Shown: positions 1-64,000 of the stretch, in pieces
How the letters are laid out: the number at the start of each line of letters is the position of its first letter
How positions within the stretch are numbered: position 1 is the first letter of the stretch
Virus record (IMG/VR): IMGVR_UViG_3300025073_000448
Strand: one strand, 5' to 3'
Source: a virus
Length of the DNA: 64,000 nt
Position numbers and translations under genes: made by a program
Notes under the pieces: generated by a model
Seen by the model: only the letters and a program-made list of their open reading frames with translations
Database searches by the model: none
Told to the model about the DNA's origin: nothing

Positions 1-230
1 TGACAAACAAGGGCCCGGAGTGTGCCGCCATTCGTGAATCCTCTCCATCGACTGAATGGACAATGCGTGTAAATGCGCCGTTGTGAATACGAATCTACAA
101 ACCAGACTCGCCCTCTGGCGTCCACCTCCATCTTGGATACTCGGTTTTCATGATAAAAAAACCGCCTACCATTGGAAGCGATTGCCTCCAACGTCTGATT
201 GACCATATCCACCCGTTCATTTTTCGTCAT
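1..230 (-). CDS. Conserved phage hypothetical protein (runs off the window start)
   Basis: Manual translation MTKNERVDMVNQTLEAIASNGRRFFYHENRVSKMEVDARGRVWFVDSYSQRRIYTH..., open to base 1; resembles a phage protein family I recall. Confidence 0.7.
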   Translation of the reverse strand, partial: MTKNERVDMVNQTLEAIASNGRRFFYHENRVSKMEVDARGRVWFVDSYSQRRIYTHCPFSRWRGFTNGGTLRALVC

Positions 231-255
231 TCTTCCAACTCCTGGCCCAAGCGGC

Positions 256-477
256 CTAACATTGGCGATCAGGCGCGGCGGCCTTCTTGGCCTCTGTGGG
301 ACCGACTTCCTTGCTGGCCTCCGTCGCCTGCATTGCTGGGTTAGACGTGGCATCAACAATCATGGACACTACGTCCTGCTTATACTCATCGAGCCACGGC
401 ATCTCGCTCGTCACTCGCTTGGGTGACGACCACAACCAATCGTTTACCCATTTCCTAGCCTCCATGTAATCCATCAC
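256..477 (-). CDS. Hypothetical protein
   Basis: 73-aa ORF with a strong RBS (AAAGGAGG) upstream, co-oriented with neighbours. Confidence 0.7.
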   Translation of the reverse strand: MMDYMEARKWVNDWLWSSPKRVTSEMPWLDEYKQDVVSMIVDATSNPAMQATEASKEVGPTEAKKAAAPDRQC

Positions 478-516
478 TACCTCCTTTGCTGTCTAATACA
501 GTTTATCCACAATCCT

Positions 517-2814
517 TCACCACCCACCCCGAACCAGCATCCCACCCAAATTGCTCCACCGTTTACTCGTACTCGTCTCCCCGGTCTTAATGGCAATGTT
601 CAATGCCTTCTGCGTTCCCACCAATATCACATACCGCTGTGCCCTGGTAATTCCCGTGTATATTATGCTTCTCTGGAGCATAATGAAATTGGTGGTATGC
701 ACGGGGATAACAACCACAGGGAATTGCGACCCCTGACTCTTGTGAATTGTCATGGCGTATGCCATCTGCAACTGCTCAAAGTCCTTGGAAGCATACTCGA
801 CTTCCCGATCATCGATCATAACCACAACGGCACTCGCATCCCCTCCAAGCACAATCCCCATGTCCCCGTTGAACACCATCTTCTTGTAATCGTTCCTCGT
901 CTGGATGACCCTATCCCCTGTCAAAAAAGGCGTCCCGCCTATAGCCACCCCTTCGACGTTGATCACGGGGCGCAGTCTCCGGTTCAACTCAATCGTCCCG
1001 GCCGGCCCTTTCTTCATGGGGCACAGGACCTGGATATCCTTCAGGTCAAACCCATAGTGCGCGGAGAACTTCACGCATACCTTCTCTATCATGGGAGCAA
1101 TCCCGTGCTTGTCCTCCTCGGTCACGAAAAAGAAATCTGAGTCGCCGTCATTTTTGAGCTCAACCTTCTCGCCTCGGTTGATCCGCTGAGCGTTCCGGTT
1201 GATATAGCTCTTTGCGGCCTGGCGATGAAGCGTGGTGAGATGCACCGTGGGGATTATCCCCGATTCGATGATGTCTCCCAGCACCCTCCCGGCACTCACC
1301 GACGGCAATTGGGCCGGATCCCCCACGAGGATGAGCTGCGTCTTCTCGGGGTTGACCGCGGACAACAGGCTCGCCATGAGCTGCACGTCCACCATGGAGG
1401 TCTCATCAACCACGACCACATCCACATCGAGGGGGTTGTCCTGGTTGTGGCGGAATCCCACCTCGGGATGAAAGGCGAGCAGGCGGTGAATGGTCATGGC
1501 CGCACGACCACCGGTTGCCTCGGACATCCTCTTCGCGGCCTTTCCCGTGGGGGCGGCCAGGGCAATATTCAAATCTCGACCCATGGCTCGGATGATGAAG
1601 TTGATCAAGTGGGTTTTGCCAACTCCGGGCCCACCCGCTAGAACCATGATTTTTGAGGTCATGGCGAGGTCCAGGCCTCGAAGCTGGTCTTGGTCGAGGG
1701 AGTTGATTTCATCCGAGGAGAGCTCGCTTATCATGGCTGCATGGGGGGTTGAAACGAACTTTAGAAGGGACTGTGCCACGTCGATTTCCGCAGTCCACAT
1801 TTCTGCTGTGTAGATGTAGGTGGCGGCAGGGGAAGGTGAGGCCGGTGCTTTTAATTTATGTCCAGCCCATCCCGTAGCATCAAGCTCATCGACTATGTTG
1901 ATTGCTTCTTCAAGACTGATTGTGTCAGTCAAATCGACATCACCCTCGAAGGGGAGGGCTTCCTCCTTCGAGGCATTCCCATCCTTCAAAGCATCATCAT
2001 TCCCCGGCGTAAAATCCACCAGCTTCCCAGCAGCAATCATCTCGTTCAGCACCTCAACAACCTTCTCCTTCCCAGCCTCAAGGATCTCCACCGCCCGCTT
2101 GACCAGTTCCTCGAAGGGAAGACAGGTGTGCCCTTCTCCGCCGGATGCTTCCTGCAGAACATACCTGATGCCGGCCGTCAGGCGGCGCCTGCTTTCCTTT
2201 TTTATCCCGGTGGACACGGCAATGGCGTCGGCTTTCTTGAAGCCTATGCCCCACACGTCAGAAGCCAGGATATATGGATTGGCCTCGATCTGCTTCTTGG
2301 CCTTTTCTTTGGTGCCGTAGGTGTCGATCAAGCGATTCAGGAGAGATGGAGTCACCCCGTGAGTGCTGAAGTACACGTCAATCGTGCGATCCGACATAAT
2401 GGAAACATATTTCTCATGGATCTCCTGGGCTCGGGCTGGGGTGATGCCGTTTACTTCCGAGAGGCGCTGAGGTGAGTGCTCGATCACTTCGAAGAGGGCG
2501 GAGCCGAAGGCCTCCACGAGACGTCGCGAGACTATGGGACCTATCCATTTTAGCTTTATGGAAAGATATTGGATAATACCCATAGTATCTTTGGGGAGTT
2601 CTTTTGTTACGTTTATGGATTTGAATTGCTTTCCATATTTTGGGTGCTCTTCATATTTTCCTTCTACGATTACATAATCACCTACTTCACAATCACTAGG
2701 AAAAACACCAGTGACTGTTTCTTTGACTCCTCTCAACTGGACAAATTTCCATCCACCCTGATATGGCCTAGACATGTCCTTAATGGTTCCCTCTACCCTC
2801 TCTGTGGCATCCAC
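517..2814 (-). CDS. recD2: RecD2/TraA-family SF1B helicase
   Basis: N-terminal OB-like and HhH regions, Walker A GGPGVGKT, LAAPTGKAA, DETSM, GDPAQLPSV, YAMTIHKSQGSQF, YTGITRA. Confidence 0.93.
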   Translation of the reverse strand: MDATERVEGTIKDMSRPYQGGWKFVQLRGVKETVTGVFPSDCEVGDYVIVEGKYEEHPKYGKQFKSINVTKELPKDTMGIIQYLSIKLKWIGPIVSRRLVEAFGSALFEVIEHSPQRLSEVNGITPARAQEIHEKYVSIMSDRTIDVYFSTHGVTPSLLNRLIDTYGTKEKAKKQIEANPYILASDVWGIGFKKADAIAVSTGIKKESRRRLTAGIRYVLQEASGGEGHTCLPFEELVKRAVEILEAGKEKVVEVLNEMIAAGKLVDFTPGNDDALKDGNASKEEALPFEGDVDLTDTISLEEAINIVDELDATGWAGHKLKAPASPSPAATYIYTAEMWTAEIDVAQSLLKFVSTPHAAMISELSSDEINSLDQDQLRGLDLAMTSKIMVLAGGPGVGKTHLINFIIRAMGRDLNIALAAPTGKAAKRMSEATGGRAAMTIHRLLAFHPEVGFRHNQDNPLDVDVVVVDETSMVDVQLMASLLSAVNPEKTQLILVGDPAQLPSVSAGRVLGDIIESGIIPTVHLTTLHRQAAKSYINRNAQRINRGEKVELKNDGDSDFFFVTEEDKHGIAPMIEKVCVKFSAHYGFDLKDIQVLCPMKKGPAGTIELNRRLRPVINVEGVAIGGTPFLTGDRVIQTRNDYKKMVFNGDMGIVLGGDASAVVVMIDDREVEYASKDFEQLQMAYAMTIHKSQGSQFPVVVIPVHTTNFIMLQRSIIYTGITRAQRYVILVGTQKALNIAIKTGETSTSKRWSNLGGMLVRGGW

Positions 2815-2815
2815 T

Positions 2816-3661
2816 TCAAGACCCTCCTCTCTCCTCCCGCAACATACTTATTTCTTCCAGTGCTTGCATGTCAGATAACCCATTTTTAATCTTTGTATAA
2901 AATATGTCATGGCCGACATTAAATTCTTTCATCCAATCAGACAATATTTTTACTTTCCCGTTCCACGCTATAAATCTATTTTTGCGAGTATTTTTAGCTT
3001 GCATTGCGAGTGGTATCCACTCACAATTATTTGCATCATAGTTACCATTTACATTCTTTCTTTCAAGCGAATATCCACTTGGACATAAACCCATATCACT
3101 TAAAAATTGTTTAAAATTGTTAATCCATTCATCACATATAGTTATTCCACGTCCACCATAGCATTCATATCTATCAGCATTTTTATTAAGGCATCTTTTC
3201 TTCATATCTGCCCATGCATCATATTCTCTTGAATGATTTCTTTGTCTTGCATGTCCATGAATTACCTTGTTTTCCCACGTTTCACTTATCAAGCATCCGC
3301 AGCTTCTTGTATTCCCGAATAACCTGCCATATTCTACTGCCACCATATTTCCACAATCGCATCGACATTCCCATAATATCTTTCCGCTTCTATCTTTTCT
3401 GTTTGATTTACATAGCACAGTTAGCTTTCCGGTTTTCATTCCTGTAATATCATTTCCTGCTCTACGTTTATATTGTTTACACCCACATGATTTGGTGTTT
3501 CCTGTTTTTAAGGCATTCCCCTTCCATGTACCAATTAATCCGCACTCACATTGACACTCCCACATTATTTCATTCTTTTTGCCTCGCTTGTCACTTCTTT
3601 TCAGAACTAATATGTAACCAAATTTCTTTCCTGTTAAGTCAATGTAATTTCTTGTTTTCAT
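2816..3661 (-). CDS. HNH-type homing-endonuclease-like protein with two DLTGxKFG...WxCxCxCG...SCGC repeats
   Basis: Repeats plus YGGRGITICDEW and SLERKNVNGNYDANNCEW; AT-rich relative to flanks; start MKTRNY at 3661. Confidence 0.85.
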   Translation of the reverse strand: MKTRNYIDLTGKKFGYILVLKRSDKRGKKNEIMWECQCECGLIGTWKGNALKTGNTKSCGCKQYKRRAGNDITGMKTGKLTVLCKSNRKDRSGKILWECRCDCGNMVAVEYGRLFGNTRSCGCLISETWENKVIHGHARQRNHSREYDAWADMKKRCLNKNADRYECYGGRGITICDEWINNFKQFLSDMGLCPSGYSLERKNVNGNYDANNCEWIPLAMQAKNTRKNRFIAWNGKVKILSDWMKEFNVGHDIFYTKIKNGLSDMQALEEISMLREERGGS

Positions 3662-3785
3662 TGACGCGCCTCGCAGAAAATAAAAAAGCGCAAAGAGCTG
3701 CGAGGGATTCAACATCCCCTCTTGGCCTCACGACCAAAAGACTCTTTGCGCTAACTGGATATCGATATTTACTAATTACAGCCAT
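3639..3785 (-). CDS. Putative 48-aa leader uORF overlapping the HNH start
   Basis: GGAGG-8nt-ATG; MAVISKYRYPVSAKSLLVVRPRGDVESLAALCAFLFSARRVNENKKLH*; spans RNA element 1. Confidence 0.45.
   Translation of the reverse strand: MAVISKYRYPVSAKSLLVVRPRGDVESLAALCAFLFSARRVNENKKLH
3687..3752 (-). ncRNA. Three-way-junction RNA element 1
   Basis: 11-bp outer stem AGCGCAAAGAG/CTCTTTGCGCT, GUGA-tetraloop hairpin, GGGAU/AUCCC hairpin, followed by a U-tract. Confidence 0.65.
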
Positions 3786-3829
3786 TACGGAGGCCTCCGG
3801 TTGAATCTTCGCAATTCAGATCCTACCAA

Positions 3830-4879
3830 CTAAAACGGAGACTTCTCACCTGCTCCGCTTCCAGTCCCACCAGCAGCCCCACCCTTCTTGGCTTGGCCCG
3901 CGCCGGAATCCTTGGCGCCCGCGCTGGCCCCACCAGCAGGCTTCATGAACTCAGGCTCGCCGGGCCTGCTTTCTGCGCCGCCTACATCCCCGCCCGCTCC
4001 GCCATATCCTCCACCCGAGCCTCCTTCCCCGCCACTCCCACCCCCGGCCGCAGCAGCTTCCGCCGCCTCTTCCGCCTCAAACGTTGTCTGAACGCTGGCA
4101 TCCTTTAGGGACTCGACCGTCGGGATAATGATCTCGTTCAGCAGCACCTCGTCAACCGGCTTCGGCATGGTGAACTTTGCGCGGTAATGCTTCTGAGGCT
4201 CGAGTCGCTTCTCTAGGGATATCTCGGTCTGAAACATGAAGAAGGGCTTGCGGCGGAGCATGACGCTCGAGATGAAACCCTTGGTGGGTTTGATGCTTAC
4301 GCCGTGGAGCGTCGTCCAGAAGGGGACCCCATCATCGATTCCAATGCAGAGAAGATTATAAAGAGTTCCGCAGGGAGGCTTGGTCTTTCCGTCCTCGTCC
4401 CATGCTCCGAACTGGCATACTTGCTTGGGGCGATTCCCTGGCCCCATGACTGCACAAACCTTGGAAGGAGGGAATGGGTGGCGTGAATCAGGCTCCCAGA
4501 ACGTATATGATCGGCAAAGCAAGTCCTCTCCGTCTCCGGATGCCAGCCATTCGGAGTTTTTTCCCGTCTCTGCGATGAGATCTTGCATGTATGCATTTAC
4601 TTCCGTGGAGTTCTTGGTTCGATCCTGCTGACTCCATAGAGCTCGGCCTTTGTCGGCCTTCACGATCACTACATTCAGCGTTTCCACCTCTTCCCCGGTA
4701 AGATTGCAGAGAAAGTGACCCTCGGTTCCGGTTTTACTCGTCGGCTGCACCACCTTATAGCGCGGGATCACGAGATCGGACGCATCAAACGATTCCCACC
4801 CCGTATAGCCTTGAAGGCTTTCAGGGATTACTACAGCGCCTGCGGGGGAGTGGATAGCAAGATCCTTCGATTCACTCAT
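3830..4879 (-). CDS. Putative ssDNA-binding/annealing protein
   Basis: DLVIPRYKVVQ-type N-terminus, long Gly/Ala-rich tail ending ...SPF like an SSB tip, located in the recombination block. Confidence 0.5.
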   Translation of the reverse strand: MSESKDLAIHSPAGAVVIPESLQGYTGWESFDASDLVIPRYKVVQPTSKTGTEGHFLCNLTGEEVETLNVVIVKADKGRALWSQQDRTKNSTEVNAYMQDLIAETGKNSEWLASGDGEDLLCRSYTFWEPDSRHPFPPSKVCAVMGPGNRPKQVCQFGAWDEDGKTKPPCGTLYNLLCIGIDDGVPFWTTLHGVSIKPTKGFISSVMLRRKPFFMFQTEISLEKRLEPQKHYRAKFTMPKPVDEVLLNEIIIPTVESLKDASVQTTFEAEEAAEAAAAGGGSGGEGGSGGGYGGAGGDVGGAESRPGEPEFMKPAGGASAGAKDSGAGQAKKGGAAGGTGSGAGEKSPF

Positions 4880-4883
4880 GACA

Positions 4884-5384
4884 TTATTCCTTTTCTATTG
4901 GAAAGTTGAGACATGCAAATTCACCAAAGAACTCAACTGCTTTTGCGTCGTATGCTTTGGCGGCTTCAATTTCTTGGTGAGGCTGAAATGACCCAAGGTG
5001 ATATCTTTTTTTGTTAGTTTTTATTTGAGCATACCATCTGTTGTGATTTTTATCCCATGTAACTCCTTTGTATTGTGATATCCCGGTAGTTGTTCTAACG
5101 TTCTGCTGATTACATTGATGCGTTGCCTTCCTAAGATTGAATCTCTGATTGTTCAAGCCATTCCCGTCCCAATGATCCACCTCAATGTCTTCATTCGTCA
5201 ACAATAGTAATTCTCTGTGCATATATATTTTTGGATATCTGACCCCCTTAACAACCGGGGCATTTCGGACAGCATACCACTTATTCTTTGCCGGGTTTGC
5301 ATACCACCGCCACTGCATCAACCACTCCCAATCCTCATCATCAACCAGCGCCACCTTGCCCTGAGTCAAAGGTATTTCCTTCAT
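4884..5384 (-). CDS. HNH endonuclease with C-terminal AP2 domain
   Basis: MKEIPLTQGKVALVDDED, EVDHWDGNGLNNQRFNLR, YKGVTWDK...WYAQI...AAKAYD...FGEFACLNF. Confidence 0.92.
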   Translation of the reverse strand: MKEIPLTQGKVALVDDEDWEWLMQWRWYANPAKNKWYAVRNAPVVKGVRYPKIYMHRELLLLTNEDIEVDHWDGNGLNNQRFNLRKATHQCNQQNVRTTTGISQYKGVTWDKNHNRWYAQIKTNKKRYHLGSFQPHQEIEAAKAYDAKAVEFFGEFACLNFPIEKE

Positions 5385-5388
5385 GACA

Positions 5389-5523
5389 TCATCCCCCAAA
5401 AAAGAAATCGCGCGGATCATGGGTCACCGACTGTCGCTCATCAAGCAAGGAAAATGAGCGAGGCCCAGGAGTCTTTCTCTCCAGTCCACGATACGCGCGA
5501 TAGGGTATTCTATTCTTCTTCAT
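5389..5523 (-). CDS. Putative 44-aa leader uORF upstream of the HNH-AP2 gene
   Basis: AAGCAAGGAA RBS then ATG; MKKNRIPYRAYRGLERKTPGPRSFSLLDERQSVTHDPRDFFFGG*; stop lies 4 nt before the HNH ATG. Confidence 0.5.
   Translation of the reverse strand: MKKNRIPYRAYRGLERKTPGPRSFSLLDERQSVTHDPRDFFFGG
5407..5501 (-). ncRNA. Three-way-junction RNA element 2
   Basis: 16-bp outer stem (1 mismatch, 1 GU), GGAG-AGAAAGA-CUCC hairpin, CGCUCAU/AUGAGCG hairpin with a pyrimidine-rich loop, then a U-tract. Confidence 0.65.
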
Positions 5524-5572
5524 GGGATTCCTTGCTTCTTTGCCGGTGTCGAGTCGTGACTTCGACGGAATC

Positions 5573-5600
5573 ACGTTATCACTCACAGGAATGATGTCAA
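5573..5600 (-). promoter_or_regulatory. Sigma70-like promoter for the uORF/HNH-AP2 unit
   Basis: TTGACA-16nt-TAACGT with an extended TG. Confidence 0.55.
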
Positions 5601-5629
5601 TGAATTTGTTACACTTTGCTTGTGTTCGT

Positions 5630-6349
5630 TCAATCCACGATATAGGACTCAACCCTCCTGAAAAGCCCGGTCAGCAGATCGACATCCCACTTATTGTAAA
5701 GAAGGATATCCTCGTACATTCCCGCGAGGTACGCCGGGTAAACCTTGCTCCCATCCCACCCAGTCGGTTTTGCTCCCACCCCGAAGTAGGCGCACCAGTA
5801 TTCCATTTTCTTCAGGATAGGCTTATTGGAAAAAGGGGTTTTCATCCCAAGGGAAAGCTCGACATCAACGTGCGCCTTGTTTTCAAGTCGAGTGTCCACG
5901 AGCTTGAGATACATGGAATGCTTTATTGCGTGGACATCCAGCATCATGGATCTGCGGTGCAGCACTTGCGCGTCGAATGATTTTCCATTGAACGATACCA
6001 ATGTTATCCCCAACTGCATAGCCTCGCGCATCCAGTCCCATGCCGCAATCAGGAGCTTTTTTTCCTCTTCTTCGTTCGTGGCGAAAAGCTCCAGGTACTC
6101 CTCGCTCTTCGAATCATACCCCACGAAAGAGCAGGGCCGGCAGAACTCGGGCTTGACCCCCAGGTCCTTCTTGGACTTCTCCCTGAACTTGTCCCGCTCG
6201 GCGTTGATCTTTTTCTGTGCGGCCTCGGTCCCCCAATTTGCAGGAATGGCCACCTCTGCCGGGTCGAATATGGGGAGGCATTCCTCGGGGATGTTGTCCG
6301 CGGGGATCGTTTCCGCGTCAAAACTGCGAATGTGCATGAAGTCTGACAT
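5630..6349 (-). CDS. PolB-related DEDD 3'-5' exonuclease
   Basis: FDAET (ExoI), LVSFNGKSFD (ExoII), YNKWDV (ExoIII); start MSDFMH at 6349. Confidence 0.85.
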   Translation of the reverse strand: MSDFMHIRSFDAETIPADNIPEECLPIFDPAEVAIPANWGTEAAQKKINAERDKFREKSKKDLGVKPEFCRPCSFVGYDSKSEEYLELFATNEEEEKKLLIAAWDWMREAMQLGITLVSFNGKSFDAQVLHRRSMMLDVHAIKHSMYLKLVDTRLENKAHVDVELSLGMKTPFSNKPILKKMEYWCAYFGVGAKPTGWDGSKVYPAYLAGMYEDILLYNKWDVDLLTGLFRRVESYIVD

Positions 6350-6354
6350 TTTGA

Positions 6355-6729
6355 TTACTCTCCTTTCTCGGAATTCTCTTTCGTACCATCTTTCTCGCGC
6401 TCCAACACGGCCCATCCCTGCTTTTCAAAAGTCAAAACATACCCGTCCGGAACGGTGATAATTCTGCTTGGAAGCTGAAATATGATCTTCTTATCTTCTC
6501 CACCTGTCGCGCCCATCGCCGTGAAGCACGCATCAAAACCTGCGCTGTATGCTTCATGCCTAGATGACTCCATGGCTGTGGCATGTTTTGCCGTGAGGGC
6601 GGAAAGCTCCTCCTCGTGTTTCCTGTCGGTCATCCATGTAGAGAACATCATCGCCACATAGAATACCAACGTTACAATCCAAATCGAGAAAATCGGAACT
6701 TGACTCATGAAAAGCGTTTTTACTTTCAT
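6355..6729 (-). CDS. Hypothetical membrane protein
   Basis: N-terminal hydrophobic helix; preceded by a repeated RBS module. Confidence 0.7.
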   Translation of the reverse strand: MKVKTLFMSQVPIFSIWIVTLVFYVAMMFSTWMTDRKHEEELSALTAKHATAMESSRHEAYSAGFDACFTAMGATGGEDKKIIFQLPSRIITVPDGYVLTFEKQGWAVLEREKDGTKENSEKGE

Positions 6730-6777
6730 GGCGACTACTCTCCTTTCTCGGAATTTTTTTCCGACACACCATCACCT

Positions 6778-7113
6778 TCACTCCCTGGAATCACGCTCAA
6801 AAACAAAGGGTTGCGTTGTGGTGCATCCTTTCCATGGCCTTTCCACGCCACGGTACAAGCTCACTTTCCGAGCCATAAGCTCGATGATCAACCGATCAGA
6901 AGTGCCCTTGGGAAGATTGGTCGTGAGGGCCTCGGTCAGCATGGAGGCTTGCTGTCGGTAGAAGACTTCCATGTCTTCCAGGCTTCTGATCGGAGCATGA
7001 TTAATATCGGGAAGCTCGTCGCAAATTCTAATGACCACCCCCTTTACCGGCTCGTTAGTATAAATGGGCGCCGCCTTGAAGATCAAAACCACCTCGGGCT
7101 GTTCTTGTGGCAT
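6778..7113 (-). CDS. Hypothetical protein
   Basis: ORF preceded by the GAAAGGAGAGTAGTCAGCCATG junction module. Confidence 0.7.
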   Translation of the reverse strand: MPQEQPEVVLIFKAAPIYTNEPVKGVVIRICDELPDINHAPIRSLEDMEVFYRQQASMLTEALTTNLPKGTSDRLIIELMARKVSLYRGVERPWKGCTTTQPFVFERDSRE

Positions 7114-7119
7114 GGCTGA

Positions 7120-8943
7120 CTACTCTCCTTTCTCGGGCTCGGCAGTCTTCCGGCTCAGCCTCGGAGGAAGTTCTGAGCCTTGAAGGGAAGGGGGTGTTTT
7201 CTTGTCCGTTGAATCCAGAAAAGCAGGAGACGACAAGTCATTGTCGGATGAAGTCTTCAGCGTTGCGGCAACCATTTCTTCGCTGAAAGGATCGCCCGCT
7301 CCCTCTTCCCATCCGCCTTCTTCCTCGTCATTCTTTCCATTCCCAGCTTCACCTTCCCCGCCCTTCTTCCTCTTCCCCCTCTTCTTACGCTTATCTTCCA
7401 GAGCTTCCGGCTTTTCCGGCCTTCCCTCGACAGGCACGCCGTTCACCGCGACAACCTCCCCCTCCACGAGATGCCACCCATTCTCTTCCGGCTGCTCCGC
7501 GACCTTCGTCACAATGATATGCGCCCCGATCTTCGCGGCCCACTCCCGGAGCACTCGCTGGCTATCCAGGTCGAGCTCGGCCCACGCCTTGTCGATGGTC
7601 AGCAATCCGATGTCCGGGTGGGACGCCATGCATACAGCGCAACCCACGTGGATCTGCTCGGCTCCGGATGCTAAACTCAAAGGATGACCATTGTACGTGA
7701 CGACACCCTCGTCAAAGCCCAGCCCGAGAACCGGCATGCCGGCGGCCTCGATCAGCTCACCCTTGTAGTTTTTGAGTGCTGCCATGCGGTCAGTGTAGGA
7801 TTGCGAAACGGCGCGCTGTGTTTCGAGGGAGGTCGTCGACGCTTTCCATGAAGTAATGGCGTTGAAGGTCTTGTTAGTGGCGTCTGCGGTGGAGATGCGG
7901 GTGTCGACGTCTTGGAAGAGGGGGGCGAGGTCTTCCAGCGACAACAGCGCCTCCGTTTTCTCCACACGCTCTGCCCGCATTTCCGCAATGGCGACGAAAT
8001 GATTGTTTTGTTCCTCATAGAGCTTGACCAGCGCAAGCTTGAGGTTTTCGATCTGAGACAGAATATCCTGTATCTTTAGAGACTGTTCCGCGAATTCTGC
8101 TTCTTGGGATTGTATGCTTGTTGAGAGGGAATCGACCGCCTTACGCTGCTCATCCTGTTCTTTCTGCCGTTCTTCCAGCGCTTTCCGCTCTTCAAACAAA
8201 TCCTTGACCTTGACCTCCTCGACACTCTCCCACCCTTCAGGCGGCATAAAGCTGGCCTTCACCCCTTCGAGGCGCTTCACTTCGGCGTTCACTTCTTTAC
8301 GCAGCTCGAAGAGCTTCTTGTGCGCCCGGTCGAAGGCCCCCACGGAATCACGCAGGTGCTCGGCCTTGACGCCGGTAAAGCCGGATCGCTTCATGAATTC
8401 ATCGGGATCTGGGCGGAAGGTGATGAGGCGCTGGAGGGTCTCTATCTTCTCTGACTCATTCAGGCGATTGAAGGCGGTGGGGTCCTGGACGTTCTCTCCA
8501 AGCCTTGAAGAGAGGAACTCCTGCGGTGACGGAGCGATGAAGCCACCCTTGCCGATGATGCTGAGCGTGGTGGTATACCCTCCGGATGGAGATCCGTCTT
8601 TCCCTTCCTTGCGATTGATCACGCGCTTCACCAGATAATCCCCGAAGTCGATCAACCCCTCGGCCCGGTCGGTTCCGTCCCGGATGATGTCCGCGGAGAT
8701 GTGCTTTTCTCCGAGCAGCATTCCCCAGAGGCATTCAAGGAGGGAGCTTTTGCCCTGGCGGTTTTTGCCCGTGAGCAAGACTATGGGGTCGGCAGGATCG
8801 GGGCGAATGTCCACGACCTTGAGCTTCTTGAAGTTCTCGGCGTAGATCTGGACTACGCGGAGAGGGGTGGGGATGGGTGCGGTGGTGGTGGTTGAAGCAG
8901 GATTGTCTTTCATTTCTTCATTGTCTTGTGTCTTATTTGGCAT
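7120..8943 (-). CDS. SMC/SbcC(Rad50)-like ABC ATPase
   Basis: IYAENFKKL, Walker A TGKNRQGKSS, long coiled coil, signature LASGAEQ, Walker B LLTID; start MPNK at 8943. Confidence 0.88.
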   Translation of the reverse strand: MPNKTQDNEEMKDNPASTTTTAPIPTPLRVVQIYAENFKKLKVVDIRPDPADPIVLLTGKNRQGKSSLLECLWGMLLGEKHISADIIRDGTDRAEGLIDFGDYLVKRVINRKEGKDGSPSGGYTTTLSIIGKGGFIAPSPQEFLSSRLGENVQDPTAFNRLNESEKIETLQRLITFRPDPDEFMKRSGFTGVKAEHLRDSVGAFDRAHKKLFELRKEVNAEVKRLEGVKASFMPPEGWESVEEVKVKDLFEERKALEERQKEQDEQRKAVDSLSTSIQSQEAEFAEQSLKIQDILSQIENLKLALVKLYEEQNNHFVAIAEMRAERVEKTEALLSLEDLAPLFQDVDTRISTADATNKTFNAITSWKASTTSLETQRAVSQSYTDRMAALKNYKGELIEAAGMPVLGLGFDEGVVTYNGHPLSLASGAEQIHVGCAVCMASHPDIGLLTIDKAWAELDLDSQRVLREWAAKIGAHIIVTKVAEQPEENGWHLVEGEVVAVNGVPVEGRPEKPEALEDKRKKRGKRKKGGEGEAGNGKNDEEEGGWEEGAGDPFSEEMVAATLKTSSDNDLSSPAFLDSTDKKTPPSLQGSELPPRLSRKTAEPEKGE

Positions 8944-9160
8944 TTTCGGTTTTCCTTTCTTCAAGTCGCGTCTTGATGAATCCGTAGACCTTGGAAGACA
9001 TGAGCCGCTCCAGCCTGGAGATGATGGCATACTCCGTGCGGCCGTGTTTTTCCATCCTTTCATCCAGGAAGGACAGAAAAGCCGAAGTCAACTCCATGTC
9101 TTCCTCGTCGGTCCAGGGCTGGCCTTTCTTTGAGGAAGTTATCGTGGTTGATGTACCCAT
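8933..9160 (-). CDS. Small Myb/HTH-like hypothetical protein
   Basis: PWTDEEDxxL...HGRTEYAIISRL pattern. Confidence 0.6.
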   Translation of the reverse strand: MGTSTTITSSKKGQPWTDEEDMELTSAFLSFLDERMEKHGRTEYAIISRLERLMSSKVYGFIKTRLEERKTENAK

Positions 9161-9465
9161 GGCCTATCGTCCCCTTCATACTCTTCATCATCGTCATCAT
9201 AACGGCCTTGTCCGAAGTCTTTGGTGATTGAATTCCCTCCCTTCCACTTCCCCTTATCCTCATCCAACTCCCCGTGCCTATCCCGGTAGGCAAGCTCCGT
9301 CTGAATGGCCTTGATGGCGCGGTCGTTGCCGTTGGCCGGGTCGCAAAACCACGATTGTTCCAAGAGCCACTCGAGGTAGCCGCGCGGGATGTCCTCGACG
9401 GGCTTGCCTTTGTGGGCCTTGAAAGGGCAGATCCAGAGTGATTGTGCTTGAGGCGTTGGTGCCAT
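9139..9465 (-). CDS. DUF3820-like small protein
   Basis: PFKAHKGKPVEDIPRGYLEWL motif. Confidence 0.7.
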   Translation of the reverse strand: MAPTPQAQSLWICPFKAHKGKPVEDIPRGYLEWLLEQSWFCDPANGNDRAIKAIQTELAYRDRHGELDEDKGKWKGGNSITKDFGQGRYDDDDEEYEGDDRPWVHQPR

Positions 9466-9480
9466 AATGGTGGGTTCCTC

Positions 9481-9828
9481 CTATTTGAATGCACACTGGA
9501 AGGGGAGTCCGTGACAAAAAATGGTTTCTTCCGACTGGTGCCATGTCACCTTGCCGGTATCGGACCAATGCAGCATCTCCTCGACAAATCCACGCTCTAT
9601 GCCACGAACGACTCGAGTAAAAATTTCATGATACACTCTGTTCTTCCAAAAATACGTGGCTCTTTGGAGAAATTCTTCTCTATTGAAGCACCACGTTTCT
9701 TTATCGTTGTGAACTCCATGAATTGTAATGCCTTTGGTTCGGTCGCAACGGGCGACGTAGCATGGACCTTCTATTGCAGCCACGCGCACTTTCACGCCTA
9801 TGTACTGTTTCATTTCCGTGTCAGGCAT
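9481..9828 (-). CDS. Hypothetical protein
   Basis: ORF with GAAAGGAG RBS. Confidence 0.65.
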   Translation of the reverse strand: MPDTEMKQYIGVKVRVAAIEGPCYVARCDRTKGITIHGVHNDKETWCFNREEFLQRATYFWKNRVYHEIFTRVVRGIERGFVEEMLHWSDTGKVTWHQSEETIFCHGLPFQCAFK

Positions 9829-9886
9829 AAAATTGGCTACTCCTTTCGTAACTCTTTCACGGTTTAGAGCTTCTTTTTTTCTTTCT

Positions 9887-10216
9887 TCACTCCTCCAACT
9901 CCACCCGCAATCTCACCCTTGCCCAAGCCTCGCCGTTCCGAACGCTCAGCCGGTTCAGCTTGCGTTTGAGCTCGTGGTAGATTTCCATGCCGAAGAGGTC
10001 GGCGAAAGAGTCTTCGTGAAGGGCTATGAAGTCTTCCACGGTGTCCTGGGTGATGGGCTGGTTGTCTGGATGACGCATCGGGTCGTATTTTGCCCCATAG
10101 CCAGCAACGCTCTTCGCGGCATTCTCCCTTCCCAGGTGAACGAGGTTGCCGTGAAGGGTGGCGATTATGGTGATGGGGTCGGATGGGACATGGGATGATG
10201 GTGGCATGGTTGGCAT
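9887..10216 (-). CDS. Hypothetical protein
   Basis: AAGGAG RBS ahead of the ATG at 10216. Confidence 0.65.
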   Translation of the reverse strand: MPTMPPSSHVPSDPITIIATLHGNLVHLGRENAAKSVAGYGAKYDPMRHPDNQPITQDTVEDFIALHEDSFADLFGMEIYHELKRKLNRLSVRNGEAWARVRLRVELEE

Positions 10217-10244
10217 GGCTTGGCTCCTTCTTTTAAGGGTTGGC

Positions 10245-10811
10245 TTATTCTTCGATCTTCGCCAGCTTTCCGGAAGCGTGGAAGATTTCATGGCAATCAG
10301 AGCACAGAACTATCAAGTCGGTGAGTAACTCATGAAAGATCCGCTCATAGGTTCGGTGATGAACATTCAAAACCTTCCCGCCCGCTAGATTTTGAGCGTT
10401 GCAGACTTGGCATCGATACTCGGCCTCCTCGAGTTTTGCGCCTCTTACTGCGGACCACTCGGGGGACATGAGGTATTCGTGGTAGATTTGGCGTCTGGTC
10501 TTGGGCGGAGGAGGCGGAGCGGATGAAGTGGGTAGGGACGCAAGAATTCTATTTTTTGCTTTCAACATTACATACTGAGACCATCCAAACAATGTACCCA
10601 CAAAATCTTCCCACTGGTCTTTGGTTATATCAGACTCATTGATATAATTAGTTATATTATGGAGATCTCTATTGATAGCCGATATCCATGTGTCTCTTTT
10701 TGTAAATTTTTCATTTTCTTCCAGGCATTTCATGAAATCATCATCGTTGTAGATCTTCTTTTCGCGCAAGCTTTCCTTGCGACCCTTCTCAACAAACTCA
10801 TCAAGCGTCAT
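10245..10811 (-). CDS. HNH endonuclease (C-terminal HNH, unknown N-terminal domain)
   Basis: YLMSPEW...RCQVC...LNVHHRTYE...LIVLCSDCHEIFH; AAAGGA RBS before ATG 10811. Confidence 0.85.
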   Translation of the reverse strand: MTLDEFVEKGRKESLREKKIYNDDDFMKCLEENEKFTKRDTWISAINRDLHNITNYINESDITKDQWEDFVGTLFGWSQYVMLKAKNRILASLPTSSAPPPPPKTRRQIYHEYLMSPEWSAVRGAKLEEAEYRCQVCNAQNLAGGKVLNVHHRTYERIFHELLTDLIVLCSDCHEIFHASGKLAKIEE

Positions 10812-10930
10812 GATTTTGTCCTTTCTCTCAAAAGTTTTCTCATCAAAACACGCCCCCAAGAGGAATGCAAGCGAAAAATGAACATGATCAACATTATTTT
10901 CCGTGACTCCTCCAAACCCACAAAAAAAGA

Positions 10931-10958
10931 TTGACATGAATAGTAAGCTGGCCATAAT
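10931..10958 (+). promoter_or_regulatory. Rightward sigma70 promoter in a divergent intergenic region
   Basis: TTGACA-16nt-CATAAT. Confidence 0.65.
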
Positions 10959-10977
10959 GAGGGCGGAGGTTTTGAAA

Positions 10978-11169
10978 ATGCCGAAAATTCCGATGAAGCG
11001 AATTACAAAAAAAAGACTGCGCGAGGCCATAGATAAAGCTGGGAGCCTCGTGGCGTTGGCCGCCATCCTTGGAAAACATCGCGGGTCAATCTATGCTTAC
11101 CTGGCAAAACGCCAAGCCCCGGCCGGGGTCGTGGACAGCATAAATTCCTATATTGACCGAGATGCTTGA
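10978..11169 (+). CDS. Cro-like HTH protein
   Basis: GGAGGT RBS; AIDKAGSLVALAAILGKHRGSIYAYL; first gene after the divergent promoter. Confidence 0.65.
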   Translation: MPKIPMKRITKKRLREAIDKAGSLVALAAILGKHRGSIYAYLAKRQAPAGVVDSINSYIDRDA

Positions 11170-11190
11170 TTCCAGGGAGGCCGCGGCTAA

Positions 11191-13785
11191 ATGAACCTGA
11201 TCGCAGAGATAAAATCACGCATCGACTGCATTACTCTCTTTCGCAAGCTTTGGCCCAATAATTACCGTGAAGGGGGCAAGAACAACAGCCTTTGCCCGTT
11301 TCATGGAGATTCCAATGGGTCGCTCTTGGTTGAAGCGGACCACATACATTGCTTCGGGTGCGAGAAGCATCTCGACGTGATCGGCATATATCAAGAGCAC
11401 AGAGGAAAATCCGGGATAACCGGAAAAGAGATGGGGCAATTTCTCCGGGAGATTGCCAGGGAGCTTGACATCCCCCTTCCGGAGCACGCCACCACCTCCG
11501 CGAAAACAAGCAAAACAGACAAGAAGAAATCACCTCCGTCGCTGGACTATCTCATAAAAAGGTGGACTCAATTCTCTGCCACGCCACTATCCGAATCGGC
11601 CAGGAACTACCTGGAAAAAGAAAGAGCCATCCCTGGCACCGTACTCGATGAGTTGGCTCAAAAGAAGTTCATCGGGTTTTCTCCGCAGTCGGACAAGTAC
11701 GGAGAAACCATAGAATTCCCGGTTTTGGATTGGCCAGAGAAAACGCTTCTCTCTATTCAGCACGTCCCCGTTGGGGGAGGTGAAAAGAAGTTCGTAGAGC
11801 TTACCAAGCCCAAGGATGGCTTTTTTAAGCACGGGAACGGCGGGGATTTCTCCGTGATATCGGAAGCCGTTATCGACTCTCTTTCGATATATACCGCATG
11901 CAAGGACCAAATTTTCCTGGATGCTATTTCCATCCTTTCCGCGGGCTCCTATGCAAAAATAAAACTCATCCCGGTATCAGTCCCCATCTTCTTCATGGAT
12001 GACGATCCGGGCGGAATCATGGCCACCATTCTTGCCCTGCATCTTCTTGGCCCTGGAAGAGCGAAGCATGTTGATTGGTCCATTGCCGGGAATGAAGGCA
12101 AGGATGCCAATGATTTGCTGAAGAAAGGAAAGCGCGACCTCATCCTCAAAATGGTCAAAGGAGCTGTCGGAACCAAGGATGAGGATGATTTGCATCAATG
12201 CTTCAAGGGCCTGATTGCTAGGTGTCGAGAGAAGATAGATGCCAAGAAGTATAACAAGGAAGAGGGAAGGGAGAAGGATCATGTCAGGCTCAGTCGGATA
12301 GAGGCAGAGGTCAAAACGCCTTACAAGGAAATGGCGAAGAAAGACCCTGTGGCGGTGGCCACGCTTTCCTTCGAAGAGCACATGGCCGAGCTCAACAAGA
12401 TGCACGCCGTGATCATGCTCGGCGGGAAGTGCTGCATCCTCCACGAATACACCGACCCGATATCCAGAAGAGAGGACATAGATTTTTGGAGTGTCAACGA
12501 CTTTCATTACAAACACGCCCCCAGGCAGGTCTGGATTCCCAATGGAAGCGAAGGATCAAGGCAGATAGCGGCTACCAAGCTGTGGATCAAATCAAATCAG
12601 CGCAGGGAATATGACGGGCTCATTTTCGCCCCAGGAACACAGACGGAGAGATACTACAATCTATTCCGCGGCTTTGCGGTGACTCCCATCCAAGGCAGGT
12701 GGGCGCTGTTCAAGAGGCATATTGATCAAGTGATAGCCGGCGGGGATGCCGCCATATCGAAGTACATCCTGGCATGGATGGCCCACCTCCTACAACAGCC
12801 TGGTGGCGAGCGGCCGGGGACGGCTATCGTCCTTCGAGGAAAACAGGGAACGGGGAAGGGCTTCTTCGTTTCCCAGCTCGGAAAGATCCTCGGGCACCAC
12901 TTCCTGCACATTACCCAAGCATCCCACCTTACAGGAAAATTCAACTCGCACCTCAAGAGCGCCCTGCTTGTGTTCGTAGACGAGGCATTATGGGCCGGGG
13001 ACAAGCAAGGTGAATCCGTGCTCAAGGGGATTGTGACCGAGGACACTATCATGGTCGAGCACAAGGGTAAGGATACCGTCCGGATGAAAAACCATGTGAG
13101 CATCATCGTAGCGTCCAATAATGAGTGGGTTGTCCCGGCCGGACCCGAGGAAAGGAGATTCCTGGTCCTTGACGTGAAAGAGACTCACATGCAGGATCGG
13201 GAGTATTTCCAGGCGCTCTTCGATGAAATGAACAACGGCGGACGGGAGGCCATGCTGTATGATCTCCTGAATATGGGCGGGCTGGATAAGGTGGATCTTC
13301 GCACTATCCCAAGGACCGACGCGCAGCTTGATCAGATCTGCTATTCCATGACCGGGATTCAGAAATTCTGGATGGAGGTCCTCATGCGCGGGACGCTGCT
13401 TGCGGAGCACCACGAGTGGGAAGGTGTCGTTCAGACGGCGAAGCTCTACGGGGAGTATGCCGAGTTCTGCAAGACGATCAACGACCGGTATCCCCTGGCC
13501 GGGAATATGTTCACGAAGCAGCTCAAGAAGATGACTCCGGAGGGGAGTACGAAGAGGGCGAAAAAAACATTTCATCATAAGGAGGGAGAACGATATAGCA
13601 GCAAGGTGGAATGGTGTCTGTGGTTTGCAGACCTGAAAAAATGTCGGGAATCGTTTGACAAACTGATTCACAAGAGCATAATGTGGGGCGATGAAGCAGA
13701 AACGGAGACGATGGAGAAAGAGCTTACCCAAAGGAAAATAGACGCAGAGAAGGAAGAAAAGGCTAAAAAACAGCAGAAACAATAA
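11191..13785 (+). CDS. Primase-helicase (CHC2 zinc finger + TOPRIM + SF3/D5-like helicase + C-terminal domain)
   Basis: CPFHGD...HCFGC, EAVIDSLS, DDDPGG, KDANDLL, GKQGTGKG, FVDEA, IIVASNN, ERRFLV. Confidence 0.93.
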   Translation: MNLIAEIKSRIDCITLFRKLWPNNYREGGKNNSLCPFHGDSNGSLLVEADHIHCFGCEKHLDVIGIYQEHRGKSGITGKEMGQFLREIARELDIPLPEHATTSAKTSKTDKKKSPPSLDYLIKRWTQFSATPLSESARNYLEKERAIPGTVLDELAQKKFIGFSPQSDKYGETIEFPVLDWPEKTLLSIQHVPVGGGEKKFVELTKPKDGFFKHGNGGDFSVISEAVIDSLSIYTACKDQIFLDAISILSAGSYAKIKLIPVSVPIFFMDDDPGGIMATILALHLLGPGRAKHVDWSIAGNEGKDANDLLKKGKRDLILKMVKGAVGTKDEDDLHQCFKGLIARCREKIDAKKYNKEEGREKDHVRLSRIEAEVKTPYKEMAKKDPVAVATLSFEEHMAELNKMHAVIMLGGKCCILHEYTDPISRREDIDFWSVNDFHYKHAPRQVWIPNGSEGSRQIAATKLWIKSNQRREYDGLIFAPGTQTERYYNLFRGFAVTPIQGRWALFKRHIDQVIAGGDAAISKYILAWMAHLLQQPGGERPGTAIVLRGKQGTGKGFFVSQLGKILGHHFLHITQASHLTGKFNSHLKSALLVFVDEALWAGDKQGESVLKGIVTEDTIMVEHKGKDTVRMKNHVSIIVASNNEWVVPAGPEERRFLVLDVKETHMQDREYFQALFDEMNNGGREAMLYDLLNMGGLDKVDLRTIPRTDAQLDQICYSMTGIQKFWMEVLMRGTLLAEHHEWEGVVQTAKLYGEYAEFCKTINDRYPLAGNMFTKQLKKMTPEGSTKRAKKTFHHKEGERYSSKVEWCLWFADLKKCRESFDKLIHKSIMWGDEAETETMEKELTQRKIDAEKEEKAKKQQKQ

Positions 13786-13890
13786 GGGGAAAGACCGGGA
13801 GGGGAGTGGGGCACTTTCTTCTGAAGAGCAAAACAAAGATCATCAATCCATCCACGAAAATCAATTTTCTCAATAATTCCGCGAAACCAT

Positions 13891-14248
<358 letters not shown>

Positions 14249-14284
14249 TCCTATTTCCAATGCACGCTTTAGCCCATTTTTTTC

Positions 14285-14312
14285 TTGCATTGCATCGTAA
14301 AAAGCATATCAT
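14285..14312 (+). promoter_or_regulatory. Sigma70-like promoter
   Basis: TTGCAT-16nt-TATCAT. Confidence 0.55.
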
Positions 14313-14381
14313 CGAATCGTCGTCACGATTTCGCACATCATGGCGGTTTTGATACACCTCAAAAAAACCAGAGAGGATTCC

Positions 14382-14522
14382 ATGAAAAATACGAGCGCAA
14401 GGCAAGGATTCAGGAGCAAGACCTGGAGCATGGCACACATCGCAACCTCTCTGGTATTCTGTGCCGAGCGGCGACCCTTGCCTTGCGCTTCTATGTTCCA
14501 TGGAGGAGCGCAAAAACCATGA
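14382..14522 (+). CDS. Putative 46-aa leader uORF, ATGA-coupled to the next gene
   Basis: GAGAGGA RBS; MKNTSARQGFRSKTWSMAHIATSLVFCAERRPLPCASMFHGGAQKP*; spans RNA element 3. Confidence 0.5.
   Translation: MKNTSARQGFRSKTWSMAHIATSLVFCAERRPLPCASMFHGGAQKP
14394..14489 (+). ncRNA. Three-way-junction RNA element 3
   Basis: Perfect 14-bp outer stem AGCGCAAGGCAAGG/CCTTGCCTTGCGCT, UUCAGG-AGCAAGA-CCUGGA hairpin, GGCACA/UGUGCC hairpin with a 22-nt loop. Confidence 0.7.
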
Positions 14523-15136
14523 ATCAGACAGTAAATCAAGGGCACTTCCAACAAATCACAGACCTCACCTTCGAATCTTCGAAGTGCAGGTTCATGATTC
14601 ACCCAAACACTAACGACCTCTATGTTTCTTTGTTCGATCTACTCAGGCTACTCGGTGCTGCGGACGGCGCAAAGCATGTGATTGGCTCATTGGAAAGAGT
14701 TCAAGACGGGGAAAGCGATGGAATCCCAACACTTTTATCTAAGCTATCAATCCAGAGATCACAAAACATGACCGGGATTCAAAGATTCTGGTTTGAAGTG
14801 CTCATGCGCGGAAGCTTGTTGATCGAAGATGCTAGTTGGATTGGAGTGGTGCCAACACGCAAGCTGTATCGAGAATACCTGGAATTTTGCAAGAAAATTG
14901 GAGAAAAATTCCCCGTAGCCAACAACATTTTCACGAAGCACATCAAGAGTCTGACATTCCATGGAAGCGTAAAACGTATTCGAAAAATATTCCATTATGT
15001 CGGGCATCATCTTCCAACATCTGAGTGGTGTTTGCGCTTCGATGATCTCGATGCATGTCGAAAAGCCTTCAATGAAGCCATTGGACGCAACATAATGTGG
15101 AGAATTACCTCCTCTGGCAGAAAAGAGGATCTGTAG
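14519..15136 (+). CDS. Fusion of a Bro-N-like N-terminus with a paralog of the primase C-terminal domain
   Basis: LYVSLFDLLRLLG (Bro-N-like, weak); C-terminal ~113 aa about half identical to the primase C-terminus (MTGIQ.FW.EVLMRG...EWCL.F.DL..CR..F...I...IMW). Confidence 0.75.
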   Translation: MNQTVNQGHFQQITDLTFESSKCRFMIHPNTNDLYVSLFDLLRLLGAADGAKHVIGSLERVQDGESDGIPTLLSKLSIQRSQNMTGIQRFWFEVLMRGSLLIEDASWIGVVPTRKLYREYLEFCKKIGEKFPVANNIFTKHIKSLTFHGSVKRIRKIFHYVGHHLPTSEWCLRFDDLDACRKAFNEAIGRNIMWRITSSGRKEDL

Positions 15137-15138
15137 CC

Positions 15139-15726
15139 ATGGACATTGACGAGCTTGTGGCAATGGGAAGGGACGAGGAAGATACGGCGGTGAAGCAGGC
15201 CGAGCAGACCTCACAAGCCGAGCAGACCTCACAGGAATCCCTCGAAGGTGGGAATCCTCTCCTTCAAAGAAATACTTCCTCGGGAGCCGTGTCTTCCGTC
15301 CCAGGCTTCACCCCCATAACCCTCCCCCCAGGCTGGACCTTCCCCGCCCCCGACACCTCCGGCGCCCCGCTGAACCGCGTCATCAACGCAGCCTACCAGC
15401 AGATCCACGGGGTTTATGAGGCCGTGAAGGGGAAAGAATCCGCAGGCGAGTTGACCCCGGAGCGCGCGGCCGAGCTGATAAGGCGCTTCAACGCCGTCCT
15501 GAAATCCGAGAAGGTGACGAACGCCGAGGAAGCCATTACCCGGGAGTTCCGTTCCTTCCAGGATGCCGTCAAATCGATCCCCGTGGACCACAAGGGCAAG
15601 ATGGCGGCGGCGGGGAATGTGCGGGCCGGGTGCGCGTGGCTGGTGAAGTTTGTGCGGTGGTGGGTGTGGAGCGAGGAAGGAAAAGAAGAATCACCCCTTC
15701 ACGGCCAGGAAGGAGAGAAGCCATGA
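15139..15726 (+). CDS. Hypothetical protein
   Basis: ORF with RBS, start MDIDEL. Confidence 0.7.
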   Translation: MDIDELVAMGRDEEDTAVKQAEQTSQAEQTSQESLEGGNPLLQRNTSSGAVSSVPGFTPITLPPGWTFPAPDTSGAPLNRVINAAYQQIHGVYEAVKGKESAGELTPERAAELIRRFNAVLKSEKVTNAEEAITREFRSFQDAVKSIPVDHKGKMAAAGNVRAGCAWLVKFVRWWVWSEEGKEESPLHGQEGEKP

Positions 15727-16151
15727 AATTCCAAACAATCGAGATCACATTTCCAGTTCCAGTCGAGGCCCCGCCTGGATTGTTTCATGTCATAGAGACA
15801 CTCGTGGACATGATCTGCAAGAAGTACGAGGCAGACAACCCCACCAGGGTCATGTGGCCGGCGGGCGCGGGATCGAAACCCATCTTCTCGGACCACGACG
15901 CCGCTTTCCTTGGCATCAAGAAGGCTGTGAGTGGTGGTGAGCAGGGCGGCGACGAGCAAGGCGCCATGATCCCCGCGAAAGGGGAAGGGCCTATCTTTGA
16001 CGATTCAGTGTATCAGATCTCCGTGAGTGAGCGTGAGGACTTCGCCGGCAGGAACCCGAAGAACCCCAACGGGAAGAGACTTGCGCTGGAAGCTTATGTT
16101 CAGCGGAAGGACAATCGGGCAATACGAAAACGTGAAGAGATCGAGAAGTGA
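15723..16151 (+). CDS. Hypothetical protein
   Basis: ATGA-coupled, strong RBS GAAGGAG. Confidence 0.7.
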   Translation: MKFQTIEITFPVPVEAPPGLFHVIETLVDMICKKYEADNPTRVMWPAGAGSKPIFSDHDAAFLGIKKAVSGGEQGGDEQGAMIPAKGEGPIFDDSVYQISVSEREDFAGRNPKNPNGKRLALEAYVQRKDNRAIRKREEIEK

Positions 16152-16163
16152 CTCGATGCCAAG

Positions 16164-16328
16164 GTGACGGTTTGCTCAGATTGCCTACAGGCCTCCTGCT
16201 GGCAGGCCGAGCACATGTGTGCAACGGCAGGGAATGCTGGAACCATGCAGAAAACCCGGCGCGAATTGATTGCCCTGAATCGAGAGCACGTCAGCTACAT
16301 GAAGACCGACAAGGAATTGCAAGGGTAA
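16164..16328 (+). CDS. Small Cys-rich phage protein (54 aa, not in the ORF track)
   Basis: VTVCSDCLQASCWQAEHMCATAGNAGTMQKTRRELIALNREHVSYM, resembles a small phage protein family; GTG start with weak RBS. Confidence 0.55.
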   Translation: MTVCSDCLQASCWQAEHMCATAGNAGTMQKTRRELIALNREHVSYMKTDKELQG

Positions 16329-16407
16329 AATCTTGGAAGGGAAGAACCTTGAAGGGATCGAGCGACCCCCCCCTTTTTTTTCAAGGCCAGGGAGGAGAGA
16401 AGGCGGA

Positions 16408-16674
16408 ATGACAACGACATCACCAAAAATCAAAGCCTACTACGGCCCAGGCGGCGCGCTGGTCACGGATCGTCCCGTCGAGGGCGTCACTCACGAATTG
16501 AACGATGAAACGGCAAGGTATTATGGGTCGAAGCACTTCATTGCCGAGTCCATGACCCGGAAGGCTGCCGTTGCCATCGCCGTGGCACTTGGGCTCGAGT
16601 TGGTGGATGCTCCGTTTGTGGAGCCGAGGAAAGGATCACCACTTCAAGGCCAGGAAGGAGAGAAGGCGGCATGA
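16408..16674 (+). CDS. Hypothetical protein
   Basis: GGAGGAG RBS module. Confidence 0.7.
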   Translation: MTTTSPKIKAYYGPGGALVTDRPVEGVTHELNDETARYYGSKHFIAESMTRKAAVAIAVALGLELVDAPFVEPRKGSPLQGQEGEKAA

Positions 16675-17144
16675 GCGGCATGAGCGGCATGATGGCGAGC
16701 ATCGAAAACTACTACCAAGGCGACAAATACAAGTGGCTCGAAGGCCTTGGCGAAATCATCACTGGAGACATGAATCGGGAGACCATAGCATTTCGCACCG
16801 CCATGATGCCTGGATTATCTATCACCCTTGAAGGGGCGGGCTTGTGGTCCCTGACGCACGACGAAAGCGGGATGAAGCTGCACGGTGAGTATGAGCGACT
16901 TGCCGATGCCGTGACGGTGGCCGATGAGCTTGCATCGCGGATCGACTGGAGAGGGATCGTCATAAAGGACGTACCGAATCAAAAGATCCCCCATGAGATG
17001 TTTGATTTGTTGTTCGAAATCGAATGCACGGCCATGGACATTCAGGACCGGATTGATGCGGCAATGGACGGGAGTGGTGGTGGGGAGTTGGAGGAATACC
17101 TCGAAGGAAAGAGCATTCAAGGTAGGGAGGGGTTAGAGCCGTGA
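16671..17144 (+). CDS. Hypothetical protein
   Basis: ATGA-coupled, RBS module. Confidence 0.7.
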   Translation: MSGMSGMMASIENYYQGDKYKWLEGLGEIITGDMNRETIAFRTAMMPGLSITLEGAGLWSLTHDESGMKLHGEYERLADAVTVADELASRIDWRGIVIKDVPNQKIPHEMFDLLFEIECTAMDIQDRIDAAMDGSGGGELEEYLEGKSIQGREGLEP

Positions 17145-17416
17145 CAGAGCAGCAGGAAAGAGATCTCCAATCCGCACTGGTCGAGTGTCGGCGGTTTGTC
17201 AGTGCAGCGAAGTTGGCGCTCGAGAAGCACCGGGAAGAAGTGGAGTACAATCGCTTGGTCGAACAGTGCAGGGCCGAGGGGCAAAAAGTGGATATATATG
17301 GTCGATATGGTGCTTACCCGCGAAACGTATCGGCATCTCTGGCGGCAGCCAAGCGTGCAAGCATAGATCTATGGCGGGCGCTTTCTGTGTTTCGAAGGAG
17401 GAAGGATCGACAATGA
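17141..17416 (+). CDS. Hypothetical protein
   Basis: GTGA-coupled ORF. Confidence 0.65.
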   Translation: MTEQQERDLQSALVECRRFVSAAKLALEKHREEVEYNRLVEQCRAEGQKVDIYGRYGAYPRNVSASLAAAKRASIDLWRALSVFRRRKDRQ

Positions 17417-18702
17417 TAACCTCGACGTCAGCATCAGCATCGCTACCAGCGGCATCACCTACACCAACATCCATTCCACTCGAAAACCCCTGCAAGCTCT
17501 GCCATGAGCGCGAGGCAACCCCGGGACTCAGGACCTGCCCGACGTGTCGCGGGGAAGAGGAGGGGGCGATGTTTGATGACGTGGTGTTCGATGCAAGGAT
17601 GCGTGAAGGGAGCGCGCGCGAAGGTGGAGTGCGCGGAACAATGCCGATGCCACCAAAGAATGAGGCCCCAAAGAGAGAGAAGGCTCACAAGGCAAAAACT
17701 CCATCCCCTTCAAGGCCAATATCTTCCCTTTCAAAGCCAACATCATCGCAGGCCCTTCCAATTCAATCCGAACCACCCATCGCCACCCACTCTGCCACAT
17801 CCACCGCCCCGCCCCGCCCCTTAACCGGAATCTCCCTCGACGCCCAAGAAAAGTGGGAGCAGGCCCGCGCTGGATCCGGAACCAGCACTCGCAAGCCTCC
17901 GCCAAACAAAAAGCCCCGAGAGAAAGTGTATTGCGCCTGCGGGTGTGGCAAGGCCTTCGCCAGGGTGATCGGTGGGTACTGGGAGAGCAGGAAATATTAC
18001 AACGCGGAATGCAAGCGCAGACATTTCAAGCCTAATTTCGGCTGGCCAGGGGATGGCAGTGGCGGCGGCGGCGGCGAAAAAAATGGAGGCAAACCGGAAA
18101 AGTACACAATCACCCCCGAAGGGGACGAGCTCATAAAGCAGCTCTATGCCGAGAAGGTGGGGATGGACCGCAAAAGCCACGTCAAGGCCCTGGCCGAGCA
18201 GCTCGGTGTTCCTCCTTGGAAGGTTTCCCGCCGGGCGTCGGCGCTCGGGGTCCTGTTTTCACCAAGGGCGGAAGCTCCATGGAGCGATGAGGAGCTCGCC
18301 TGTCTCAAGGAAAATGCCCACTGGTCCCCCGTGGTCATTGCCAGAAACATGCGGAAGGCTGGATTCCAGCGGAGCGCCACGGCTGTTAAGGTGAAAATGA
18401 CGAGGCTTGGCGGGAAGGAAGTGGTGCTGAATGGGGAGAGCTTCACTTCTCGGGGACTGGGTAGGCTGTTCGGGGTGGACAGTCAAGCTGTTGTGCGGTG
18501 GATCGATCGGGGGTTGCTCATTGCCGAGCGGATGGGGACCGCGAGGACCGAGGCGCAGCATGGGGATATTTGGAGGATCAAGCGGGAGGATGTGCGGCGG
18601 TTTGTGCTGGCGCATGTGAACGTGATTGATTTCCGAAAAATTACTGATCGTTGGTGGTTCGTTGAGCTTGTGGCTGGGGTTGGGAGAGATGGGAATAAAT
18701 AG
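17413..18702 (+). CDS. Putative DNA-binding protein (zinc ribbons, Myb/SANT-like repeat, HTH)
   Basis: CKLC..CPTC, CACGCG, PWSDEELACL, LGRLFGVDSQAVVRWI; start MITSTS at 17413. Confidence 0.65.
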   Translation: MITSTSASASLPAASPTPTSIPLENPCKLCHEREATPGLRTCPTCRGEEEGAMFDDVVFDARMREGSAREGGVRGTMPMPPKNEAPKREKAHKAKTPSPSRPISSLSKPTSSQALPIQSEPPIATHSATSTAPPRPLTGISLDAQEKWEQARAGSGTSTRKPPPNKKPREKVYCACGCGKAFARVIGGYWESRKYYNAECKRRHFKPNFGWPGDGSGGGGGEKNGGKPEKYTITPEGDELIKQLYAEKVGMDRKSHVKALAEQLGVPPWKVSRRASALGVLFSPRAEAPWSDEELACLKENAHWSPVVIARNMRKAGFQRSATAVKVKMTRLGGKEVVLNGESFTSRGLGRLFGVDSQAVVRWIDRGLLIAERMGTARTEAQHGDIWRIKREDVRRFVLAHVNVIDFRKITDRWWFVELVAGVGRDGNK

Positions 18703-18703
18703 A

Positions 18704-18997
18704 ATGGGTTCATCGCAGGAAATCATCACCGTCCACGAAGTAACCTACGCATCCGGCGCCAAGCGGGTAAGCGTGCTCTGCAATGACGTCGAGGAGGTTC
18801 GCGGCATGGTGGATAAGTTTCTCGGCTCCTCTTCGCCAGGTGGCAACAGCGACCACGATCAGTCACTCAAAATCACAAGGAAGGCGATGTCGAGAAAAGA
18901 GTTCGATTCCCTTGAAGATTGGGATGGAGGTGGTGGAGGTGGTGGAGGAAAGGCCGGGAGGATGGAAGCCGGGAAGGGTGGGAGGCCAACGCCATGA
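18704..18997 (+). CDS. Hypothetical protein
   Basis: ORF bridging adjacent genes, coupled to the next gene. Confidence 0.55.
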   Translation: MGSSQEIITVHEVTYASGAKRVSVLCNDVEEVRGMVDKFLGSSSPGGNSDHDQSLKITRKAMSRKEFDSLEDWDGGGGGGGGKAGRMEAGKGGRPTP

Positions 18998-19497
18998 CGC
19001 CCCCCTCCCTCTTCACGGACCTCACCGTCATTTCTTGCCCCAACTGCAACGCGAATTATGCCGCCTCTCAGTCGATCTGCCCTCGGTGCCGGGGAATGGG
19101 TGGAAAGAAACATGAATGCGCTGACGGGGCTAAAAAGGGGGTTAATGGAGGTAATGACGTTGAAGGCAATGGAAGCAATCCCCCCCTCTTCGAGGCAACG
19201 GAAGGCCCCGAGCGAGACCTAGAGGAAGAGGTGGAGGCGTGGCTTGATGAGCAGCATTACTATTTTTTTCATGACAGATCAAAAAAAGCGAATTCCCCGG
19301 GCTTCCTTGATCTGGTGATTGCGCTTCCAAGAGCTGTCACTGCATGGCTCGAGTTAAAAAAGAAAAATGAGTACCCGACGAAGGAGCAAAAAGAAACGAT
19401 TCAGCATTTGAGCGCGCTTGGCCATCATGTTAAGGTGGCGAGAAGCTTGGAAGAGGTGAAGGCTTGGATTGAGGGATTGCTTGGAAGGGAGGAATAG
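18994..19497 (+). CDS. VRR-NUC domain nuclease with N-terminal zinc ribbon
   Basis: ERDLEEEV...PGFLDL...WLELK...PTKEQ...VARSLEEV. Confidence 0.85.
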   Translation: MTPPSLFTDLTVISCPNCNANYAASQSICPRCRGMGGKKHECADGAKKGVNGGNDVEGNGSNPPLFEATEGPERDLEEEVEAWLDEQHYYFFHDRSKKANSPGFLDLVIALPRAVTAWLELKKKNEYPTKEQKETIQHLSALGHHVKVARSLEEVKAWIEGLLGREE

Positions 19498-19503
19498 TGC
19501 CTC

Positions 19504-19593
19504 GTGTTCCCCACATGCGCGGGGATGAACCGATGATGATCGACGGGCTGGTCACAGTCAAGGTGTGTTCCCCACATGCGCGGGGATGAACCG
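19504..19593 (+). CRISPR. Type I-E-like CRISPR mini-array: 2 identical 29-nt repeats, 1 spacer of 32 nt, no cas genes
   Basis: GTGTTCCCCACATGCGCGGGGATGAACCG at 19504-19532 and 19565-19593; spacer ATGATGATCGACGGGCTGGTCACAGTCAAGGT. Confidence 0.93.
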
Positions 19594-19640
19594 GCATCGT
19601 TGTGGATGGATGGATGGGCGAGAAGGAGGGATATAAAACA

Positions 19641-20072
19641 ATGAACGCAAGGCCAACAATCGATCCAAGATACCTCTGTCAGCAGCATCTGAATGGTGCC
19701 CACTTTGAACACCACAAGCATGAGAAGAAGTGGACGGTCAAGAAGATGCGCCCCGGAAAATACCTCACCAACAATTGTTTCGAGCCGGCCAACTACAAAG
19801 CAAGGCATGACGAGTTCGTGGCGGAAATGCTGCGGCGCGGAGGAAACCACAACTCTCCGATTGAGCAGCCGGATTTTAGCTATTTGCCCGACGAGGAGCG
19901 CGAATGGAAGGCAGACCCGGAGGCCGCCAGACAGGCTCTCATGGATCGGTGTTGGGAGTACAGGACCATGATCTTGCATCGCGTGGACTTTTTGTCGATG
20001 ATGGAGGCCGGGGGTCAAGCACAAAAAGAAGCATGGAAGGAATCACGAAAAGGGAAAAGGAGCATGGAATGA
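19641..20072 (+). CDS. Pyrimidine-dimer DNA glycosylase/endonuclease V-like protein
   Basis: IDPRYLCQQHLNGAHFEHH...RHDEFVAEMLRRGGNHNSP matches the DenV-like (Pyr_excise) pattern. Confidence 0.65.
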   Translation: MNARPTIDPRYLCQQHLNGAHFEHHKHEKKWTVKKMRPGKYLTNNCFEPANYKARHDEFVAEMLRRGGNHNSPIEQPDFSYLPDEEREWKADPEAARQALMDRCWEYRTMILHRVDFLSMMEAGGQAQKEAWKESRKGKRSME

Positions 20073-20659
20073 ATCATCTCTTGCAAGAGGATGACTGCGC
20101 GCCGGATGCCCGAGAGTCATTCGACAAAGACATGAAATTCAGGTTTGGATTCGGTCTTGAGGAATTCAAGAAAAACGGCACCTTGACCTACCCGGATGAA
20201 CTTACCATGGAATGGAGGTACAAGGGGTTCGTGCTGTCCTATGCCGGGGATGCGCCGTGGCATGTTCTGGATTTGGATGAGGAGAACCGGGAAAACATAA
20301 TAGCTTTGAAATCCGGGTTGCTGGGGATGTCGAGAATGAGCGTGGAGTACACAGTCATCCCTCTTCCCTGCCGCCGCTGCAACAACACGGAGCGCGAGCA
20401 ACCCACGCCGGGCCTGTGCTCGTGGTGCCATGCCGTGGCCTATCCGGACTCGGACACCAGCGCCGAGCGCCAGGAGGAGATAGACCGGCGCATCCGGCAA
20501 ATGAAAGAAGTCCACGAGCTCGATATCGCGATGGATGAATACCAGCGCGCGCAATGGATCGAGGCCGGGAAGCGGATTTTAGGTGGAATGGTGCTGTCGG
20601 TGCCGGGCAGGGAAGGCACTGAATGCCGAGAAGGGGGAATCGGCCTTGGGCCAAAATAG
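20069..20659 (+). CDS. Hypothetical protein with zinc ribbon
   Basis: ATGA-coupled; CRRC...CSWC. Confidence 0.65.
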   Translation: MNHLLQEDDCAPDARESFDKDMKFRFGFGLEEFKKNGTLTYPDELTMEWRYKGFVLSYAGDAPWHVLDLDEENRENIIALKSGLLGMSRMSVEYTVIPLPCRRCNNTEREQPTPGLCSWCHAVAYPDSDTSAERQEEIDRRIRQMKEVHELDIAMDEYQRAQWIEAGKRILGGMVLSVPGREGTECREGGIGLGPK

Positions 20660-21260
20660 CGGAAGCAGCGGCAACGACCGCCAAGCCCCCAACGCCCGCG
20701 ATGCAGTCTCCCCAGACCGCCTCGTCTATTTAGGCTCTCTGGTCTCCCGTTGGGCCGAGTACGAATCAATCCGCATCGCCGGCAGGGCCTTTTCCCTTCC
20801 ACCGTCCATGCAGTGCCTGCGCTATGATGTTCACACCGGAGGCGTTCACGTCGTATCCGAGGGGCCGTGCTACATCGCCTCCACGGCGAAGAAGGAGCAC
20901 CGCATCGTTGAGGAGTTCGGATTTGCTTTCCGCGCGCTCGACACCCGGAATCAGGTTCTGATCCTGGTTGACCATTTCGACGGATTTGAAATTGTCGAGC
21001 AGCTCATGATATTCTCCGGGGACGGGGAGAGGCGGAGGTTTTTCGGGGAGATTTGCGGGGGAGGAAAAAGCGAAGGTAACAATGGTGAGGAAGGGAGTGG
21101 CGGGGAGAGAGGCGATGATGGCGGGTCCCGCTCTCCATCTTCAAGTGGAATACAGGCCCGGCTCGACCTGGCATGGACCGCACTTAATGTCGAGTGGAGG
21201 AAGCGGGAACGGGAGATGAAGGCCTTGAAGAGAGAAGAAATCAAGGACAGGGAGGGATAG
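20646..21260 (+). CDS. Hypothetical protein (start uncertain; TTG at 20646 has an RBS)
   Basis: Open frame filling the gap between neighbours. Confidence 0.5.
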   Translation: MGQNSGSSGNDRQAPNARDAVSPDRLVYLGSLVSRWAEYESIRIAGRAFSLPPSMQCLRYDVHTGGVHVVSEGPCYIASTAKKEHRIVEEFGFAFRALDTRNQVLILVDHFDGFEIVEQLMIFSGDGERRRFFGEICGGGKSEGNNGEEGSGGERGDDGGSRSPSSSGIQARLDLAWTALNVEWRKREREMKALKREEIKDREG

Positions 21261-21265
21261 GGGAG

Positions 21266-21952
21266 ATGAAAGACAATAGTGAATTCTTAATTGAGTCTTC
21301 CGTAGTGACTCCTCTTCTTTTGGATACATTGGATAATGAGAATATTTACCCGTCCATGGGACAAGTGTGTACATGGTCCAATGAGCAATGGGCTGCATAT
21401 CATTTACACCGTTCCATGATGCATTTTGATAAACCATACTTAATTTCCATGCGAGAAACCAGCCCAAGAAGGGCACAACGTTGTTGGCTTGGTCCGCTAT
21501 TGGTTTCATCGGGATGGGCAGACAATGAAAAATTTAGACCCAACAAGCATACATGGGACATTGCAACTTTGGCAATATACCTATACACTGCTGGTTCAAT
21601 TTCAGAAAAGACACATATTTATCATACTCAATATTGCAAAGAATATTATATAGTACGAAGTATTTTGGTGCGAAAACAACGAGACGCCGCAAAAATAACA
21701 TGTATTGTTTTTTCTAGAGACATCCTTAGATATTTTTACATTTACCATAGATATGATATGTCGTTTCTTCTAAGGGGCATGGCTAAGCTTGGCATTGATA
21801 TTGTTGCATTGCGACAAGACGTTGACGAGATCATGAGGTTTTTAATCAGGAAACCTGCAAGTAGAAATAGAATGAACAGTCTTGGTCAATGGGATTGGCG
21901 CCCTCCACCCAAGAAAGAATCTGATTTTGAATTTGTTTTTGGAGGTTATTAA
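21266..21952 (+). CDS. AT-rich hypothetical protein
   Basis: GGGGAG RBS; markedly lower GC than flanks. Confidence 0.65.
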   Translation: MKDNSEFLIESSVVTPLLLDTLDNENIYPSMGQVCTWSNEQWAAYHLHRSMMHFDKPYLISMRETSPRRAQRCWLGPLLVSSGWADNEKFRPNKHTWDIATLAIYLYTAGSISEKTHIYHTQYCKEYYIVRSILVRKQRDAAKITCIVFSRDILRYFYIYHRYDMSFLLRGMAKLGIDIVALRQDVDEIMRFLIRKPASRNRMNSLGQWDWRPPPKKESDFEFVFGGY

Positions 21953-21975
21953 ATAGAGAGTGGGAAGGATAAGCC

Positions 21976-22497
21976 ATGGCGCGCAGACCATCATCACAAG
22001 GAAAGCCAATCACTACCCTTCGAGGGGAAGTATCGGCATCAAAACCACCCGCGAAACCCGCACCGCAATCCTCCACACCCTCATCATCTTTCCCATCCTC
22101 CCCGCCATCCTCAATAGAAAAAACAGTATCCCGCCTCCTGAAATTCACCGCCTCGGCCTGCCATTCGGAGATCACGGACGCACTTCGTCACGAGATCCCG
22201 CGGCCAAACATCGCATCGCTCCCGCCCGTACCGGACCACACGCACCGCACACTCCGCTCCATCGGACGCAGGCTTTCCCCCTCGAGGCCGTTTTGTCCCG
22301 ATACCGTGAAAAAGCTCGTGGCCCAGGCCGGGTTGCCGGCGAAGCAGCTCCCGGGAAAAGGGTGGTGGGCGGTGAGGGATGATGACATTGAGGCTTGGAT
22401 TGAGGAGTATATGGCGCGTGAGGAGGGAGGTGGCGGAGTGGCGATGGAAGGCGAGAGACGTGACGGAGAAATGGAAAATAAAAAGAAAAAGCCTTGA
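21976..22497 (+). CDS. Excisionase/MerR-like HTH protein
   Basis: CPDTVKKLVAQAGLPAKQLPGKGWWAVRDDDIEAWI. Confidence 0.6.
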   Translation: MARRPSSQGKPITTLRGEVSASKPPAKPAPQSSTPSSSFPSSPPSSIEKTVSRLLKFTASACHSEITDALRHEIPRPNIASLPPVPDHTHRTLRSIGRRLSPSRPFCPDTVKKLVAQAGLPAKQLPGKGWWAVRDDDIEAWIEEYMAREEGGGGVAMEGERRDGEMENKKKKP

Positions 22498-22543
22498 AGG
22501 AGAGGAGGTGCAACGCCATGCCCTTCCCCTTCAAGGCTTTTTT
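22486..22543. terminator. Bidirectional terminator-like hairpin between convergent blocks (47-bp REP-like element)
   Basis: AAAAAGCCTTGAAGG...CCTTCAAGGCTTTTT, 15-bp arms with A and T tracts. Confidence 0.8.
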
Positions 22544-22569
22544 CTGCTTTCGATCTCTTGCCTTCGTGC

Positions 22570-23036
22570 TTACCTCCGCGCGCTCTCGCTCTTAACTCCG
22601 CCCCTACCCATCCCACCCATGACGGTCACGCGATCCCACTCGGGACGGATCGCAACGTAAGTCACATCCTCAAAAATGCACACCAGGTCTCCGCCGTCAA
22701 CCGGGAAAGGGTTGTTGCCGGGGTCTGCGGCGTGGTCTTTTCTGAAGATCTCGCGTCGCAGGAAGGCCGGGTACTCAGGGGAGAAGTGGAGAGGATCTCC
22801 CGAGGGTTGGGTGGTGGTGAGTATGGGGATCATGTGCTTGACGGCGAGGTGGCGGCACTTGTTCCAGGACCTCACGTTCTGATGCCAGTAGTAGTTTGCC
22901 AGGGGAAGGTGGAGCGGGGCCGAGAAATGATGGAGCGGGGCCGAGAAGGGGGGGGGGGAATTTCATTCTGCGTGGCGAGCTGGGTTGTAAGCTGCGTGGC
23001 GGGATGGGCGTCGTGTTTTTCTGTAATGGTCGTCAT
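22570..23036 (-). pseudogene. Gene split by a frameshift at a G11 homopolymer (possibly phase-variable)
   Basis: ORF from ATG 23036 (AAGGAG RBS) would join the 22570-ending frame if the run at 22948-22958 were 9 or 12 nt. Confidence 0.55.
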
Positions 23037-23087
23037 GGCATTTCTCCTTGTCGGTATTCTTGTGGGTTTACATTCAAGGCAATGTGC

Positions 23088-23405
23088 TCAGTCAACAATC
23101 TCATTCTCCAAAAACTTCTTCATCTTTTCTTCCCAGTATCGATCTTCCCGCCTCTTCCTCAGCACCTTCCTTCCCTCTTCTCCGTACCCTCCATTCTTCG
23201 CAACAATCTCTTCTCGCTTCCCTCGCATTTCGATCAGTCGCTCCCGCAAGCTGCTCACCACCACGAATCGCTTTCCTCCCTCGAGGGAGGACCGGACCTT
23301 CTCTTCGGTCATCATCATCCGGATCCACCGGTCGGTCATTCCGGTTGCGCGGGCGGCGGAGGCCGGTGAGAGGATTTGTTCGCCTTTTTGGTTGTAGAGT
23401 GGCAT
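23088..23405 (-). CDS. HTH DNA-binding protein
   Basis: LSPASAARATGMTDRWIRMM...GGKRFVVVSSL. Confidence 0.7.
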   Translation of the reverse strand: MPLYNQKGEQILSPASAARATGMTDRWIRMMMTEEKVRSSLEGGKRFVVVSSLRERLIEMRGKREEIVAKNGGYGEEGRKVLRKRREDRYWEEKMKKFLENEIVD

Positions 23406-23411
23406 GGCTGG

Positions 23412-23666
23412 TTATCCTTTCTTTCTCCGTATTATTATTGTTCGTTTGCGCTCAATGCGATTGACGCTCTCACCAGGGCTGGCAAGGGAGTTGGGAAGGG
23501 GAAGGGACGCGATTAGATCATCCACTTCCGGCTCTTCCATCTCGGCGGGCTTCGGGTCGTTGCGCTTCAGATCGTGGAGCCTGCCGATCAGGCGCAGGGC
23601 GTAGAGTGCCGAGCGCCATTGTGGAGTGTACTGGGTGGGGCTGGATTCATCTTCTAGGGGTGGCAT
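23412..23666 (-). CDS. Hypothetical protein
   Basis: GGAGGAG RBS before ATG 23666. Confidence 0.55.
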   Translation of the reverse strand: MPPLEDESSPTQYTPQWRSALYALRLIGRLHDLKRNDPKPAEMEEPEVDDLIASLPLPNSLASPGESVNRIERKRTIIIRRKKG

Positions 23667-23718
23667 GTTAAGAAATCTCCTCCTTAAAATGCTGAGCGGG
23701 TGTGGTTGAGGCACAGAG

Positions 23719-24060
23719 TTAGTCAGCAAGAGCGGAATTGAACCCTTCCCAGTATTCGCGGGCGTTGGGCTCAATCCCCGCGGCCTTCATCTCTATGTAA
23801 TCCTCGTCGGGTATGTCTTGCGTGGAGTTGACCATCTCATCCACGTTGACCGGATTGGCAACAGAAGGATTGTCTTCACTGCACCACCGACCATAGGCGC
23901 GTCCAAATTCACGGGCCGTCTTTTCGGGGCCAGGGCGGTAATCCAGATCGATGCCTTCGTACTCATTCCGGCAGCTCGGTTGGCAAAAAATGTTCGGATC
24001 ATCGTCATTGGGGACCTCAAACTTTTTGCCACATTGCATGCATTCTCTGATTTCGGTCAT
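23719..24060 (-). CDS. Hypothetical protein with N-terminal zinc finger
   Basis: CMQCGKKF...FCQPSC; RBS AAAGGGAG. Confidence 0.7.
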   Translation of the reverse strand: MTEIRECMQCGKKFEVPNDDDPNIFCQPSCRNEYEGIDLDYRPGPEKTAREFGRAYGRWCSEDNPSVANPVNVDEMVNSTQDIPDEDYIEMKAAGIEPNAREYWEGFNSALAD

Positions 24061-24177
24061 GGTTGTCTCTCCCTTTCTTGTTGGTCATCGTCACTGCTTC
24101 GCCTGCCTTCTCCCCGCGCTCCCGGTGTCCAGGTCGAGAGCGTAGGGGGAAATCAGGGGTTGAGACATGAGGGAGGG

Positions 24178-24591
24178 TTAACTGGCGACAGCGCGGACAA
24201 GCGCCACGGTTAAGGGCTCTTCGGCCTTGAGTGCTGTGTTCATCTGGTCGCACCATTGCCTGGCGATGACCATCAAACTTTCCCATGCGGCATCAGACCA
24301 CAATCCTTCGCGGTCTTCATCGTCAGCGGTGGAATATCGAGAATATTCAGGGCCGTCGTACCGATGATCCAAGCCGTAAGGATTGAAGGCGGCGAGGAAT
24401 TGGGAGAGCTTCCCGTCGTGTTTCTTGCCGTCAATGCCTTCCATTTTGTCTTTGAGCCAGAGTCCGTGATTCCCGGTTGACTTCATGCTGCCTTCTCGGA
24501 TGATGAGCGAGCCATCTTTGAGTCCCTTTGCCAGCCACCCCACCGTTCCCCGTGCCGTTCCGATTGCTTTGACTTCAATTTCCATCTTCAT
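24178..24591 (-). CDS. Hypothetical protein
   Basis: AAGGAG RBS; first gene after the leftward promoter. Confidence 0.7.
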   Translation of the reverse strand: MKMEIEVKAIGTARGTVGWLAKGLKDGSLIIREGSMKSTGNHGLWLKDKMEGIDGKKHDGKLSQFLAAFNPYGLDHRYDGPEYSRYSTADDEDREGLWSDAAWESLMVIARQWCDQMNTALKAEEPLTVALVRAVAS

Positions 24592-24658
24592 TTTCATCTC
24601 CTTTTCCAAACTTTTTTCGCCACCCTTCATTTTTCCGTGAAAATTAACCGTCAAAAAC

Positions 24659-24687
24659 ACCTTAATACTTCCGAAAACGGAAGTCAA
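24659..24687 (-). promoter_or_regulatory. Leftward sigma70 promoter with a palindromic operator in its spacer
   Basis: TTGACT-17nt-TAAGGT; ACTTCCG-AAAA-CGGAAGT dyad at 24667-24684. Confidence 0.6.
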
Positions 24688-25109
24688 GAATTATTTTTTG
24701 CGGAAACAATTCCCCAATAATTTCACGGAATATAAAATTGGTAAGGAAAAATCATAAAAAAACACAAGCAATTCCAGCAACATAGTTTTTATTGGTAAGG
24801 TCGTCCGACCTTTTAACGGTATGACCATTTGATGGTATGACCTTGAAGTGGAGAAGGATTCTTGTATTTTCCAGGACTTGACATCTTCGAGGCAAATGTG
24901 CAATCGTCCGCGCGTGGGGTCGGACCACGGCCGCCACGGGGACGCCGCAGGAGAGGTCCCACCCATGCTACGATGGGGAGATCCGTCCTTTTTCCGGGAA
25001 GAAGAGTAATCCCTTGTTTCCCTCCTCCTTTCAAGGACTTACTGAGCTTCTCGGAATGGTTCCCGACGAAAGTTTCAAGGCTTCACCCTTTCAACCCCCT
25101 CTTCCTCCA

Positions 25110-25167
25110 GGGGCGAGTGCTCCGCTCACAAATCGGCCTTACCCACCGATTCGGAGTTACTCGCCCC
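25110..25167 (+). other. Long irregular RNA hairpin in a non-coding region
   Basis: GGGGCGAGT/ACTCGCCCC, GCTCCG/CGGAGT and AATCGG/CCGATT nested stems, followed by a U-rich tail. Confidence 0.55.
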
Positions 25168-25382
25168 GCCTTTTCTTCGCTTCTGCACCGATTCCGCACT
25201 ACCCCGCCCTGATATACCCGCCTATCCCGACACAAATTCATTCCTTCAAGGTTTTTCTGGCCGTTTTGACCGCGCATCTGTATGATAATGCTCCAAGAAC
25301 AGTATTCTGCCGGGGAACGGATCGAGAACGGTGAGAAATACAGACACAGCAAGCCTTGAAGGGGAGGAGGGCTTAGAGAAAA

Positions 25383-26762
25383 ATGGGGGGAGATCGTCCA
25401 GCGTCACCGGCGTCGCCAGCATCATCGGCGCAGGCCAAGCGAGCGGGGAGCGCGGGCAGCTTTGTGAACTACCACGAAGACATCATGGGCTTCGCGTCGC
25501 CATGCTCGCTCATCGATGACTCAACGAGGTCCCTGGCGGCCGCCGTGCTCGCCCAAGCAGTGGAGGATGCAACGGTTGTGGCGCTCTGGCCCGTGAGCGG
25601 AATAGTCCACGAGACCTGGGAGCGGGACCTCTGGCTCGAGCTGGGTGCCTGGTTCCTTGATGGCGAGGATGGGGCCGAGTGGTTTGGCGGCGGGATCTGG
25701 CAGACGCTGGTCGGCGTGGTCCATAGCCGGGCACAAGCTCATGCGGTGAGCTGGAAAAGGACGAAGAACCGGCAGTATGGCGCCATATGGGGGACATGGA
25801 CCGAGCGCAACACCGTCGAGGCCGAGCGCGAAGCTCATCGTCAAGCCTGCCAGGAAGGACGGGAAGTCCCTGAAGCATACGTCCCTCCGGTTCGCAGAAT
25901 GCCATCCTCGGATCACTACACAACCCCCGCCCCACTTTCAAAGCAGTTCCTACAGCGTAACTACGGCCCGAAAATCAGCATCCTGTTTTGCAGTGATGCC
26001 CTCGACATGGAGCCCGCCACAATTCTCAGGCTCACGGCGCAGCGCATCATCCAGACGGCGATTCGGACCACGTTTCTCCGAGCTCGCCAAGTAGCCATGG
26101 CCGAGATTGCCGGGCGCCGTCCGGGGGATCTGTTTGGAGATGATTGGATTGCACTCCCCTCGGAAGAGTGGTTTTCGCTCGAGGCCCCCGGGATTCCTCC
26201 CTTCGAGGTTTTTCACGGGACTGGCAGGGCTGGCGGTGAAGTGAAAGAGGGCATCCAGCAAGATCAAATCCCGTTCACACTGGCATGGTGCTGCAGGCAT
26301 GCGCGGATTTCTCCCGATGTATTGCGCGGGAGAGTGGCTGAGGCCATGTATGCGAGCGTTGAGTTGGAGAGCGAGGAGTGGCGCGAAGCCTTGAAGGGTG
26401 GGGGCGATGGCGAGGAAGATGGCGTTACTGTTGACGTTGCCTCCGTTCTCCACTTGGTTTTCTCGGCTTCCCATCGAGCTTCGATGACGCTGGATGCGGA
26501 ACTGGACTTGCGCGGGATTTTGAGTGGTGGAATGAGAATGGCGAACATGGACAGGAGAATGAAGGAAGAAGCAGAAGAGGCGCTGAGGGAGGAAGTGTTA
26601 AAGGGGGAAACCTGGAAGGAAGTAGGCGAAGAGCAGATCGAGCCATCAGAATTTCTTCCCCTTCCAAGCTTGGAGGATCATGCGGCGGTTCGAGGCCCGG
26701 CGGTCGAGGCAATTTTGGCGATGGAGCTCCAGCGGTGGCAGCAGAACGTGGCGGCGGTTTAA
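25383..26762 (+). CDS. Hypothetical protein (start uncertain), possibly a late regulator
   Basis: Long ORF heading the late block; LAAAVLAQAVEDA-type phage motif. Confidence 0.6.
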   Translation: MGGDRPASPASPASSAQAKRAGSAGSFVNYHEDIMGFASPCSLIDDSTRSLAAAVLAQAVEDATVVALWPVSGIVHETWERDLWLELGAWFLDGEDGAEWFGGGIWQTLVGVVHSRAQAHAVSWKRTKNRQYGAIWGTWTERNTVEAEREAHRQACQEGREVPEAYVPPVRRMPSSDHYTTPAPLSKQFLQRNYGPKISILFCSDALDMEPATILRLTAQRIIQTAIRTTFLRARQVAMAEIAGRRPGDLFGDDWIALPSEEWFSLEAPGIPPFEVFHGTGRAGGEVKEGIQQDQIPFTLAWCCRHARISPDVLRGRVAEAMYASVELESEEWREALKGGGDGEEDGVTVDVASVLHLVFSASHRASMTLDAELDLRGILSGGMRMANMDRRMKEEAEEALREEVLKGETWKEVGEEQIEPSEFLPLPSLEDHAAVRGPAVEAILAMELQRWQQNVAAV

Positions 26763-26834
26763 GCTGCTGATCATGGCGCGCTAGAGCGTAAACCTTGATG
26801 AGAAATCATAATCTCCACGAGGGAGAGCGGCATA

Positions 26835-27179
26835 ATGGCAATGCAGAGGTCGAGTCACAATGGTAACCAAACCGAGTGTGAAACATGCGATTTTCATCCG
26901 GAGTTCGCGGCCCTGCTCACCACGGCCATGACCGATCTTAAATGGATCAGGTGGACTGGCTATGGCATCCTGTGCGTCACCGGTTCATTTCTGCTCACAA
27001 TCTGGTCGGTGTTATACCCTCAAATCATGAGCATAAATGAGCAGTTGCAGCACATGAGGATTGCGACGGAGGTCAACACTCGGGAGATCGCGGCGCTGAA
27101 AGTCGCGGATGGAGAGAGTAAAGACGATCGCCGGCAGATCCGGGCGAGCATTGAGAAGATTTGGAAAGGGGATAAGTGA
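26835..27179 (+). CDS. Single-TM membrane protein, lysis-module associated
   Basis: One TM helix plus coiled coil; position before holin-like genes. Confidence 0.6.
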   Translation: MAMQRSSHNGNQTECETCDFHPEFAALLTTAMTDLKWIRWTGYGILCVTGSFLLTIWSVLYPQIMSINEQLQHMRIATEVNTREIAALKVADGESKDDRRQIRASIEKIWKGDK

Positions 27180-27225
27180 GAACCGAATTAAAAACGTGGA
27201 AAAATCAAAAATGGGGGAAATCATC

Positions 27226-27708
27226 ATGAACAGCATGAACACGGAAAGAATCATCAAGCATAGTCATTTCTGGAACATCATGGTAGGAATCTTCGCCTTC
27301 ATGGCGCTCACCTCCACCTTCATGGCATCGCTTTCCATTCTTGGAGGATGCGCAGGCATGTCCGTGCAGGACACCGTTGAAAGCATTGCAGAGAAGGCTG
27401 GGTTCGCGGCCTATGCCTATCTTCCCGAGTATCGGCACGTCACGTTGACGACCTGCACCGTAAAGGATGTGATCCAGACTGGAGACGACCCGCTTGTCAT
27501 TCAGGGGCTAATCGAAGAGCAGATCGGCCAGATCTGGGTGGCGAGCACCAAGACCGACAAGGTTTTCGTGGCGCTTCTGCTTAATGACATGGTGCGCGTC
27601 ATGGGGCTTAAGAGCGAGAAGGCGCCCACAATGGAGCATGTGGCGAAGTGGCTTGGATTCCTGGATGCGTTCTGTGGCGGAGTGGACCTGGCTTCGAAGG
27701 TGAAGTGA
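27226..27708 (+). CDS. Putative lipoprotein (possible spanin-like)
   Basis: Hydrophobic stretch ending in lipobox-like ILGG-C. Confidence 0.55.
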   Translation: MNSMNTERIIKHSHFWNIMVGIFAFMALTSTFMASLSILGGCAGMSVQDTVESIAEKAGFAAYAYLPEYRHVTLTTCTVKDVIQTGDDPLVIQGLIEEQIGQIWVASTKTDKVFVALLLNDMVRVMGLKSEKAPTMEHVAKWLGFLDAFCGGVDLASKVK

Positions 27709-27733
27709 CGAAAGCGAGAGGCGGAGTGAAGCG

Positions 27734-28105
27734 ATGAAAGTCTCCTGGTGGCAACTACTCAAGGCGGCGCCCGAGGTCAAGGGCACGGTCGCAACGGTCG
27801 AGGGTAACAAGGACTGGTACAAGTCTCAATCGATCCTTTACCAACTCATCAAGACCGGAGTCACGCTGCTTTCCGCGCTGGGCCTTTATGGCGCGATGAG
27901 CGCGGAGGACATGCAGACCATCAGTACGGCGCTTGCGGTTGCCATCCCGGCCGTGTTGACGCTTTGTGATGGAGTAGCCGCCATCTGGATTCGGTTGCGG
28001 ACCAGCGGGGCCATTACCGGCACGGTTGAGGCTGCAAAGGTTGCCGAGATCGTGGCTGAGCGAAAGGTCGAGAGTTGCGATGCCGAGCAGCAGGGAGACG
28101 GGTGA
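27734..28105 (+). CDS. Putative holin
   Basis: KDWYKSQSI...two TM helices...IWIRLRTSGAI pattern. Confidence 0.65.
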   Translation: MKVSWWQLLKAAPEVKGTVATVEGNKDWYKSQSILYQLIKTGVTLLSALGLYGAMSAEDMQTISTALAVAIPAVLTLCDGVAAIWIRLRTSGAITGTVEAAKVAEIVAERKVESCDAEQQGDG

Positions 28106-28193
28106 TGGCACGGGAAGGGGAATTCTGATTCCAGTTACAAGATATTTTATTCATTCAACATCCAACAAATTTTCTTGCGGGAGAAAATACGAC

Positions 28194-28493
28194 ATGGCCA
28201 GTCAAGAGGGTAGCGGTAGCAATGGCAGCAGCAACAACGAGAATTATGGCAGCTCGGCACCAAACTCCGAACCCAAGGCGGTCTTCCACCTCCAGGCAAA
28301 GCTTTTCACGGACGGCCAGATCTCCGTCACGGGCTTCCCAAACGACCCCAACGCATTCTTCCAGCTCATGGCAGATATCAACCGTGCCGTTGTGAAGCAC
28401 TACATGCAGCAGTGCCGGGAAGGGAAGGATGCCGGGAGCCAGATCATGATCGCGCATCCCAAGATTTTCACGGGGCAGATGGGGAGAGAGTAA
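28194..28493 (+). CDS. Hypothetical protein
   Basis: GGGAG RBS before ATG 28194. Confidence 0.6.
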   Translation: MASQEGSGSNGSSNNENYGSSAPNSEPKAVFHLQAKLFTDGQISVTGFPNDPNAFFQLMADINRAVVKHYMQQCREGKDAGSQIMIAHPKIFTGQMGRE

Positions 28494-28494
28494 C

Positions 28495-29091
28495 ATGTCG
28501 GCGTCAAAAGCTCCTCCTCCCCTTCAAGGCTTGCAGCGTGGATTGCCTGGTGCTGGCGGCGTTGGCGCTGCAATTGGCGTTGATGCGTTGGACGGTCGTG
28601 CAACTGGCGGTGAAACATTGGGCGGCGCCGCAATCCCCCCCGACTCAATCTATCCCTACGGCATCCCGCCTGCACCGGAGCCGCCGCCGGTTGATATCCC
28701 TGCGTCCATAGCCAGGAACAACACGGCCGCCGACAATCTCAAGCAACTCCTCTTCCAGGCATCCCCGGATGTCGTGCTCGCGTTCAGGATCCTCTACTGC
28801 ATCGAGCAGCCCCAGGGCAACTACACGCGAGACTGGGCCATCAACACCGTGCGAGAGATCGCGGCCGGGATGGAAATGGCGAACCTCTTCCTTGCGGCGC
28901 TCGGCGGGAAGCTTTCTCACCATGACAGGGATTTCATCCTTTCCAGGATGCCTCGGAGCGAAAAGGTAGAGATGTCGGGCGAGTTGGGATTGAAGGCCTT
29001 GATTGCAAAGATCGACGGAAAGACCCGGGGACTGCCGGCCGAGAGGGGTGGGTGGCCGGATGAGCATGTTTATGAGGCCGAGAACGGCTAA
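28495..29091 (+). CDS. Candidate terminase small subunit
   Basis: Position upstream of TerL; C-terminal KVEMSGELGLKALIAKIDGKTRGLP typical of TerS tails. Confidence 0.45.
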   Translation: MSASKAPPPLQGLQRGLPGAGGVGAAIGVDALDGRATGGETLGGAAIPPDSIYPYGIPPAPEPPPVDIPASIARNNTAADNLKQLLFQASPDVVLAFRILYCIEQPQGNYTRDWAINTVREIAAGMEMANLFLAALGGKLSHHDRDFILSRMPRSEKVEMSGELGLKALIAKIDGKTRGLPAERGGWPDEHVYEAENG

Positions 29092-29170
29092 GAACGGCTG
29101 AGGGTGAAGCGCGAGAACGACTGACGGTGAAGTGTGGTCTGGTGAACTCCACCAAGAAGGAGAAAAATCC

Positions 29171-29608
29171 ATGGCGACAATGGACCTTAGCGACCTTTCT
29201 GCGGCTGAGCTTCTGACTCTTCTCCTGTGGGGCGAGGCCCGCGGGGAACCTCCCATGGGGAAGCTCGCCGTGGCCCATGTCGTTCTGAATCGTGCCCTTC
29301 ATCCTTCCTGGTGGGGAAACTCTGTAAAAAGCGTGATCCTGAAGCCCAAGCAGTTCTCTTGTTTCAATCCTGGCGACCCCAACCTTCCAGGACTGGAGCG
29401 CATGGTGACCCAAGGCTATTATGACCCGGCATGCCTTGTCGTGGCTCAGCTAGCGCTTGCCGGGGCGACTGTTGATCCGACGAAGGGAGCCACGCATTTC
29501 TGTGCGGTCGGGTGTGATCCAAGCTGGGCGGATGATGCCGAGAAGATGGAGTTTGTCGTGAAGATCAATCGGCACCGGTTTTATAAGGAAAGAAAGAAAG
29601 GGCGGTAA
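29171..29608 (+). CDS. Endolysin, SleB/Hydrolase_2 family cell-wall hydrolase
   Basis: LWGEARGE..GKLAVAHVVLNR...KPKQFSC...DPTKGATHF...HRFY. Confidence 0.9.
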   Translation: MATMDLSDLSAAELLTLLLWGEARGEPPMGKLAVAHVVLNRALHPSWWGNSVKSVILKPKQFSCFNPGDPNLPGLERMVTQGYYDPACLVVAQLALAGATVDPTKGATHFCAVGCDPSWADDAEKMEFVVKINRHRFYKERKKGR

Positions 29609-29611
29609 GGA

Positions 29612-31204
29612 GTGATGCAGGCGACACGGGCGGGATCTTCAATAGCCACATCATCTTCCACCCTTCCAAGCGAGGATTACCCCTTCCAAGAAGAGGAGGC
29701 CCTTGTTTCAAGCCAGTATTGGCGCCTGAATCACCTTTATTACGTCAAGAACGAGGATGGCAAAAAGGTGAGATTCCGCATGAACAAGCGGCAATTTCGC
29801 CTTTTGAAAAATCTTTGGCATAAAAACATTGTCCTGAAGTCCAGACAGCACGGCATAACAACCGCTGTAGATATCTTCTTCTTAGATTGCTGCCTCTTCA
29901 ATTCCTATGTAGAGGCTGGCATTATTGCCCATACCAATGAAGATGTTATAAAAATCTTCACAAACAAAGTCAGGTTTGCTTACGATAATCTGCCGAATCA
30001 GTTCAAGCAGGCCATTAAGCCCTCAAAAACCGAATCTAAAAACGAGCTCCACTTTGAAAACGACTCGTGTATTCGCGTCGGTCGGTCGATGCGAAGTGGG
30101 ACTTTACAATATTTGCACATAAGCGAGTTCGGGGAAATATGTGCCAAACATCCCGATAAAGCTCAAGAAATTGTAACCGGTGCCCTGAACACGGTTCACG
30201 TTGGCCAGATAACCATCATAGAATCTACGGCGAAGGGCCGGGCCGGGTATTTTTACGACTACTCGCAGAAGGCTCTGAATAACCAGCGTCAAGGGAATCG
30301 CCTTACCCAACTCGACTGGAAGATGCACTTCTTTGGATGGCCAGACGATCCCAAGAACGTGCTCTCCGACGAGGATGCGCGTATCGTTCCAGTCCCGCAA
30401 AGCATGATTCAGTATTTCGCCCTGACCGAGATGGCGTGCCCAGGCCTCAAGCTCACGCACAACCAAAAAGCCTGGTACATCAAGAAGAAAGAGGACCTAG
30501 GTGACAAGATCAAATCCGAGTATCCTTCCACACCAGAGGAAGCCTTCGAGCAGCAGATCGAGGGTGCTTTCTGGGCATCTGAGATGGCGAAGGTTCGGTC
30601 GGATGGTAGGATCTGCCGGGTGCCCTATCAGCCTAATTTGCTCGTTGATACCTGGTGGGACTTGGGATCTGGAATCAATGGGTATATGACGATTTGGTTT
30701 ACGCAAAATGTAATCAAGGAAATTCATGTCATTGATTATTACGAGTTTTCCGGAGAAGGTTTTTCTCACTATGTTGATATCTTGCGTCAAAAACAGTATC
30801 GCTATGGTATTCATCATGCTCCACACGACATAGAGGTTCATAACCTGGACGAAACAAGGCGGTCCAGGAAGACAATAGCGGCAGGTCTCGGTCTTCACTT
30901 TGAAACGATTCCAAGAGTAAAAAATAAAGCTGATTCAATTGAAGCCGCCCGCACCATTCTCCCTCTGTGTTGGTTCGATGAACATCGATGCGAGAAGGGC
31001 ATTATCCACTTGGAGAACTACCGAAGAAAGTGGAATGAGCCCATGCAGCAGTATTTGTCTTCCCCCGTTGAAGATGAGCACGCGCACGGGGCCGATGCCT
31101 TCCAGCAACTCGCCATGGGGCACCGATTCGATGTGGCGCTCGGCGGGAGCGGGGCGGAGACGCATGCCGGGGCTTGCAGGCCGTTCAAGGTTGGCAAGAT
31201 GTGA
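29612..31204 (+). CDS. terL: Terminase large subunit
   Basis: IVLKSRQHGITT, LHISEFG, IESTAKG, FFGW, WWDLG, HAPHD, HGADAF. Confidence 0.93.
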   Translation: MMQATRAGSSIATSSSTLPSEDYPFQEEEALVSSQYWRLNHLYYVKNEDGKKVRFRMNKRQFRLLKNLWHKNIVLKSRQHGITTAVDIFFLDCCLFNSYVEAGIIAHTNEDVIKIFTNKVRFAYDNLPNQFKQAIKPSKTESKNELHFENDSCIRVGRSMRSGTLQYLHISEFGEICAKHPDKAQEIVTGALNTVHVGQITIIESTAKGRAGYFYDYSQKALNNQRQGNRLTQLDWKMHFFGWPDDPKNVLSDEDARIVPVPQSMIQYFALTEMACPGLKLTHNQKAWYIKKKEDLGDKIKSEYPSTPEEAFEQQIEGAFWASEMAKVRSDGRICRVPYQPNLLVDTWWDLGSGINGYMTIWFTQNVIKEIHVIDYYEFSGEGFSHYVDILRQKQYRYGIHHAPHDIEVHNLDETRRSRKTIAAGLGLHFETIPRVKNKADSIEAARTILPLCWFDEHRCEKGIIHLENYRRKWNEPMQQYLSSPVEDEHAHGADAFQQLAMGHRFDVALGGSGAETHAGACRPFKVGKM

Positions 31205-31238
31205 TGATTGAAAATATAACTTCGAAGGGGAAATTAAT

Positions 31239-34200
31239 ATGGTAGGCGGTGGAGGACTCCAACAGGGGTGGATGAGGCAACAGGCGGTGCCGGTATTTCA
31301 GGTAGGACAAGCAGCGCCGCAACAAGCCCCTCCCCTTCAAGGCACATCACTACCTTCAAGGTTTCTCTCCCCTTCCCAGCCCTATCCGCCCTACCAGCCA
31401 CCTCCGCCGGCTTCTCTTCCCCCTCAGCCCTACATGCGCCTTATCTCAAATGATGAGCTGGATTATCATTCACGCATGCAAGTTCAGCAGGCCGATGCCG
31501 AGAAGCTCCAAAACCAGCAGCAAATACTTTCCATTGGAACCCACATTCGCACATGCTTCGAGGCCGCGCGAAACGCCAAGCAGCAATCCATCCAGCCCCG
31601 CCTCCTGAAATGCTTGCGGCAGCGCCTCGGGGAATACGAGGCCGACGAGCTCTCCCTCATTCAGTCCCGTGGCGGCTCGGAAGTCTTCATCATGATCACC
31701 AACATCAAATGTCGCGCGCTCGAAAGTTGGTGCCGTGACATCCTTCGCCCGCCAGGAGGGAAACCATTTTCTCTTAACGCGACCCCGATCCCCACGCTTT
31801 CGCCGCAACTAGAGCAGCGCTTGGTTGTCGAGGCTCAGCGCGAGATCCTTGAGGCCGGTGCTCCAATATCCTCCGAAGAGCTGCGGACTCGCATCGAGAA
31901 GATGAAGGAGAAGCTTTCCGCGACCTATGACGAGGAAGGGAAGAAGCGGGCGGACAAGCTCGAAGAGAAGACCGACGATGACTTCAAGGAGGGTGGGTGG
32001 TATTCCGCGCTCGATTCCTTGCTCTATGACATCGCCACTTTCCCCACGGCATTCTTGAAGGGCCCGACGATCCGCAGGAAAGCAAGGATTGTCTGGGACC
32101 ACTCACAAGACTTGATGAACCCGGAAATGCGTGTCGAAAAGAAGCTCGTGAAGGAATATGACCGCGTTTCCCCTTTCGACATCTTCCCTTCACCAGGGGC
32201 CCGGACCTTGCAGGATGGGTATCTCCTGGAGCGGGATTCCATTTCCAGGTCCGAGCTTGCATCCCTCGCCGGGACTCCAGGCTATCACTCCGAGCAGATT
32301 CGGCTTTGCTTGCAGCACTACGGGCGCACCGGTTACCGCGAGTGGGATTACCAGGATCAGGAGCGCGCTCGATTAGAGAGCCGGGAAGAGGAATACACTT
32401 CGGATCCTGAAGGGAAAATGGACTCTTTGATCTTCTGGGGCTCCGTCCAGGGAAGCTTGCTCATCGAATGGGGAATGAGGGAGCATGTAAGTGCCGAGCG
32501 CCGGCCGGGCGCCATGGTCACGAAGGTCGAGCCGATTGAGCCTGAAAGGGAATATCAGGTCTGTGCGCGGGCCGTTGGTCAATATGTCATCAAGGCCATA
32601 GTGAATCCCGACCCGCTTGGGAATCGCCCTTACTATTCCGCCAGCTTCGAAAACGTTCCTGGCTCGATTTGGGGGAAAGCCCTCCCGGAAGTCATGGCTC
32701 CAGAGCAGTATATGTGCAACGCCGCGGCGCGGTCGGTGGTCAATAATATGGGAATGGCGTGCCTGACTGGAGACACTGTTGTATATAGGCATGCGTCCAA
32801 TGGAAGGAAATATTCAGAAGTAACTCTCTTGGAGTTATGGAATAAAAAGAAGCTACACAATAGTGGTTTAAGGAGAATAAAACTTCGATCTCTCGATGAA
32901 GAAAACGGAACATTCATTTCCAATAGGATTGTTGATATTGTTGATAACGGGATAGCTGAAGTATACGAAATAAAAACAGAAAATGGTTATGTTATCAAGG
33001 CCACCGGAAATCACAGATTCATGAGGGATGATGGTGAATGGCAAGAGCTTGATAGCTTTGATGTTGGAGATCTTGTTGCTGTAAATGGACAAGTTGTGCC
33101 ACTTCCTAAAAAATGCATAGAATGTGGCGCCGACACTGCAACAAGAGGTGTTAGATGTCGATCTTGTGCGTCGAAAGCACATAATTCCAAATGGAATCAA
33201 GAACAAATCAGGAAGGCCAGCACAAACAAGGAAGCCAACGAAACCACGGCAAGAGCAAGGCATGAGTGCAAGATAGCAAGAAAGAATTTCTGTGAAGAAT
33301 GTGGAATTAATAATGAAGATAACTTAGATGTTAAATTGGAAGTCCATCACAAAGACAGAGATCCTTTTAACAACACAAAACAGAACCTACAATCTCTTTG
33401 CTCAAAATGTCATCATTCATTGCATGCATTCGAAGATAGCTTAGGGAATCCATACCTTCATAAATATTTAAGCTATGACAGAATTGTGTCGATAGATTTT
33501 GTTGGAAAAGAAAGAGTTTTTGACCTTTGTATGACTGGTCCCAACCACAACTTTGTTGCGAATGGATTTGTCTCTCACAACTCGGGACCGCAGGTTGCCA
33601 TAACCGATGCCTCGCGGCTCATGCCCGGCGAGAAATCAGACGAGTTTTCCCCCTGGAAGGTGTGGCAGTTCAAGCGGGACCCAAATGGGGGAAGCGCCAT
33701 CCCTATTCAGTTCTTCTCGCCAAACCCCATGACCGACATGCTCTTAAAAGTTTACGACTACTGGGCCAAGCAGGCGGGAGAGAGCACGGGGATACCGAAT
33801 TACGTGTACGGCATGTCGGAGAGCTCCGGGGCTGCTCGTACCGCCACGGGACTCAGCATGCTGATGAACGCCGCCGGGAAGGGGATAAAGTCCGTAATTT
33901 TCCACATTGACGACGGGATCACGGTGCCGTCGGTTAGACAGCACGCCTACCATGTCATGCTCTACGATTCAGACTCGACCCTGAAAGGGGATGTGTTCGT
34001 TGTCCCGCGTGGCAGTACGGCGCTCATAGTTGAGGAGCAGCGGCAGATCCGGCTGAACGAGTTCATGTCGTTGGCATTGAGGTCTCCGATCATCCTTGAA
34101 ATCCTTGGGAAGCCTGCGATGGCAGAGCTTGTGCGGAGTGCGGTGGAGAGCCTGGATATTGATCTTTCTGGGTTGATCCCGGATGAGGATGCGGTCGTTG

Positions 34201-34496
34201 CCGAGCAGGAGCAGCAGAAGGTGGTGGCCATGCTTGGCGTGCTTTCGGAGCGGCTCGGGATTCCCATGGAGGTCATGGCTCAGGCGCTGATGGAGGCCGG
34301 GCAGGGGCAGGGCGGCGGACAAGGTGGCGCGGGCGGTGGCAACGTCAGACAGTCCCCTCCCCTTCAAGGCGGAAACGGAGCGGCCGGCCCACCAATAATC
34401 GCACCGCAGCAGATGAATCAGGCTGGTGTTCGTGGAGGCGGGGCTGACTTCCAGGCAATGATGGCCCGTGCCGGAAATGGTGGGGGGGTGCAATAA
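31239..34496 (+). CDS. Portal protein interrupted by an intein
   Basis: Follows TerL; FLKGP, VSPFDIFPSPGA, FWGKAL-like and SGPQV...PWKVWQ portal motifs around the intein. Confidence 0.88.
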   Translation: MVGGGGLQQGWMRQQAVPVFQVGQAAPQQAPPLQGTSLPSRFLSPSQPYPPYQPPPPASLPPQPYMRLISNDELDYHSRMQVQQADAEKLQNQQQILSIGTHIRTCFEAARNAKQQSIQPRLLKCLRQRLGEYEADELSLIQSRGGSEVFIMITNIKCRALESWCRDILRPPGGKPFSLNATPIPTLSPQLEQRLVVEAQREILEAGAPISSEELRTRIEKMKEKLSATYDEEGKKRADKLEEKTDDDFKEGGWYSALDSLLYDIATFPTAFLKGPTIRRKARIVWDHSQDLMNPEMRVEKKLVKEYDRVSPFDIFPSPGARTLQDGYLLERDSISRSELASLAGTPGYHSEQIRLCLQHYGRTGYREWDYQDQERARLESREEEYTSDPEGKMDSLIFWGSVQGSLLIEWGMREHVSAERRPGAMVTKVEPIEPEREYQVCARAVGQYVIKAIVNPDPLGNRPYYSASFENVPGSIWGKALPEVMAPEQYMCNAAARSVVNNMGMACLTGDTVVYRHASNGRKYSEVTLLELWNKKKLHNSGLRRIKLRSLDEENGTFISNRIVDIVDNGIAEVYEIKTENGYVIKATGNHRFMRDDGEWQELDSFDVGDLVAVNGQVVPLPKKCIECGADTATRGVRCRSCASKAHNSKWNQEQIRKASTNKEANETTARARHECKIARKNFCEECGINNEDNLDVKLEVHHKDRDPFNNTKQNLQSLCSKCHHSLHAFEDSLGNPYLHKYLSYDRIVSIDFVGKERVFDLCMTGPNHNFVANGFVSHNSGPQVAITDASRLMPGEKSDEFSPWKVWQFKRDPNGGSAIPIQFFSPNPMTDMLLKVYDYWAKQAGESTGIPNYVYGMSESSGAARTATGLSMLMNAAGKGIKSVIFHIDDGITVPSVRQHAYHVMLYDSDSTLKGDVFVVPRGSTALIVEEQRQIRLNEFMSLALRSPIILEILGKPAMAELVRSAVESLDIDLSGLIPDEDAVVAEQEQQKVVAMLGVLSERLGIPMEVMAQALMEAGQGQGGGQGGAGGGNVRQSPPLQGGNGAAGPPIIAPQQMNQAGVRGGGADFQAMMARAGNGGGVQ
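32760..33581 (+). mobile_element. Intein (274 aa) carrying an HNH homing endonuclease
   Basis: Begins CLTGDT, ends HNFVANGFVSHN followed by Ser; internal CEECG...EVHHKDRDPFNN...NLQSLCSKCHHSLH; AT-rich. Confidence 0.92.
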
Positions 34497-34789
34497 TGAC
34501 CATGGCAAATGCAGCAACGATAACCCCCTCTCTTTATTTTCTCGAGCAACTCAATCCCGAGAAGGAAGAAGACCGGCGCGTGCTGCTGGCGATCTCCAAG
34601 CTATCCCAAGACCAGCAATTCAAAACCATCCTTCAATGGGAGCAGCGGCTTTACCGGGAAATGGCAATGCAATGCGTGGAGTGCAGCGGGGACGCCCTGG
34701 TGAGGTCTCAGGGGGCCGCTCGCATTCTTTCGGATATTTTGACGGCGAAACTTACGGCACTTGACGTGCTCCAGGGAAAAGGGAGATAG
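34496..34789 (+). CDS. Hypothetical head-module protein
   Basis: TAATG-coupled to the portal; RSQGAARIL motif. Confidence 0.7.
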   Translation: MTMANAATITPSLYFLEQLNPEKEEDRRVLLAISKLSQDQQFKTILQWEQRLYREMAMQCVECSGDALVRSQGAARILSDILTAKLTALDVLQGKGR

Positions 34790-34793
34790 GGCG

Positions 34794-35312
34794 ATGAAGA
34801 GAACAAAGGCTATCAAGACGAAGGCAAGCATGGCGAAGAAAAGAAGGTCCTCACCCTTCAAGGCAATTCCTGTGGGATTTTCAATCTTGGCCTCCATTCT
34901 CATCTTCATGGCATTCTTCGTGCTCCCGTCAGTCTCTCATGCCGTGGATTGCGCTCTCACTCCATTCACTCATGGCCACACCACGCGCTATGCAATAGCC
35001 TGGACATCGGACGGAGCTGGAGCTTACGCATGCACCACTACCATTCCCCTTCTTGGCCGCATTGACCAGTTCATCACAGATCCATCTGCTGATGCTCTCG
35101 CTCCGGATGCAGCTTATGACATTTCCCTTTCCGGGGCCGCTACGGGAATCGACCTTGATGGCGGGAGCCTGGACAATCGAAGCGCCACCGCGACCGAGGC
35201 GGCGCTGCCCGTGCTGGGAGAATTGTGGATTTTCGAGAAGGTTACGGTGGCCGTTAGTGCTGCCGGGGCCGCGAACGGCGGGGTGATCTACATTGATGTT
35301 GAGAGGCCATAG
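34794..35312 (+). CDS. Hypothetical protein with predicted signal peptide
   Basis: Basic N-terminus, hydrophobic core, SHA cleavage motif. Confidence 0.7.
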   Translation: MKRTKAIKTKASMAKKRRSSPFKAIPVGFSILASILIFMAFFVLPSVSHAVDCALTPFTHGHTTRYAIAWTSDGAGAYACTTTIPLLGRIDQFITDPSADALAPDAAYDISLSGAATGIDLDGGSLDNRSATATEAALPVLGELWIFEKVTVAVSAAGAANGGVIYIDVERP

Positions 35313-35352
35313 GAAGAACGGCCGCAGAAAGAGAAGTCAGCAAAGGAGTTGC

Positions 35353-38346
35353 ATGGGCATGAAATCATATAAATATTTGTTGTTTACATTTTTTATCGCA
35401 TGCTTTTTTGTCGTGTCATTTCATCTTCCTTGCTCTCATGCCGCGCGAGGCCGCATCCTCCTTTCTGAGCCTGATGGAAGTCCCAGCAAGAAGCCTGTTT
35501 ATGAGATCCAGGTCCCAAACGGTACGCTTACCGAAGCTGCCGGGATCGGGAGTATCGCTGTGGAACCTGCACAGACTCCTGCATCACAAGTCGAGGCCGA
35601 AGCAGGGACCGAAGCTGGCTTGAGATCGTGGTCGCCAGTGCGTATCTGGCAAGCTATTCTTGCGGCCACCGGCTGGACTTCAGACGGAACCACTACCAGC
35701 ACAACGCAGGACACTGGACGCATTTCGTATGTTCGGACAGAAGCGGCATTGATCGCGGCAAATGCCGATTCCGGCGTTAAAAAGATAACTCCGATGCTGC
35801 CGTACACATTGACGGCTCCGTTTGTGTTGGCTTCCGGGAAGACGTATGCTCCGCTTCCTGGGGCTATCGTCACGACATCTGCAGTGAACACATTTGACCT
35901 TTCAGCCGGGCACCTGGAGGACAACGGCGGGAAGATGTTTTCGAGTCTGCCTGGAGAGGTATTTGGATTATCCGAAGCACCTATTGAATCGTGGGGGGCT
36001 CTCCCAAATAGTGCCAGCTATGCGACACAAAATACTAATGCTTTTAAGTGCGCCCTATATAGCATGACTTATTATATCGGAGCCACTAAATATATTGGGG
36101 GGGTGTTGAATGTTGGTATAGGAGATTTTTATATTGACGATGAAATAACTGCTGATCCATCAGTTTACTACATTGGCAGCATTAATGGACAAGGAAGATC
36201 ATCTTCTATAATTCAAACAAATGCTGCAAAGTCCATATTTAATTTTCAAAAAGCTTATCGTATATCACTTAGTAATTTAATGCTTTCCGGTGGAATATCC
36301 GGCTTAATAGTTAACGGGACCAATGTGGATGAAAATGTTTCATCAATAGATGGTGTGCATTTTAGTGGTCAGACAAGTATATCACTTGATGCACAATCTG
36401 GTTTCACGTCAAGTGAGTTAAACGTTAAAAATTGTACGTTCTCTGGTGCTGCAACCTTTATATCCACTTATTGTGATTATACAAATATATTGCAGTCTTG
36501 GGCGTCAACCACTGGAGATGTTCCAGTATTCATTAACCACGGTGGAACTATCACAATCAAGAATCTAGTGGGTGTCCCGACTAACAGTGGAAGTAATTCT
36601 TGTTGGGTTCGTAATTACAACCATGCGTATCTTGAAAACAATAGATTTGGAAGTGAAGATGGGCGCGGCAGGACGGTTTTAGAGCAAATGGGAACAGGTG
36701 CAAGCATAAATGTTACAGCTATCAATAATTATTGTCCTGTCAACGATTATGCTTATAAGTTTTACGAACTACCGGCGCATTTAACTTTGAATGGCAATTA
36801 TGGCTATGATAATCTTGGGGAAGCCTATTGCAAGGGTATATGGGTGGATGCTTCTGCTAGTGCCACTAATGATCCTTCGGACTATGTTTTACGCGACAGG
36901 ATAGTGTTGAGATGGGTGTACTCAGCCGGTCAATCGACAACATTAACGTCTAAAATATTTGCATTGGGAGAAGCGGAAAAAATAAATATTCAATCTCCTA
37001 TTATAGAATTCTCTGATCTTGTGTCTTCATTTACCTCTCTTGCAATGCCAGAAAAAGCAGACAGCAATGTTAATATTACTGTCGGTACAGCGGCATACCC
37101 ACCGTTGGGTGGTGCCGTGCTTACTACTCTTACCGCTACTGACGATTCTGCTAGTTGGGCAACAAACCGTAATGATGTTGTGTCCAATCATGGCACCGCA
37201 GGAAACGCATATACGTGGGTGATTGATCTTGTAGTTACCGGAAATTCTGTTCCACCATACATGACTTGTTACATTCAAGGGCAATATAAACGTTTTGCTC
37301 TTAGGTCTGGTGTTAATATTCTATCCATTGTAGCATTGGAACCAAATCCACAAGAAGGATGGGAAATTGCCTTTTCTCAAATCACTTCTGGAACCGTGAT
37401 AGCCATAGGAAGAATAAGACAATTTCTCGGAATAAAAAATATAGAAACTGTGCATACGGTGTTCACTGATTCAAGCACAAATTCACCTACTTCAGATGCT
37501 TACCACCGATATGATCTTGGGGATAGGGTGAATTACACGAATCCAGTCAGTGCTGGCAAAATAGGCGCAATTGTAACAACCGCAGGGGACAACGGTGGAG
37601 AAGCATGGAAAACATGGGGACTTATCGACATCCAAATTGCCTCAAACACCGAGGCAGCCGCAGCTTCAAGTACGTCCGTGGCTTTAGTTCCTGGTAACAC
37701 TTACGGGACATTCACGGGGTCAACAGTCAGAGATGACCCCAAGCTCCCGGAAGCGTTTCAGGATCTTGAGACTGCGGTGGAGACCAAGGCTCCGCGCCTC
37801 ATGGATACCATTATTCTGACCGCACCATCCGGCGTTCACACCACAACCGATGACAGTGCGACGCTGATCCATGCCGACGATTCAAGCGCCACCTCTGCAA
37901 AAGTTGGTATGATGCTCTACAACGTCACAGATACATCAAGCTGCACGGTTACAGCCTCGACAGCCACCGGAGCAACCTGCACTCTTGCAGGTGGGACCGA
38001 CAACAACTGGGACATCAACGACGTCTATCAGTTCGGGCCTGGACCTGCTCAGTCCGGTTCGGTTTTCCATGCTTCCGTTGCCGGCACGATTCGGCATCCT
38101 GCAACTGCGAACTATTTTGCGTGTTACCGGACTGATGCTGCTGCCGTGTTGACCGTTGATATGGTGTCTGACGCGATGCAATTCAACGGTGATGTGGGCG
38201 GGTCATACTCGGCGGGTATTGGGGCCGGGGACTGCATAGATTCACCAGCGACGGCAGGGAGTTATATGTGCCTTCACAACCGATCCTCCACGGTAGCAGA
38301 TGGACTCAATTATAGAAACCAATGGGAGGACGGCGGGGCCAGCTAA
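35353..38346 (+). CDS. Tailspike/tail fibre with beta-helix-like central module and predicted signal peptide
   Basis: ASQVEAEAGTE fibre motif, WGA...NTNAFKCA, Asn/Ser/Gly-rich AT-rich core; N-terminus MGMKSYKYLLFTFFIACFFVVSFHLPCSHA. Confidence 0.7.
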   Translation: MGMKSYKYLLFTFFIACFFVVSFHLPCSHAARGRILLSEPDGSPSKKPVYEIQVPNGTLTEAAGIGSIAVEPAQTPASQVEAEAGTEAGLRSWSPVRIWQAILAATGWTSDGTTTSTTQDTGRISYVRTEAALIAANADSGVKKITPMLPYTLTAPFVLASGKTYAPLPGAIVTTSAVNTFDLSAGHLEDNGGKMFSSLPGEVFGLSEAPIESWGALPNSASYATQNTNAFKCALYSMTYYIGATKYIGGVLNVGIGDFYIDDEITADPSVYYIGSINGQGRSSSIIQTNAAKSIFNFQKAYRISLSNLMLSGGISGLIVNGTNVDENVSSIDGVHFSGQTSISLDAQSGFTSSELNVKNCTFSGAATFISTYCDYTNILQSWASTTGDVPVFINHGGTITIKNLVGVPTNSGSNSCWVRNYNHAYLENNRFGSEDGRGRTVLEQMGTGASINVTAINNYCPVNDYAYKFYELPAHLTLNGNYGYDNLGEAYCKGIWVDASASATNDPSDYVLRDRIVLRWVYSAGQSTTLTSKIFALGEAEKINIQSPIIEFSDLVSSFTSLAMPEKADSNVNITVGTAAYPPLGGAVLTTLTATDDSASWATNRNDVVSNHGTAGNAYTWVIDLVVTGNSVPPYMTCYIQGQYKRFALRSGVNILSIVALEPNPQEGWEIAFSQITSGTVIAIGRIRQFLGIKNIETVHTVFTDSSTNSPTSDAYHRYDLGDRVNYTNPVSAGKIGAIVTTAGDNGGEAWKTWGLIDIQIASNTEAAAASSTSVALVPGNTYGTFTGSTVRDDPKLPEAFQDLETAVETKAPRLMDTIILTAPSGVHTTTDDSATLIHADDSSATSAKVGMMLYNVTDTSSCTVTASTATGATCTLAGGTDNNWDINDVYQFGPGPAQSGSVFHASVAGTIRHPATANYFACYRTDAAAVLTVDMVSDAMQFNGDVGGSYSAGIGAGDCIDSPATAGSYMCLHNRSSTVADGLNYRNQWEDGGAS

Positions 38347-38397
38347 GGAGACGGTTGGGTGGGTGCGTTGATATTTTGTTGGAGCGGAGAAGGATTG

Positions 38398-38697
38398 ATG
38401 GGGAGAATACTGCTTACGATAGCTATCACCATCATTCTTGCGTCCTATTCCTTCGCGGCAGACATCCCGTTGGAGTGGGACGCCTCAGCCGGAGCGACCG
38501 GCTACAAGCTCCAGATCTCAACGACTAGGGGCCGGTCATGGGGAGAGATTCGGGACACGGGGAGCGCCAAGACCGAGTACGTTTGGCGTGGCGCTCCCGA
38601 TAAGGGGCTCTTGATGTTTCGGATCATGAGCTATAACGCCCATGGCAAGGCGTGGAATACCACCCATGGGGTTTGGGTTAAACCCCAACGAAAATAA
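38398..38697 (+). CDS. Fibronectin-III-like protein with signal peptide
   Basis: ...YSFA then LEWDASAGATGYKLQ...FRIMSYN. Confidence 0.7.
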   Translation: MGRILLTIAITIILASYSFAADIPLEWDASAGATGYKLQISTTRGRSWGEIRDTGSAKTEYVWRGAPDKGLLMFRIMSYNAHGKAWNTTHGVWVKPQRK

Positions 38698-38757
38698 TAT
38701 GCACCATGCACCATGCTACAGCCATAACAACGAAAAAAAGAAAAGGAGAACCACGAA

Positions 38758-40416
38758 ATGGAAAGAATTGACAAAAGAATTACCCAAAGCACCACCATCA
38801 CCAAAAGCAGCAAAAAGGAAACCCTCGGCAAGGTCCTCACTCTCTTCCTGGGGATTATTTGTTTTCTCGGGATCACAATCGCGGAGGCGGCTCGCTACGA
38901 AGTCCTCACCGTAAACAAGCTCGAGATTACCCGCGGCGGGAAAATTGTATCCATGGACAGTCTCGACGTGGACACTACAGGTGACATGATCTTTACGGTG
39001 ACAGCCAGTGCTGCCGGCGAGGACATGATTTTCGATCTCAACGGAAACCAAAACGCTTCCATTCTCATTTCAAGCGAAGGGTCAGGGGCCGATTCCGTAA
39101 AGGTGGAGACGCTAACCAATGGCGGCGACATCATCGTAAGCTCCGTGGACAACATTCAGATCACCAGCACTACGGCATCTGGGTTGATCGACATTGATGG
39201 CACGGCCGGGCTGGTTTACTCCATTGCAGAGGATGACACCACGGCCGACAACATCGATATCGGGTCTGCAAAGGATGACGTTGACATTGAAGGAGAGGAC
39301 ATTACCCTCGATACAGCCGATGATGGCAATGCAACGGTAGCCGATGACTGGACCTTTACCATGGAATCAGCCGGAGGCATTTTTGCTGTTACCGGTACGT
39401 CCGGTTTTACCATCAATATCGGCACCGACGACACCACGGCGGATACCATTAATATAGGCTCGGCAAAGGATGCCACCACCATCTACGGTAATGACCTGAT
39501 CTTGGACTCAGCGGACGACCTGGAATTCAACGTAGCCGATGATTACACTGTCCGAATGGAGACCGCAGGCGGTATCGCTTCGTTCGACGGGACCCTTGGG
39601 GCAGTTTATAGCATAGGAACGGACAATTCGGTTGCTGACGATATAGACATAGGTTCGGCCCTGGATGATGTGGATATCGAAGGCGAGGACATTACCCTCG
39701 ATACAGCCGATGATATGGACTTCGCGGTTGCCGACGATCTTACGGTATCCATGGAGAGCGCAGGGGGCATCTTTGCTGTAAACGGAACCTTGGGAGCCAC
39801 TTACAACATCGGAACGGACAATTCGGTAAAGGACACCATCACCATCGGTTCAGCTCTTGATGATGTGATTATAGCTGGTACACCCGGCGTAGAAGCTGGA
39901 GCCGGTGCCGGTGTCGTGGCTGCGGAAAGATGTGTTGGGGCGATATGCCAAACCGTCTTCACGTTGACCAATGCAACCATTGCAATCACCGATCCGGGCG
40001 GGGCCGCTGCTTACGGCGGGCTGAAAATCTACGACTTCCCCGAGGGCAGATTGCTCGCCATGGGTGTCGTGGCCGACCTCACTCTGACCGAGGCGTCAGG
40101 AACGATAGACGCTGCTTTTGACGGCGATATCTCGCTCGGCACTACGGCAGCAGAGGCTACCCCTACCCTGCATAATCCGACCACGGAAGACGACTGGGTC
40201 CCCACGGTGGCAACCACTCAGGCGGTAGCAAGTGTTGCTGCCGCTGATTTCCAAAGCACCGTCACCGAGCAGGTTTATCACGACGGTCACACAACGGCCA
40301 TCGATCTGTATCTAAACGTGGAAGTGGATGATGCCGACATCACGACCGGTGCGGCAGACTCTTTGACCGCCAATGGGACCATCACGGTTACTTGGATAAA
40401 TTTAGGGGATAATTAA
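38758..40416 (+). CDS. Acidic repeat protein with N-terminal TM/signal segment
   Basis: About 3.4 copies of a 65-aa Asp-rich repeat; C-terminal KIYDFPEG...LYLNV domain. Confidence 0.75.
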   Translation: MERIDKRITQSTTITKSSKKETLGKVLTLFLGIICFLGITIAEAARYEVLTVNKLEITRGGKIVSMDSLDVDTTGDMIFTVTASAAGEDMIFDLNGNQNASILISSEGSGADSVKVETLTNGGDIIVSSVDNIQITSTTASGLIDIDGTAGLVYSIAEDDTTADNIDIGSAKDDVDIEGEDITLDTADDGNATVADDWTFTMESAGGIFAVTGTSGFTINIGTDDTTADTINIGSAKDATTIYGNDLILDSADDLEFNVADDYTVRMETAGGIASFDGTLGAVYSIGTDNSVADDIDIGSALDDVDIEGEDITLDTADDMDFAVADDLTVSMESAGGIFAVNGTLGATYNIGTDNSVKDTITIGSALDDVIIAGTPGVEAGAGAGVVAAERCVGAICQTVFTLTNATIAITDPGGAAAYGGLKIYDFPEGRLLAMGVVADLTLTEASGTIDAAFDGDISLGTTAAEATPTLHNPTTEDDWVPTVATTQAVASVAAADFQSTVTEQVYHDGHTTAIDLYLNVEVDDADITTGAADSLTANGTITVTWINLGDN

Positions 40417-40458
40417 GCAAAGGTTGGCCTTGCGCTGATTGCGTACTGATAATACAAT

Positions 40459-40534
40459 GATCGCGCGGTCTAGGGAGAGATCCCCGAAGAGCCCATACTC
40501 CCGCATGGGCCTGGCCGCGCGATCTACTTTTTTT
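40459..40534 (+). ncRNA. Three-way-junction RNA element 4 (apparently stand-alone)
   Basis: 12-bp outer stem GATCGCGCGGTC/GGCCGCGCGATC, GGGA-GAGA-UCCC hairpin, GCCCAU-ACUCCCGC-AUGGGC hairpin, T7 tract. Confidence 0.65.
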
Positions 40535-40891
40535 CATATCTTCACTTCCATCCACGGGAGCCGTGGCAACACGTCGGTGGCGACTATCGGCGCTGTCTAG
40601 GCTCCAAATAATCATCAACCATCACATTACAATCAGCACCATCATTCACATCAACCACCACACACCTCAACGCATTGCCTTGAGCGGAACACCGTGGAGG
40701 AAGTGGCTTAGATCCATCCCTTCTCGGCTCCGCCAGGCACAACCAGAGAATACCTCGAAGGGAGGGAGTGGGACAGGCTCGCGGTTCCGGGCTCGCCATG
40801 TTGGTTGTGGATCATCCACGCCACGGTGAACACCCTTAGCGCGCGGCCTTGCTCCCCGCCCCACCCTTCAAGGCTCTCAAAAGGAGAAAGT

Positions 40892-42604
40892 ATGTCCGGC
40901 TTGAACGACGTAGTGAAACAGGCACAGCAGCAAATCGATGCCATTGAACACGCTTTGGGAATACCGCAGCAGACGCCCGGCGAGGGATCGCCCCCGGGCC
41001 AGGCGAACACGGCTCCCATGGGCGCTCAAGGCGGAGAAGGCGGCGGTGCCACGGCGCCACAACCAGCGCAACCCGGTCAGCAAGGGCAGCAGCAGCCAGG
41101 CCAGCCCGCACAGCAGCCCCAACAGCAACAGTCCCTTCCCTTCCAGGCTCAGCAGGATCAGCCTCAACCGGGTCAGCTTGCTCCGCAGCAGCAGACACAG
41201 CAGCAGATCACGACTGAAGACCGGAAATGGGAAAGCATGTACCGCACGGCAGAGCAGAAGTTCCAGGTCCTCCAGGGAAAGTACAACGCAGAGGTCCCGC
41301 GGCTGCAACACCAGCTCCGCGAGACCGAGCAGAGGGCTTCCACCTTCGAGGCCAAGGCTTCTACACTCGAGCAGCGTATGGTGCAGCTTGAACAGGCGAT
41401 GCAGGCAGGGCAAGGCGGAGCAGTGCAGGCCAGCCAGACAGGGCAAGGAAGTCAGGGCCAGCAGGGACAATTCAACCAGCAAGGCCAGCAAGGCAAGGCA
41501 GGGCAGGCAACACAGCAAGGCGCATCCGGTGCAAACGGGGGATTCCCGATAGACCTATCCGGAGTGGACTTCGAAACTCTCGCGGCCACTTACCCGGATG
41601 ATCTCGCCCCCATGATCAGGATCATGCCGCAGATGGTTCAGCACATGCAGTCCCAGGAAGGTGTCATAGCGAACCTGCAACAGCAACTCGCGGCGACAAC
41701 CGAGGGAATGCGAAAGGTTGTGACCAATGTGGAGCAGGTCAACGCCGAGCGTGCCGGCAATGCCCAGCGAGCTTTTCATGCCGAGCTTGGAAGGATTTGT
41801 CCCGAATGGCAGCAGATCGACAACATGCCCGATTTTCACAACTGGCTGGATCAACGGAAACCCATGTCGGTCAGAACATACCGGCAGGATGCCGAAGAGG
41901 CATGGGGGGCTGGTGACGCCGTGGCCGTCGCGGAGTGCTACAACGCCTTCAAGTCGGACTTTTTATCAAACCAGGGGCAGCGGCAGAATGGGCAGCAGCA
42001 AGGAAATGTGCAGAATCCTGGAAGCCAGCAGCCCCACAACAATCAACAGCCGCCCGATGGATCATGGCAGCAAGGGCAGGGTCAGCAGCAGGGCCAGCAG
42101 AACCAGCAGCAGGTCCAGCAAGGTCAACAAGGAAACAGTGGTCAGCAGCAGCAGATCGTGCAGCAGGGTCAGCAAGGGAATCCTCAGTCTCAACAGCAGA
42201 CATTCATGCAGTTCGATGAATTTGGGCAGCCCATCTACATAGGGCCCCAGGTCAACCAGCAGGTCCAGCAGGGACAGCAGCTCCAGCAAGGGAATCACGG
42301 GGGGCAGCAGCAAGGCCAAAATTATCAGCAGGGCCAGCTTCACAACCCCCTGGAGTACATGGTTGAACCGTCGCCAATGGCCGGGAACCCCCCGCAGGCC
42401 CCTCAACAGAAGAGGATTTACACGATTCAGGAAATCACGGACCACAACACCAGGATGACCAAAAACCCGAGATTGCTGCAAGATCCTACCTGGGCGGCCA
42501 TGGAAAAAGACATGGCCAACGCCGTCCTCGAAGGAAGGGTTGCGGGGCAGCTACCAGACATGCGCCTCCAATCCGGAGAAGCTCGGTTTGTGCAGGGGAT
42601 ATAG
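40892..42604 (+). CDS. Capsid scaffolding protein, Gln-rich
   Basis: AAGGAG RBS; FQVLQGKYNAEVPRL; C-terminal A..EGRV; directly upstream of the capsid gene. Confidence 0.75.
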   Translation: MSGLNDVVKQAQQQIDAIEHALGIPQQTPGEGSPPGQANTAPMGAQGGEGGGATAPQPAQPGQQGQQQPGQPAQQPQQQQSLPFQAQQDQPQPGQLAPQQQTQQQITTEDRKWESMYRTAEQKFQVLQGKYNAEVPRLQHQLRETEQRASTFEAKASTLEQRMVQLEQAMQAGQGGAVQASQTGQGSQGQQGQFNQQGQQGKAGQATQQGASGANGGFPIDLSGVDFETLAATYPDDLAPMIRIMPQMVQHMQSQEGVIANLQQQLAATTEGMRKVVTNVEQVNAERAGNAQRAFHAELGRICPEWQQIDNMPDFHNWLDQRKPMSVRTYRQDAEEAWGAGDAVAVAECYNAFKSDFLSNQGQRQNGQQQGNVQNPGSQQPHNNQQPPDGSWQQGQGQQQGQQNQQQVQQGQQGNSGQQQQIVQQGQQGNPQSQQQTFMQFDEFGQPIYIGPQVNQQVQQGQQLQQGNHGGQQQGQNYQQGQLHNPLEYMVEPSPMAGNPPQAPQQKRIYTIQEITDHNTRMTKNPRLLQDPTWAAMEKDMANAVLEGRVAGQLPDMRLQSGEARFVQGI

Positions 42605-42803
42605 GGGAGTGTGAGGCGGCGCAGTGGGTGCTGGGCGGAGAATGCGAGCTGGCAATGTAGCCTTCTCACAAAGATCAGCCAGGCACACGCCGCCTTCCAG
42701 TTCCATCCCCTTCAAGGCCGATTCAACTTTATCCAGAAACCCGAGAGGATGAGCCGCTGACCTTCTACATAATCTTGCAATTTCCCAAGAAGGAGATACT
42801 CTC

Positions 42804-43739
42804 ATGGCTTTCATTCCCGCAGCGGGACATCCCAATTATCAGGGGACTTTCATCCCCTATCTGTTCAGTCAGAAAGTGCTGGTCAGGCTGTATGATGCAC
42901 TTTGTCTTCCCTTTATCTCGAACACAGATTATCAAGGCGAGATCACCGGCTTTGGCAGCCAGGTCATCATCAGGAAAGACCCCGACATCAACATCTTCGA
43001 CACCGTGCCCGGCGCCGAGCTCCCCGTTCAGAAGCCGGATACCGACACGGAAACCCTGACCATCGACCGGGCCAAGGGCTGGAACTTCTTGGTCCACGAT
43101 TTCGACAAGGCCCAGAGCGACATCAACATCATCGACCGCTGGTCGGTGGTGGCGGTCGAAAACAAGAAGCGGGCGATTGAAACTCAGGTGTTCGGTGCCA
43201 TGTATGCCGACATCCACGCGGACAACCAGGGCACGACGGCCGGCACCAAGAGCGGCGCGTTCAACCTGGGAACGAGTGGGGCTCCAATCGCCATCGACAA
43301 GACCAACATCATCGACTACATCGTCCACCTCGGAACGGTGCTTGATGAGCAGAACATCCCGGAAGACGGCGGGTGGTGGATTCTTCTTCCGCCAATTTTC
43401 GAGAACATGATCAAGAGGAGCGACATAAAGGACGCTTCCCTTACCGGTGATGCGATGTCCACCCTCCGCAACGGGGGAAGAATCGGGCGCATCGACCGCT
43501 TCACAGCATACAAAACCAACAATGTCCCCTACGTCGCGGACGGCTCCGGCGTCACGGCCTACTACATCATGGCCGGCCACAAGATGGGGCTCACTTTCGC
43601 CATGCAGGTGGAGAAGTCCGAGGCCATCCCCAGCCCCACCACGTTTGGCAAGCTCATGCGCGGTTACGCCGTGTACGGCTTCGAAGTGGTGCGGCCCGAG
43701 GCCATTTCGCTCCTGTACGCCAATGCGGTGTTGACGTAA
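42804..43739 (+). CDS. Major capsid protein
   Basis: FIPYLFSQKVL...NTDYQGEI..FGSQVII, LTIDRAK, IGRIDRF, GYAVYGFEVVRPE. Confidence 0.9.
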   Translation: MAFIPAAGHPNYQGTFIPYLFSQKVLVRLYDALCLPFISNTDYQGEITGFGSQVIIRKDPDINIFDTVPGAELPVQKPDTDTETLTIDRAKGWNFLVHDFDKAQSDINIIDRWSVVAVENKKRAIETQVFGAMYADIHADNQGTTAGTKSGAFNLGTSGAPIAIDKTNIIDYIVHLGTVLDEQNIPEDGGWWILLPPIFENMIKRSDIKDASLTGDAMSTLRNGGRIGRIDRFTAYKTNNVPYVADGSGVTAYYIMAGHKMGLTFAMQVEKSEAIPSPTTFGKLMRGYAVYGFEVVRPEAISLLYANAVLT

Positions 43740-43760
43740 GGAGATCGCAGGACCGAGAAC

Positions 43761-43817
43761 AGTATGCCTTGAAGGAGAGGAGACAGCAACCCGCGCCCTT
43801 TCCCTTCAAGGCATACT
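43761..43817 (+). terminator. Hairpin after the capsid gene (second 47-bp REP-like element)
   Basis: AGTATGCCTTGAAGG/CCTTCAAGGCATACT, 15-bp perfect arms, T-rich tail. Confidence 0.7.
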
Positions 43818-43876
43818 TCATTTTCTATCATTTTCACCATCCTACCATCCCCTACCTTTAAGGAGGTATATCAATC

Positions 43877-44371
43877 ATGTCCAATTACGATGTGAGAGCA
43901 ACCGCCCTGAATGGGCTTGGAGGCACTTCCTTTAGTGTCCCTGCCTACGGCAATTCCCTGCGCTCGGTGGCGTACAAGAGATTCAGCTTTGCGGACCTCG
44001 TTACGGCCCCGGTGCAAAATGATGTTGTCGTTTTCATGACCATCCCGGCCAAGAGCCGGGTTCATAGCGCAAACCTCGTCGTGGTGACCCCGGAAGGAGA
44101 AGCGTCCACCATTCACATTGGAGACTATTCCGACCTCGTGGGCTCCGCCGTCGATGCCGATGGCTGGCTGAAGGGCGTCTCTATCAATGGCGTGGCCGGC
44201 ACCGGGGGAGGCACGGGCGGGAACACGGAGGCTTATGGTGCTGCCGGCGGCAAGTTTTATGCGGCTGAGGCCTACATGGCTATCACCTGTCCCGACAACC
44301 TCACGTACAATACGGCAGTCGTGGATATCTGGATTGACATCACCAAGTATTACGACGAGGAAGGCGATTAA
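43877..44371 (+). CDS. Capsid decoration/cement-like protein
   Basis: Position after the capsid gene; beta-rich, DVVVFMTIPA. Confidence 0.6.
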   Translation: MSNYDVRATALNGLGGTSFSVPAYGNSLRSVAYKRFSFADLVTAPVQNDVVVFMTIPAKSRVHSANLVVVTPEGEASTIHIGDYSDLVGSAVDADGWLKGVSINGVAGTGGGTGGNTEAYGAAGGKFYAAEAYMAITCPDNLTYNTAVVDIWIDITKYYDEEGD

Positions 44372-44544
44372 GATTCAGCATTTCAGGACATGACGAAGCA
44401 TTGGCCTGGAAGGGGAGATGGCAGGACCCACCTAAATGCGGCCACTTTTCTTCCAGGCATTCATCACATTCACCGTCATCATTACCATTTCTACCACCCC
44501 ACATCGAAGCGTAAAATGCGGGAGAAAGGCAGGACAGCACAACC

Positions 44545-45201
44545 ATGAAGCCGAAACCGAGAAACAAGCCACCCTTTTTGCAGCAGAAAACCACGGGGAG
44601 AGTTTTCGCATACACCGTTGAGCTTGAGCAGTACCGCACCGACATGGTGCCGTTTTGGGGAACCCAGGAAGAAGCGAATGCCGCGAATGAGCGGATCCGG
44701 CTGGACAGGGCCAGGAAGAGGAATGCCGCGGCCGTCGGGGTCGGGCTCACTCAGCCGGTCACTCAGTCTGCCGAGCCTGCCCCGCCCGTTGAAATGTCCC
44801 CCCCCTTCGCGGATCTTTTGCCGGCCGGGGCGCTCGGACCTCCCGAAGTAATACCTCCTTTATCCTCGAAGGGCGGGCTCCTTTCTTCCGGGGTCATCGT
44901 GGAGACTGATGAACAATCACCTCCAGTGATGCTTGCCAAGGGTGATTTTCTTTTGGAGCAACAGGCACTGGATGATGTAGATTTCGCGGAGCAAGTCACC
45001 TCTTCCAAACGAGGCATGGAATACCTGAAAACCATCGAAGGCGATATGTCAAAGCTCCGCGAGTACGGCCGGGAGAATTTCAACGTGAAGTTTCCCCCGA
45101 GCACGACCATGGATGTGATTTTCAAGGAGCTTGTTCTTATGGAGGCCGCAGGTCCCATGGAAACCATCGAGCTTGACGGCCCCGTTGACCCGCAGGAATA
45201 A
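44545..45201 (+). CDS. Hypothetical head-module protein
   Basis: ORF between decoration and adaptor genes. Confidence 0.7.
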   Translation: MKPKPRNKPPFLQQKTTGRVFAYTVELEQYRTDMVPFWGTQEEANAANERIRLDRARKRNAAAVGVGLTQPVTQSAEPAPPVEMSPPFADLLPAGALGPPEVIPPLSSKGGLLSSGVIVETDEQSPPVMLAKGDFLLEQQALDDVDFAEQVTSSKRGMEYLKTIEGDMSKLREYGRENFNVKFPPSTTMDVIFKELVLMEAAGPMETIELDGPVDPQE

Positions 45202-45249
45202 AGAGCATCTCAATTTAGTATTCCCTCCACCCTTCAAAGGAGTATTGCC

Positions 45250-45933
45250 GTGGCGTTGACCGCATACGATTTCATATCCCAGGAGTCAAGGATCGTTGAT
45301 GAGCTTCAAGAGGATATGTCCGATCCTACCCGCTACACTCAATCCATGCTCCTGCGGTACCTAAATGAGTCCCAGCGTCTCATCGTCTCCCTGCGTCCCG
45401 ACGCCACGGCAACACCCAAGAGCATGCAATGTGCCCCCGGAACCAAGCAGGTCATCCCTACCGGGGATGTTCGACTCATCGAAGTGATCAGGAACATGGG
45501 GAGCGACGACTTGACACCAGGACGTCCCATCATAAAGACCGATAAGGTGACGCTCGATAGGTACAGTTACGCTTTGAGCTGGCACACCGAGGCTGCTTCC
45601 ACTGTGATTCGGGAGTATGTTTTTGATGAAAGGTTTCCCAGGCATTTTTATGTGACGCCTCCGGTTCATGCCGCAACCCCTGTCTATGCTGAGGTTGTGG
45701 TTGCGGCGGCTCCGGTTGATTGCACTGGAGATACGAGCGAGATCGGGATTCCGGACATTTATCAGACTGCGCTGAATGAGGCTGTACTTTGGATGGCATT
45801 CTCCATGGACATAGACAGCGCTGCGAATCAGGCACGGGCTGCGTTTCACTTGCAGCATTTGTATCAGGTGCTTGGCGTCAAGATGCAGGCTGATAGCTGG
45901 GCGAACCCTCGAGTGCGGAGACCGGCGGCATAG
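45250..45933 (+). CDS. Head-tail adaptor (DUF6682-like)
   Basis: LLRYLNESQRLIVSLRPDA, GTKQVIP, FYVTPP, YQTALNEAV. Confidence 0.75.
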   Translation: MALTAYDFISQESRIVDELQEDMSDPTRYTQSMLLRYLNESQRLIVSLRPDATATPKSMQCAPGTKQVIPTGDVRLIEVIRNMGSDDLTPGRPIIKTDKVTLDRYSYALSWHTEAASTVIREYVFDERFPRHFYVTPPVHAATPVYAEVVVAAAPVDCTGDTSEIGIPDIYQTALNEAVLWMAFSMDIDSAANQARAAFHLQHLYQVLGVKMQADSWANPRVRRPAA

Positions 45934-46009
45934 GACCAGTGGTGTGGGGCTAGTGGTGTAGAGAAAGGCCAGCGGTGTGATGACGGGAATGAAAACAGAG
46001 ATAGGTGCA

Positions 46010-49000
46010 ATGATGACGATGAAAATGAAAAGCTCAACTCCAAGAATCCTTTCCTTTGTTCTGGTGGCCGCATTTCTGTTGCCTTCTTTTTGTCTTGCTC
46101 AGACATCCACGACGGCCGGCCCTGGCAGGATAACTCCGAACACCACCATTGTTCGAACGTTAGGTGAACTGACTGCGGCAACCACGGATGCCAACTACGG
46201 AATATTGGCTGGGAAGAGTTTCACTCTTACCGACAGCATGGAGATCCCCGTAACGAAGGTTTTCTCGCAGGCGCCTGGTGCGATCATTGACACGAATGGG
46301 CTCTTGCTCACCATTTATAACGACGGAGAACATCCACCGAACCAGCAGCGATTCGCTACAGGGAGTGAAGTTTCCTTTCCTGATGGCTCCACCGTGTACT
46401 CGGGATGGTTTGTTTCCTTGGTGGAAGCCGTGGATGCGCTGGGGCTTTCGCCGAATGTGAAGTTGGTGCAGAGCGAAGCTGAGACGCTTGGTGGTCCGGT
46501 GGTTATCCCTTCTGGGATGACGTTCACTGTTCTTCCCGGTGCAATACTTACAACGTCAGCCGCGAACACTCTAACCTTTGCATCCGGTTCTGTCCTTGAA
46601 GACAATGGCGGGCAGATGTTCAGTAGTCTCCCCGGCGAAGTCTTGATGCCATACGCCTTGGAAGTCAGACCGGAGTGGTGGGGAGCGATTACCACTTACG
46701 ACACCACGACCTATACTCACGCCGCAGCCAACCAAAACGCCATTTTTTGTGCGTACAAGGCCTTGTCGAATACTACCGGGGCGACACTTATCGGTGCATC
46801 GAAGATCAAATTCCGGGCCGGAAACTATGTGGTTGACGATGGATTTGACCTGACTGATGCCAGTCTGAGCGGTGGCTGGAAGACCATAATCTTTGAAGGT
46901 GAAGCGTGGAGAACCACGTTCATTACATTGCACAACGACTCGGCTACTTACCTCTTCAAGGATGACGACACCGGCAACGAGGGCCGGAGTTATGAGTTTA
47001 GGAATTTCCAGTTTAAGAATACCATCGCTTATGTTGCCGGCGTCTCTTGGCATCCAGCCACAGCCATCCAGTTGAAACATTGCCTCAATAGCAAATTTGA
47101 GAATCTGTATTTTCGTGAGTTCACTGAAGGTATGAACTTGGACGCGAATGTTGACGGTGCAGTGGTTCACAGTTCTATTTTCAACCAGGTAATCAATTGC
47201 AGGGCCGTGTACTGTAAACGCGGTTTCACGCTTGGGAATAACTCCAATAATTGGGTTATTTCTGACTCCAATGCCTATGGATGCTACTACACGGCCACTC
47301 CGCTCGAGGGGTGGGGCTTCTCGCTCTACAAGTCTAAGGGCGTTAGTTTTCTTGGTGCGAACGTTGAAGGCGGCGGGGCTTCCCCTGGATTCCTCATCAC
47401 GGCATCGTCTGGGGTGACAATTAGTGGCGGGGATATTGAGAATTACACCAACGGTCGCTCAATCATCGTGATGGGAGATTCGGTTGGCAATCTTGAGGAC
47501 ATCCGAGACTGGTCTACCGGGATCGTGGTTTCTGGTGTGAAATTTTGGAACGCTCTTGGCGTCGAGGTGAGGGATGGTGTTTCTGGTTTAACGATGACCG
47601 GGAATGGATGGACGAATAGTTATCCGGCATCCGGATCGGCTCCCGGAGCCCTCAACGCATTTCGTATAGTAAGCACCGCAAGTCCAAAGTACATTCGCGG
47701 AATAGAATACGATGACTCAAATGCTTGGCCTCACGGGATAGCTCCCACCGCCCATACCACAGTGGGCATGAACCACGCCGTGCGATACAACGGTCAGTCC
47801 TGGAAGTCGGCGGCCAACGCTCCCAACACGGCATACGGGACATGGACTCAGGGAAGCCGGGTGATGTGGACCGTCAATCCTGCCTTTTATTGGGTCGTGA
47901 AGGAGTCGGGGACACTCGGGACGCTCAACGCAGGCTGGACCACGGCGACCGGAACGAACGGAGCCACATCGCTTGTGCTTGATGACGCAACGGATGCATT
48001 CCCCGGCATGGTCGTGGACCTTACGATGGATGACGCCTCAACGCATACGGCTACCATTGGGACGTGCAACTATGACACGCTGGCGTGCTCGGTGTACCCG
48101 GCCCTCGACGCCAATATCACGGCGGGGGCTGTTGCCTACCATGCTCCCGTGTTTGTTCTGGAGGGTGAGGACAATACCTCTCAATCATTGGCCTACGCAA
48201 CGCCACGGTCAATTGATCTTTCTCTCGGGGGCGTGGTGCAGGTTGATGAGCTAACCGGTAACATAGAGTTGTCCAATCCGACGAACGGGCTAGTGGGAAC
48301 CAGATTTATTGTGGTTCTCTATGCCGATGCTACTCCTCGAACCATCACCTATGGGACGGCATATAGGGTCGGGGCTCCTTCAAGTATTGCCGCAAGTCAG
48401 TATCTCGCCCTTGAATTCATGCAGGCGGCAACGGGGGCCGGTGGGATTCGATTCATGGGTGTTCCGCTGGGTTACACGAACCTTACGGACTTCGACAATC
48501 AAACCGCTTGGCGAGTGTTCTATTCCAACGGGAGCGGAGATACGACTGAACTGGCACTCGGCGTTGACGGAACCTATCTGCGGAGTAATGGTGCAGCGGT
48601 CGCTCCGACGTTTGACACGCCGGCTTCGCTATCTGCGGCGTCCGTGAATGACGTCAACACAGGAACCAGCACGACAACCGCCGTAACCCCTGACGCTTTG
48701 GCCGGATCAAACATCGGGACGCGCATGGTCCACCTTCTTGTGACAGCCGATGACGCCGCTCTCGCTGTCGGTGATACGAGCGGAATGTTCCGAGTTCCTG
48801 CCGAGATGAACGGCATGGTTTTGGTGTCGGATGCGGTTCAAGTTGGAACCGTAAGCAGCGTGAACAACCCTACTTTCAAAGTTGAGAAATTCCGACTTTC
48901 AGCGGCAGCTACGCGGGACGCAGCGGTTCAGATGCTTTCCACAAATCTCACTATCGATGCGACCGAGTATGACTCGAAGGATGCCGCGACGCCTGCTGTT

Positions 49001-49123
49001 ATCTCTGCCGTAGCCGGGGCCGCTACTGTTTCAACCGGAGACACAATCAAGGCTTCGTGCGTCACGGAAGCAGGCACCGGAACCAAAGGCGGAGCCGTGA
49101 CTCTCGGATTCAGATCACCTTAA
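46010..49123 (+). CDS. Second tailspike with pectate-lyase-like beta-helix and predicted signal peptide
   Basis: RPEWWGA...NQNAIFCA, KIKFRAGNYVV, IIFEGE, beta-helix repeats; N-terminus ...LSFVLVAAFLLPSFCLA. Confidence 0.75.
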   Translation: MMTMKMKSSTPRILSFVLVAAFLLPSFCLAQTSTTAGPGRITPNTTIVRTLGELTAATTDANYGILAGKSFTLTDSMEIPVTKVFSQAPGAIIDTNGLLLTIYNDGEHPPNQQRFATGSEVSFPDGSTVYSGWFVSLVEAVDALGLSPNVKLVQSEAETLGGPVVIPSGMTFTVLPGAILTTSAANTLTFASGSVLEDNGGQMFSSLPGEVLMPYALEVRPEWWGAITTYDTTTYTHAAANQNAIFCAYKALSNTTGATLIGASKIKFRAGNYVVDDGFDLTDASLSGGWKTIIFEGEAWRTTFITLHNDSATYLFKDDDTGNEGRSYEFRNFQFKNTIAYVAGVSWHPATAIQLKHCLNSKFENLYFREFTEGMNLDANVDGAVVHSSIFNQVINCRAVYCKRGFTLGNNSNNWVISDSNAYGCYYTATPLEGWGFSLYKSKGVSFLGANVEGGGASPGFLITASSGVTISGGDIENYTNGRSIIVMGDSVGNLEDIRDWSTGIVVSGVKFWNALGVEVRDGVSGLTMTGNGWTNSYPASGSAPGALNAFRIVSTASPKYIRGIEYDDSNAWPHGIAPTAHTTVGMNHAVRYNGQSWKSAANAPNTAYGTWTQGSRVMWTVNPAFYWVVKESGTLGTLNAGWTTATGTNGATSLVLDDATDAFPGMVVDLTMDDASTHTATIGTCNYDTLACSVYPALDANITAGAVAYHAPVFVLEGEDNTSQSLAYATPRSIDLSLGGVVQVDELTGNIELSNPTNGLVGTRFIVVLYADATPRTITYGTAYRVGAPSSIAASQYLALEFMQAATGAGGIRFMGVPLGYTNLTDFDNQTAWRVFYSNGSGDTTELALGVDGTYLRSNGAAVAPTFDTPASLSAASVNDVNTGTSTTTAVTPDALAGSNIGTRMVHLLVTADDAALAVGDTSGMFRVPAEMNGMVLVSDAVQVGTVSSVNNPTFKVEKFRLSAAATRDAAVQMLSTNLTIDATEYDSKDAATPAVISAVAGAATVSTGDTIKASCVTEAGTGTKGGAVTLGFRSP

Positions 49124-49132
49124 GGAGAGACG

Positions 49133-50512
49133 ATGACCGGATTCTTGATTACATTCATTGGAATAGTTCTTTGGGTGTTATTTCAATCCACCAAGCGCAA
49201 TTACAATATGGTGAGCACGATTTGCGGAATCGTATTTTGGGTGCTGCTTATTGCTTTTCTGCCGGTTCACGCTACTGACGTGGTGAGCGAATTCGCCGAG
49301 ACCGAGAATCTTGGAGGCGGACTCCGCAAGATGACGATCCACTCCGCCCCGATAGGCTACGAGGAAGCCGGAAAGTGGAACCGAATCGAGACGGACTGGA
49401 CAGACTCTGGCGACGGCTCCCGACCCCACGCCATTACGAAGTCAAGGCTCATGACGACCGTTGGCGATGACGGAATGCGGAGGATTCATCCTACTCGGGA
49501 GTCCGGCAAATACATCGAGATTGGGTGTCCCTATGTGAAGCCAGCCGCGAATTGGGTAAAGGTCCCGTGGTCCGGAGCACAGCGAAGCGCAAACAGGATC
49601 ACTTGGACCCGCCCCGAAGCCGATATGAGCATTGTTCACGCCGGCCACTATCTCAAGCTCGACATTGAGTTGAAAGGGGGCTACGTGCCCCCAGGTGGGA
49701 AGTTCGCCTTCCCGGTTGGTATCCAGGGGCTCACCCGTTCGGGGAACCAGATCCTCGATGGCGAGAAAGTCGTCATGGTGCTCAGGAAGCCCGTGGCCTA
49801 TGACGCTGCCAATCCAACGGACGTGAGGGATATAAGCTCTCAATTCGTGGGCGTGAATGGGCAGACGTACATCCTGTTCACGCTTCCCGATTTGACGGGG
49901 ATGTCGATGCCGGTAGTAGATCCTACGTTGACGTTGCAACCGGACGGGGCGGCGGGAGAGGACACGTATCTAAGGAGTGATTCAGCCACATCCAACTACA
50001 GCACATTGACCACTCTAAGGGCCGGAGAATCTAATGCGGTGGCGTCCGTAAATAGGGCACTTCTACGGTTCAGTGCTACATCGCTTCCTGGTAGTATTAG
50101 GATAACGTCTGTTGGTTTAAGTTTAAATGTTCTGGAAGACATTTCTTCTAATGCACGAACTATGAGAGTTTTCCGTCTGCTCCGCTTATGGGTCGAATCG
50201 GAAGCCACTTGGAACATCTGGAAAACTGCCAATAATTGGTCTACTGCTGGCGGGTTTCATGCTAACGACTGTGAGCAAACCGATATTGGGAGCGTCGCAT
50301 TGTCGGCCACCGAAGGGGTGGGGTCGTGGATCACAATTCCGTTGTCAATCAACAGTAGAGTTGATCTAGGGCTTATCAATGGGCTAATGTTAAAAATGGA
50401 TACAGAAAACGACGACATGTATGGCTTCTGCTCTTCCGATCACGCCACCGCCGAGAATCGCCCCAAACTGGAGATCACATACCGATTCTTGAACCCGGTC
50501 ATTATGTTCTAA
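49133..50512 (+). CDS. DNRLRE-domain (carbohydrate-binding-like) protein with TM/signal segments
   Basis: LQPDGAAGEDTYL...NY...RALLRF...ENRPKLEITY. Confidence 0.75.
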   Translation: MTGFLITFIGIVLWVLFQSTKRNYNMVSTICGIVFWVLLIAFLPVHATDVVSEFAETENLGGGLRKMTIHSAPIGYEEAGKWNRIETDWTDSGDGSRPHAITKSRLMTTVGDDGMRRIHPTRESGKYIEIGCPYVKPAANWVKVPWSGAQRSANRITWTRPEADMSIVHAGHYLKLDIELKGGYVPPGGKFAFPVGIQGLTRSGNQILDGEKVVMVLRKPVAYDAANPTDVRDISSQFVGVNGQTYILFTLPDLTGMSMPVVDPTLTLQPDGAAGEDTYLRSDSATSNYSTLTTLRAGESNAVASVNRALLRFSATSLPGSIRITSVGLSLNVLEDISSNARTMRVFRLLRLWVESEATWNIWKTANNWSTAGGFHANDCEQTDIGSVALSATEGVGSWITIPLSINSRVDLGLINGLMLKMDTENDDMYGFCSSDHATAENRPKLEITYRFLNPVIMF

Positions 50513-50525
50513 GGAAGGATACCGA

Positions 50526-51242
50526 ATGCCAATTATCAGCTATTCATGGCCGGTGACGCACTGGATGTTACCGCCTGATTGCACCGAGCTTGAGATGGAT
50601 TCCCCAGACATTATCTGCTCTCGCATCGCTCACGCGACAGCCGAGCAGAAGCAGCACTTCCGAGACCGGGGAAAAATCATCTTGCACACAGTCACAGGAT
50701 TGTCGGCCCTCCTGGCTACGGACGGCGCACTTCTGGCCGCCATGATCGACGCCACGGAGGGACATCCCGTGGACGGTCTGAGCCTGGATGAGTTCTGTTT
50801 GGGGAAGTACACTCCCGCCCAGCGCACGGCTATCAAGACGGCAATCATGGCCTACCGGGAGAGGTATCCTCACATGTTGCTACATGCCTGGGTGGGGTAT
50901 TGTCTGACGACCATGGACGGCCCGACCGTGAAATTGCTCTATAACCTGTTCGATTGGGTGAGCCCTGAACTCTATATCAAGGAGGGCGATCCCATCACCA
51001 TGCAGGTGTTTTTGAGGCGATACCGGGCGCAGGTGGACTTGTCAAGAACATTGGTAGGCTTGGCCATCCATAAAGATTACCGGATCACAGAGACAGGCTG
51101 GCTTCCTCACCTGGCCGCGCAGATCCGGCGAGTGACGGCGCTTGGGTGCGCGGGTGTGGCCATGTGGGCTCCGGTGCATTTGCGGGATAGCGGGGAGCGA
51201 AAGGCAGTGGATGCTTTACTGTCTGGCGCAGTGGATAAATAG
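50526..51242 (+). CDS. Hypothetical protein, possible glycoside-hydrolase-like barrel
   Basis: DGLSLDE, DWVSPELY, GVAMW motifs (weak). Confidence 0.45.
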   Translation: MPIISYSWPVTHWMLPPDCTELEMDSPDIICSRIAHATAEQKQHFRDRGKIILHTVTGLSALLATDGALLAAMIDATEGHPVDGLSLDEFCLGKYTPAQRTAIKTAIMAYRERYPHMLLHAWVGYCLTTMDGPTVKLLYNLFDWVSPELYIKEGDPITMQVFLRRYRAQVDLSRTLVGLAIHKDYRITETGWLPHLAAQIRRVTALGCAGVAMWAPVHLRDSGERKAVDALLSGAVDK

Positions 51243-51272
51243 AAATAGAGGAAGAGAGGGGAAGCACCTACT

Positions 51273-51869
51273 ATGGCATACAACGATTTCCGAGCATACT
51301 TTACAAGCTCAGGCGTCCCCCTAGAGGGACTGTCTCCAACAATCACCCTGCGAGATATCTCCGACGGCTCCGTAGTCGTGAACGCGGCGGCGATGACCGA
51401 GAAGGGATCGGGGTGGTACGCCTACACCTACGCCGGGTATGACCTCTCTAAGGAATACGTCGGCTATTGCTACGCCGGCACGGATGCGGCAGATGAAGCA
51501 TACAAGCCAATCGGCACCGGGGACGTAGCTCTCGCGGCTCAAACTCTACTGACGACAGCCGTGAGTGTGAGTGCGACAGCCGGGACAGTTGCCGCCAAGC
51601 TCAACCTTGCGGCGACCGGAGGAAACCTCTCCGGGTCCGGCGCTATCTCCTGGCCGTACACCATCACGAACTCTGTTTCCGGGGCTCCCATCGCAGACGT
51701 GGATGTATGGATTTCAACGGACGAGGCCGGGAACAACGTAGTCGCATCCGGAAGAACCGACCAAACCGGGACAATTACATTCAACCTGGACGCGGGAACG
51801 GTCTATGTGTGGCGGCAGAAGAGCGGGTACAACTTCGCTCCGAATCCCGATACCGAGGTTGTTTCTTAG
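51273..51869 (+). CDS. Virion structural protein with carboxypeptidase-regulatory-like repeats
   Basis: GVPLEGL.PTIT and GAPIADVDVWI...SGRTDQTG...LDAG.VYVW. Confidence 0.65.
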   Translation: MAYNDFRAYFTSSGVPLEGLSPTITLRDISDGSVVVNAAAMTEKGSGWYAYTYAGYDLSKEYVGYCYAGTDAADEAYKPIGTGDVALAAQTLLTTAVSVSATAGTVAAKLNLAATGGNLSGSGAISWPYTITNSVSGAPIADVDVWISTDEAGNNVVASGRTDQTGTITFNLDAGTVYVWRQKSGYNFAPNPDTEVVS

Positions 51870-51912
51870 AATGGGAGGATGTGAACCAGTGCAGATGGAG
51901 GATAGTATATAA

Positions 51913-52590
51913 ATGGGCGGAACAGGGTCGGGAACATCAGTAACTCCGATAGGGTCGGTATCCTTCGATCTCTTCCTTCCGGAAGTCTTGCCGCACGTCC
52001 CTGGGTGTCCGGTGGTTATAGCTCTAAATGCCATAAGGAACGCATGTCGTGAGTTTTGCCGCATGTCAACGATATGGCGTGACTGGCTCGGCCCCCTCAC
52101 CTCGGTCGTGGATCAGCCGACGTACACGCTTCTCGTGGATGCCGGAACGGAGGTCGTGGTTCCAACGAAGGTAAGGTATGACGGGAACGACATAGATGCC
52201 GCGGCTAGAGAGGTCCTCGATCATCTCCTTCCGAACTGGGAATCAGCGGAGAGCGGGACACCCACGCAATACCTTGTCGAGACTCAAGGAACCATCAGGC
52301 TTTATGTTCCTCCCGACGAAGCGACGGCAGACATTATCGAGGTTGAGGCCGCACTCAAGCCGTCGGCTGTTGCCACGGCGGTTGGAGACGTCGTTTACAA
52401 TGACTGGCTAGAAACCATCGCAGCAGGAGCCATCTCACGCCTCATGAAAATCCCAAAGGCAGACTGGAGCGACATCAAGCTTGCCGTGTACTACGAAACG
52501 ATCTTTCAAGACGGGGTAGCCATGGCGAGACATACCGTCGATGTGGGCCATGTCAAGCGATCCAGGCAGGCCAAGATGATGCGGTGGTAA
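51913..52590 (+). CDS. Tail adaptor / tubular protein A-like
   Basis: FLPEVLPHVPGCP...AIRNACREFC, LKPS, IAAGAISRLM.IP..DWS. Confidence 0.75.
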   Translation: MGGTGSGTSVTPIGSVSFDLFLPEVLPHVPGCPVVIALNAIRNACREFCRMSTIWRDWLGPLTSVVDQPTYTLLVDAGTEVVVPTKVRYDGNDIDAAAREVLDHLLPNWESAESGTPTQYLVETQGTIRLYVPPDEATADIIEVEAALKPSAVATAVGDVVYNDWLETIAAGAISRLMKIPKADWSDIKLAVYYETIFQDGVAMARHTVDVGHVKRSRQAKMMRW

Positions 52591-52679
52591 CGAAAACCAT
52601 GATCCATCATTTTTAATTTCACCATCAACACCATCACCACAACCACTACTGCCCCTCCCTTCAAAGCAAAGGACATCCA

Positions 52680-53240
52680 ATGCCAAAGACACGATTCAAA
52701 AACTTTGCGGTATCCACCCTTCTGAACGCCATAACGAGATCGGCGGCAAGCCTTCAATGCCAGTCCGGGGATGCGAATAAGTTCTATGCCATAGGTTCGG
52801 GCGAGATTATGTGGATCACCCTGGAAGACGAGGACGGAAACAGGGAGATCATGAAATGCACCGCAAGGACGAGCAACACCTTTACGGTTTCCAGGGGCCA
52901 GCAAGGCACGGAAGCCAGGGCATGGGCAGCCGGCGTGTTGATCGAGGGCAGGCTCACGGCTTCCGACCTCGACACGATTCCGCAGGGCCTTGAGGTGGAA
53001 ACGAAGCCTTGGACGCCTGGTGCCATTGCAAGCGGTGCGGAGCTCGGGGTCGATGTCCCGGTAGCAGAGGCAGAGCTTGGTGATTTCGTGATCGCATCGG
53101 CAAGCGTCGATCTTCAGGGCATGAAGCCGAGCTGCTACATAGAATCGGCCAATATCGCTCATTACATCCTTCGAAACGACACCGGGGCGCCCATTACCCT
53201 TGGGACATTCACCATCTATGTTCGGGTGATCAAGAAGTAG
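52680..53240 (+). CDS. Short tail-fibre-like protein
   Basis: FKNFAVSTL..AI, EIMKCTAR..NTFTVSRGQQGT.ARAW.AG. Confidence 0.7.
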   Translation: MPKTRFKNFAVSTLLNAITRSAASLQCQSGDANKFYAIGSGEIMWITLEDEDGNREIMKCTARTSNTFTVSRGQQGTEARAWAAGVLIEGRLTASDLDTIPQGLEVETKPWTPGAIASGAELGVDVPVAEAELGDFVIASASVDLQGMKPSCYIESANIAHYILRNDTGAPITLGTFTIYVRVIKK

Positions 53241-53280
53241 CTCGAGGCAAGAGGTAGTTCAGCGCAATAAATCCTTGATC

Positions 53281-53324
53281 GATCAATTCTTGACTGGATC
53301 AATTCTTGACTGGATCAATTCTTG
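53281..53324 (+). repeat. 16-bp tandem repeat x2.75
   Basis: GATCAATTCTTGACTG at 53281 and 53297, partial copy at 53313. Confidence 0.9.
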
Positions 53325-53346
53325 GAAGGAAGGAGCACCCACCTTC

Positions 53347-55785
53347 ATGGCAACTCTCGTGTTCAAGGGATTCTCGGGCGAGGTCCCGCGCCTCTCCCCG
53401 AAAGACCTTGCCAACAATCAGGCGACCTACGCGAAGAACTGCAAGCTTTACTCCGGGAAGATCATGCCGCTCCGGAGCTATGTCGATATCCTGAACCTTG
53501 GCGCCCTTGCTTCTCCCCCGCTCTCCATTTACAAATTCGGCTCCATTCCGTACTGGCTCTACTGGACATCCGACGTGAACGTAGTGAAGAGCCCGTTAGC
53601 CGATGTGGACGACAGAACCTACGTCACCGGGATGGATGTTCCCCGCGTTTTCGATTCCACCATGATCACGGGGCACACCGCGGCATCAACAAGCCTCACA
53701 TCCTACCGGCTTGGAGTTCCGCGCCCGGACAAGGCCCCCATCATCGAGCGGGAGATGCTCTACAAGATAGACAAGAATTCCGTCAAGGGCGGGATTGGCA
53801 TGTCGGCCGTCGGATATCACGCCATATGCCTTGGAGGAGAGCCCGAGAAAATAGAGCGCGTCACCGATGAGCAGCAATCCATCGCCTACGTCTACACCAA
53901 CGTCAACAGTTGGGGCGAGGAAGGGGCGGAATCCCCTCCTTCAAGGATAATCGATCATTGGGCCGGAACGGACAGAAAAGAAAGCCTGAATGCCACCACG
54001 GGGTTATGGGCGGTCGCCGCCGGCGGTACTGATGAGTGGCGGTTTGTCGGGTCTCTCGATCTCATTCCATCATCCGTTTCCGTGAAGGGGGCGGCTTATC
54101 TTCGAAATGGAGTCGCCGGCGAGCTTCGTGTCGGCGAGTGGGCATGGACCGGGACCTCCATCATTATCCGCCTGGCTGAGTCCGACCCGGACCCCAACAA
54201 CCTGGAAGACGACGACATCGAAGCCGGGTGGCAGCGGTATGTTGACGTTTCGGGGTTCGTTGACACCTACGAGAATGATGCCGGGGAATCCGTTGCGCTG
54301 AGCGCCGAGCATCACATAACGAAGCGAAGGATCTACCGGGTAAACACGGGATCATCGGCGGCGGCCTATCAGTTTGTTGATGAAATCGACGTCGCTGACA
54401 CCACATACAGGGACGTGATTTTGTCGGCCGACCTCGGGGAGGTCCTCGCCACGTCCACTTACCTTCCTCCGCCCGAAGACTTGATAGGCATCATCCCCCT
54501 TCCAGGCGGAGGCATGGCCGGATTCAGGCAGGGAGAAAACTCGAACGAGCTGTGTCTGTGCGTTCCGTACAAGTGCTATGCCTGGCCGTCCGGATACCGG
54601 GAGACGGTCAATTCATCCATTATCGCAATCGGGTCATCGGGAAATACCATCGTGATCGGAACCGACAAGGAGACCCTGCTCTACACCGGTCTCGATCCTG
54701 CATCCATGGCTTTTGATGACAACTCCATTCAGAAGCCGTGCCTTTCGAAGCGCGGGATGGTGACAACGGAAAGCGGGGTATTTTTCCCCACGGTCGATGG
54801 GGTTCTGGTGGTGGGGCCCGGGGGAGCAAGGGTTGCAACGAACGATATTTTCAGAGAGCGCGAGTGGCGCATGATGCAGCCCGAGACCATGCTCTCGTTC
54901 TTTTTGAATCAGAACTATGTGGCATACCATGATTATGATTTCGATCTGAATTTCATGGCAGACCAGGAAGCCAGGCGCGCGGATAATGTTGAGATCTATT
55001 TTGGTGAAGGGGAGATCGTCGGCTCGATTGGAAGCCACGGGATAGGGATGCGCGCCATCGGGTCGAGCCTGATAAAATCCGTGTATATTGACATGATACA
55101 GAGCGGGACCGGCGGGCTTGGCAGCGGAGACAGCGGAGACAGCGGGGAAGGTTTCCTTATTGGAGGTGGAATCTCTGAGGGAACGCTCATTCGTCTCGAT
55201 CATTCCCTTGCAGGATACTTGAGCCATGAAGAAGGTCTTCTTTACGTGGTTCAGAAGATCTCGGGGAATTATGTGATCCGGAAGCTCGACGGCCACGAGA
55301 CGCAAAACATGCTCTGCACCTGGACGAGCAAGGTCCATGAATTTCCGGGGCTCGTAAACTTCGGGGCCGCGAAGGTGGTTGCCGACTACGGAGATCCGGT
55401 TCCGGCGGCGAAGCGGGCCGCTTATGATGCGTACCGGGATGCCGTTATCGCCGCGAATGAGGCGCTCATGGATAGCGATGAGGGGGTGGGCGGGTCCATA
55501 GACGCTTTTGATATGAATGATGTGGCCGTGAACGACGATAAACTGAAAGATGTTCCGGTCGAGATGGCCGATGACCCAACGTTGCTTTTCAGGCTGTTTG
55601 TGGCAGATCGCGGTGGGAGTGTGCTCAAGCTCAAGTATCAGAAAATGGTTTCAGCGAACACGCCCTTCCGTCTTCCCGGAAAGTACCGGGGGAGGAAAGG
55701 GAAGATCAGCATTGTAAGCGATATCGATGTCGAGGAGGTGCGGCTTGCCACCAGCATTGAAGAGCTTGTTCATGTTGGAGGGTAG
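53347..55785 (+). CDS. Tail nozzle / tubular protein B-like
   Basis: FKGFSGEVPRL...AKNCKLYSG, YVYTNVNSWGEEG..SPPS, RRIYR, PYAWP-like, CLSKRGMV. Confidence 0.8.
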   Translation: MATLVFKGFSGEVPRLSPKDLANNQATYAKNCKLYSGKIMPLRSYVDILNLGALASPPLSIYKFGSIPYWLYWTSDVNVVKSPLADVDDRTYVTGMDVPRVFDSTMITGHTAASTSLTSYRLGVPRPDKAPIIEREMLYKIDKNSVKGGIGMSAVGYHAICLGGEPEKIERVTDEQQSIAYVYTNVNSWGEEGAESPPSRIIDHWAGTDRKESLNATTGLWAVAAGGTDEWRFVGSLDLIPSSVSVKGAAYLRNGVAGELRVGEWAWTGTSIIIRLAESDPDPNNLEDDDIEAGWQRYVDVSGFVDTYENDAGESVALSAEHHITKRRIYRVNTGSSAAAYQFVDEIDVADTTYRDVILSADLGEVLATSTYLPPPEDLIGIIPLPGGGMAGFRQGENSNELCLCVPYKCYAWPSGYRETVNSSIIAIGSSGNTIVIGTDKETLLYTGLDPASMAFDDNSIQKPCLSKRGMVTTESGVFFPTVDGVLVVGPGGARVATNDIFREREWRMMQPETMLSFFLNQNYVAYHDYDFDLNFMADQEARRADNVEIYFGEGEIVGSIGSHGIGMRAIGSSLIKSVYIDMIQSGTGGLGSGDSGDSGEGFLIGGGISEGTLIRLDHSLAGYLSHEEGLLYVVQKISGNYVIRKLDGHETQNMLCTWTSKVHEFPGLVNFGAAKVVADYGDPVPAAKRAAYDAYRDAVIAANEALMDSDEGVGGSIDAFDMNDVAVNDDKLKDVPVEMADDPTLLFRLFVADRGGSVLKLKYQKMVSANTPFRLPGKYRGRKGKISIVSDIDVEEVRLATSIEELVHVGG

Positions 55786-55825
55786 GGGGGGGGTCGGAGG
55801 GTAGGAAATCGGAAAGTAGGAAATC

Positions 55826-56773
55826 ATGGCAAAAATCACCAAGATAAAATCAATCGGGAACATCCCGCTCAACATAGATCCAGACGTTCGCCGCATCCTC
55901 ACGGCCTTGAAGGAGAGGGCCGAGATCCTGTTTGGAGATCGCGCCTCCGATTCCGGTGAAAAGTACCAGAGCTATGCCGAGTTTGTTGAATCGCTTGAAT
56001 CCGTCAACCAGGCGCTGTCCGGAAAAGCTGAAACCGATCACGGCCACGAAGAAACGTATTACACCAAGGAATCCACGGACAAGAGATTGTCCGAGATGAG
56101 GATCTTGGATTTAGAGGATGTTGGGTTTGAAACCGGGACCGAGAACGCCGGCAAAATCCTCTTTGTAAGCAGGGAAAGCGGGGCCGTTGACGTGATCCCA
56201 GGGGTGATGATTGGCGAGGAAGGAAACGTGGAGCTCTCCGATGGCGCCGTTTCCTTCGAGGACATTTCCGTGTCCGGCCTTTCTCTTTCCGATCCGATAG
56301 CTCCTGCGGTAGGGCCAGGGCTCATTCCGGTGTTCGCGGCTGGGAATTGCATAGGGGTCGGCTTCGACGGGGCCGGCGCGCTCGAGGAGAAGCACGGAGA
56401 AATCCTCCTTCCAGGAAAATACTTGGAAGGGTCGGACGTCGTCCCGTTCGTTTCCTGGATGCCCGCGGTTGCCGGGGCCGGGGATGTTAAATGGCAGCTC
56501 GAGTATTCCTGGCAGAATGACGGAGAGGCTTTCGCGGCTCCGACGACCGTTGATGTCGTTTCAACATCATCAGGAACAGCATGGCAGCCAGAGCGGGCCG
56601 CATTCGCCGCTGTTTCCGGGAGCGGCATGCTGGTCAGGTCCAAGATAGTTTTCAGAGTTTTCAGGGATTCCGTGGATGGTGATGACACCTATGGGAGCGA
56701 TGCCGTGCTTCTTGATGTTGGGTTTACGATTCAGGTTGACGGATTCGGGATGAAGACCGCGGACTCTAAATAA
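55826..56773 (+). CDS. Tail-associated structural protein
   Basis: ILTALKERAEIL N-terminus; beta-sandwich-like C-terminus GDVKWQLEYSW. Confidence 0.7.
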   Translation: MAKITKIKSIGNIPLNIDPDVRRILTALKERAEILFGDRASDSGEKYQSYAEFVESLESVNQALSGKAETDHGHEETYYTKESTDKRLSEMRILDLEDVGFETGTENAGKILFVSRESGAVDVIPGVMIGEEGNVELSDGAVSFEDISVSGLSLSDPIAPAVGPGLIPVFAAGNCIGVGFDGAGALEEKHGEILLPGKYLEGSDVVPFVSWMPAVAGAGDVKWQLEYSWQNDGEAFAAPTTVDVVSTSSGTAWQPERAAFAAVSGSGMLVRSKIVFRVFRDSVDGDDTYGSDAVLLDVGFTIQVDGFGMKTADSK

Positions 56774-56862
56774 AACGGAATGCCGATAAACGGAATGCCG
56801 ATAAACGGAATGCCGATAAACGGAATGCCGATAAACGGAATGCCGATAAACGGAATGCCGAT
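56773..56862 (+). repeat. Six perfect tandem copies of a 15-bp quasi-palindromic unit
   Basis: (AAACGGAATGCCGAT)6, intergenic. Confidence 0.95.
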
Positions 56863-56885
56863 AAAAAAAGAAAGGATTCCCCTTC

Positions 56886-57755
56886 ATGGCGACTACGATT
56901 CCGAATCTCCAAGCTGATTTCATGAATCGGTACACGAGCGAGGTTCCCCCAATGCCGGGGCTTATGGGCGGTCTCACCGGGCAGGGTGGTGCGGCGGGTG
57001 GCGGCGGTGGAAGGACTGGCGGGATTGGACTGGTGCAGAATCGGTCTGCTTCTCGGTGGGGAGGAGGGGGCCTCGGGAGTGGTGGTGAAGCTGGCACTGC
57101 CGGCGGCGTGGCTTCCCAAAGTCAAACCCAAATAGATCCCTTGTCCTTTAATGCCAATGTTGGCGGAGGACTTTCCGGGCCAGGCGCAACCGGAGATCTT
57201 GCCGGGGACCTTGATGCCGGGATTCCAGGACATCATAGCGCGGAAGATTATGGCGGGGTTATTGGCGACATTCATTCAGGACTTCAAAGCGCCCTTGGCT
57301 ATGGTATCAATGCGGGGCTCACTGGCGCATTATCCCAGGCCGCTGCATATTCGCAGCAGGGTCCAAAAGACAAAACGGACGTCGATAAGCCGAGCACGAT
57401 GGCTGCAATGGCTCCAATGGGCTTCGGCGTGTTCGGAGGCACCCCTCTTTCTGGGATACTTGGAATGGTCGGGACGCTTGCCGATAAGATGGGATTTGGT
57501 TTCGATCCAGCGATCTCTGGCGAGGACCTTGGTGGGTACGGGCTCGGGGATGCGTTTGGCGGCGTTGCTGGCGTTGCCGGATTGAGTGGATATGGTGGCA
57601 TTGGTGATCTAGGCGGGTACAGTTCCGCTGACTACGGAGGGACTTTCGGCGGGGGCTATAGTGCTGGAGACATGGGTGGATTCGGAGAGGGAAGCATAGG
57701 CGCTGGAAACAGCCAGGGAGCCGGTGACGAGGGTGATGGAGGATCTACTTGGTAA
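56886..57755 (+). CDS. Gly-rich putative internal virion (ejection) protein
   Basis: AAAGGA RBS; composition and position. Confidence 0.6.
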   Translation: MATTIPNLQADFMNRYTSEVPPMPGLMGGLTGQGGAAGGGGGRTGGIGLVQNRSASRWGGGGLGSGGEAGTAGGVASQSQTQIDPLSFNANVGGGLSGPGATGDLAGDLDAGIPGHHSAEDYGGVIGDIHSGLQSALGYGINAGLTGALSQAAAYSQQGPKDKTDVDKPSTMAAMAPMGFGVFGGTPLSGILGMVGTLADKMGFGFDPAISGEDLGGYGLGDAFGGVAGVAGLSGYGGIGDLGGYSSADYGGTFGGGYSAGDMGGFGEGSIGAGNSQGAGDEGDGGSTW

Positions 57756-57821
57756 GAAAGCCTTCTGGTAACAATTCTTGACCGGACTTACTCATCATTT
57801 GAATGAAAAGGGAGAAAGCTC

Positions 57822-59102
57822 ATGGACTGGGGTGGAGCACTAAGTGGCGCGGCAACCATAGGAAGCTCGGTTTTCAGCTATCTCAACGGCAAGAAGGCCA
57901 TGGGAATGGCCGAGGATATGTACGGGGCGTCGCAGGAGCTTACCGAAGCTCAGGCCGCCCTGATTATGCAAATGATGGGGCAGTCCGGAGAACAGTGGGA
58001 ATACTGGAAGAAATTCGAGCTTCCCATTCAAAGGCAGCTCTCGAAGGACTACTTGAATACCTACCTCCCCATGCAAAAGCAGGTGGCCAGGGCATACATG
58101 CGCGACCAGCTCCCGCTGGAGCACAAGATCATGGTGCAGGCGCAGGAAGAACCGAAGTATGACACGCTCATGGGCCAGGCCGCTGCCGATGTTGCACAGG
58201 GCTTCGACAACACCCGGGAGCAATCCGAGCGCGCCCTTGGCCGGTATGGCATCAACCCGAATTCCGGGAGGTTTGCCGACGCTCAGAGACAGCAGGATCT
58301 CGCGCAATCAGCCATGACCGCCGGGGCAAGAACGACGGCTCGGGACAAGGCGGATGAGGTGAGTTGGGGGAGGCGCATTCAGGCAGCCGGGATCAAGCGC
58401 GGGCTGGCCTATCCTTCACCAAGCTCGGGATTTGCAAACATGGCTACGACAACCCAGGGTCAGGCACTGGCCGGCGCCGGAAATGCCGCGAGCCAGTACG
58501 CGAGCCTCGGAAATACGGCGGCCGAATACGGAGCGCAGAGCATGTACGGGCTCGGGCAGGGATTGAATCAGCTCACGGGGAGCGGGAGCGGGTCGCTTCA
58601 GGGAATGTGGAATAACATTTCAGGGCTGTTCAAGGAATACGGCGGGCCGGTTCGGGAAGGAGAGCGGTATATTGTCGGTGAAGCCGGGCCGGAAGAGTTC
58701 GTTGCGCCCGCTGACGGGATGATCGTTCCAAATCCTGCGACCATGGAGCAGATGGGGCGGTGGCAGGGCGGGGGCGGGGGCGGCGGCGGAATAATGGATG
58801 GCGGCGGAATGATGGGCGGTGGCGGTATTCCTGGAAGGGGCAGGGGCCTCATGAGTGCCGACGGTGAAGGATATGGCGAAGGCGGTTATGGCGCAGGAAA
58901 CAGGCAAGCCCCTCCCCTTCAAGGCGGATTCCCCAAAAACGTGCCCTGCAGAACGGCTAATCATGAAGATCCTCCCATGGATATGATTCAGGCCGGGGAG
59001 ATTTCGGAATTGCTGAGAAAGCTGGTTGAGCTTTCCGGGGGGAAGTCCTTGATGGGGAGTGGTGCTCCGCTTTCCGGGGAGATTGTTTTGCGGCAGGGGT
59101 AG
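57822..59102 (+). CDS. Putative ejection/DNA-transfer protein
   Basis: AAADVAQGF...LGRYGINPNSGRF; Gly/Ala-rich; GGPV..YIVGEAGPE motif. Confidence 0.7.
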   Translation: MDWGGALSGAATIGSSVFSYLNGKKAMGMAEDMYGASQELTEAQAALIMQMMGQSGEQWEYWKKFELPIQRQLSKDYLNTYLPMQKQVARAYMRDQLPLEHKIMVQAQEEPKYDTLMGQAAADVAQGFDNTREQSERALGRYGINPNSGRFADAQRQQDLAQSAMTAGARTTARDKADEVSWGRRIQAAGIKRGLAYPSPSSGFANMATTTQGQALAGAGNAASQYASLGNTAAEYGAQSMYGLGQGLNQLTGSGSGSLQGMWNNISGLFKEYGGPVREGERYIVGEAGPEEFVAPADGMIVPNPATMEQMGRWQGGGGGGGGIMDGGGMMGGGGIPGRGRGLMSADGEGYGEGGYGAGNRQAPPLQGGFPKNVPCRTANHEDPPMDMIQAGEISELLRKLVELSGGKSLMGSGAPLSGEIVLRQG

Positions 59103-59204
59103 GAACTGAATCGAGCAATGCTATTTCATTTTTACCCTAATTATTGAACCATAAAATAAAATGACCACTCACAATAACCGTGAATCGCAATAAGGAGAAA
59201 GTCC

Positions 59205-61460
59205 ATGGCTGGATGGGGAGGCATCGTATCCGGTACGGCTCCGAGCTTGATGTATAAAGGCTACCAGGACGCACAAACGCAGGAGCTTGGCCAGCAGCGG
59301 GCGGGCCTCGTAAACCAGGGACTGCAAAGCGAGATCGACCAGCAGAAAGCAAATGAGCCGCTAGTGAATGCCGAGCGCGGGCTCAAGATGGAAGGGCTCG
59401 AGGAGCAGAAGAACTACAACGCCTTCATGCGTGATTTCCTTCCCGTGGCAAAGCGGGCCGTGGCGACGCAGGACCCCCAAGTCGTGGCCGACATGCTGAG
59501 CTATGACGGGTATGTACCCGACGGAAGGAAGTACAAGGGCGGCGTCAAGGTTGATCCGAGAACTGGAGTGAAGGCGTTCACCCTTACCGATGATGCCGGG
59601 AATGCACAGGAGTTCGGCAGCATCAACGAGATGTTGGAAGTCCCCATTGCCCTGGCTAATCCCAAGAACTTCATGGGATGGATAGAGGCAAGCCGGCAGA
59701 GCAGGGCCAAGGAAGCTCAGTGGATGAAGGACAGGGCATGGGACGTTCGGAAGATGGGGATTGAGCGGGCCAATAAGCTCGAGGAGTTGGATGTCGGGCA
59801 CGGGTACAAGCTTGACGAGGCAACGCATCAGGGAAGCATCGATGTTCAAAAGGCCAGGCTTACCCCGACCCCCGAAGAGAAGAACACCATGATGTATGTA
59901 GAGTCCCTCGGGGTCGATCCCGTTCAGGCCAACATGATCATGCACTCCGTGAGCCGGGGGGATGATGCCGCATATCAGCGCGCGGTGCTGGCGGCGGCCG
60001 GGAACATCTTCCAGAATTCTTTCGATACCGAGTCGGCACAGAAGAAGGTTGATGGGCTGAAGGCTTATGCCGACAAGCTCAGAAAGTCTTCCTTGTGGGG
60101 TGCTGGCGGTGCTGGTGGTGGCGGTGAAGGTGGGGTGGGGAGTGCTGGGCAGGAAGGTCAAGCAGTCCATGGAGATCCTCAATCGGTTTATGATCAGATC
60201 AGGACGAAGTATCCCAACAAGTCCGAAGCAGAGATCAAGAAGGCGGCAGAGGCCATATCTCAGAAACTATCGCAGGGTGGAGGCGGCGGTGGGGCGACTG
60301 GCGGTGGAGTAGGGGGCGCTCCGGGTGAAGCGTTACCCTCGAAGGGAGGAGGCCTATCCCCTTCAAAGCAACGCACCATCCAAGAGCTTGACCAGATCGA
60401 GACGACCATCCCGAGTCAGAACATGATCAGGAAACCCATACCTCGTCCCCAGGGACAGCCAGAACAGCAACAGCCCGGACAGCAGCAAGTGCAAAATCGC
60501 GGGCTTTCCGATACGATCCTTTCGGCGCTTTCACCGAGCGCGGCCTATGCAGGAGAGCCCCAGGCTCAACAGCAACCCCTTTCCACGGGAACGGAAATTG
60601 GTGCGGCGGGCACAAGTCCAAACGCATCGCTTCCCATGCTTTCTGAGCGAGCTAATCGGTTTCTCTTTCAAGGATCGGAAGGGGAAGGCAGCGATGTGGG
60701 TGGTGGCGGCGTCAACGGAAATGTGTCGAGAAGGCCGGTATGGGGCGAAGGTGCGGCATCGGGGCTCATGATGTCCCAGTATGCCCCCGAAGCATGGCAG
60801 GGAATGTCCTCCGGGGAGCAGGCGAGATATGAAATGGAAAGGCCGGGCGAGATATCGCGGTGGCAAGGCGGCGGGGGCAACGGTGGTGGCGGAGGCGGTC
60901 TTCAATCCAATACCATTCGACAGCCAATCCCTCAGGCTGAGAATATTCAGTCCAACATGATCAGACAGCCCATGCCTTCGCCTGTTCAGTCAAATATCGT
61001 AAGGCAGCCAATGCCGTCACAGGTTCAATCCAACACGATCCGAAGGCCAATCCCTCAGGCATCAATATCATCGCAGCAGCAAGCTTCTCCCCAGCAGTCT
61101 CAGCAGCAAACTCCCTCCCAGCAGCGTCTGATAACCGACAAGTGGGGCGATCAGGTAATCCCTGGAAGGGGAACGCCGGTTCTCTGGCACGAGCTCCCCG
61201 TGAGAGACAGGGCCGAGGACGTGCAGCAAGTGGTGAGCGGAGAGCGATCCATGGGGGCAAGGAAGGACAAAGCCATTTTCGAGGCTTTTGCCCTGGCGAA
61301 CGAAGATCCGGCGCTTGCGGCCGAGGTGCTGGCCATGGGGATGAAGGTGGGAAAGATCCCGCCTATTTTCATGTGGGAGAGCGATAATACTGCGCTGCCT
61401 GAGTATCAGCAGGGAGGAGGAAATATTGGTGGCGGATTAGCCGGCGGAATGAGACAATAG
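59205..61460 (+). CDS. Putative internal virion protein, Q/P/G-rich
   Basis: AAGGAG RBS; position; short tandem peptide repeats. Confidence 0.7.
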   Translation: MAGWGGIVSGTAPSLMYKGYQDAQTQELGQQRAGLVNQGLQSEIDQQKANEPLVNAERGLKMEGLEEQKNYNAFMRDFLPVAKRAVATQDPQVVADMLSYDGYVPDGRKYKGGVKVDPRTGVKAFTLTDDAGNAQEFGSINEMLEVPIALANPKNFMGWIEASRQSRAKEAQWMKDRAWDVRKMGIERANKLEELDVGHGYKLDEATHQGSIDVQKARLTPTPEEKNTMMYVESLGVDPVQANMIMHSVSRGDDAAYQRAVLAAAGNIFQNSFDTESAQKKVDGLKAYADKLRKSSLWGAGGAGGGGEGGVGSAGQEGQAVHGDPQSVYDQIRTKYPNKSEAEIKKAAEAISQKLSQGGGGGGATGGGVGGAPGEALPSKGGGLSPSKQRTIQELDQIETTIPSQNMIRKPIPRPQGQPEQQQPGQQQVQNRGLSDTILSALSPSAAYAGEPQAQQQPLSTGTEIGAAGTSPNASLPMLSERANRFLFQGSEGEGSDVGGGGVNGNVSRRPVWGEGAASGLMMSQYAPEAWQGMSSGEQARYEMERPGEISRWQGGGGNGGGGGGLQSNTIRQPIPQAENIQSNMIRQPMPSPVQSNIVRQPMPSQVQSNTIRRPIPQASISSQQQASPQQSQQQTPSQQRLITDKWGDQVIPGRGTPVLWHELPVRDRAEDVQQVVSGERSMGARKDKAIFEAFALANEDPALAAEVLAMGMKVGKIPPIFMWESDNTALPEYQQGGGNIGGGLAGGMRQ

Positions 61461-61518
61461 CGGCACCCATGAAGCATTCGCATTTGGTTCTCCCTCGAAA
61501 GGAAAGGATCACCCACCC

Positions 61519-64000
61519 ATGGCCTACGATGGACGCATCATCGATGAAATGGCGGCTGAGCTTCTCGGCCCTCCCGCGACCGCCGCAACACAGCCAGCGA
61601 CTACCGCAACGCCCATTGATACCGCATTACCTGAAGCACCGGCAGCACCGGTCAGCCCCACCATCCCCGACGCCGCGCCGATGGTCCAGGAGGATTCAAT
61701 GGGCACGACAGAACAGCCATTCATTCCATCGCAAGCCTCACCAGTCTTCCAGGCTCCGCAAGCCTCACCCACGTCACCCCAGCCCCCCCCCACCTTCAAG
61801 GCATCCCAAATCGACGCCCTGGCCGAGCAGATCTTCGGCCCCGCCCCGGAGCCGCGCACGGCGACAACGCGACGCATGGCATCGGCATCTCGCGGACTGG
61901 CTGGCGGTCTTTCCGATGGCGGCATGGGCATTGGACCGCAAGGTGGGGTAGTCCGCGGCTACGACATATCAAGATACGCGACCGATCCACGCCACGAGCA
62001 GAGCGTAGCCAGATATGCAAACGAGCTTTCCAGTCTCAATTCCATCGAAGCCATAGACGCCCATATTCAATCCGTGGCCCCTGGAAGCCCCGTAACCGGT
62101 TCAATGGTGGCTTCCTCTGCCAGCAGGTACAACGTTGATCCCTTTGTCGTTCTGGCGCTCATGAGGCAGGATAGTTCATACGGAACGCTCGGAAAGGGAG
62201 CCAGGACATTCAATCCCGGAAATGTTGGAAATGACGATGCCGGGAACATGAAGAACTTCGGCGACTGGCAGCGGGGCGTTGACGCCGTGGCCGGATGGCT
62301 CTCTCGACACAAAGCCGGTTCTAGCGGCGGTCTCCTCGGCCTCCAACCCTTCACGGCCAACGCCCCGCCGGCATCCCTGGAAACGCGCCGCCGCGCCCTC
62401 GGCTTGATCGGGATGCAGACTCCGGAGGACATTGCCGCGCAGAAGCGAAGAGAAGCTTGGGAAAGCTCCGTTGACGACATGGCTACCGAGATCCTCGGAC
62501 CTCCCGGGGTTGGTATGGCGGAAAAAGACAAGGAATCCACCGAAGCAAAACTCGCAGGAATGGGGGTTATAGGAAAAGCCCTCGCCACGGGCGGTATAGC
62601 CGGGGTCGCTTCCCTTCTGAGATCATACCGCCATGAAGGGCCGAGAGCCGAAGCTGAATCCATCGACAAGGCCATCAAATACTTCGAGCGTCCGGCAAAT
62701 GAATTTGCAAAAGCGCACGAAGACGACAAGCGCACCATCTTCGGGATCAAGCTCAAGGACATAGCCGATCTTGCTCCTGGTTTGGGTGCTACCGCCGGGA
62801 CTCTGGCCGTTGCAGTCCCCGTTGCCGTAGCAACGACCGCAGCCACGGCACCCTTTCTTGGTCCTGCATCCCCGTGGGTGGGCCGCTCGGCCGGTATGGC
62901 GGCGGCGGCCGCAACACTCCCTATCGCAAAGCGTGCCGACGAGGACCAACTGTTCGAGAGCATAAAGGACGTGCTTGACAACGAATCCATGAAGCAGCGC
63001 GGAAGCAAGCTCACTCAGGACGAGCTCGACGCCGTAAGGGAGAAATACAAGGAGAAGATCAGTCAGCATGGATGGTGGGAAGGCCTGACCGAATCGGCCG
63101 ATACCGCATTGGATTTTGCGATCAGCCTCACCCCGGCCAAGAAGTTCATGGCGCCGGTTGCGAAGTTGTTCCAGTCTCCTTCAGTTCAAGCTCTCCTAAA
63201 AAACCGCATCGTTGGAATGGCCGGAAAGCTCACGGCAATGATGGGGTCGGAAATGGCGCAGGAGGCTGTAACTGCTGCCGGTGTTCCTGGAATGCGCGAT
63301 ACCCTTGGCGGCGGGCAGGCGGACATAGAGCACGCCGTTGGATTGAGGAAGCCATACCAAGGATGGGTGGAGGAAGCCATCCCCGCAGCAAAACAGGCCG
63401 CGCTCCAGACAGCCATCACATTCCCTCTCTTTCAGGCTGGCGGGCATCTTGCCCGGAAGTACCGGGATCGAGGGAAAGGCGGGGAGAGTGATGCCGGAAG
63501 AGAAGATAGTACCGAACACCCCTCGACCCCTCCTTCCGAACAAGAATCTATCACAGAATCATCTCCGCCGCAAGCCCCACAACCCCCTCCTTCGCGGACC
63601 TACCTCCAAGGCATCGACAAGCAGCCGCTCCCCACGACGAGATTGGACCTGGAAGCCGAGTATCAATACCTTGAAGGGATAGCCAAGTCCCCGCCGCAAA
63701 ACCTCGACGTCGAGGCATTTAGGAGGCGAAGAAGCCAGATCGTCAACGCGCTCAACGCAGAGAATTTGTATGATCAACGTCTTGCTCCTAGAGTCCAAAT
63801 GCCGACGAAAGCACAGCTGGAGCAGGCTTGGCTCGGGACACAGGATTCTTTGTTTGCCGAGACAGAAACTCCATCGCAAGCAAAGCCAGAGACTCAACAA
63901 CCAGAAGCCACACAATCAACAAATCCCAAGGAGGCATGGCGCGGAATAGTTCCGAATCTCTTGAAAATGTCCAAGGATGAAATGGTCCGGTATGCACAGG
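61519..64000 (+). CDS. Large internal virion protein with lysozyme-like domain (runs off the window end)
   Basis: Manual translation open to the end; SASRYNVDPFVVLALMRQDSSYG...FNPGNVG. Confidence 0.75.
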   Translation, partial: MAYDGRIIDEMAAELLGPPATAATQPATTATPIDTALPEAPAAPVSPTIPDAAPMVQEDSMGTTEQPFIPSQASPVFQAPQASPTSPQPPPTFKASQIDALAEQIFGPAPEPRTATTRRMASASRGLAGGLSDGGMGIGPQGGVVRGYDISRYATDPRHEQSVARYANELSSLNSIEAIDAHIQSVAPGSPVTGSMVASSASRYNVDPFVVLALMRQDSSYGTLGKGARTFNPGNVGNDDAGNMKNFGDWQRGVDAVAGWLSRHKAGSSGGLLGLQPFTANAPPASLETRRRALGLIGMQTPEDIAAQKRREAWESSVDDMATEILGPPGVGMAEKDKESTEAKLAGMGVIGKALATGGIAGVASLLRSYRHEGPRAEAESIDKAIKYFERPANEFAKAHEDDKRTIFGIKLKDIADLAPGLGATAGTLAVAVPVAVATTAATAPFLGPASPWVGRSAGMAAAAATLPIAKRADEDQLFESIKDVLDNESMKQRGSKLTQDELDAVREKYKEKISQHGWWEGLTESADTALDFAISLTPAKKFMAPVAKLFQSPSVQALLKNRIVGMAGKLTAMMGSEMAQEAVTAAGVPGMRDTLGGGQADIEHAVGLRKPYQGWVEEAIPAAKQAALQTAITFPLFQAGGHLARKYRDRGKGGESDAGREDSTEHPSTPPSEQESITESSPPQAPQPPPSRTYLQGIDKQPLPTTRLDLEAEYQYLEGIAKSPPQNLDVEAFRRRRSQIVNALNAENLYDQRLAPRVQMPTKAQLEQAWLGTQDSLFAETETPSQAKPETQQPEATQSTNPKEAWRGIVPNLLKMSKDEMVRYAQ

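What the first reader, a model, noticed from the sequence alone, without database searches (positions are those of the whole stretch)
14285..14522. Element 3: c4-icd-ant-like leader in front of the primase-domain decoy
SEEN: promoter, then a uORF RBS region CCAGAGAGG (14368-14376) perfectly complementary to loop CCUCUCUGG (14446-14454). A similar CCATGGAGG overlaps the downstream RBS (14498-14506), and the outer-stem 3' arm (UUGCGCU) could instead pair with AGCGCAA (14507-14513). Its A-GCAA-GA loop parallels the A-GAAA-GA loop of element 2. KNOWN: P1 c4-icd-ant has the order RNA, small ORF, antirepressor. INFERENCE: the same logic gates gene 14519.
Basis: partly seen in the sequence, partly recalled or inferred. 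Interest (0 to 1): 0.7.

Follow-up and report, generated by a model that had tools for sequence, protein, structure and literature searches.

The report
Self-closing RNA leader gating a phage gene
In front of a phage replication-related gene lies a conserved folded RNA leader that is itself read by ribosomes; one of its loops pairs with the leader's own ribosome-binding site, so it most likely allows only a brief burst of protein synthesis per transcript. It is a real regulatory RNA family not yet catalogued, but not a relative of the P1 c4 system.

Summary
Window 14367-14376 and 14446-14455 form a perfect 10-nt complement, which 0 of 5000 shuffles reached. The stretch is a structured leader just downstream of a promoter-like site.

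- **uORF:** a 46-codon upstream reading frame (14382-14522) runs through the whole fold. Its stop overlaps ATG 14519 as ATGA.
- **Fold:** a three-way junction. P1 is 14378-14407 with 14476-14505. P2 carries a GNRA-type loop. The P3 loop is the complement of the uORF's Shine-Dalgarno.

Two relatives keep this design:
- Element 2, a paralogue in the same phage, sits before an HNH gene.
- L010/L011, an orthologue in another metagenomic phage, sits before a gene 51% identical to 14519.

Together they keep the fold (16 of 30 pairs compensatory) and a 10-nt loop:SD complement written in different letters. They also keep an open uORF ending at the main start, although the peptides are unrelated. Selection therefore acts on the RNA and on the act of translation, not on the peptide.

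Best reading: a cis-acting, self-closing gate. Gene 14519 is made only by ribosomes that loaded on the uORF before the loop shuts its SD.

It is not a c4 family member: there is no Rfam match, the RNA lies inside the small ORF, and the gene shows no antirepressor family match. c4-like action in trans is unproven.

Earlier notes of this scan describe analogous leaders before HNH genes on other phage DNA.

The parts
14285..14312 (+). Promoter-like site: -35 TTGCAT (14285-14290), 16-nt spacer, -10 TATCAT (14307-14312)
   Evidence: 8 of 12 matches to consensus, and not listed by the tool's scan. The same -35 hexamer and spacer, with -10 TAAAAT, stand at the same position in orthologue L011. Inferred, not shown.
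14367..14376 (+). Shine-Dalgarno region of the uORF (core GAGG, 5 nt before the AUG). It is the 5' strand of the long-range helix.
   Evidence: Perfect 10-nt complement of 14446-14455. 0 of 5000 shuffles reached this length. Duplex energy -17.4 kcal/mol. Three of the 10 pairs changed on both sides in the orthologue.
14382..14522 (+). uORF of 46 codons that runs through the whole fold. Its stop TGA overlaps ATG 14519 (ATGA).
   Evidence: The orthologue has 44 codons with the same ATGA overlap. The paralogue E2 has 44 codons and stops 4 nt before its gene's ATG. The peptides are unrelated.
14378..14407 (+). P1 5' arm. The lower extension (14378-14391) contains the uORF AUG. The core is 14393-14407.
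   Evidence: The core helix has 7 of 15 pairs with compensatory changes among E3, E2 and E3b.
14409..14427 (+). P2 hairpin with 7-nt loop AGCAAGA (GNRA-type GCAA inside)
   Evidence: 4 of 6 pairs compensatory. The loop is AGMAAGA in all three type-A copies.
14428..14469 (+). P3 hairpin (14428-14429 with 14468-14469; 14431-14437 with 14460-14466) with a 22-nt loop at 14438-14459
   Evidence: 4 of 7 pairs compensatory.
14446..14455 (+). Loop segment complementary to the uORF Shine-Dalgarno region. It is the 3' strand of the long-range helix.
   Evidence: In nascent-chain folds, the 10-bp helix is the minimum-energy pairing as soon as nt 14458 is included.
14470..14475 (+). Junction strand GGCGAC. 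It reads GGYGAC in all three type-A copies.
   Evidence: cmsearch alignments.
14476..14505 (+). P1 3' arm. It includes a U-rich stretch (14489-14498) and pairs with part of the main gene's SD (14502-14505).
   Evidence: The same lower helix, covering the uAUG and the main SD, is in the orthologue.
14483..14513 (+). Alternative hairpin: the P1 3' arm segment (14483-14492) with AGGAGCGCAA (14504-14513), which covers the main SD
   Evidence: I11, D5. It rests on a 13-nt segment that the orthologue lacks, so it is specific to this phage.
14519..15136 (+). Gated gene, 205 aa: a stand-alone paralogue of the primase C-terminal (Pox_D5-like, winged-helix) region with a 37-aa N-terminus of its own
   Evidence: Residues 38-194 are 45% identical to primase residues 689-832, E = 3e-39. 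Pfam Pox_D5 E = 1.3e-4. Only one homologue cluster is on record.

Best explanation
The stretch is a cis-acting, self-closing expression gate built from a translated leader.

1. A promoter-like site at 14285-14312 starts a transcript.
2. The first functional signal on that transcript is the SD and AUG (14382) of a 46-codon uORF.
3. The uORF runs through a three-way-junction RNA and ends on the start codon of gene 14519.
4. In the folded RNA, the P3 loop (14446-14455) pairs with the uORF's SD (14367-14376).
5. The lower part of P1 buries both the uORF AUG and the SD of gene 14519, so the finished RNA is closed to ribosomes.
6. A ribosome can load only in the roughly 80-90 nt of transcription between the appearance of the SD and the appearance of the loop.
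7. That ribosome melts the junction as it translates, stops at UGA 14520-14522, and restarts at the overlapping AUG 14519.
8. Behind it the RNA refolds.

The result is a small, self-limited dose of the 205-aa primase-domain paralogue per transcript.

In the sister elements in front of HNH genes, P1 is followed by a strong U-run. There the same ribosome probably also prevents transcription termination. In this element the U-run is weak, so control is probably mostly translational.

Shown: the fold, its covariation, the covarying loop:SD complement, and the conserved open uORF with its stop at the main start.

Inferred: the promoter, the order of events, coupling by reinitiation, and repression by the loop.
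For: (1) Fold:
- z = -3.4 against shuffles. The three-way junction is described.
- A model built from this element alone finds element 2 at E = 2.6e-8.
- The two-copy model finds an orthologue in another metagenomic phage at 72.8 bits, E = 7e-18.
- On the three copies, 96.6% of cells are paired and 16 of 30 pairs changed on both sides. With partners slid by 1-3 columns, only 25-48% are paired and 0-2 pairs show such changes.

(2) Loop:SD helix:
- Each type-A copy has a 10-nt perfect complement in different letters. Shuffles reaching that length: 0 of 5000 (E3), 19 of 5000 (E3b), 8 of 5000 (E2).
- Between the orthologues, three of the ten pairs changed on both sides while the spacing to the AUG stayed the same.
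- The cognate loop-leader duplex is stronger than any non-cognate one by at least 7 kcal/mol in each type-A loop's row.

(3) uORF:
- It is open through the fold and ends at the main start in E3, E3b and E2. It ends 20 nt past the main start in E1 and is fused in frame in E5.
- The chance of each frame being open is 0.10-0.24.
- The E3 and E3b peptides give no BLASTP alignment, although the leader is 69% identical in DNA. For comparison, the gene itself is 62% identical and the flanking non-coding DNA 55-57%.
- The reading frame relative to the conserved RNA letters differs between copies and comes back into register before the stop.
- Antisense ORFs are not conserved.

(4) Occlusion of the main SD: 14499-14505 pairs with 14378-14384 in the minimum-energy fold. 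The same helix is in the orthologue. The SD is 10-12 nt from the AUG, which is poor spacing for independent initiation.

(5) Order of folding: in nascent-chain folds the SD is only weakly paired until nt 14458, and then it is in the 10-bp helix.

(6) Precedents:
- RBS-sequestering leaders of phage homing-endonuclease genes (PMC2988022).
- Translation confined to a kinetic window, as in the MS2 maturation gene (PMC4615214).
- A ribosome on a leader ORF preventing termination, as in pyrBI (PMC5021804).
Against: - There are no expression data of any kind: no 5' ends, no probing, no reporter.
- The promoter is a weak match (8 of 12).
- Only three distinct type-A sequences exist, and two come from one phage, so the covariation counts rest on few events. 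The alignment used for them was fitted to the structure.
- The nested folding model cannot say whether P1, P3 and the loop:SD helix coexist. With the full 29-bp P1, the geometry of the pseudoknot is tight.
- The model offers no explicit 'on' signal other than timing.
- The orphan element 4 has the same kind of fold, a promoter-like site and a terminator, but no gene behind it. This fits a free-standing RNA better than a cis gate.
Confidence: 0.55

Rival explanations
1. The RNA is a c4-like riboregulator acting in trans. The three-way junction, released by termination at the U-rich tract or by processing, accumulates as a stable small RNA. Its P3 loop then shuts the uORF SD on newly made transcripts, on the same genome or on a co-infecting relative. 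This would give dose-dependent negative feedback, or cassette-specific immunity, over the primase-domain paralogue.
For: - The 10-nt loop:SD complement and its covariation fit action in trans as well as in cis.
- The loops of co-resident elements prefer their own leaders, as expected if cross-talk is avoided.
- Element 4 is a stand-alone copy of the same kind of fold, with a promoter-like site and a terminator-like U-run but no uORF or gene. Its loop is complementary to the SD of ATG 28195.
- The sister elements have strong U-runs after P1.
Against: - No Rfam C4 match.
- The U-run is weak in this element and in its orthologue.
- The RNA is inside a translated frame, which would unfold it.
- The target and the loop lie on the same molecule about 80 nt apart, so pairing in cis should win kinetically.
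- The 8-nt match of element 4 is of a length expected about twice by chance in the window (one search gives the scale).
Confidence: 0.15
2. The element is mainly a ribosome-dependent transcription attenuator of the pyrBI type. P1 plus the U-rich tract terminates transcription unless a ribosome translating the uORF sits on the P1 5' arm. The loop:SD helix only sets how often that happens. Occlusion of the gene's own SD is secondary.
For: - In elements 1, 2, 4 and the G001 copy, P1 is GC-rich and is followed directly by runs of 6-7 U.
- The uORF covers the whole terminator-like stem in every copy.
- The pyrBI precedent is described in PMC5021804.
Against: - In this element the tract after P1 holds only about 5-6 U in 9-12 nt, and it is itself paired with an A-rich 5' stretch.
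- The tool's terminator scan does not list it.
- The conserved lower helix over the uAUG and the main SD points to translational control here.
Confidence: 0.15
3. The long, imperfect 29-bp P1 is an RNase III processing or stability site. Cleavage would free the SD of gene 14519 from the leader, and the uORF and the loop complement would be incidental.
For: P1 is 29 nt long and 86% complementary, which is within the usual size of RNase III substrates (general knowledge).
Against: - The paralogue E2 has a shorter, interrupted P1.
- This reading does not explain the covarying loop:SD helix.
- It does not explain the conserved open uORF ending on the main start.
Confidence: 0.05
4. The element has no RNA function. 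The inverted repeats are chance, or they act in DNA as part of the neighbouring replication origin (for example a single-strand initiation site for the primase).
Against: - The same fold stands in front of an HNH gene, far from the origin-like region.
- Several conserved pairs are G-U, which are mismatches on the other strand.
- The paired elements are an SD, two start codons and a stop, all in register.
- Shuffles do not reproduce the complement.
Confidence: 0.03

Closest known systems
RBS-sequestering leader hairpins of T-even phage homing-endonuclease genes (I-TevI, I-TevII, I-TevIII, segB, Aeh1 mobE; review PMC2988022)
   Same: A structured leader directly upstream of an accessory or selfish phage gene hides that gene's ribosome-binding site. 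The sister copies here precede HNH endonuclease genes.
   Different: - Those are simple hairpins, relieved by a late promoter inside the stem.
- Here the leader is a three-way junction that is itself translated as a uORF.
- One loop also closes the uORF's own SD.
- No internal promoter was found.
- The gated gene in this element is not a nuclease.
5' UTR of the MS2/Levivirus maturation gene (upstream complementary sequence pairing with the SD in a cloverleaf; PMC4615214)
   Same: A long-distance pairing closes the SD in the equilibrium fold of a multi-arm structure. Translation is possible only on the nascent chain, for about a second, which gives a few copies of the protein.
   Different: - The inhibitory strand in MS2 is upstream of the SD. 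Here it is about 80 nt downstream, in a hairpin loop.
- MS2 has no uORF and no coupling.
- That is an RNA phage genome; this is a DNA phage mRNA.
pyrBI (pyrL) ribosome-mediated attenuator of E. coli (Roland et al. 1988, as cited in PMC5021804)
   Same: A leader ORF of about 44 codons extends through a terminator-like stem and ends next to the structural gene. A closely following ribosome prevents the stem from forming.
   Different: - pyrBI senses UTP through polymerase pausing and has no SD-closing loop.
- The U-run in this element is weak.
- Here the gene's own SD is also buried, and the stop overlaps the start.
P1/P7 immI: c4 antisense RNA, icd, ant (Citron and Schuster 1992; Heinrich et al. 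1994, listed in PMC8546580; mechanistic details from my own knowledge)
   Same: A structured RNA encoded in the same transcript has a loop complementary to the RBS of a small ORF. Expression of the downstream gene depends on that small ORF.
   Different: - c4 lies upstream of icd, is cut out as a 77-nt RNA, and acts in trans.
- c4 uses two loops against two sites, and it controls an antirepressor through transcriptional polarity.
- Here the RNA lies inside the small ORF, one loop has a target, and that target is upstream.
- No Rfam C4 match.
- The gene is a primase-domain paralogue.
Leader-peptide control of plasmid initiator genes: R1 tap-repA with CopA, and IncI-alpha/IncB repY-repZ with a pseudoknot and Inc RNA (Blomberg 1992; Asano and Mizobuchi 1998; Praszkier and Pittard 2002, as cited in PMC8053102)
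   Same: A replication-related gene next to an origin is translated only through coupling to an overlapping leader ORF. A hairpin loop makes a long-range helix near an RBS.
   Different: - In the plasmids the pseudoknot activates the initiator's RBS, and the regulator is an antisense RNA from the opposite strand.
- Here the long-range helix covers the leader ORF's SD, so it is predicted to inhibit.
- No antisense promoter was found in either orthologue.

Membership tests
C4 antisense RNA (Rfam C4; P1/P7 c4) | Sequence and structure match to the curated covariance model | tested here: not met
   No Rfam match at gathering score in the whole window. No C4 match at E up to 10 in 14250-14560.
C4 antisense RNA (Rfam C4; P1/P7 c4) | Gene order: RNA, then small ORF (icd), then antirepressor. 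Target sites lie downstream of the RNA. | tested here: not met
   The folded RNA (14393-14497) lies inside the uORF (14382-14522). Its target (14367-14376) lies upstream of it.
C4 antisense RNA (Rfam C4; P1/P7 c4) | Two loops complementary to two target sites | tested here: not met
   Only the P3 loop has a significant complement. The P2 loop is a conserved AGMAAGA with no target found.
C4 antisense RNA (Rfam C4; P1/P7 c4) | The RNA is processed to a stable species of about 77 nt and acts in trans | not testable with these tools
C4 antisense RNA (Rfam C4; P1/P7 c4) | The controlled gene is an antirepressor | tested here: not met
   The gene is a paralogue of the primase C-terminal region. No Ant, KilA or Bro family match in Pfam at E up to 1 for the N-terminus.
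T4-type RBS-sequestering leaders of homing-endonuclease genes | The SD of the controlled gene is paired in a stable leader structure | tested here: met
   14499-14505 pairs with 14378-14384 in the minimum-energy fold. The same helix is in the orthologue.
T4-type RBS-sequestering leaders of homing-endonuclease genes | A promoter inside the structure gives a shorter, open transcript | tested here: inconclusive
   No sigma-70-like site with at least 8 of 12 matches lies inside the fold on the coding strand. Phage-specific promoters cannot be recognised with these tools.
T4-type RBS-sequestering leaders of homing-endonuclease genes | The controlled gene is a homing endonuclease | tested here: not met
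   Met for the sister elements: E1 and E2 and the G001 copy E5. Not met for this element.
Leader-peptide (ribosome-mediated) transcription attenuators, pyrBI type | The leader ORF spans an intrinsic terminator and ends near the structural gene | tested here: inconclusive
   The uORF spans P1 and ends on ATG 14519. However, the U-run after P1 is weak here, and the scan does not call a terminator. The U-run is strong in E1, E2 and E5.
IncI-alpha/IncB repY-repZ type control | The leader ORF is coupled to the main gene, there is an activating pseudoknot next to the main RBS, and an antisense RNA comes from the opposite strand | tested here: not met
   The overlap for coupling is present. The long-range helix, however, is on the leader ORF's SD. 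No antisense promoter is present in either orthologue.
Type-A leader family defined here (E3, E2, E3b) | All of the following:
- a three-way junction with conserved GCGC in P1
- P2 loop AGMAAGA
- junction GGYGAC
- a P3 loop complementary to the uORF SD
- a uORF through the fold that ends at the main start | tested here: met

The most novel reading that the evidence does not exclude
This is a previously undescribed class of portable cis-regulatory RNA: a translated three-way junction whose own loop closes the Shine-Dalgarno of the reading frame that runs through it. Each transcript would then give roughly one round of coupled translation.

Phages attach it to selfish nuclease genes. Here it has been recruited to dose a stand-alone copy of the primase's C-terminal domain next to the replication origin. 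If so, phage replication would be tuned by an RNA-timed supply of an initiator-domain competitor.

The same loop may also act in trans on sister transcripts, giving cassette-specific feedback.
Probability: 0.35. Interest if true: 0.75.

Novelty: new variant of a known kind. Interest (0 to 1): 0.6.

Why it matters
It adds a covariation-supported RNA family to the short list of known ways in which phages throttle accessory genes. Its design combines three known principles in one roughly 150-nt module:
- a leader ORF
- occlusion of the ribosome-binding site
- a pseudoknot-like helix between a hairpin loop and an SD

The conserved reading frame with an unconserved peptide is a clean natural example of selection for the act of translation rather than for its product.

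The module is compact and self-contained, and its co-resident copies appear mutually orthogonal. It is therefore directly testable in reporters and could serve as a low-leak expression gate.

For phage biology, it suggests that the primase-domain paralogue beside the origin must be made in small, timed amounts. That is what one would expect of a replication regulator.

Tried and rejected
- **Rfam.** Tried at gathering score on the whole window, and at E up to 10 on 14250-14560 and 3600-5700. Only noise came back. ARAGORN found no tRNA or tmRNA.
- **Nearest phage record, G001.**
  - It has neither this leader nor gene 14519.
  - At that place it has an origin-like repeat/AT tract, a promoter-like site and a small ORF that reads like a ribbon-helix-helix protein.
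  - It also lacks the element 2 cassette: window 4854-5626 corresponds to 128 bp there.
- **Searches for more type-A copies.**
  - A strict pattern in IMG/VR gave one chance hit, which the model rejected.
  - The strict pattern in GTDB genomes gave none.
  - A looser pattern in IMG/VR gave 25 hits, all rejected by the model.
  - Primase-based loci and their whole records gave none.
  - The metagenome scan gave the single orthologue.
  - A pattern for the element-1 type found only G001 and its near twin.
- **Homologues of the 205-aa protein.** Only one other cluster is on record. All contigs of each type carry identical leaders, so they add no variation.
- **Antisense RNA from the opposite strand.** No promoter-like site with at least 8 of 12 matches in either orthologue. 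Antisense ORFs are not conserved.
- **Peptide function of the uORF.** Rejected, because the E3 and E3b peptides do not align and no family matches.
- **Known self-cleaving ribozyme or riboswitch.** No Rfam family matches. By eye, the junction strands (a single A; GGYGAC) do not resemble the hammerhead core as I recall it; that comparison is from memory.
- **Common ancestry of the element-1/element-4 type with this type.** Not shown. They score 15-17 bits, no better than ordinary terminators.
- **Structure of the 205-aa protein.** Mean pLDDT was 49, too poor for a fold search. No solved relative was found by sequence. The 'Bro-N-like' label is therefore not confirmed.
Full report
**What is in the sequence**

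- The complement is one base longer than reported. 14367-14376 pairs perfectly with 14446-14455 (10 nt, -17.4 kcal/mol as a duplex). None of 5000 dinucleotide shuffles of the 100-nt leader gave a complement that long to the loop.
- A 46-codon reading frame starts at ATG 14382, 5 nt after a GAGG core. It ends with TGA 14520-14522, which overlaps ATG 14519 of the next gene as ATGA.
- The region 14300-14540 folds better than all 200 shuffles (z = -3.4).
- The fold is a three-way junction:
  - P1 is a long outer stem, 14378-14407 with 14476-14505 (29 nt, 86% complementary). Its foot pairs the uORF's AUG region with CAUGGAG, which is part of the Shine-Dalgarno of gene 14519.
  - P2 is a short hairpin (14409-14427) with loop AGCAAGA.
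  - P3 is a hairpin (14428-14469) whose 22-nt loop carries the complement of the uORF's Shine-Dalgarno.
- The promoter (TTGCAT, 16 nt, TATCAT, 14285-14312) is a weak match. The scanning tool did not list it.

**Relatives within the phage**

Earlier notes on this window pointed to three other 'elements'. I tested them.
- A covariance model made from this element alone finds element 2 at E = 2.6e-8. Element 2 is on the minus strand, 5500-5401, upstream of an HNH endonuclease gene. It is a true paralogue.
- Elements 1 and 4 have the same kind of fold when folded singly. They score no better than ordinary terminators with the model, so common descent is not shown.
- Element 1 has its own relative in the nearest phage record G001, again in front of an HNH gene. 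That pair has 10 compensatory pairs of 34.

**An orthologue elsewhere**

A pattern of the unpaired letters shared by elements 2 and 3 was scanned through JGI metagenome contigs. It found one contig, held as locus L010 and also read as L011, that the model scores at 72.8 bits, E = 7e-18. That contig has the following features:
- a 44-codon uORF whose stop overlaps, again as ATGA, the start of a 208-aa gene that is 51% identical to gene 14519
- the same neighbourhood of primase and an AT-rich tract, seen directly
- TTGCAT, 16 nt, TAAAAT where this window has its promoter-like site

No further type-A copies came from IMG/VR, from 185,579 species genomes, or from relatives of the primase. The family is therefore narrowly distributed as far as these tools can see. 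The 205-aa protein has only this one homologue cluster among 5.8 billion clusters.

**Evidence that the RNA is under selection**

*The fold.* On the three distinct type-A sequences:
- 96.6% of cells form pairs, and 16 of 30 pairs show changes on both sides.
- Sliding the partners by 1-3 columns gives 25-48% paired and 0-2 such pairs.
- The alignment was fitted to the model, and two of the three sequences built the model. These numbers lean towards the structure, but the contrast is large.

*The long-range helix.* It is kept in different letters in each copy.
- Each copy has a 10-nt perfect complement. Shuffles reaching that length: 0, 19 and 8 of 5000.
- Between the two orthologues, three of the ten pairs changed on both sides while the helix stayed 5 nt from the AUG.
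- Each type-A loop prefers its own leader by at least 7 kcal/mol over the other leaders.

*Conservation relative to background*:

| Segment | DNA identity between orthologues |
|---|---|
| Leader core | 69% |
| Gene 14519 | 62% |
| Flanking non-coding DNA | 55-57% |

**Evidence that the uORF is translated but its peptide does not matter**
- The frame is open through the whole fold in all five elements. It ends on the main start (E3, E3b), 4 nt before it (E2) or 20 nt after it (E1), or it is fused to the main frame (the G001 copy).
- Each frame alone would be open by chance with probability 0.10-0.24.
- The E3 and E3b peptides give no alignment at all. The frame is displaced by one base relative to the conserved RNA letters near the 5' end and returns to register before the stop.
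- Neither antisense frame is conserved.
- What is conserved is a ribosome's passage through the junction and its arrival at the start codon of the gene.

**Mechanism (inference)**

In the finished RNA three signals are paired:
- the uORF's SD, with the P3 loop
- the uORF's AUG, in the foot of P1
- the gene's SD, also in the foot of P1

Folding successive nascent chains from a start near 14319 gives this order:
1. The SD is only weakly paired until nt 14458 is made.
2. From then on the 10-bp helix is the minimum-energy pairing.
3. From about nt 14492 onward, P1 takes over in the nested model. That model cannot show both pairings at once.

I therefore propose a timed gate.
- A ribosome must load within the roughly 80-90 nt of transcription before the loop appears.
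- It then unfolds the junction, terminates at 14520-14522 and restarts at 14519.
- The SD of gene 14519 is 10-12 nt from its AUG, a poor spacing. This fits dependence on coupling.
- After the ribosome passes, the RNA closes.

In elements 1, 2 and the G001 copy, P1 is followed by runs of 6-7 U. There the same ribosome should also prevent termination, as at the pyrBI attenuator (PMC5021804). Here and in the orthologue the U-rich tract is weak, so control is probably mostly translational.

The kinetic-window idea has a worked-out precedent in the MS2 maturation gene (PMC4615214). Hiding the RBS of accessory phage genes is documented for T-even homing endonucleases (PMC2988022).

The logic 'a loop masks the RBS of a small ORF on which the next gene depends' is supported by comparative evidence. 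Kinship with c4-icd-ant is not.
- There is no Rfam match.
- The RNA lies inside the small ORF, with its target upstream.
- Only one loop has a target.
- The gene shows no antirepressor family match.

Action in trans remains possible. Element 4 is a free-standing copy of a similar fold, and its loop matches the SD of ATG 28195. A match of that length is expected by chance somewhere in the window.

The proposed pairing of the loop with the downstream RBS (8 of 9 positions with a mismatch here) is not present in the orthologue. The alternative hairpin with AGCGCAA rests on a 13-nt segment that the orthologue lacks.

**The gated gene**
- Residues 38-194 are 45% identical to residues 689-832 of the phage's own 864-aa primase-helicase, E = 3e-39.
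- The first 37 residues are unique but conserved in the orthologue.
- A Bro-N assignment is not supported by Pfam.
- The structure model was too poor to use.
- That the protein competes with the primase at the neighbouring origin is a reasonable guess. It was not tested here.

**Standing**

The element is real and conserved, and it is not in Rfam. Its parts are known principles in a new combination, so I rate it a new variant of a known kind.

Earlier notes of this scan describe analogous structured leaders before HNH genes in other uncultured phages. I could not compare sequences with them. Look-ups by sequence and by place found no look-alike stretch in other windows.

Noticed in passing
L008:7907-8050 (minus strand; G001 about 87907-88050): A relative of element 1 stands in front of another HNH endonuclease gene in the nearest phage record. 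Its upstream reading frame is fused in frame to the HNH frame, so initiation at the upstream AUG would give a 38-aa N-terminal extension. Its P3 loop has a 7-nt complement just upstream of the uORF SD, which is not significant on its own (668 of 5000 shuffles).
   Followed up: partly
window 40459-40534 and 28176-28197: The P3 loop of the orphan element 4 is complementary over 8 nt to TGCGGGAG, which contains the SD of an ATG at 28195. This could be a target in trans, but an 8-mer match somewhere in 64 kb is expected by chance. The element is 98.8% conserved in G001, so comparison gives no information.
   Followed up: partly
window 12095-15319 versus G001 67231-70205 (L003): The two phages are collinear on both sides, but this block is not alike at the DNA level. 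The block holds the primase C-terminal half, the origin-like repeats and AT tract, the leader and gene 14519. G001 has different repeats, its own AT tract, a promoter-like site and a small ORF that reads like a ribbon-helix-helix protein. This looks like a swapped replication-specificity module.
   Followed up: partly
window 4854-5626: The whole element 2 cassette (promoter-like site, uORF, junction and HNH gene) corresponds to only 128 bp in G001. This is an insertion or deletion of a self-contained unit, as expected of a mobile endonuclease gene.
   Followed up: partly
window 3681-3687 (minus strand) and L008 about 7925-7935: In element 1 and in its G001 relative, the U-run after P1 reads U UUU UUA in the zero frame of the uORF. 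That is the classical -1 slippery heptamer. The frames of the downstream genes (+1 in one, in frame in the other) do not fit a frameshift role, so it is probably just the terminator run.
   Followed up: no
window 14285-15136: The frame of gene 14519 is open for 78 codons upstream of its ATG, back to a TTG at 14285. There is no in-frame ATG in the leader, and the orthologue has a stop in that frame, so this is probably chance.
   Followed up: partly
window 22482-22548: A symmetric GC-rich hairpin with U-runs on both strands scores with the leader model on both strands. It looks like a bidirectional terminator. A 47-nt look-alike lies elsewhere in G001.
   Followed up: no

Follow-up and report, generated by a model that had tools for sequence, protein, structure and literature searches.

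The DNA analysed here, referred to below as the window, is a stretch of 64,000 nucleotides (IMG/VR record IMGVR_UViG_3300025073_000448) from a tailed phage of about 93 kb, and it encodes a large terminase, a major head protein, a head-tail adaptor, a primase and a RecD-like helicase; no tRNA was found in it. Within a long run of + strand genes, a short CRISPR array lies between two genes that share its orientation. The upstream gene (18994-19497, + strand), called with 167 amino acids on public contigs and with a longest ORF that starts at 18919, specifies a zinc-ribbon and VRR-NUC-like endonuclease or Holliday-junction resolvase. It had previously been read as a VRR-NUC gene, and the assignment to the endonuclease/Holliday-junction resolvase group is supported by phrog_93 (at 4.2e-13) and phrog_5702 (at 3.7e-7), but the match to the Pfam family VRR_NUC itself is weak (E 0.064). 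The downstream gene (19641-20072, + strand) encodes a DenV-like pyrimidine-dimer DNA glycosylase, as had been proposed, with a score of 26.6 bits (E 8e-6) against the Pfam family Pyr_excise (PF03013), whose cut-off is 23 bits, and a match to phrog_1183.

The array consists of two exact copies of the 29-nt sequence GTGTTCCCCACATGCGCGGGGATGAACCG, at 19504-19532 (repeat 1) and 19565-19593 (repeat 2), both on the + strand. Their starts are 61 nt apart and enclose a 32-nt spacer (19533-19564, + strand), a geometry that is canonical for type I-E units (29-nt repeat, 32-nt spacer and 61-nt period). The TAG stop codon of the upstream ORF occupies 19495-19497, and a junction of 6 nt, TGCCTC (19498-19503), separates it from repeat 1. 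On the other side, a short intergenic stretch of 47 nt (19594-19640) leads from the end of repeat 2 to the ATG of the DenV-like gene at 19641 and contains the Shine-Dalgarno sequence of that gene, GAAGGAGG (19622-19629). These coordinates confirm the preliminary description of this DNA, which had reported two identical 29-nt I-E repeats with a 32-nt spacer, placed 6 nt past a stop codon and co-oriented with the operon. That the array has no leader and no cas genes, as was also stated there, holds as well: near the array, a consensus scan detected neither a promoter-like nor a terminator-like site on the + strand, and tblastn with the I-E Cas set of Paracoccus lutimaris (L016) found no cas homologue in the window. 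With no promoter or terminator of its own nearby, the array would be transcribed within the operon. No third copy of the repeat was found when the whole window was scanned with up to 3 mismatches allowed (0 of 100 shuffles matched), no further repeat was found in the 81 kb of the carrier genome examined, and no Rfam family matched in the region 19300-19800.

Exact-protein look-ups of the two flanking genes retrieved 15 and 18 contigs, some of them 92.9 kb in length. About a dozen samples in JGI, ENA and Logan contributed these contigs, among them JGI 3300002097, 3300002727, 3300025087, 3300025117 and 3300025121, SRR3989312 and SRR3989314, and ENA ERZ28563639. The 166-nt junction of the window recurs unchanged in all 15 of the independently assembled loci that were inspected, which excludes an assembly chimera, and the DNA around the junction is 99.9-100% identical across these loci. 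All recovered copies belong to a single, nearly clonal strain (identity of at least 99.9%), and their conservation therefore says nothing on selection. One contig of the same strain carries an insertion of about 100 nt, including a 63-nt duplication, near 56.8 kb (L163:7491-7592 versus 56780-56796 of the window), which looks like tandem-repeat length variation. The 81 kb of the carrier comprise the window, 9.5 kb upstream and 7.5 kb downstream, and the remaining ~12 kb of the ~93-kb genome lie largely within one giant gene. The start of a polyvalent protein of 5,660 amino acids (~17 kb) is found at 61519-64000 of the window and beyond (L164, L165), with Pfam matches that include InPase, Eco57I (weak), Helicase_dom and ART-PolyVal. 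A 1085-aa protein (31239-34496) combines a head-tail adaptor PHROG (residues 98-507) with HNH endonuclease families (residues ~619-735).

As regards the host, a Ros/MucR-family regulator (PF05443) and a PAPS-reductase-like protein are encoded upstream of the window start (L161:15724-16386). Ros/MucR regulators are mainly alphaproteobacterial, and the gene gives a weak hint to the host; another weak hint comes from the relatives of the terminase, at ~44% identity, which occur in phages of Pseudomonadota.

The repeat family and the stem mismatch

The repeat of P. lutimaris (L016), CTGTTCCCCGCATGCGCGGGGATGAACCG, is identical to the phage repeat at 27 of 29 positions, and the two have in common the last 8 nt of the repeat, ATGAACCG, which become the 5' handle of the crRNA; the commonest host variants are identical to the phage repeat at 28 of 29 positions. 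In L016, the array follows cse1-cas7-cas5-cas6e-cas1-cas2 (with an I-E-type cas2) in the same direction, after a leader of 56 nt. This co-directional position behind an I-E cas operon fixes the subtype and establishes that the + strand of the window is the crRNA-sense strand. A scan of species-representative genomes for the repeat core, with R/Y allowed at the variable stem pair, yielded at least 120 loci from many phyla, mostly long arrays with 61-nt periodicity. The preliminary description had pointed to a host with a I-E system, which is reasonable, but a repeat family spread over so many phyla names no particular host. None of the 1858 host spacers from 120 listed loci of the family matches the window or its relatives, and none resembles the phage spacer. 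The exact phage repeat was found neither in IMG/VR, where the window's own records are possibly masked, nor in G001, the nearest phage on record.

Both phage repeats carry the A.C mismatch (CCCCAC/GCGGGG) that had been noticed at the outset, and it falls at the sixth pair of a 7-bp stem. Host repeats of the family exist in two compensated forms, CCCCAC...GTGGGG (n=1132) and CCCCGC...GCGGGG (n=879), and among the matches listed the stem pair is A-U or G-C in 2011 of 2013 host repeats (99.9%), the two exceptions being one G.T and one A.C variant. The lone A.C repeat of a host (L055) adjoins a degenerate terminal repeat. Since hosts keep the stem pair so consistently, the A.C mismatch of the phage is exceptional.

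Cas6e recognises a hairpin in which all seven pairs of the stem are formed and the loop has 4 nt, and in both phage repeats one of these pairs is broken. In an isolated fold, the phage hairpin reaches -9.0 kcal/mol, versus -14.4 or -12.9 kcal/mol for the host types, and it is still the predicted fold. In a transcript of 300 nt, the base-pair probability of the hairpin is ~0 for repeat 1 and ~0.4 for repeat 2, values that lie in or near the wide spread of natural host arrays (0.02-0.97). Cas6e processing or retention may be impaired by the mismatch. The identity of two mismatched repeats reflects one of three histories: the host unit was already changed, a mutated repeat was duplicated by a spacer-integration event, or the two copies became identical by homogenisation. 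The + strand is the sense required for I-E processing; the opposite strand would give G.U at the mismatched pair, and antisense transcripts of the array would carry this G.U pair in the repeat stem instead of the A.C mismatch. A weak sigma-70-like match (TTGACT, 17 nt, CATCAT; 9/12, a consensus match only) lies on the minus strand inside the spacer, at 19533-19561.

Origin of the spacer and its possible targets

G001 (IMGVR_UViG_3300025009_000068; 89,432 bp, CheckV completeness 100%) has the same two flanking genes, with nucleotide identities of 79% for the VRR-NUC-like gene and 91.5% for the DenV-like gene. Between them lie 847 bp in G001 versus 116 bp in the window (19493-19608), and synteny restarts at 19609. 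The 847-bp insert of G001 contains a 90-aa ORF (ORF2) and a gene of 181 amino acids (P0002) that matches RusA-like Holliday-junction resolvases (phrog_34, E 1.6e-7; phrog_1682, 1.4e-6). The spacer matches this RusA-like gene on the same strand at 25 of 32 positions (L128:3837-3868), a similarity that would arise by chance in the 847-bp insert with a probability of ~7e-7. It differs from the gene at seven of its positions (6, 9, 18, 24, 27, 30 and 31), and six of these differences affect the third base of a codon (p 0.0014). Read in frame, the spacer gives MMIDGLVTVK versus MIIDGLVTVK in G001. Another RusA-like homologue, P0003, encoded on a 1.5-kb ENA contig (L131) and 80% identical, matches the spacer at 24 of 32 positions with the same pattern (L131:839-870). 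A match so improbable by chance, with its differences concentrated at third positions, demonstrates that the source of the spacer was a functional, diverged homologous gene rather than decayed filler. The preliminary description had remarked that the spacer reads like the start of a gene; its coding appearance is explained by its being a sense, in-frame fragment of a RusA-like gene, but the fragment is internal, (K)MMIDGLVTVK.

The identity of the spacer to G001 (78%) is close to that of the adjacent VRR-NUC-like gene, which fits a source in the carrier's own lineage or in a close sibling. No RusA-like gene was found in the window or in the 17 kb of extra flanking genome of the carrier. Our analysis shows that the spacer comes from a RusA-like gene that is replaced at the syntenic slot, which is the new result here, and we regard both the anatomy of the array and the origin of its spacer as near certain. 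The 8-mer at the junction, TAGTGCCT, is also present in G001 just 5' of its RusA-like gene, as a single copy in the 847-bp insert (L128:3400; 0.013 expected). The stretch 19594-19618 was considered as a remnant of the 3' end of the RusA-like gene and was rejected (shuffle test, p ~0.5-0.8).

As a hot spot of variation, the slot 5' of the DenV-like gene is occupied in G001 by the 90-aa ORF (L128:3130-3402) and the RusA-like gene, in L127 (2958-3989) by an unrelated ORF of 343 amino acids and in the window by the mini-array. Both relatives at the locus, G001 and L127, come from JGI metagenome 3300025009, the number of which is close to those of metagenomes that hold the carrier, e.g., 3300025087.

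A protospacer is absent from the window at up to 3 mismatches, in agreement with what had been seen by eye, and from the 17 kb of flanks at up to 9 mismatches. Searches of IMG/VR and JGI metagenome contigs with the exact spacer and with its degenerate codon pattern, which covers all synonymous variants, returned only G001, not as an exact match. Similarly, among 5.8 billion proteins, the RusA-like protein found only that of G001 itself and P0003, neither of which encodes the exact spacer. BLAST of the spacer, which had been suggested as a route to its target, revealed no exact one: it found nothing in phages and, in plasmids, only chance-level matches of 24/26 in Ralstonia megaplasmids (E 0.08).

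The best matches to the spacer have 7-8 mismatches and carry AAA rather than AAG at the PAM position. This AAA is a Lys codon in both known homologues (G001 and L131), and AAG is one synonymous change away. The AAG/ATG-type PAM that had been anticipated is therefore not what the homologues possess, but AAA is functional or supports priming in some I-E systems. In the I-E system of Escherichia coli, the outcome with AAA varies with the spacer, one of which elicited direct interference and another efficient priming (PMC4678831), and AAA, AAN and AAG are natural I-E PAMs that differ by repeat cluster (PMC8482600). I-E Cascade leaves every sixth base unpaired, and mismatches at position 6 are without effect (PMC4678831). 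In both homologues, the seed is intact at every paired position (1-5, 7 and 8). With G001, the mismatches at positions 6, 18, 24 and 30 coincide with bases that Cascade does not pair, and only the other three (9, 27 and 31) are effective; the excess at unpaired positions can in part be attributed to the reading frame (p 0.26 given codon position). The guide is complementary to the template strand of the RusA-like gene, and I-E spacers favour the template strand as their pairing partner (PMC8482600).

Possible functions of the array

Our current working model, which we consider the most likely reading of the sequence and hold with about even confidence, is that the leaderless, cas-less I-E mini-array borrows the Cascade-Cas3 machinery of the host against sibling phages that possess a RusA-like allele. 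The array would be transcribed by read-through from an upstream operon promoter, and host Cas6e would cut at the bases of the hairpins to yield a 61-nt crRNA composed of the 5' handle AUGAACCG, the 32-nt guide and a 3' hairpin. This crRNA would then be loaded into host Cascade, and Cas3 would destroy co-infecting or superinfecting siblings that carry a matching RusA-like allele with an AAG/AAA-type PAM. We infer each of these steps, from transcription and cleavage by Cas6e in spite of the A.C mismatch to the loading of Cascade and interference. The carrier would be immune because the array replaced the target, and weapon and resistance would thus constitute one allele, inseparable by recombination. 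The loss of the RusA-like gene is plausibly tolerated by the carrier since its neighbour, the VRR-NUC-like gene, also codes for a nuclease of the resolvase type. If Cas6e processing occurs, a split of the operon mRNA, as the preliminary description had foreseen, follows automatically, and the maturation of this mRNA might then be coupled to the CRISPR status of the host. It is mainly because of the A.C stem mismatch that we do not rate a function of the array higher. Between the two roles initially offered, a hijack of Cascade or a decoy, the hijack gains from the match of the spacer to the syntenic gene of the nearest relative and from the lack of that gene in the carrier, whereas the decoy is neither supported nor excluded, given two repeats with a cognate spacer on the one hand and the odd stem mismatch on the other.

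A bolder version, which we judge improbable, regards the array as a CRISPR-based "homing" allele: a Cascade-Cas3 cut in the RusA-like allele of a rival would be repaired from the array-bearing genome, which would convert the allele in the manner of a homing endonuclease gene. It is based on the allelic position of the array with respect to its own target and on flanks that are 79-92% identical in relatives, and the unit may in that case have arisen when a host spacer against the phage recombined into the protospacer, by which an immune memory of the host would have become a weapon of the phage.

The location of the array exactly at the locus of its target, in the orientation of the lost gene, also accords with a passive history, in which a repeat-spacer-repeat unit was captured, by spacer-protospacer or illegitimate recombination, from a host array immunised against the RusA-like gene of this lineage, was kept only because it deleted the target, a CRISPR escape through loss of the gene, and is now without function and slowly decaying. 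The nearly equal divergence of the spacer and the VRR-NUC-like gene from G001 is what would be expected if the phage's own allele was the source, and a mismatch of the A.C type is seen in hosts only next to the degenerate terminal repeat of L055. The absence of a leader and the lack of an exact target in the databases searched point in the same direction, and recombination with host arrays has been proposed as the origin of leaderless phage mini-arrays (PMC6858448 and PMC7099407, which cite Faure 2019 and Varble 2019). With a 3' remnant of the RusA-like gene after repeat 2 unsupported, the case for formation in situ comes down to position and orientation. Against the passive history, both repeats are full length and identical, the 61-nt unit is intact, and the sense orientation inside the operon would ensure transcription, and an origin by capture is compatible with current use. 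We view a functionless remnant as possible but rather unlikely.

The sibling-directed weapon has also to be weighed against roles in which the spacer does not guide an attack on siblings. Phage repeat mimics inhibit I-E, I-F, I-C and V-A systems (PMC10651486), and solitary repeats of the same family as ours are present in other IMG/VR contigs; abundant repeat hairpins produced by the replicating phage could behave as a Racr-like RNA anti-CRISPR that binds Cas6e or Cascade subunits and diverts them from host crRNAs, the spacer being incidental. The array resembles Racrs, of which the I-E representatives RacrIE1 and RacrIE2 are known, as a phage-borne repeat mimic without cas genes, and its repeats, which deviate at a structurally selected pair, could form an aberrant, non-productive complex. 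However, weakening of the hairpin would be expected to lower, not raise, its affinity for Cas6e, and Racrs are defined as solitary repeats, usually with their own promoter (PMC10651486). The SRUFinder definition allows no other repeat within 100 bp, whereas the present repeats stand 61 nt apart, in register, around a full 32-nt spacer with a cognate gene, and the consensus scan found no promoter near them. This role is unlikely in our opinion. As for a regulator of the Cracr/crlRNA type, in which the guide, through partial complementarity, would direct Cascade to the promoter of a cas or toxin gene of the host and thereby silence it, we consider it very improbable. Cracrs are characterised by a short pseudo-spacer that matches host cas or CreT promoters, and phage I-E Cracr arrays with 2-3 spacer-like units do exist (bioRxiv 10.1101/2024.10.29.618823), but the known ones have spacer-like segments of 21-24 nt, degenerate repeats and matches to host CreR, in contrast to a spacer of 32 nt that matches a phage gene over its full length. 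In addition, the 9-nt PAM-proximal seed occurs 7 times, versus 6.1 expected, in 803 kb of host I-E loci, which are loci of the repeat family and not of the carrier's own host, and no match extends.

Relation to other mini-arrays and significance

In leaderless mini-arrays of phages and prophages, the spacers match adjacent genes of close relatives and not of the carrier (PMC6858448, citing Faure 2019; PMC7099407; PMC11656645). Our element fits the published pattern point by point, and its kind has already been described (Faure 2019, via PMC6858448): 1-2 spacers, no cas genes or host-type leader, host-type repeats, a match to a relative's gene at or near the array's own locus, and a carrier without the target. 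The present array differs from the published ones in being strictly allelic to its target, since it replaces the gene rather than adjoining it, in being embedded in an operon 6 nt past a stop codon, and in having an uncompensated stem mismatch in both repeats.

Medvedeva et al. (PMC6858448) described archaeal viral mini-arrays directed against sibling viruses and called the proximity of array and target unexplained. The phage array is similar to those of the portoglobovirus pair SPV1/SPV2 in that sibling viruses are targeted, targets are near the arrays and the orthologous site of the carrier is deleted or mutated (PMC6858448), and heterotypic superinfection exclusion was proposed as the role of the SPV1/SPV2 arrays (PMC6858448). 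The latter are archaeal arrays of type I-A in which the leaders are host-like and contain a promoter, the spacers turn over, and co-occurring viruses are matched at 100%, whereas the phage array has no leader and a single spacer, with no exact target found and no turnover seen. With chromosomal I-E arrays such as that of L016, it shares the 29-nt repeat, the 32-nt spacer length, the ATGAACCG end and the orientation rule, but it differs from them by the absence of a leader and of a cas operon, by its single spacer and by the broken A.C stem pair.

Repeats of the same family are present in 14 IMG/VR stretches, either singly or in arrays of 2-3, and their stems are compensated in every case. For the spacer of a two-repeat array found in L137:6237-6638 and L139:1338-1739 (3300042282_000008 and 3300042276_000213), a near-cognate (31/32) lies at a distance of 370 bp on the same strand of the contig; its PAM position reads ACG, and it may be a PAM-disabled self-site. 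In L143:836-1040 (IMGVR_UViG_3300043783_000043), the spacer of a two-repeat array matches, at 26/32, a site ~130 bp away on the other strand; this site has an AAG PAM and a seed intact except at position 9, and it could be a self-regulatory or self-priming site. An identical array of three repeats and two spacers is present in L135:10842-10992 and L136:521-671, from metagenomes 3300025309 and 3300025009, the latter of which also yielded G001; its spacers have no match in the window or in the retrieved parts of G001. Arrays beside near-cognates thus recur in the repeat family. Such an arrangement would be expected of a weapon linked to a resistant allele, since recombinants with both array and target would be suicidal, but an origin at the protospacer explains it equally well. 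The "homing" version, if true, would explain why mini-arrays lie close to their targets, both in the published cases (PMC6858448) and in L137/L139 and L143.

Virus-borne mini-arrays are thought to borrow the CRISPR effector of the host for sibling exclusion, and few bacterial cases have a clear target and a clear locus history. The present case is legible in these respects: the target family is a RusA-like resolvase, the array is allelic to it, a plausible backup resolvase adjoins, and the element is fixed in a strain from about a dozen samples. Even if the array is inert, it documents the loss of a gene at a CRISPR-targeted site together with the capture of a host repeat-spacer unit. Its 90 nt furthermore constitute a test system for whether operon-embedded leaderless arrays can be processed, for whether a stem mismatch that hosts do not tolerate abolishes, weakens or redirects the use of Cas6e and Cascade, and for why mini-arrays adjoin their targets.

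Follow-up and report, generated by a model that had tools for sequence, protein, structure and literature searches.

Structural proteins of tailed phages normally carry no signal peptide and are assembled wholly in the cytoplasm. Do the six genes with signal-type N-termini that lie within the virion morphogenesis region of an uncultured groundwater phage depart from this rule, and, if so, what becomes of their products? The window, i.e., the whole stretch of DNA analysed, comprises 64,000 nucleotides of IMG/VR virus record IMGVR_UViG_3300025073_000448. An earlier note made from the sequence had pointed out the six genes, here named SP1 to SP6, and had proposed that receptor-binding and depolymerase proteins may be exported and added to virions, may attack the envelope or capsule from outside, or may be displayed on the infected cell. 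All six N-termini were recovered at the same positions and with the same motifs, and the genes are interleaved, as described there, with portal, scaffold-like, capsid, and adaptor genes (Table 1).

Table 1. Signal-bearing genes and neighbouring particle genes in order of position; all cleavage sites are predicted
Feature	Coordinates	Strand	Length (aa)	Remarks
Portal protein with HNH intein	31239..34496	+		Context of first signal-bearing block
SP1	34794..35312	+	172	Cleavage SHA-VD after residue 50
SP2	35353..38346	+	997	Cleavage SHA-AR after residue 30
SP3	38398..38697	+	99	Cleavage SFA-AD after residue 20
SP4	38758..40416	+	552	Cleavage AEA-AR after residue 44
Major capsid protein	42804..43739	+		
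Adaptor paralogue 1	45250..45933	+		SU10_adaptor
SP5	46010..49123	+	1037	Cleavage CLA-QT after residue 30
SP6	49133..50512	+	459	Cleavage VHA-TD after residue 47
g238	50526..51242	+		Signal-less; cassette with SP5-like and SP6 genes
Adaptor paralogue 2	51913..52590	+		Like gp81 of phage GP4 (12 chains in PDB 8jov)
Stub tail fibre TFN_186	52680..53240	+	186	GP4-type tail-attachment domain
Nozzle-like hexameric tail protein	53275..55785	+		8jov_A (6 chains), E 2e-46; phrog_511

In each of the six proteins, a basic n-region and then a hydrophobic h-region occupy the first ~50 residues, and small uncharged residues stand at -3 and -1 of the cleavage site (SHA, SHA, SFA, AEA, CLA, and VHA). Signals and cleavage sites were called by our own heuristics together with comparative evidence. 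In a hydrophobicity scan of ~60 ORFs of the window, N-terminal hydrophobic segments were limited to SP1 to SP6 and one doubtful ORF; the latter lies at 10245-11066 on the antisense side. Background loci contain just 0 to 2 such N-termini per 20 to 36 genes, mainly on lipoproteins or spurious ORFs. AAGGA(G)-type Shine-Dalgarno sequences precede the starts of SP2, SP3, SP4, and SP6, and the start region of SP5 has a weak ribosome-binding site and several Met codons. Export would be called into question, as the earlier note had recognised, by true starts downstream of the hydrophobic segments; no in-frame start with a comparable ribosome-binding site was found just after any of the six, and mis-called start codons were thereby ruled out. 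The Tat twin-arginine motif (S/T-R-R-x-F-L-K) is absent from all six proteins, the KKRRSSPFK of SP1 having a spacing unlike that of this motif, and Tat signals were therefore rejected. Likewise, the lack of a lipobox (L-[AS]-[GA]-C) at the end of any of the six h-regions led us to reject lipoproteins; the Cys residues of the SP2 and SP5 signals lie outside a lipobox context, and true lipoboxes are restricted to spanin-like genes of related loci. To judge from these features, the six N-termini are very probably genuine Sec-type signals and the proteins exported. Cleavage by signal peptidase I is probable for SP2, SP3, SP5, and SP6; SP1 and SP4 may be either cleaved or retained as signal-anchors. 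A scan of the 33.5-53.4 kb region for promoters and terminators gave no more sites than shuffled sequence.

Comparison with homologues, a check that had been proposed together with the original observation, showed that diverged homologues keep their signals, with the cleavage site fixed and the hydrophobic core variable. Members of the SP2 family have an invariant n-region (MKSYK) and cleavage site (SHA-ARGR), and the core differs among them in both sequence and length. Relatives of SP1 and SP6 that are 70-80% identical retain PSVSHA-VDC and LPVHA, respectively, at the cleavage site while the rest of their N-termini has changed, as in the 80% identical SP1 homologue of L002 with its diverged n- and h-regions. 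SP5 homologues of 30-57% identity retain the n-h-c layout, and the signal is present in P0003, P0004, L003, L004, and L007. Signals have also been gained: in the SP6 family (n=120), ~108 members are signal-less and ~11 (~9%) bear a signal, which sits exactly ahead of the family's usual first residues. Furthermore, a Laminin_G_3 protein carries a Sec-type signal in L028 and L031, and its orthologue in L032 carries a twin-arginine TRREFLQ. All five contexts with a signal-bearing SP6 homologue (the window, L026, L028, L031, and L032) contain 2-5 further signal-bearing fibre-region genes, whereas the two readable contexts with a signal-less homologue (L029 and L033) contain zero signals among their structural genes. 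Judged from these neighbourhoods, signal possession behaves as a whole-phage trait. No cysteine excess, as a disulfide signature, was found in signal-bearing versus other members of the SP6 family; in a mixed set of SP5 matches the cysteine contents were 0.70% versus 0.32%, a difference confounded by domain content. Conservation in kind, the fixed cleavage motif, gain, Sec/Tat interchange, and co-occurrence all uphold the view of the earlier note that these are real export signals on proteins of receptor-binding and depolymerase type.

Both of the large proteins had been taken for tailspikes, and for SP5 the fold agrees. SP5 comprises a signal (residues 1-30), an N-terminal region (31-104), a right-handed beta-helix (~105-820), and a phage fibre-tip domain (874-1037), with a pLDDT of 81.6 for the AF2 model. 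The Foldseek matches listed are mostly phage tailspikes; the best of those listed is Phi92 gp150 (E 5e-8), and the spikes of Sf6, CBA120, and P22 are also present. The tip domain has 2639 metagenomic matches, and its nearest Atlas clusters are 100% viral. As modelled, SP5 is a tailspike beta-helix protein with a phage-only fibre tip. Residues 31-104, low-confidence in the model, are conserved with L003 and P0003, and no Pfam or PHROG match to an attachment domain was found in them. SP5-like genes hold their place between two adaptor genes in L001, L002, and L003.

For SP2, we infer a beta-helix from a shared 120-aa pre-helix module and from a homologue with a Beta_helix domain, so the tailspike label is less direct than for SP5. 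Its signal (residues 1-30) is followed by a conserved mature N-terminal module (~31-100). The LEDNGG pre-helix module is borne by an insert of ~690 aa (residues 71-759; nt ~35563-37629), with a GC content of 0.43 versus ~0.55, and a close relative (L002/L009) has a 322-aa form that consists of residues 1-70 and 760-997. The 238-aa C-terminal domain matches phrog_24595, annotated as virion structural protein. P0276, P0277, and P0278 share the N-terminal module at 74-77% identity and have other distal parts, a combination typical of receptor-binding proteins. The pre-helix module is also present in L005/L006, there behind a classical fibre N-terminus, so the signal could have replaced a virion anchor rather than been added to it. 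Comparison of SP2 with a profile of the SP5 alignment was uninformative because the tip domain dominated the profile, and none of SP2, SP4, SP5, and SP6 had a useful sequence match among solved structures. The SP2 C-terminal domain and the SP5 tip had no tblastn match among GenBank phages, so that no cultured relative with virion proteomics was usable.

SP6, noted earlier as a DNRLRE protein, is confirmed as such by NF033679 (71.6 bits, cut-off 34) and by CBM96 (PF24517; 41.6 bits, cut-off 26). Two N-terminal hydrophobic helices, the second of which ends at the predicted cleavage site, are followed by a beta-rich domain and the CBM96/DNRLRE module (residues 276-449). The AF2 model (pLDDT 91.3) matches in Foldseek the carbohydrate-binding modules 7vbo and 8wab, alginate-/chondroitin-sulfate-binding, with target-normalised TM-scores of 0.66-0.70, and SP6 is a predicted sugar binder of the CBM96/DNRLRE type. 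In L026, the SP5-like, SP6, and g238 genes occur in the same order upstream of the portal gene, and this block thus behaves as a movable accessory cassette. The FnIII label given to SP3 was not borne out by Pfam, with no match even at E<=10. Its language-model neighbours include fn3 clusters, and the small domain behind its signal (1-20) may have a putative FN3-like fold. In L005/L006, an unrelated long-tailed phage, the gene directly behind the one for the tail fibre encodes an SP3 homologue with its own signal. In SP4, the hydrophobic segment is followed by acidic ~45-aa repeats and a C-terminal domain that matches phrog_11997 and is found signal-less beside the tail fibre gene of Pseudomonas phage Rollin. 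The mature part of SP1 (~122 aa) gave no Pfam, PHROG, or NCBIfam match.

By homology of its tail genes, the window phage appears to form a short-tailed particle of the GP4/PBC5 type. Residues 3-105 of the stub fibre match residues 3-105 of the 439-aa fibre in 8jov (18 chains), and residues 5-167 correspond to the initial portion of the 378-aa fibre of Sinorhizobium phage PBC5. The stub is the only window protein with a tail-attachment domain, and its distal receptor-binding part is absent. No match to tail-fibre families was found among the downstream proteins of unknown function. Cultured relatives of this tail infect Ralstonia, Burkholderia, and Sinorhizobium, related signal-rich phages have holin-like, endolysin-like, and lipoprotein genes after the cassette, and the host is probably a diderm proteobacterium. 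The CRISPR repeat of the window was rejected as a guide to the host; it is a common I-E variant, whose exact sequence occurs only as single variant copies within ordinary I-E arrays in two MAGs, one from Acetobacteraceae and one from Rhodobacter, and is not diagnostic.

Considering that secretion signals are found on fibre, spike, and sugar-binding proteins, the host-recognition parts of this phage are probably made outside the cytoplasm, the compartment in which the particle is built. We propose that a GP4/PBC5-like short-tailed particle carrying only the 186-aa fibre stub would be built in the cytoplasm, and that late in infection the same operons would supply proteins for recognising and cutting glycans, to be sent across the diderm host's inner membrane, namely the tailspike-type SP2 and SP5, the sugar binder SP6, the repeat fibre SP4, the FN3-like SP3, and SP1. 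Once in the periplasm, these proteins would fold and could bind or cleave envelope polysaccharide even as it is being made. Opening of the inner membrane by the holin would bring the particles together with this pool, and the proteins would dock on the particles, most likely via their conserved mature N-terminal modules. We infer this course of export, cleavage, periplasmic activity, and docking at lysis from the gene content and give the whole of it, i.e., export, periplasmic action on envelope glycans, and docking at lysis, a probability of roughly 0.45. The step by which the exported proteins join virions has slightly less than even chances. On balance, we lean toward proteins that collect in the periplasm and encounter particles at lysis, act on envelope glycans, or do both. 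A broader and somewhat more tentative suggestion is that some diderm-infecting tailed phages use a two-compartment assembly. The head and tail core, with stub fibres only, would be made in the cytoplasm, and every distal receptor-binding or depolymerase protein would leave it by Sec or Tat and mature in the periplasm, with a chance to destroy the receptor on the infected cell, to be joined to particles only after the holin has acted and before the outer membrane ruptures. Such assembly would be a whole-phage trait with repeated origins in unrelated lineages. To judge from our literature searches, such an export route for host-recognition parts appears not to have been described for tailed phages.

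Alternatively, the proteins may be exported and never become virion-bound. They would then act freely, late in infection, in the periplasm and afterwards in the surroundings, where they would cut or mask capsule, EPS, or O-antigen; progeny would not be trapped by debris or biofilm, infected cells would lose their receptor, and the particle would adsorb by other means. SP5, with no recognisable attachment domain, suits such a role, as does the enzyme module that L005/L006 carry behind a classical fibre N-terminus, and so does the cassette of SP5-like, SP6, and g238 genes that changes its genome position. The tailspike-like EPS hydrolase WceF, exported by Tat, offers a bacterial precedent (PMC7949094). 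Signal-bearing genes directly precede the lysis genes in L017, L028, L031, and L032, an arrangement that also fits free late enzymes. However, this reading leaves the phage without a visible receptor-binding protein, given the stub as sole tail-attached fibre and the downstream proteins without a tail-fibre match, and both the conserved module with varied distal parts in SP2 and the fixed position of SP5 among tail genes are typical of virion receptor-binding proteins. Furthermore, in the P22-like phage L017 the sole protein with a Pfam Head_binding domain (P0010), in tailspike position, has a signal ahead of that domain. We regard release without attachment as possible and as less probable than docking.

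Tethering of the proteins to the membrane is unlikely. Uncleaved signal-anchors, above all those of SP1 and SP4, would keep fibre-like ectodomains fixed at the periplasmic side of the inner membrane, either blocking receptors or incoming phages (superinfection exclusion) or being held until the holin fires, like SAR endolysins. The n- and h-regions of these two proteins are indeed unusually long, with n-regions of 23 aa (basic and containing KKRR in SP1) and hydrophobic segments of 24 aa in SP1 and 22 aa in SP4. Moreover, SP4 and its positional homologue in L003 are conserved (57%) only at residues 16-64, i.e., the hydrophobic segment and its flanks, the rest being unrelated. The segment of SP4 is either a signal or a signal-anchor. 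The two-helix hairpin of SP6 could likewise serve as an anchor, but its first helix is missing in a 70% identical relative. A small-x-Ala motif closes the hydrophobic segment in all six proteins, and in relatives of SP2 and SP6 the core varies freely around a fixed cleavage motif, which argues for cleavage. SAR-like, weakly hydrophobic Gly/Ala-rich segments are lacking, and display on the cell surface is not favoured because the six proteins have neither a lipobox nor a recognised anchoring domain. Least probable of all is that the N-termini are start-choice artefacts or buried structural helices of cytoplasmic virion proteins, a reading in line with the signal-less norm for tailed phages and with the poorly marked start of SP5 but at odds with the lack of alternative starts backed by a ribosome-binding site, the n-h-c layout and -3/-1 rule in six unrelated proteins and diverged homologues, the Tat motif in place of a Sec-type signal in L032, the signals added ahead of an otherwise complete SP6 family, and the rarity of such N-termini in background loci.

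If host-recognition proteins are exported, fibre attachment may occur outside the cytoplasm, in contrast to the textbook view of cytoplasmic assembly. Depolymerases may then work on the envelope of the infected cell itself before lysis, a point of relevance to receptor destruction, exclusion, and biofilm release. Such genes may be misfiled as bacterial secreted proteins by gene callers and host-range predictors in which receptor-binding proteins are assumed to lack signals, and recombinant production of these depolymerases would require that they be expressed as mature proteins. Because unrelated environmental phages and at least one cultured phage show the same pattern, the question is testable at the bench.

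Among known systems, Ralstonia phage GP4 (8jov) and PBC5 match the window phage in adaptor, nozzle, and fibre attachment domain. Their fibre, however, is one chain of 439 or 378 aa in place of a 186-aa stub, and the adaptor genes, adjacent in PBC5, are separated in the window by 5.9 kb with SP5, SP6, g238, and g198. The right-handed beta-helix of SP5 is common to P22 gp9, Sf6, Phi92 gp150, the CBA120 TSPs, and the Klebsiella K1 lyase, and, as in SP2 and SP5, the N-terminal part of virion tailspikes is usually conserved and the distal parts are exchangeable. Known virion spikes lack a signal peptide, are folded in the cytoplasm, and possess a defined N-terminal particle-binding domain, whereas SP5 starts with a Sec-type signal, and an attachment domain was not detected in it. 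Late phage proteins that use host export include Sec-dependent endolysins (Lys44 of Oenococcus phage fOg44), SAR endolysins, T5 Llp, and Cor, and the genes of Llp and Cor also adjoin receptor-binding genes. These lysis and exclusion proteins are muralytic enzymes or small lipoproteins, whereas SP1 to SP6, without lipobox or lysin domain, are fibre-, spike-, or lectin-like.

Our full-text literature searches turned up no mechanistic work on signal peptides of tailspikes, tail fibres, or depolymerases. A counterpart in a cultured phage is gp49 of Burkholderia phage Bcep781, whose GenBank note reads 'possible tail fiber; possible signal peptide domain'. As in the proteins described here, a classical signal (ending AFA-QF) is followed by fibre-type sequence, albeit in a myovirus, as a single annotated case, and with a sequence unrelated to SP1 to SP6; we found no study of gp49 export. 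In bacteria, the closest parallel is WceF of Pantoea stewartii, a Tat-exported trimeric tailspike-like stewartan hydrolase (PMC7949094). Like SP5, it combines a tailspike fold with an export signal, cleavable in WceF, and it acts on its own producer's exopolysaccharide in the periplasm or beyond (PMC7949094). WceF is, however, encoded on the chromosome in an EPS synthesis cluster and exported by Tat, whereas the six genes here belong to a phage late operon, are surrounded by tail genes, and have Sec-type signals, and SP5 adds a phage-only tip.

Translation from the six start positions reproduced exactly the N-termini that an earlier note on this sequence had described for six genes of the virion module (SP1 to SP6, all on the + strand). 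In all six, basic residues come first, then a hydrophobic segment, and then a small-x-Ala motif. A hydrophobicity scan of ~60 ORFs in the window found comparable N-termini only in SP1-SP6 and in one doubtful minus-strand ORF (10245-11066); the pattern of six is real and exceeds chance by far. The starts of SP2, SP3, SP4, and SP6 have AAGGA(G)-type ribosome-binding sites upstream. None of the six genes has an in-frame start with a comparable ribosome-binding site 3' of its hydrophobic segment, and the objection that the earlier note had itself raised, namely true starts farther downstream, therefore fails. SP6 has an additional first hydrophobic helix (49133-49210); the N-terminal extension of a relative at 70% identity is unrelated and lacks such a helix.

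Coordinates of signal-bearing and particle genes, with predicted cleavage sites and structural matches
Gene	Position	Remark
SP1	34794 (start)	predicted cleavage SHA↓VD, residue 50
SP2	35353 (start)	predicted cleavage SHA↓AR, residue 30
SP3	38398 (start)	predicted cleavage SFA↓AD, residue 20
SP4	38758 (start)	predicted cleavage AEA↓AR, residue 44
SP5	46010 (start)	predicted cleavage CLA↓QT, residue 30
SP6	49133 (start)	predicted cleavage VHA↓TD, residue 47
Large terminase	29612-31204	
Portal with HNH intein	31239-34496	
Scaffold-like gene	40805-42604	
HK97-type capsid	42804-43739	
Adaptor paralogue 1	45250-45933	
Adaptor paralogue 2	51913-52590	match to 'gp81 of phage GP4', 12 chains, PDB 8jov
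Tail-fibre N-terminal domain gene (stub fibre)	52680-53240	186 aa
Large tail protein	53275-55785	match to six-chain 'virion-associated phage protein', PDB 8jov

The window is phage DNA end to end, and three of its tail genes have counterparts among the chains of PDB 8jov (Ralstonia phage GP4 tail). Because the large tail protein matches a six-chain GP4 protein, it is nozzle-like, and residues 3-105 of the stub fibre align with residues 3-105 of a 439-aa 'putative tail fiber protein' (18 chains). The cultured Sinorhizobium phage PBC5 has the same tail genes, but its adaptor genes are adjacent and its fibre has 378 aa, whereas here the fibre is less than half that length and 5.9 kb with SP5, SP6, the signal-less gene g238, and gene g198 separates the adaptor genes. 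The host is probably a diderm proteobacterium, because cultured phages with a related fibre domain have Ralstonia, Burkholderia, Sinorhizobium, and other Proteobacteria as their hosts. Judging by the naming of the samples, the data set may be that of the Rifle aquifer. A type I-E CRISPR mini-array (19504-19593; two repeats, one spacer) did not narrow the host further: its repeat is one base off the common I-E consensus, and the exact repeat was found only as single variant copies in arrays of two MAGs, one from Acetobacteraceae and one from Rhodobacter. The portal intein (~aa 550-790; Intein_splicing E 7.7e-17) contains an HNH nuclease, and the 82-99% identical portal of a related locus, L009, appears intein-less. 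In a more distant relative, L003, the capsid match is interrupted by ~1.2 kb (5765-6958; residues 1-42, then 46-311), an arrangement that points to an intron or intein within the gene for the major capsid protein.

Each of SP1-SP6 has at least one diverged homologue retaining the signal. That of SP5 is kept in P0003 (57% identity over the first 140 residues), P0004, and loci L003, L004, and L007; that of SP2 in P0276-P0278 and a 614-aa protein of L004; those of SP1 and SP6 in L002, that of SP3 in L005, and that of SP4 in L003. Members of the SP2 family share an invariant n-region and SHA↓ARGR site around a hydrophobic core that differs in sequence and length, and relatives of SP1 and SP6 keep the identical cleavage motif downstream of different residues. 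Judged from these comparisons, the N-termini evolve in the manner of signals. Within the SP6 family (n=120), ~108 members start directly at the conserved first strand and ~11 have a signal with predicted cleavage 2-4 residues before that strand; a signal has been gained within the family. A disulfide signature was not seen in this family. Furthermore, all contexts with a signal-bearing SP6 homologue (the window, L026, L028, L031, and L032) have 2-5 more signal genes in the fibre region, and both readable signal-less SP6 contexts (L029 and L033) have none among their structural genes. Signal bearing is thus a trait of whole phages. By one crude rule common to all loci, signal-rich loci gave 3-6 matches in 8-21 genes, and four control loci 0-2 in 20-36 genes, most of these matches being lipoproteins or spurious ORFs. 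Four consecutive signal-bearing genes occur in L004, and also in L017 (10001-15608), an unrelated P22-like marine-sediment phage, where they follow the ejection-protein genes, comprise a tailspike with a Pfam Head_binding domain and three others, and precede holin-like, endolysin-like, and lipoprotein genes. For a Laminin_G_3 protein of a fibre cassette, the signal is Sec-type in L028 and L031, and in L032 (6368-7195) the protein begins with a textbook twin-arginine motif (TRREFLQ), an interchange that is sensible only if membrane crossing is its purpose. Export of SP1-SP6 is, on this comparative evidence, well supported.

Both SP2 and SP5 had been described as ~1000-aa tailspikes. For SP5 this holds by fold: in its model (pLDDT 81.6), residues 1-104 are of low confidence, a beta-helix spans 105-820, and 874-1037 make up a compact tip; phage tailspikes and depolymerases predominate among the Foldseek matches listed (Phi92 gp150, Sf6, Klebsiella K1 lyase, CBA120 TSP2 and TSP3, HK620, and P22). 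The tip has 2639 metagenomic matches, with the nearest Atlas clusters 100% viral, and no match among GenBank phages. SP2 is a putative tailspike, by a 120-aa pre-helix module shared with SP5 (43% identity). In the closest relative SP2 has 322 aa, with residues 1-70 joined to 760-997, and therefore the window copy carries a low-GC insert of ~690 aa (35563-37629; GC 0.43 vs about 0.55). The best homologue of the insert, P0275 (42% identical), has an apparent lipoprotein signal at its start. The first ~100 residues of SP2, signal included, are 74-77% identical in P0276-P0278, whose distal parts differ; a Beta_helix domain is present in one of the three.

SP6 is indeed a DNRLRE protein (CBM96/DNRLRE match); the C-terminal half of its model (pLDDT 91.3) resembles alginate- and chondroitin sulfate-binding CBMs. 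SP4 contains acidic repeats, and its C-terminal domain matches phrog_11997; in Pseudomonas phage Rollin, this domain is a 201-aa protein without signal adjoining the tail fibre gene. The FnIII assignment of SP3 drew no Pfam match, its FN3 likeness coming from language-model neighbours only. SP1 matched no family. The SP6 gene in L014 (3554-4884; 148 + 312 aa) and gene g218 in L013 (1591-2192; 83 + 135 aa) were each called as two pieces in a single assembly, the cause being natural frameshift variation or misassembly.

After export, the proteins may join the particle or act free, outside the virion. For the particle, the sole protein with a tail-attachment domain is a stub without distal part, and no receptor-binding candidate without signal emerged; none of the unknown-function proteins encoded downstream matched a tail-fibre family. 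In addition, SP5-like genes hold their position among tail genes down to ~60% capsid identity, and SP2 and SP5 have conserved N-terminal and swapped distal parts. In other phages, proven attachment domains are directly preceded by a signal, as in P0010, which has a signal and a Pfam Head_binding domain and occupies the position of the tailspike, with no other protein there carrying the domain. Bcep781 gp49, noted as a possible tail fibre and starting with a classical signal, also speaks for the particle. Attachment after export is physically plausible: P22 tailspikes bind spike-less particles in vitro, and holin lesions connect cytoplasm with periplasm before spanins rupture the outer membrane. 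In related signal-rich phages, holin-like, endolysin-like, and lipoprotein genes lie immediately 3' of the cassette. A free role is favoured by the lack of a recognisable attachment domain in SP5, by loci L005 and L006, where the same pre-helix module follows a classical fibre N-terminus, by the position of the SP5-like/SP6/g238 block upstream of the portal gene in L026, and by WceF, a tailspike-like EPS hydrolase that bacteria themselves export. The two roles are compatible and not mutually exclusive. From these arguments, we put the probability that the six proteins are exported at about 0.85, and consider their later docking a tentative proposal, slightly short of even odds.

A literature search found no studies of tail fibres or tailspikes that depend on Sec or Tat. 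Virion tailspikes share the fold of SP5 but are signal-less, and WceF, exported via Tat (PMC7949094), is cellular whereas SP5 is phage-encoded. The precedent of Bcep781 gp49, whose N-terminus is a classical signal, is limited to one gene and a single GenBank note (possible tail fibre, possible signal peptide). Exported endolysins and exclusion lipoproteins share the host machinery with SP1-SP6 but are different proteins. Docking at lysis, if shown, would be a new assembly route.
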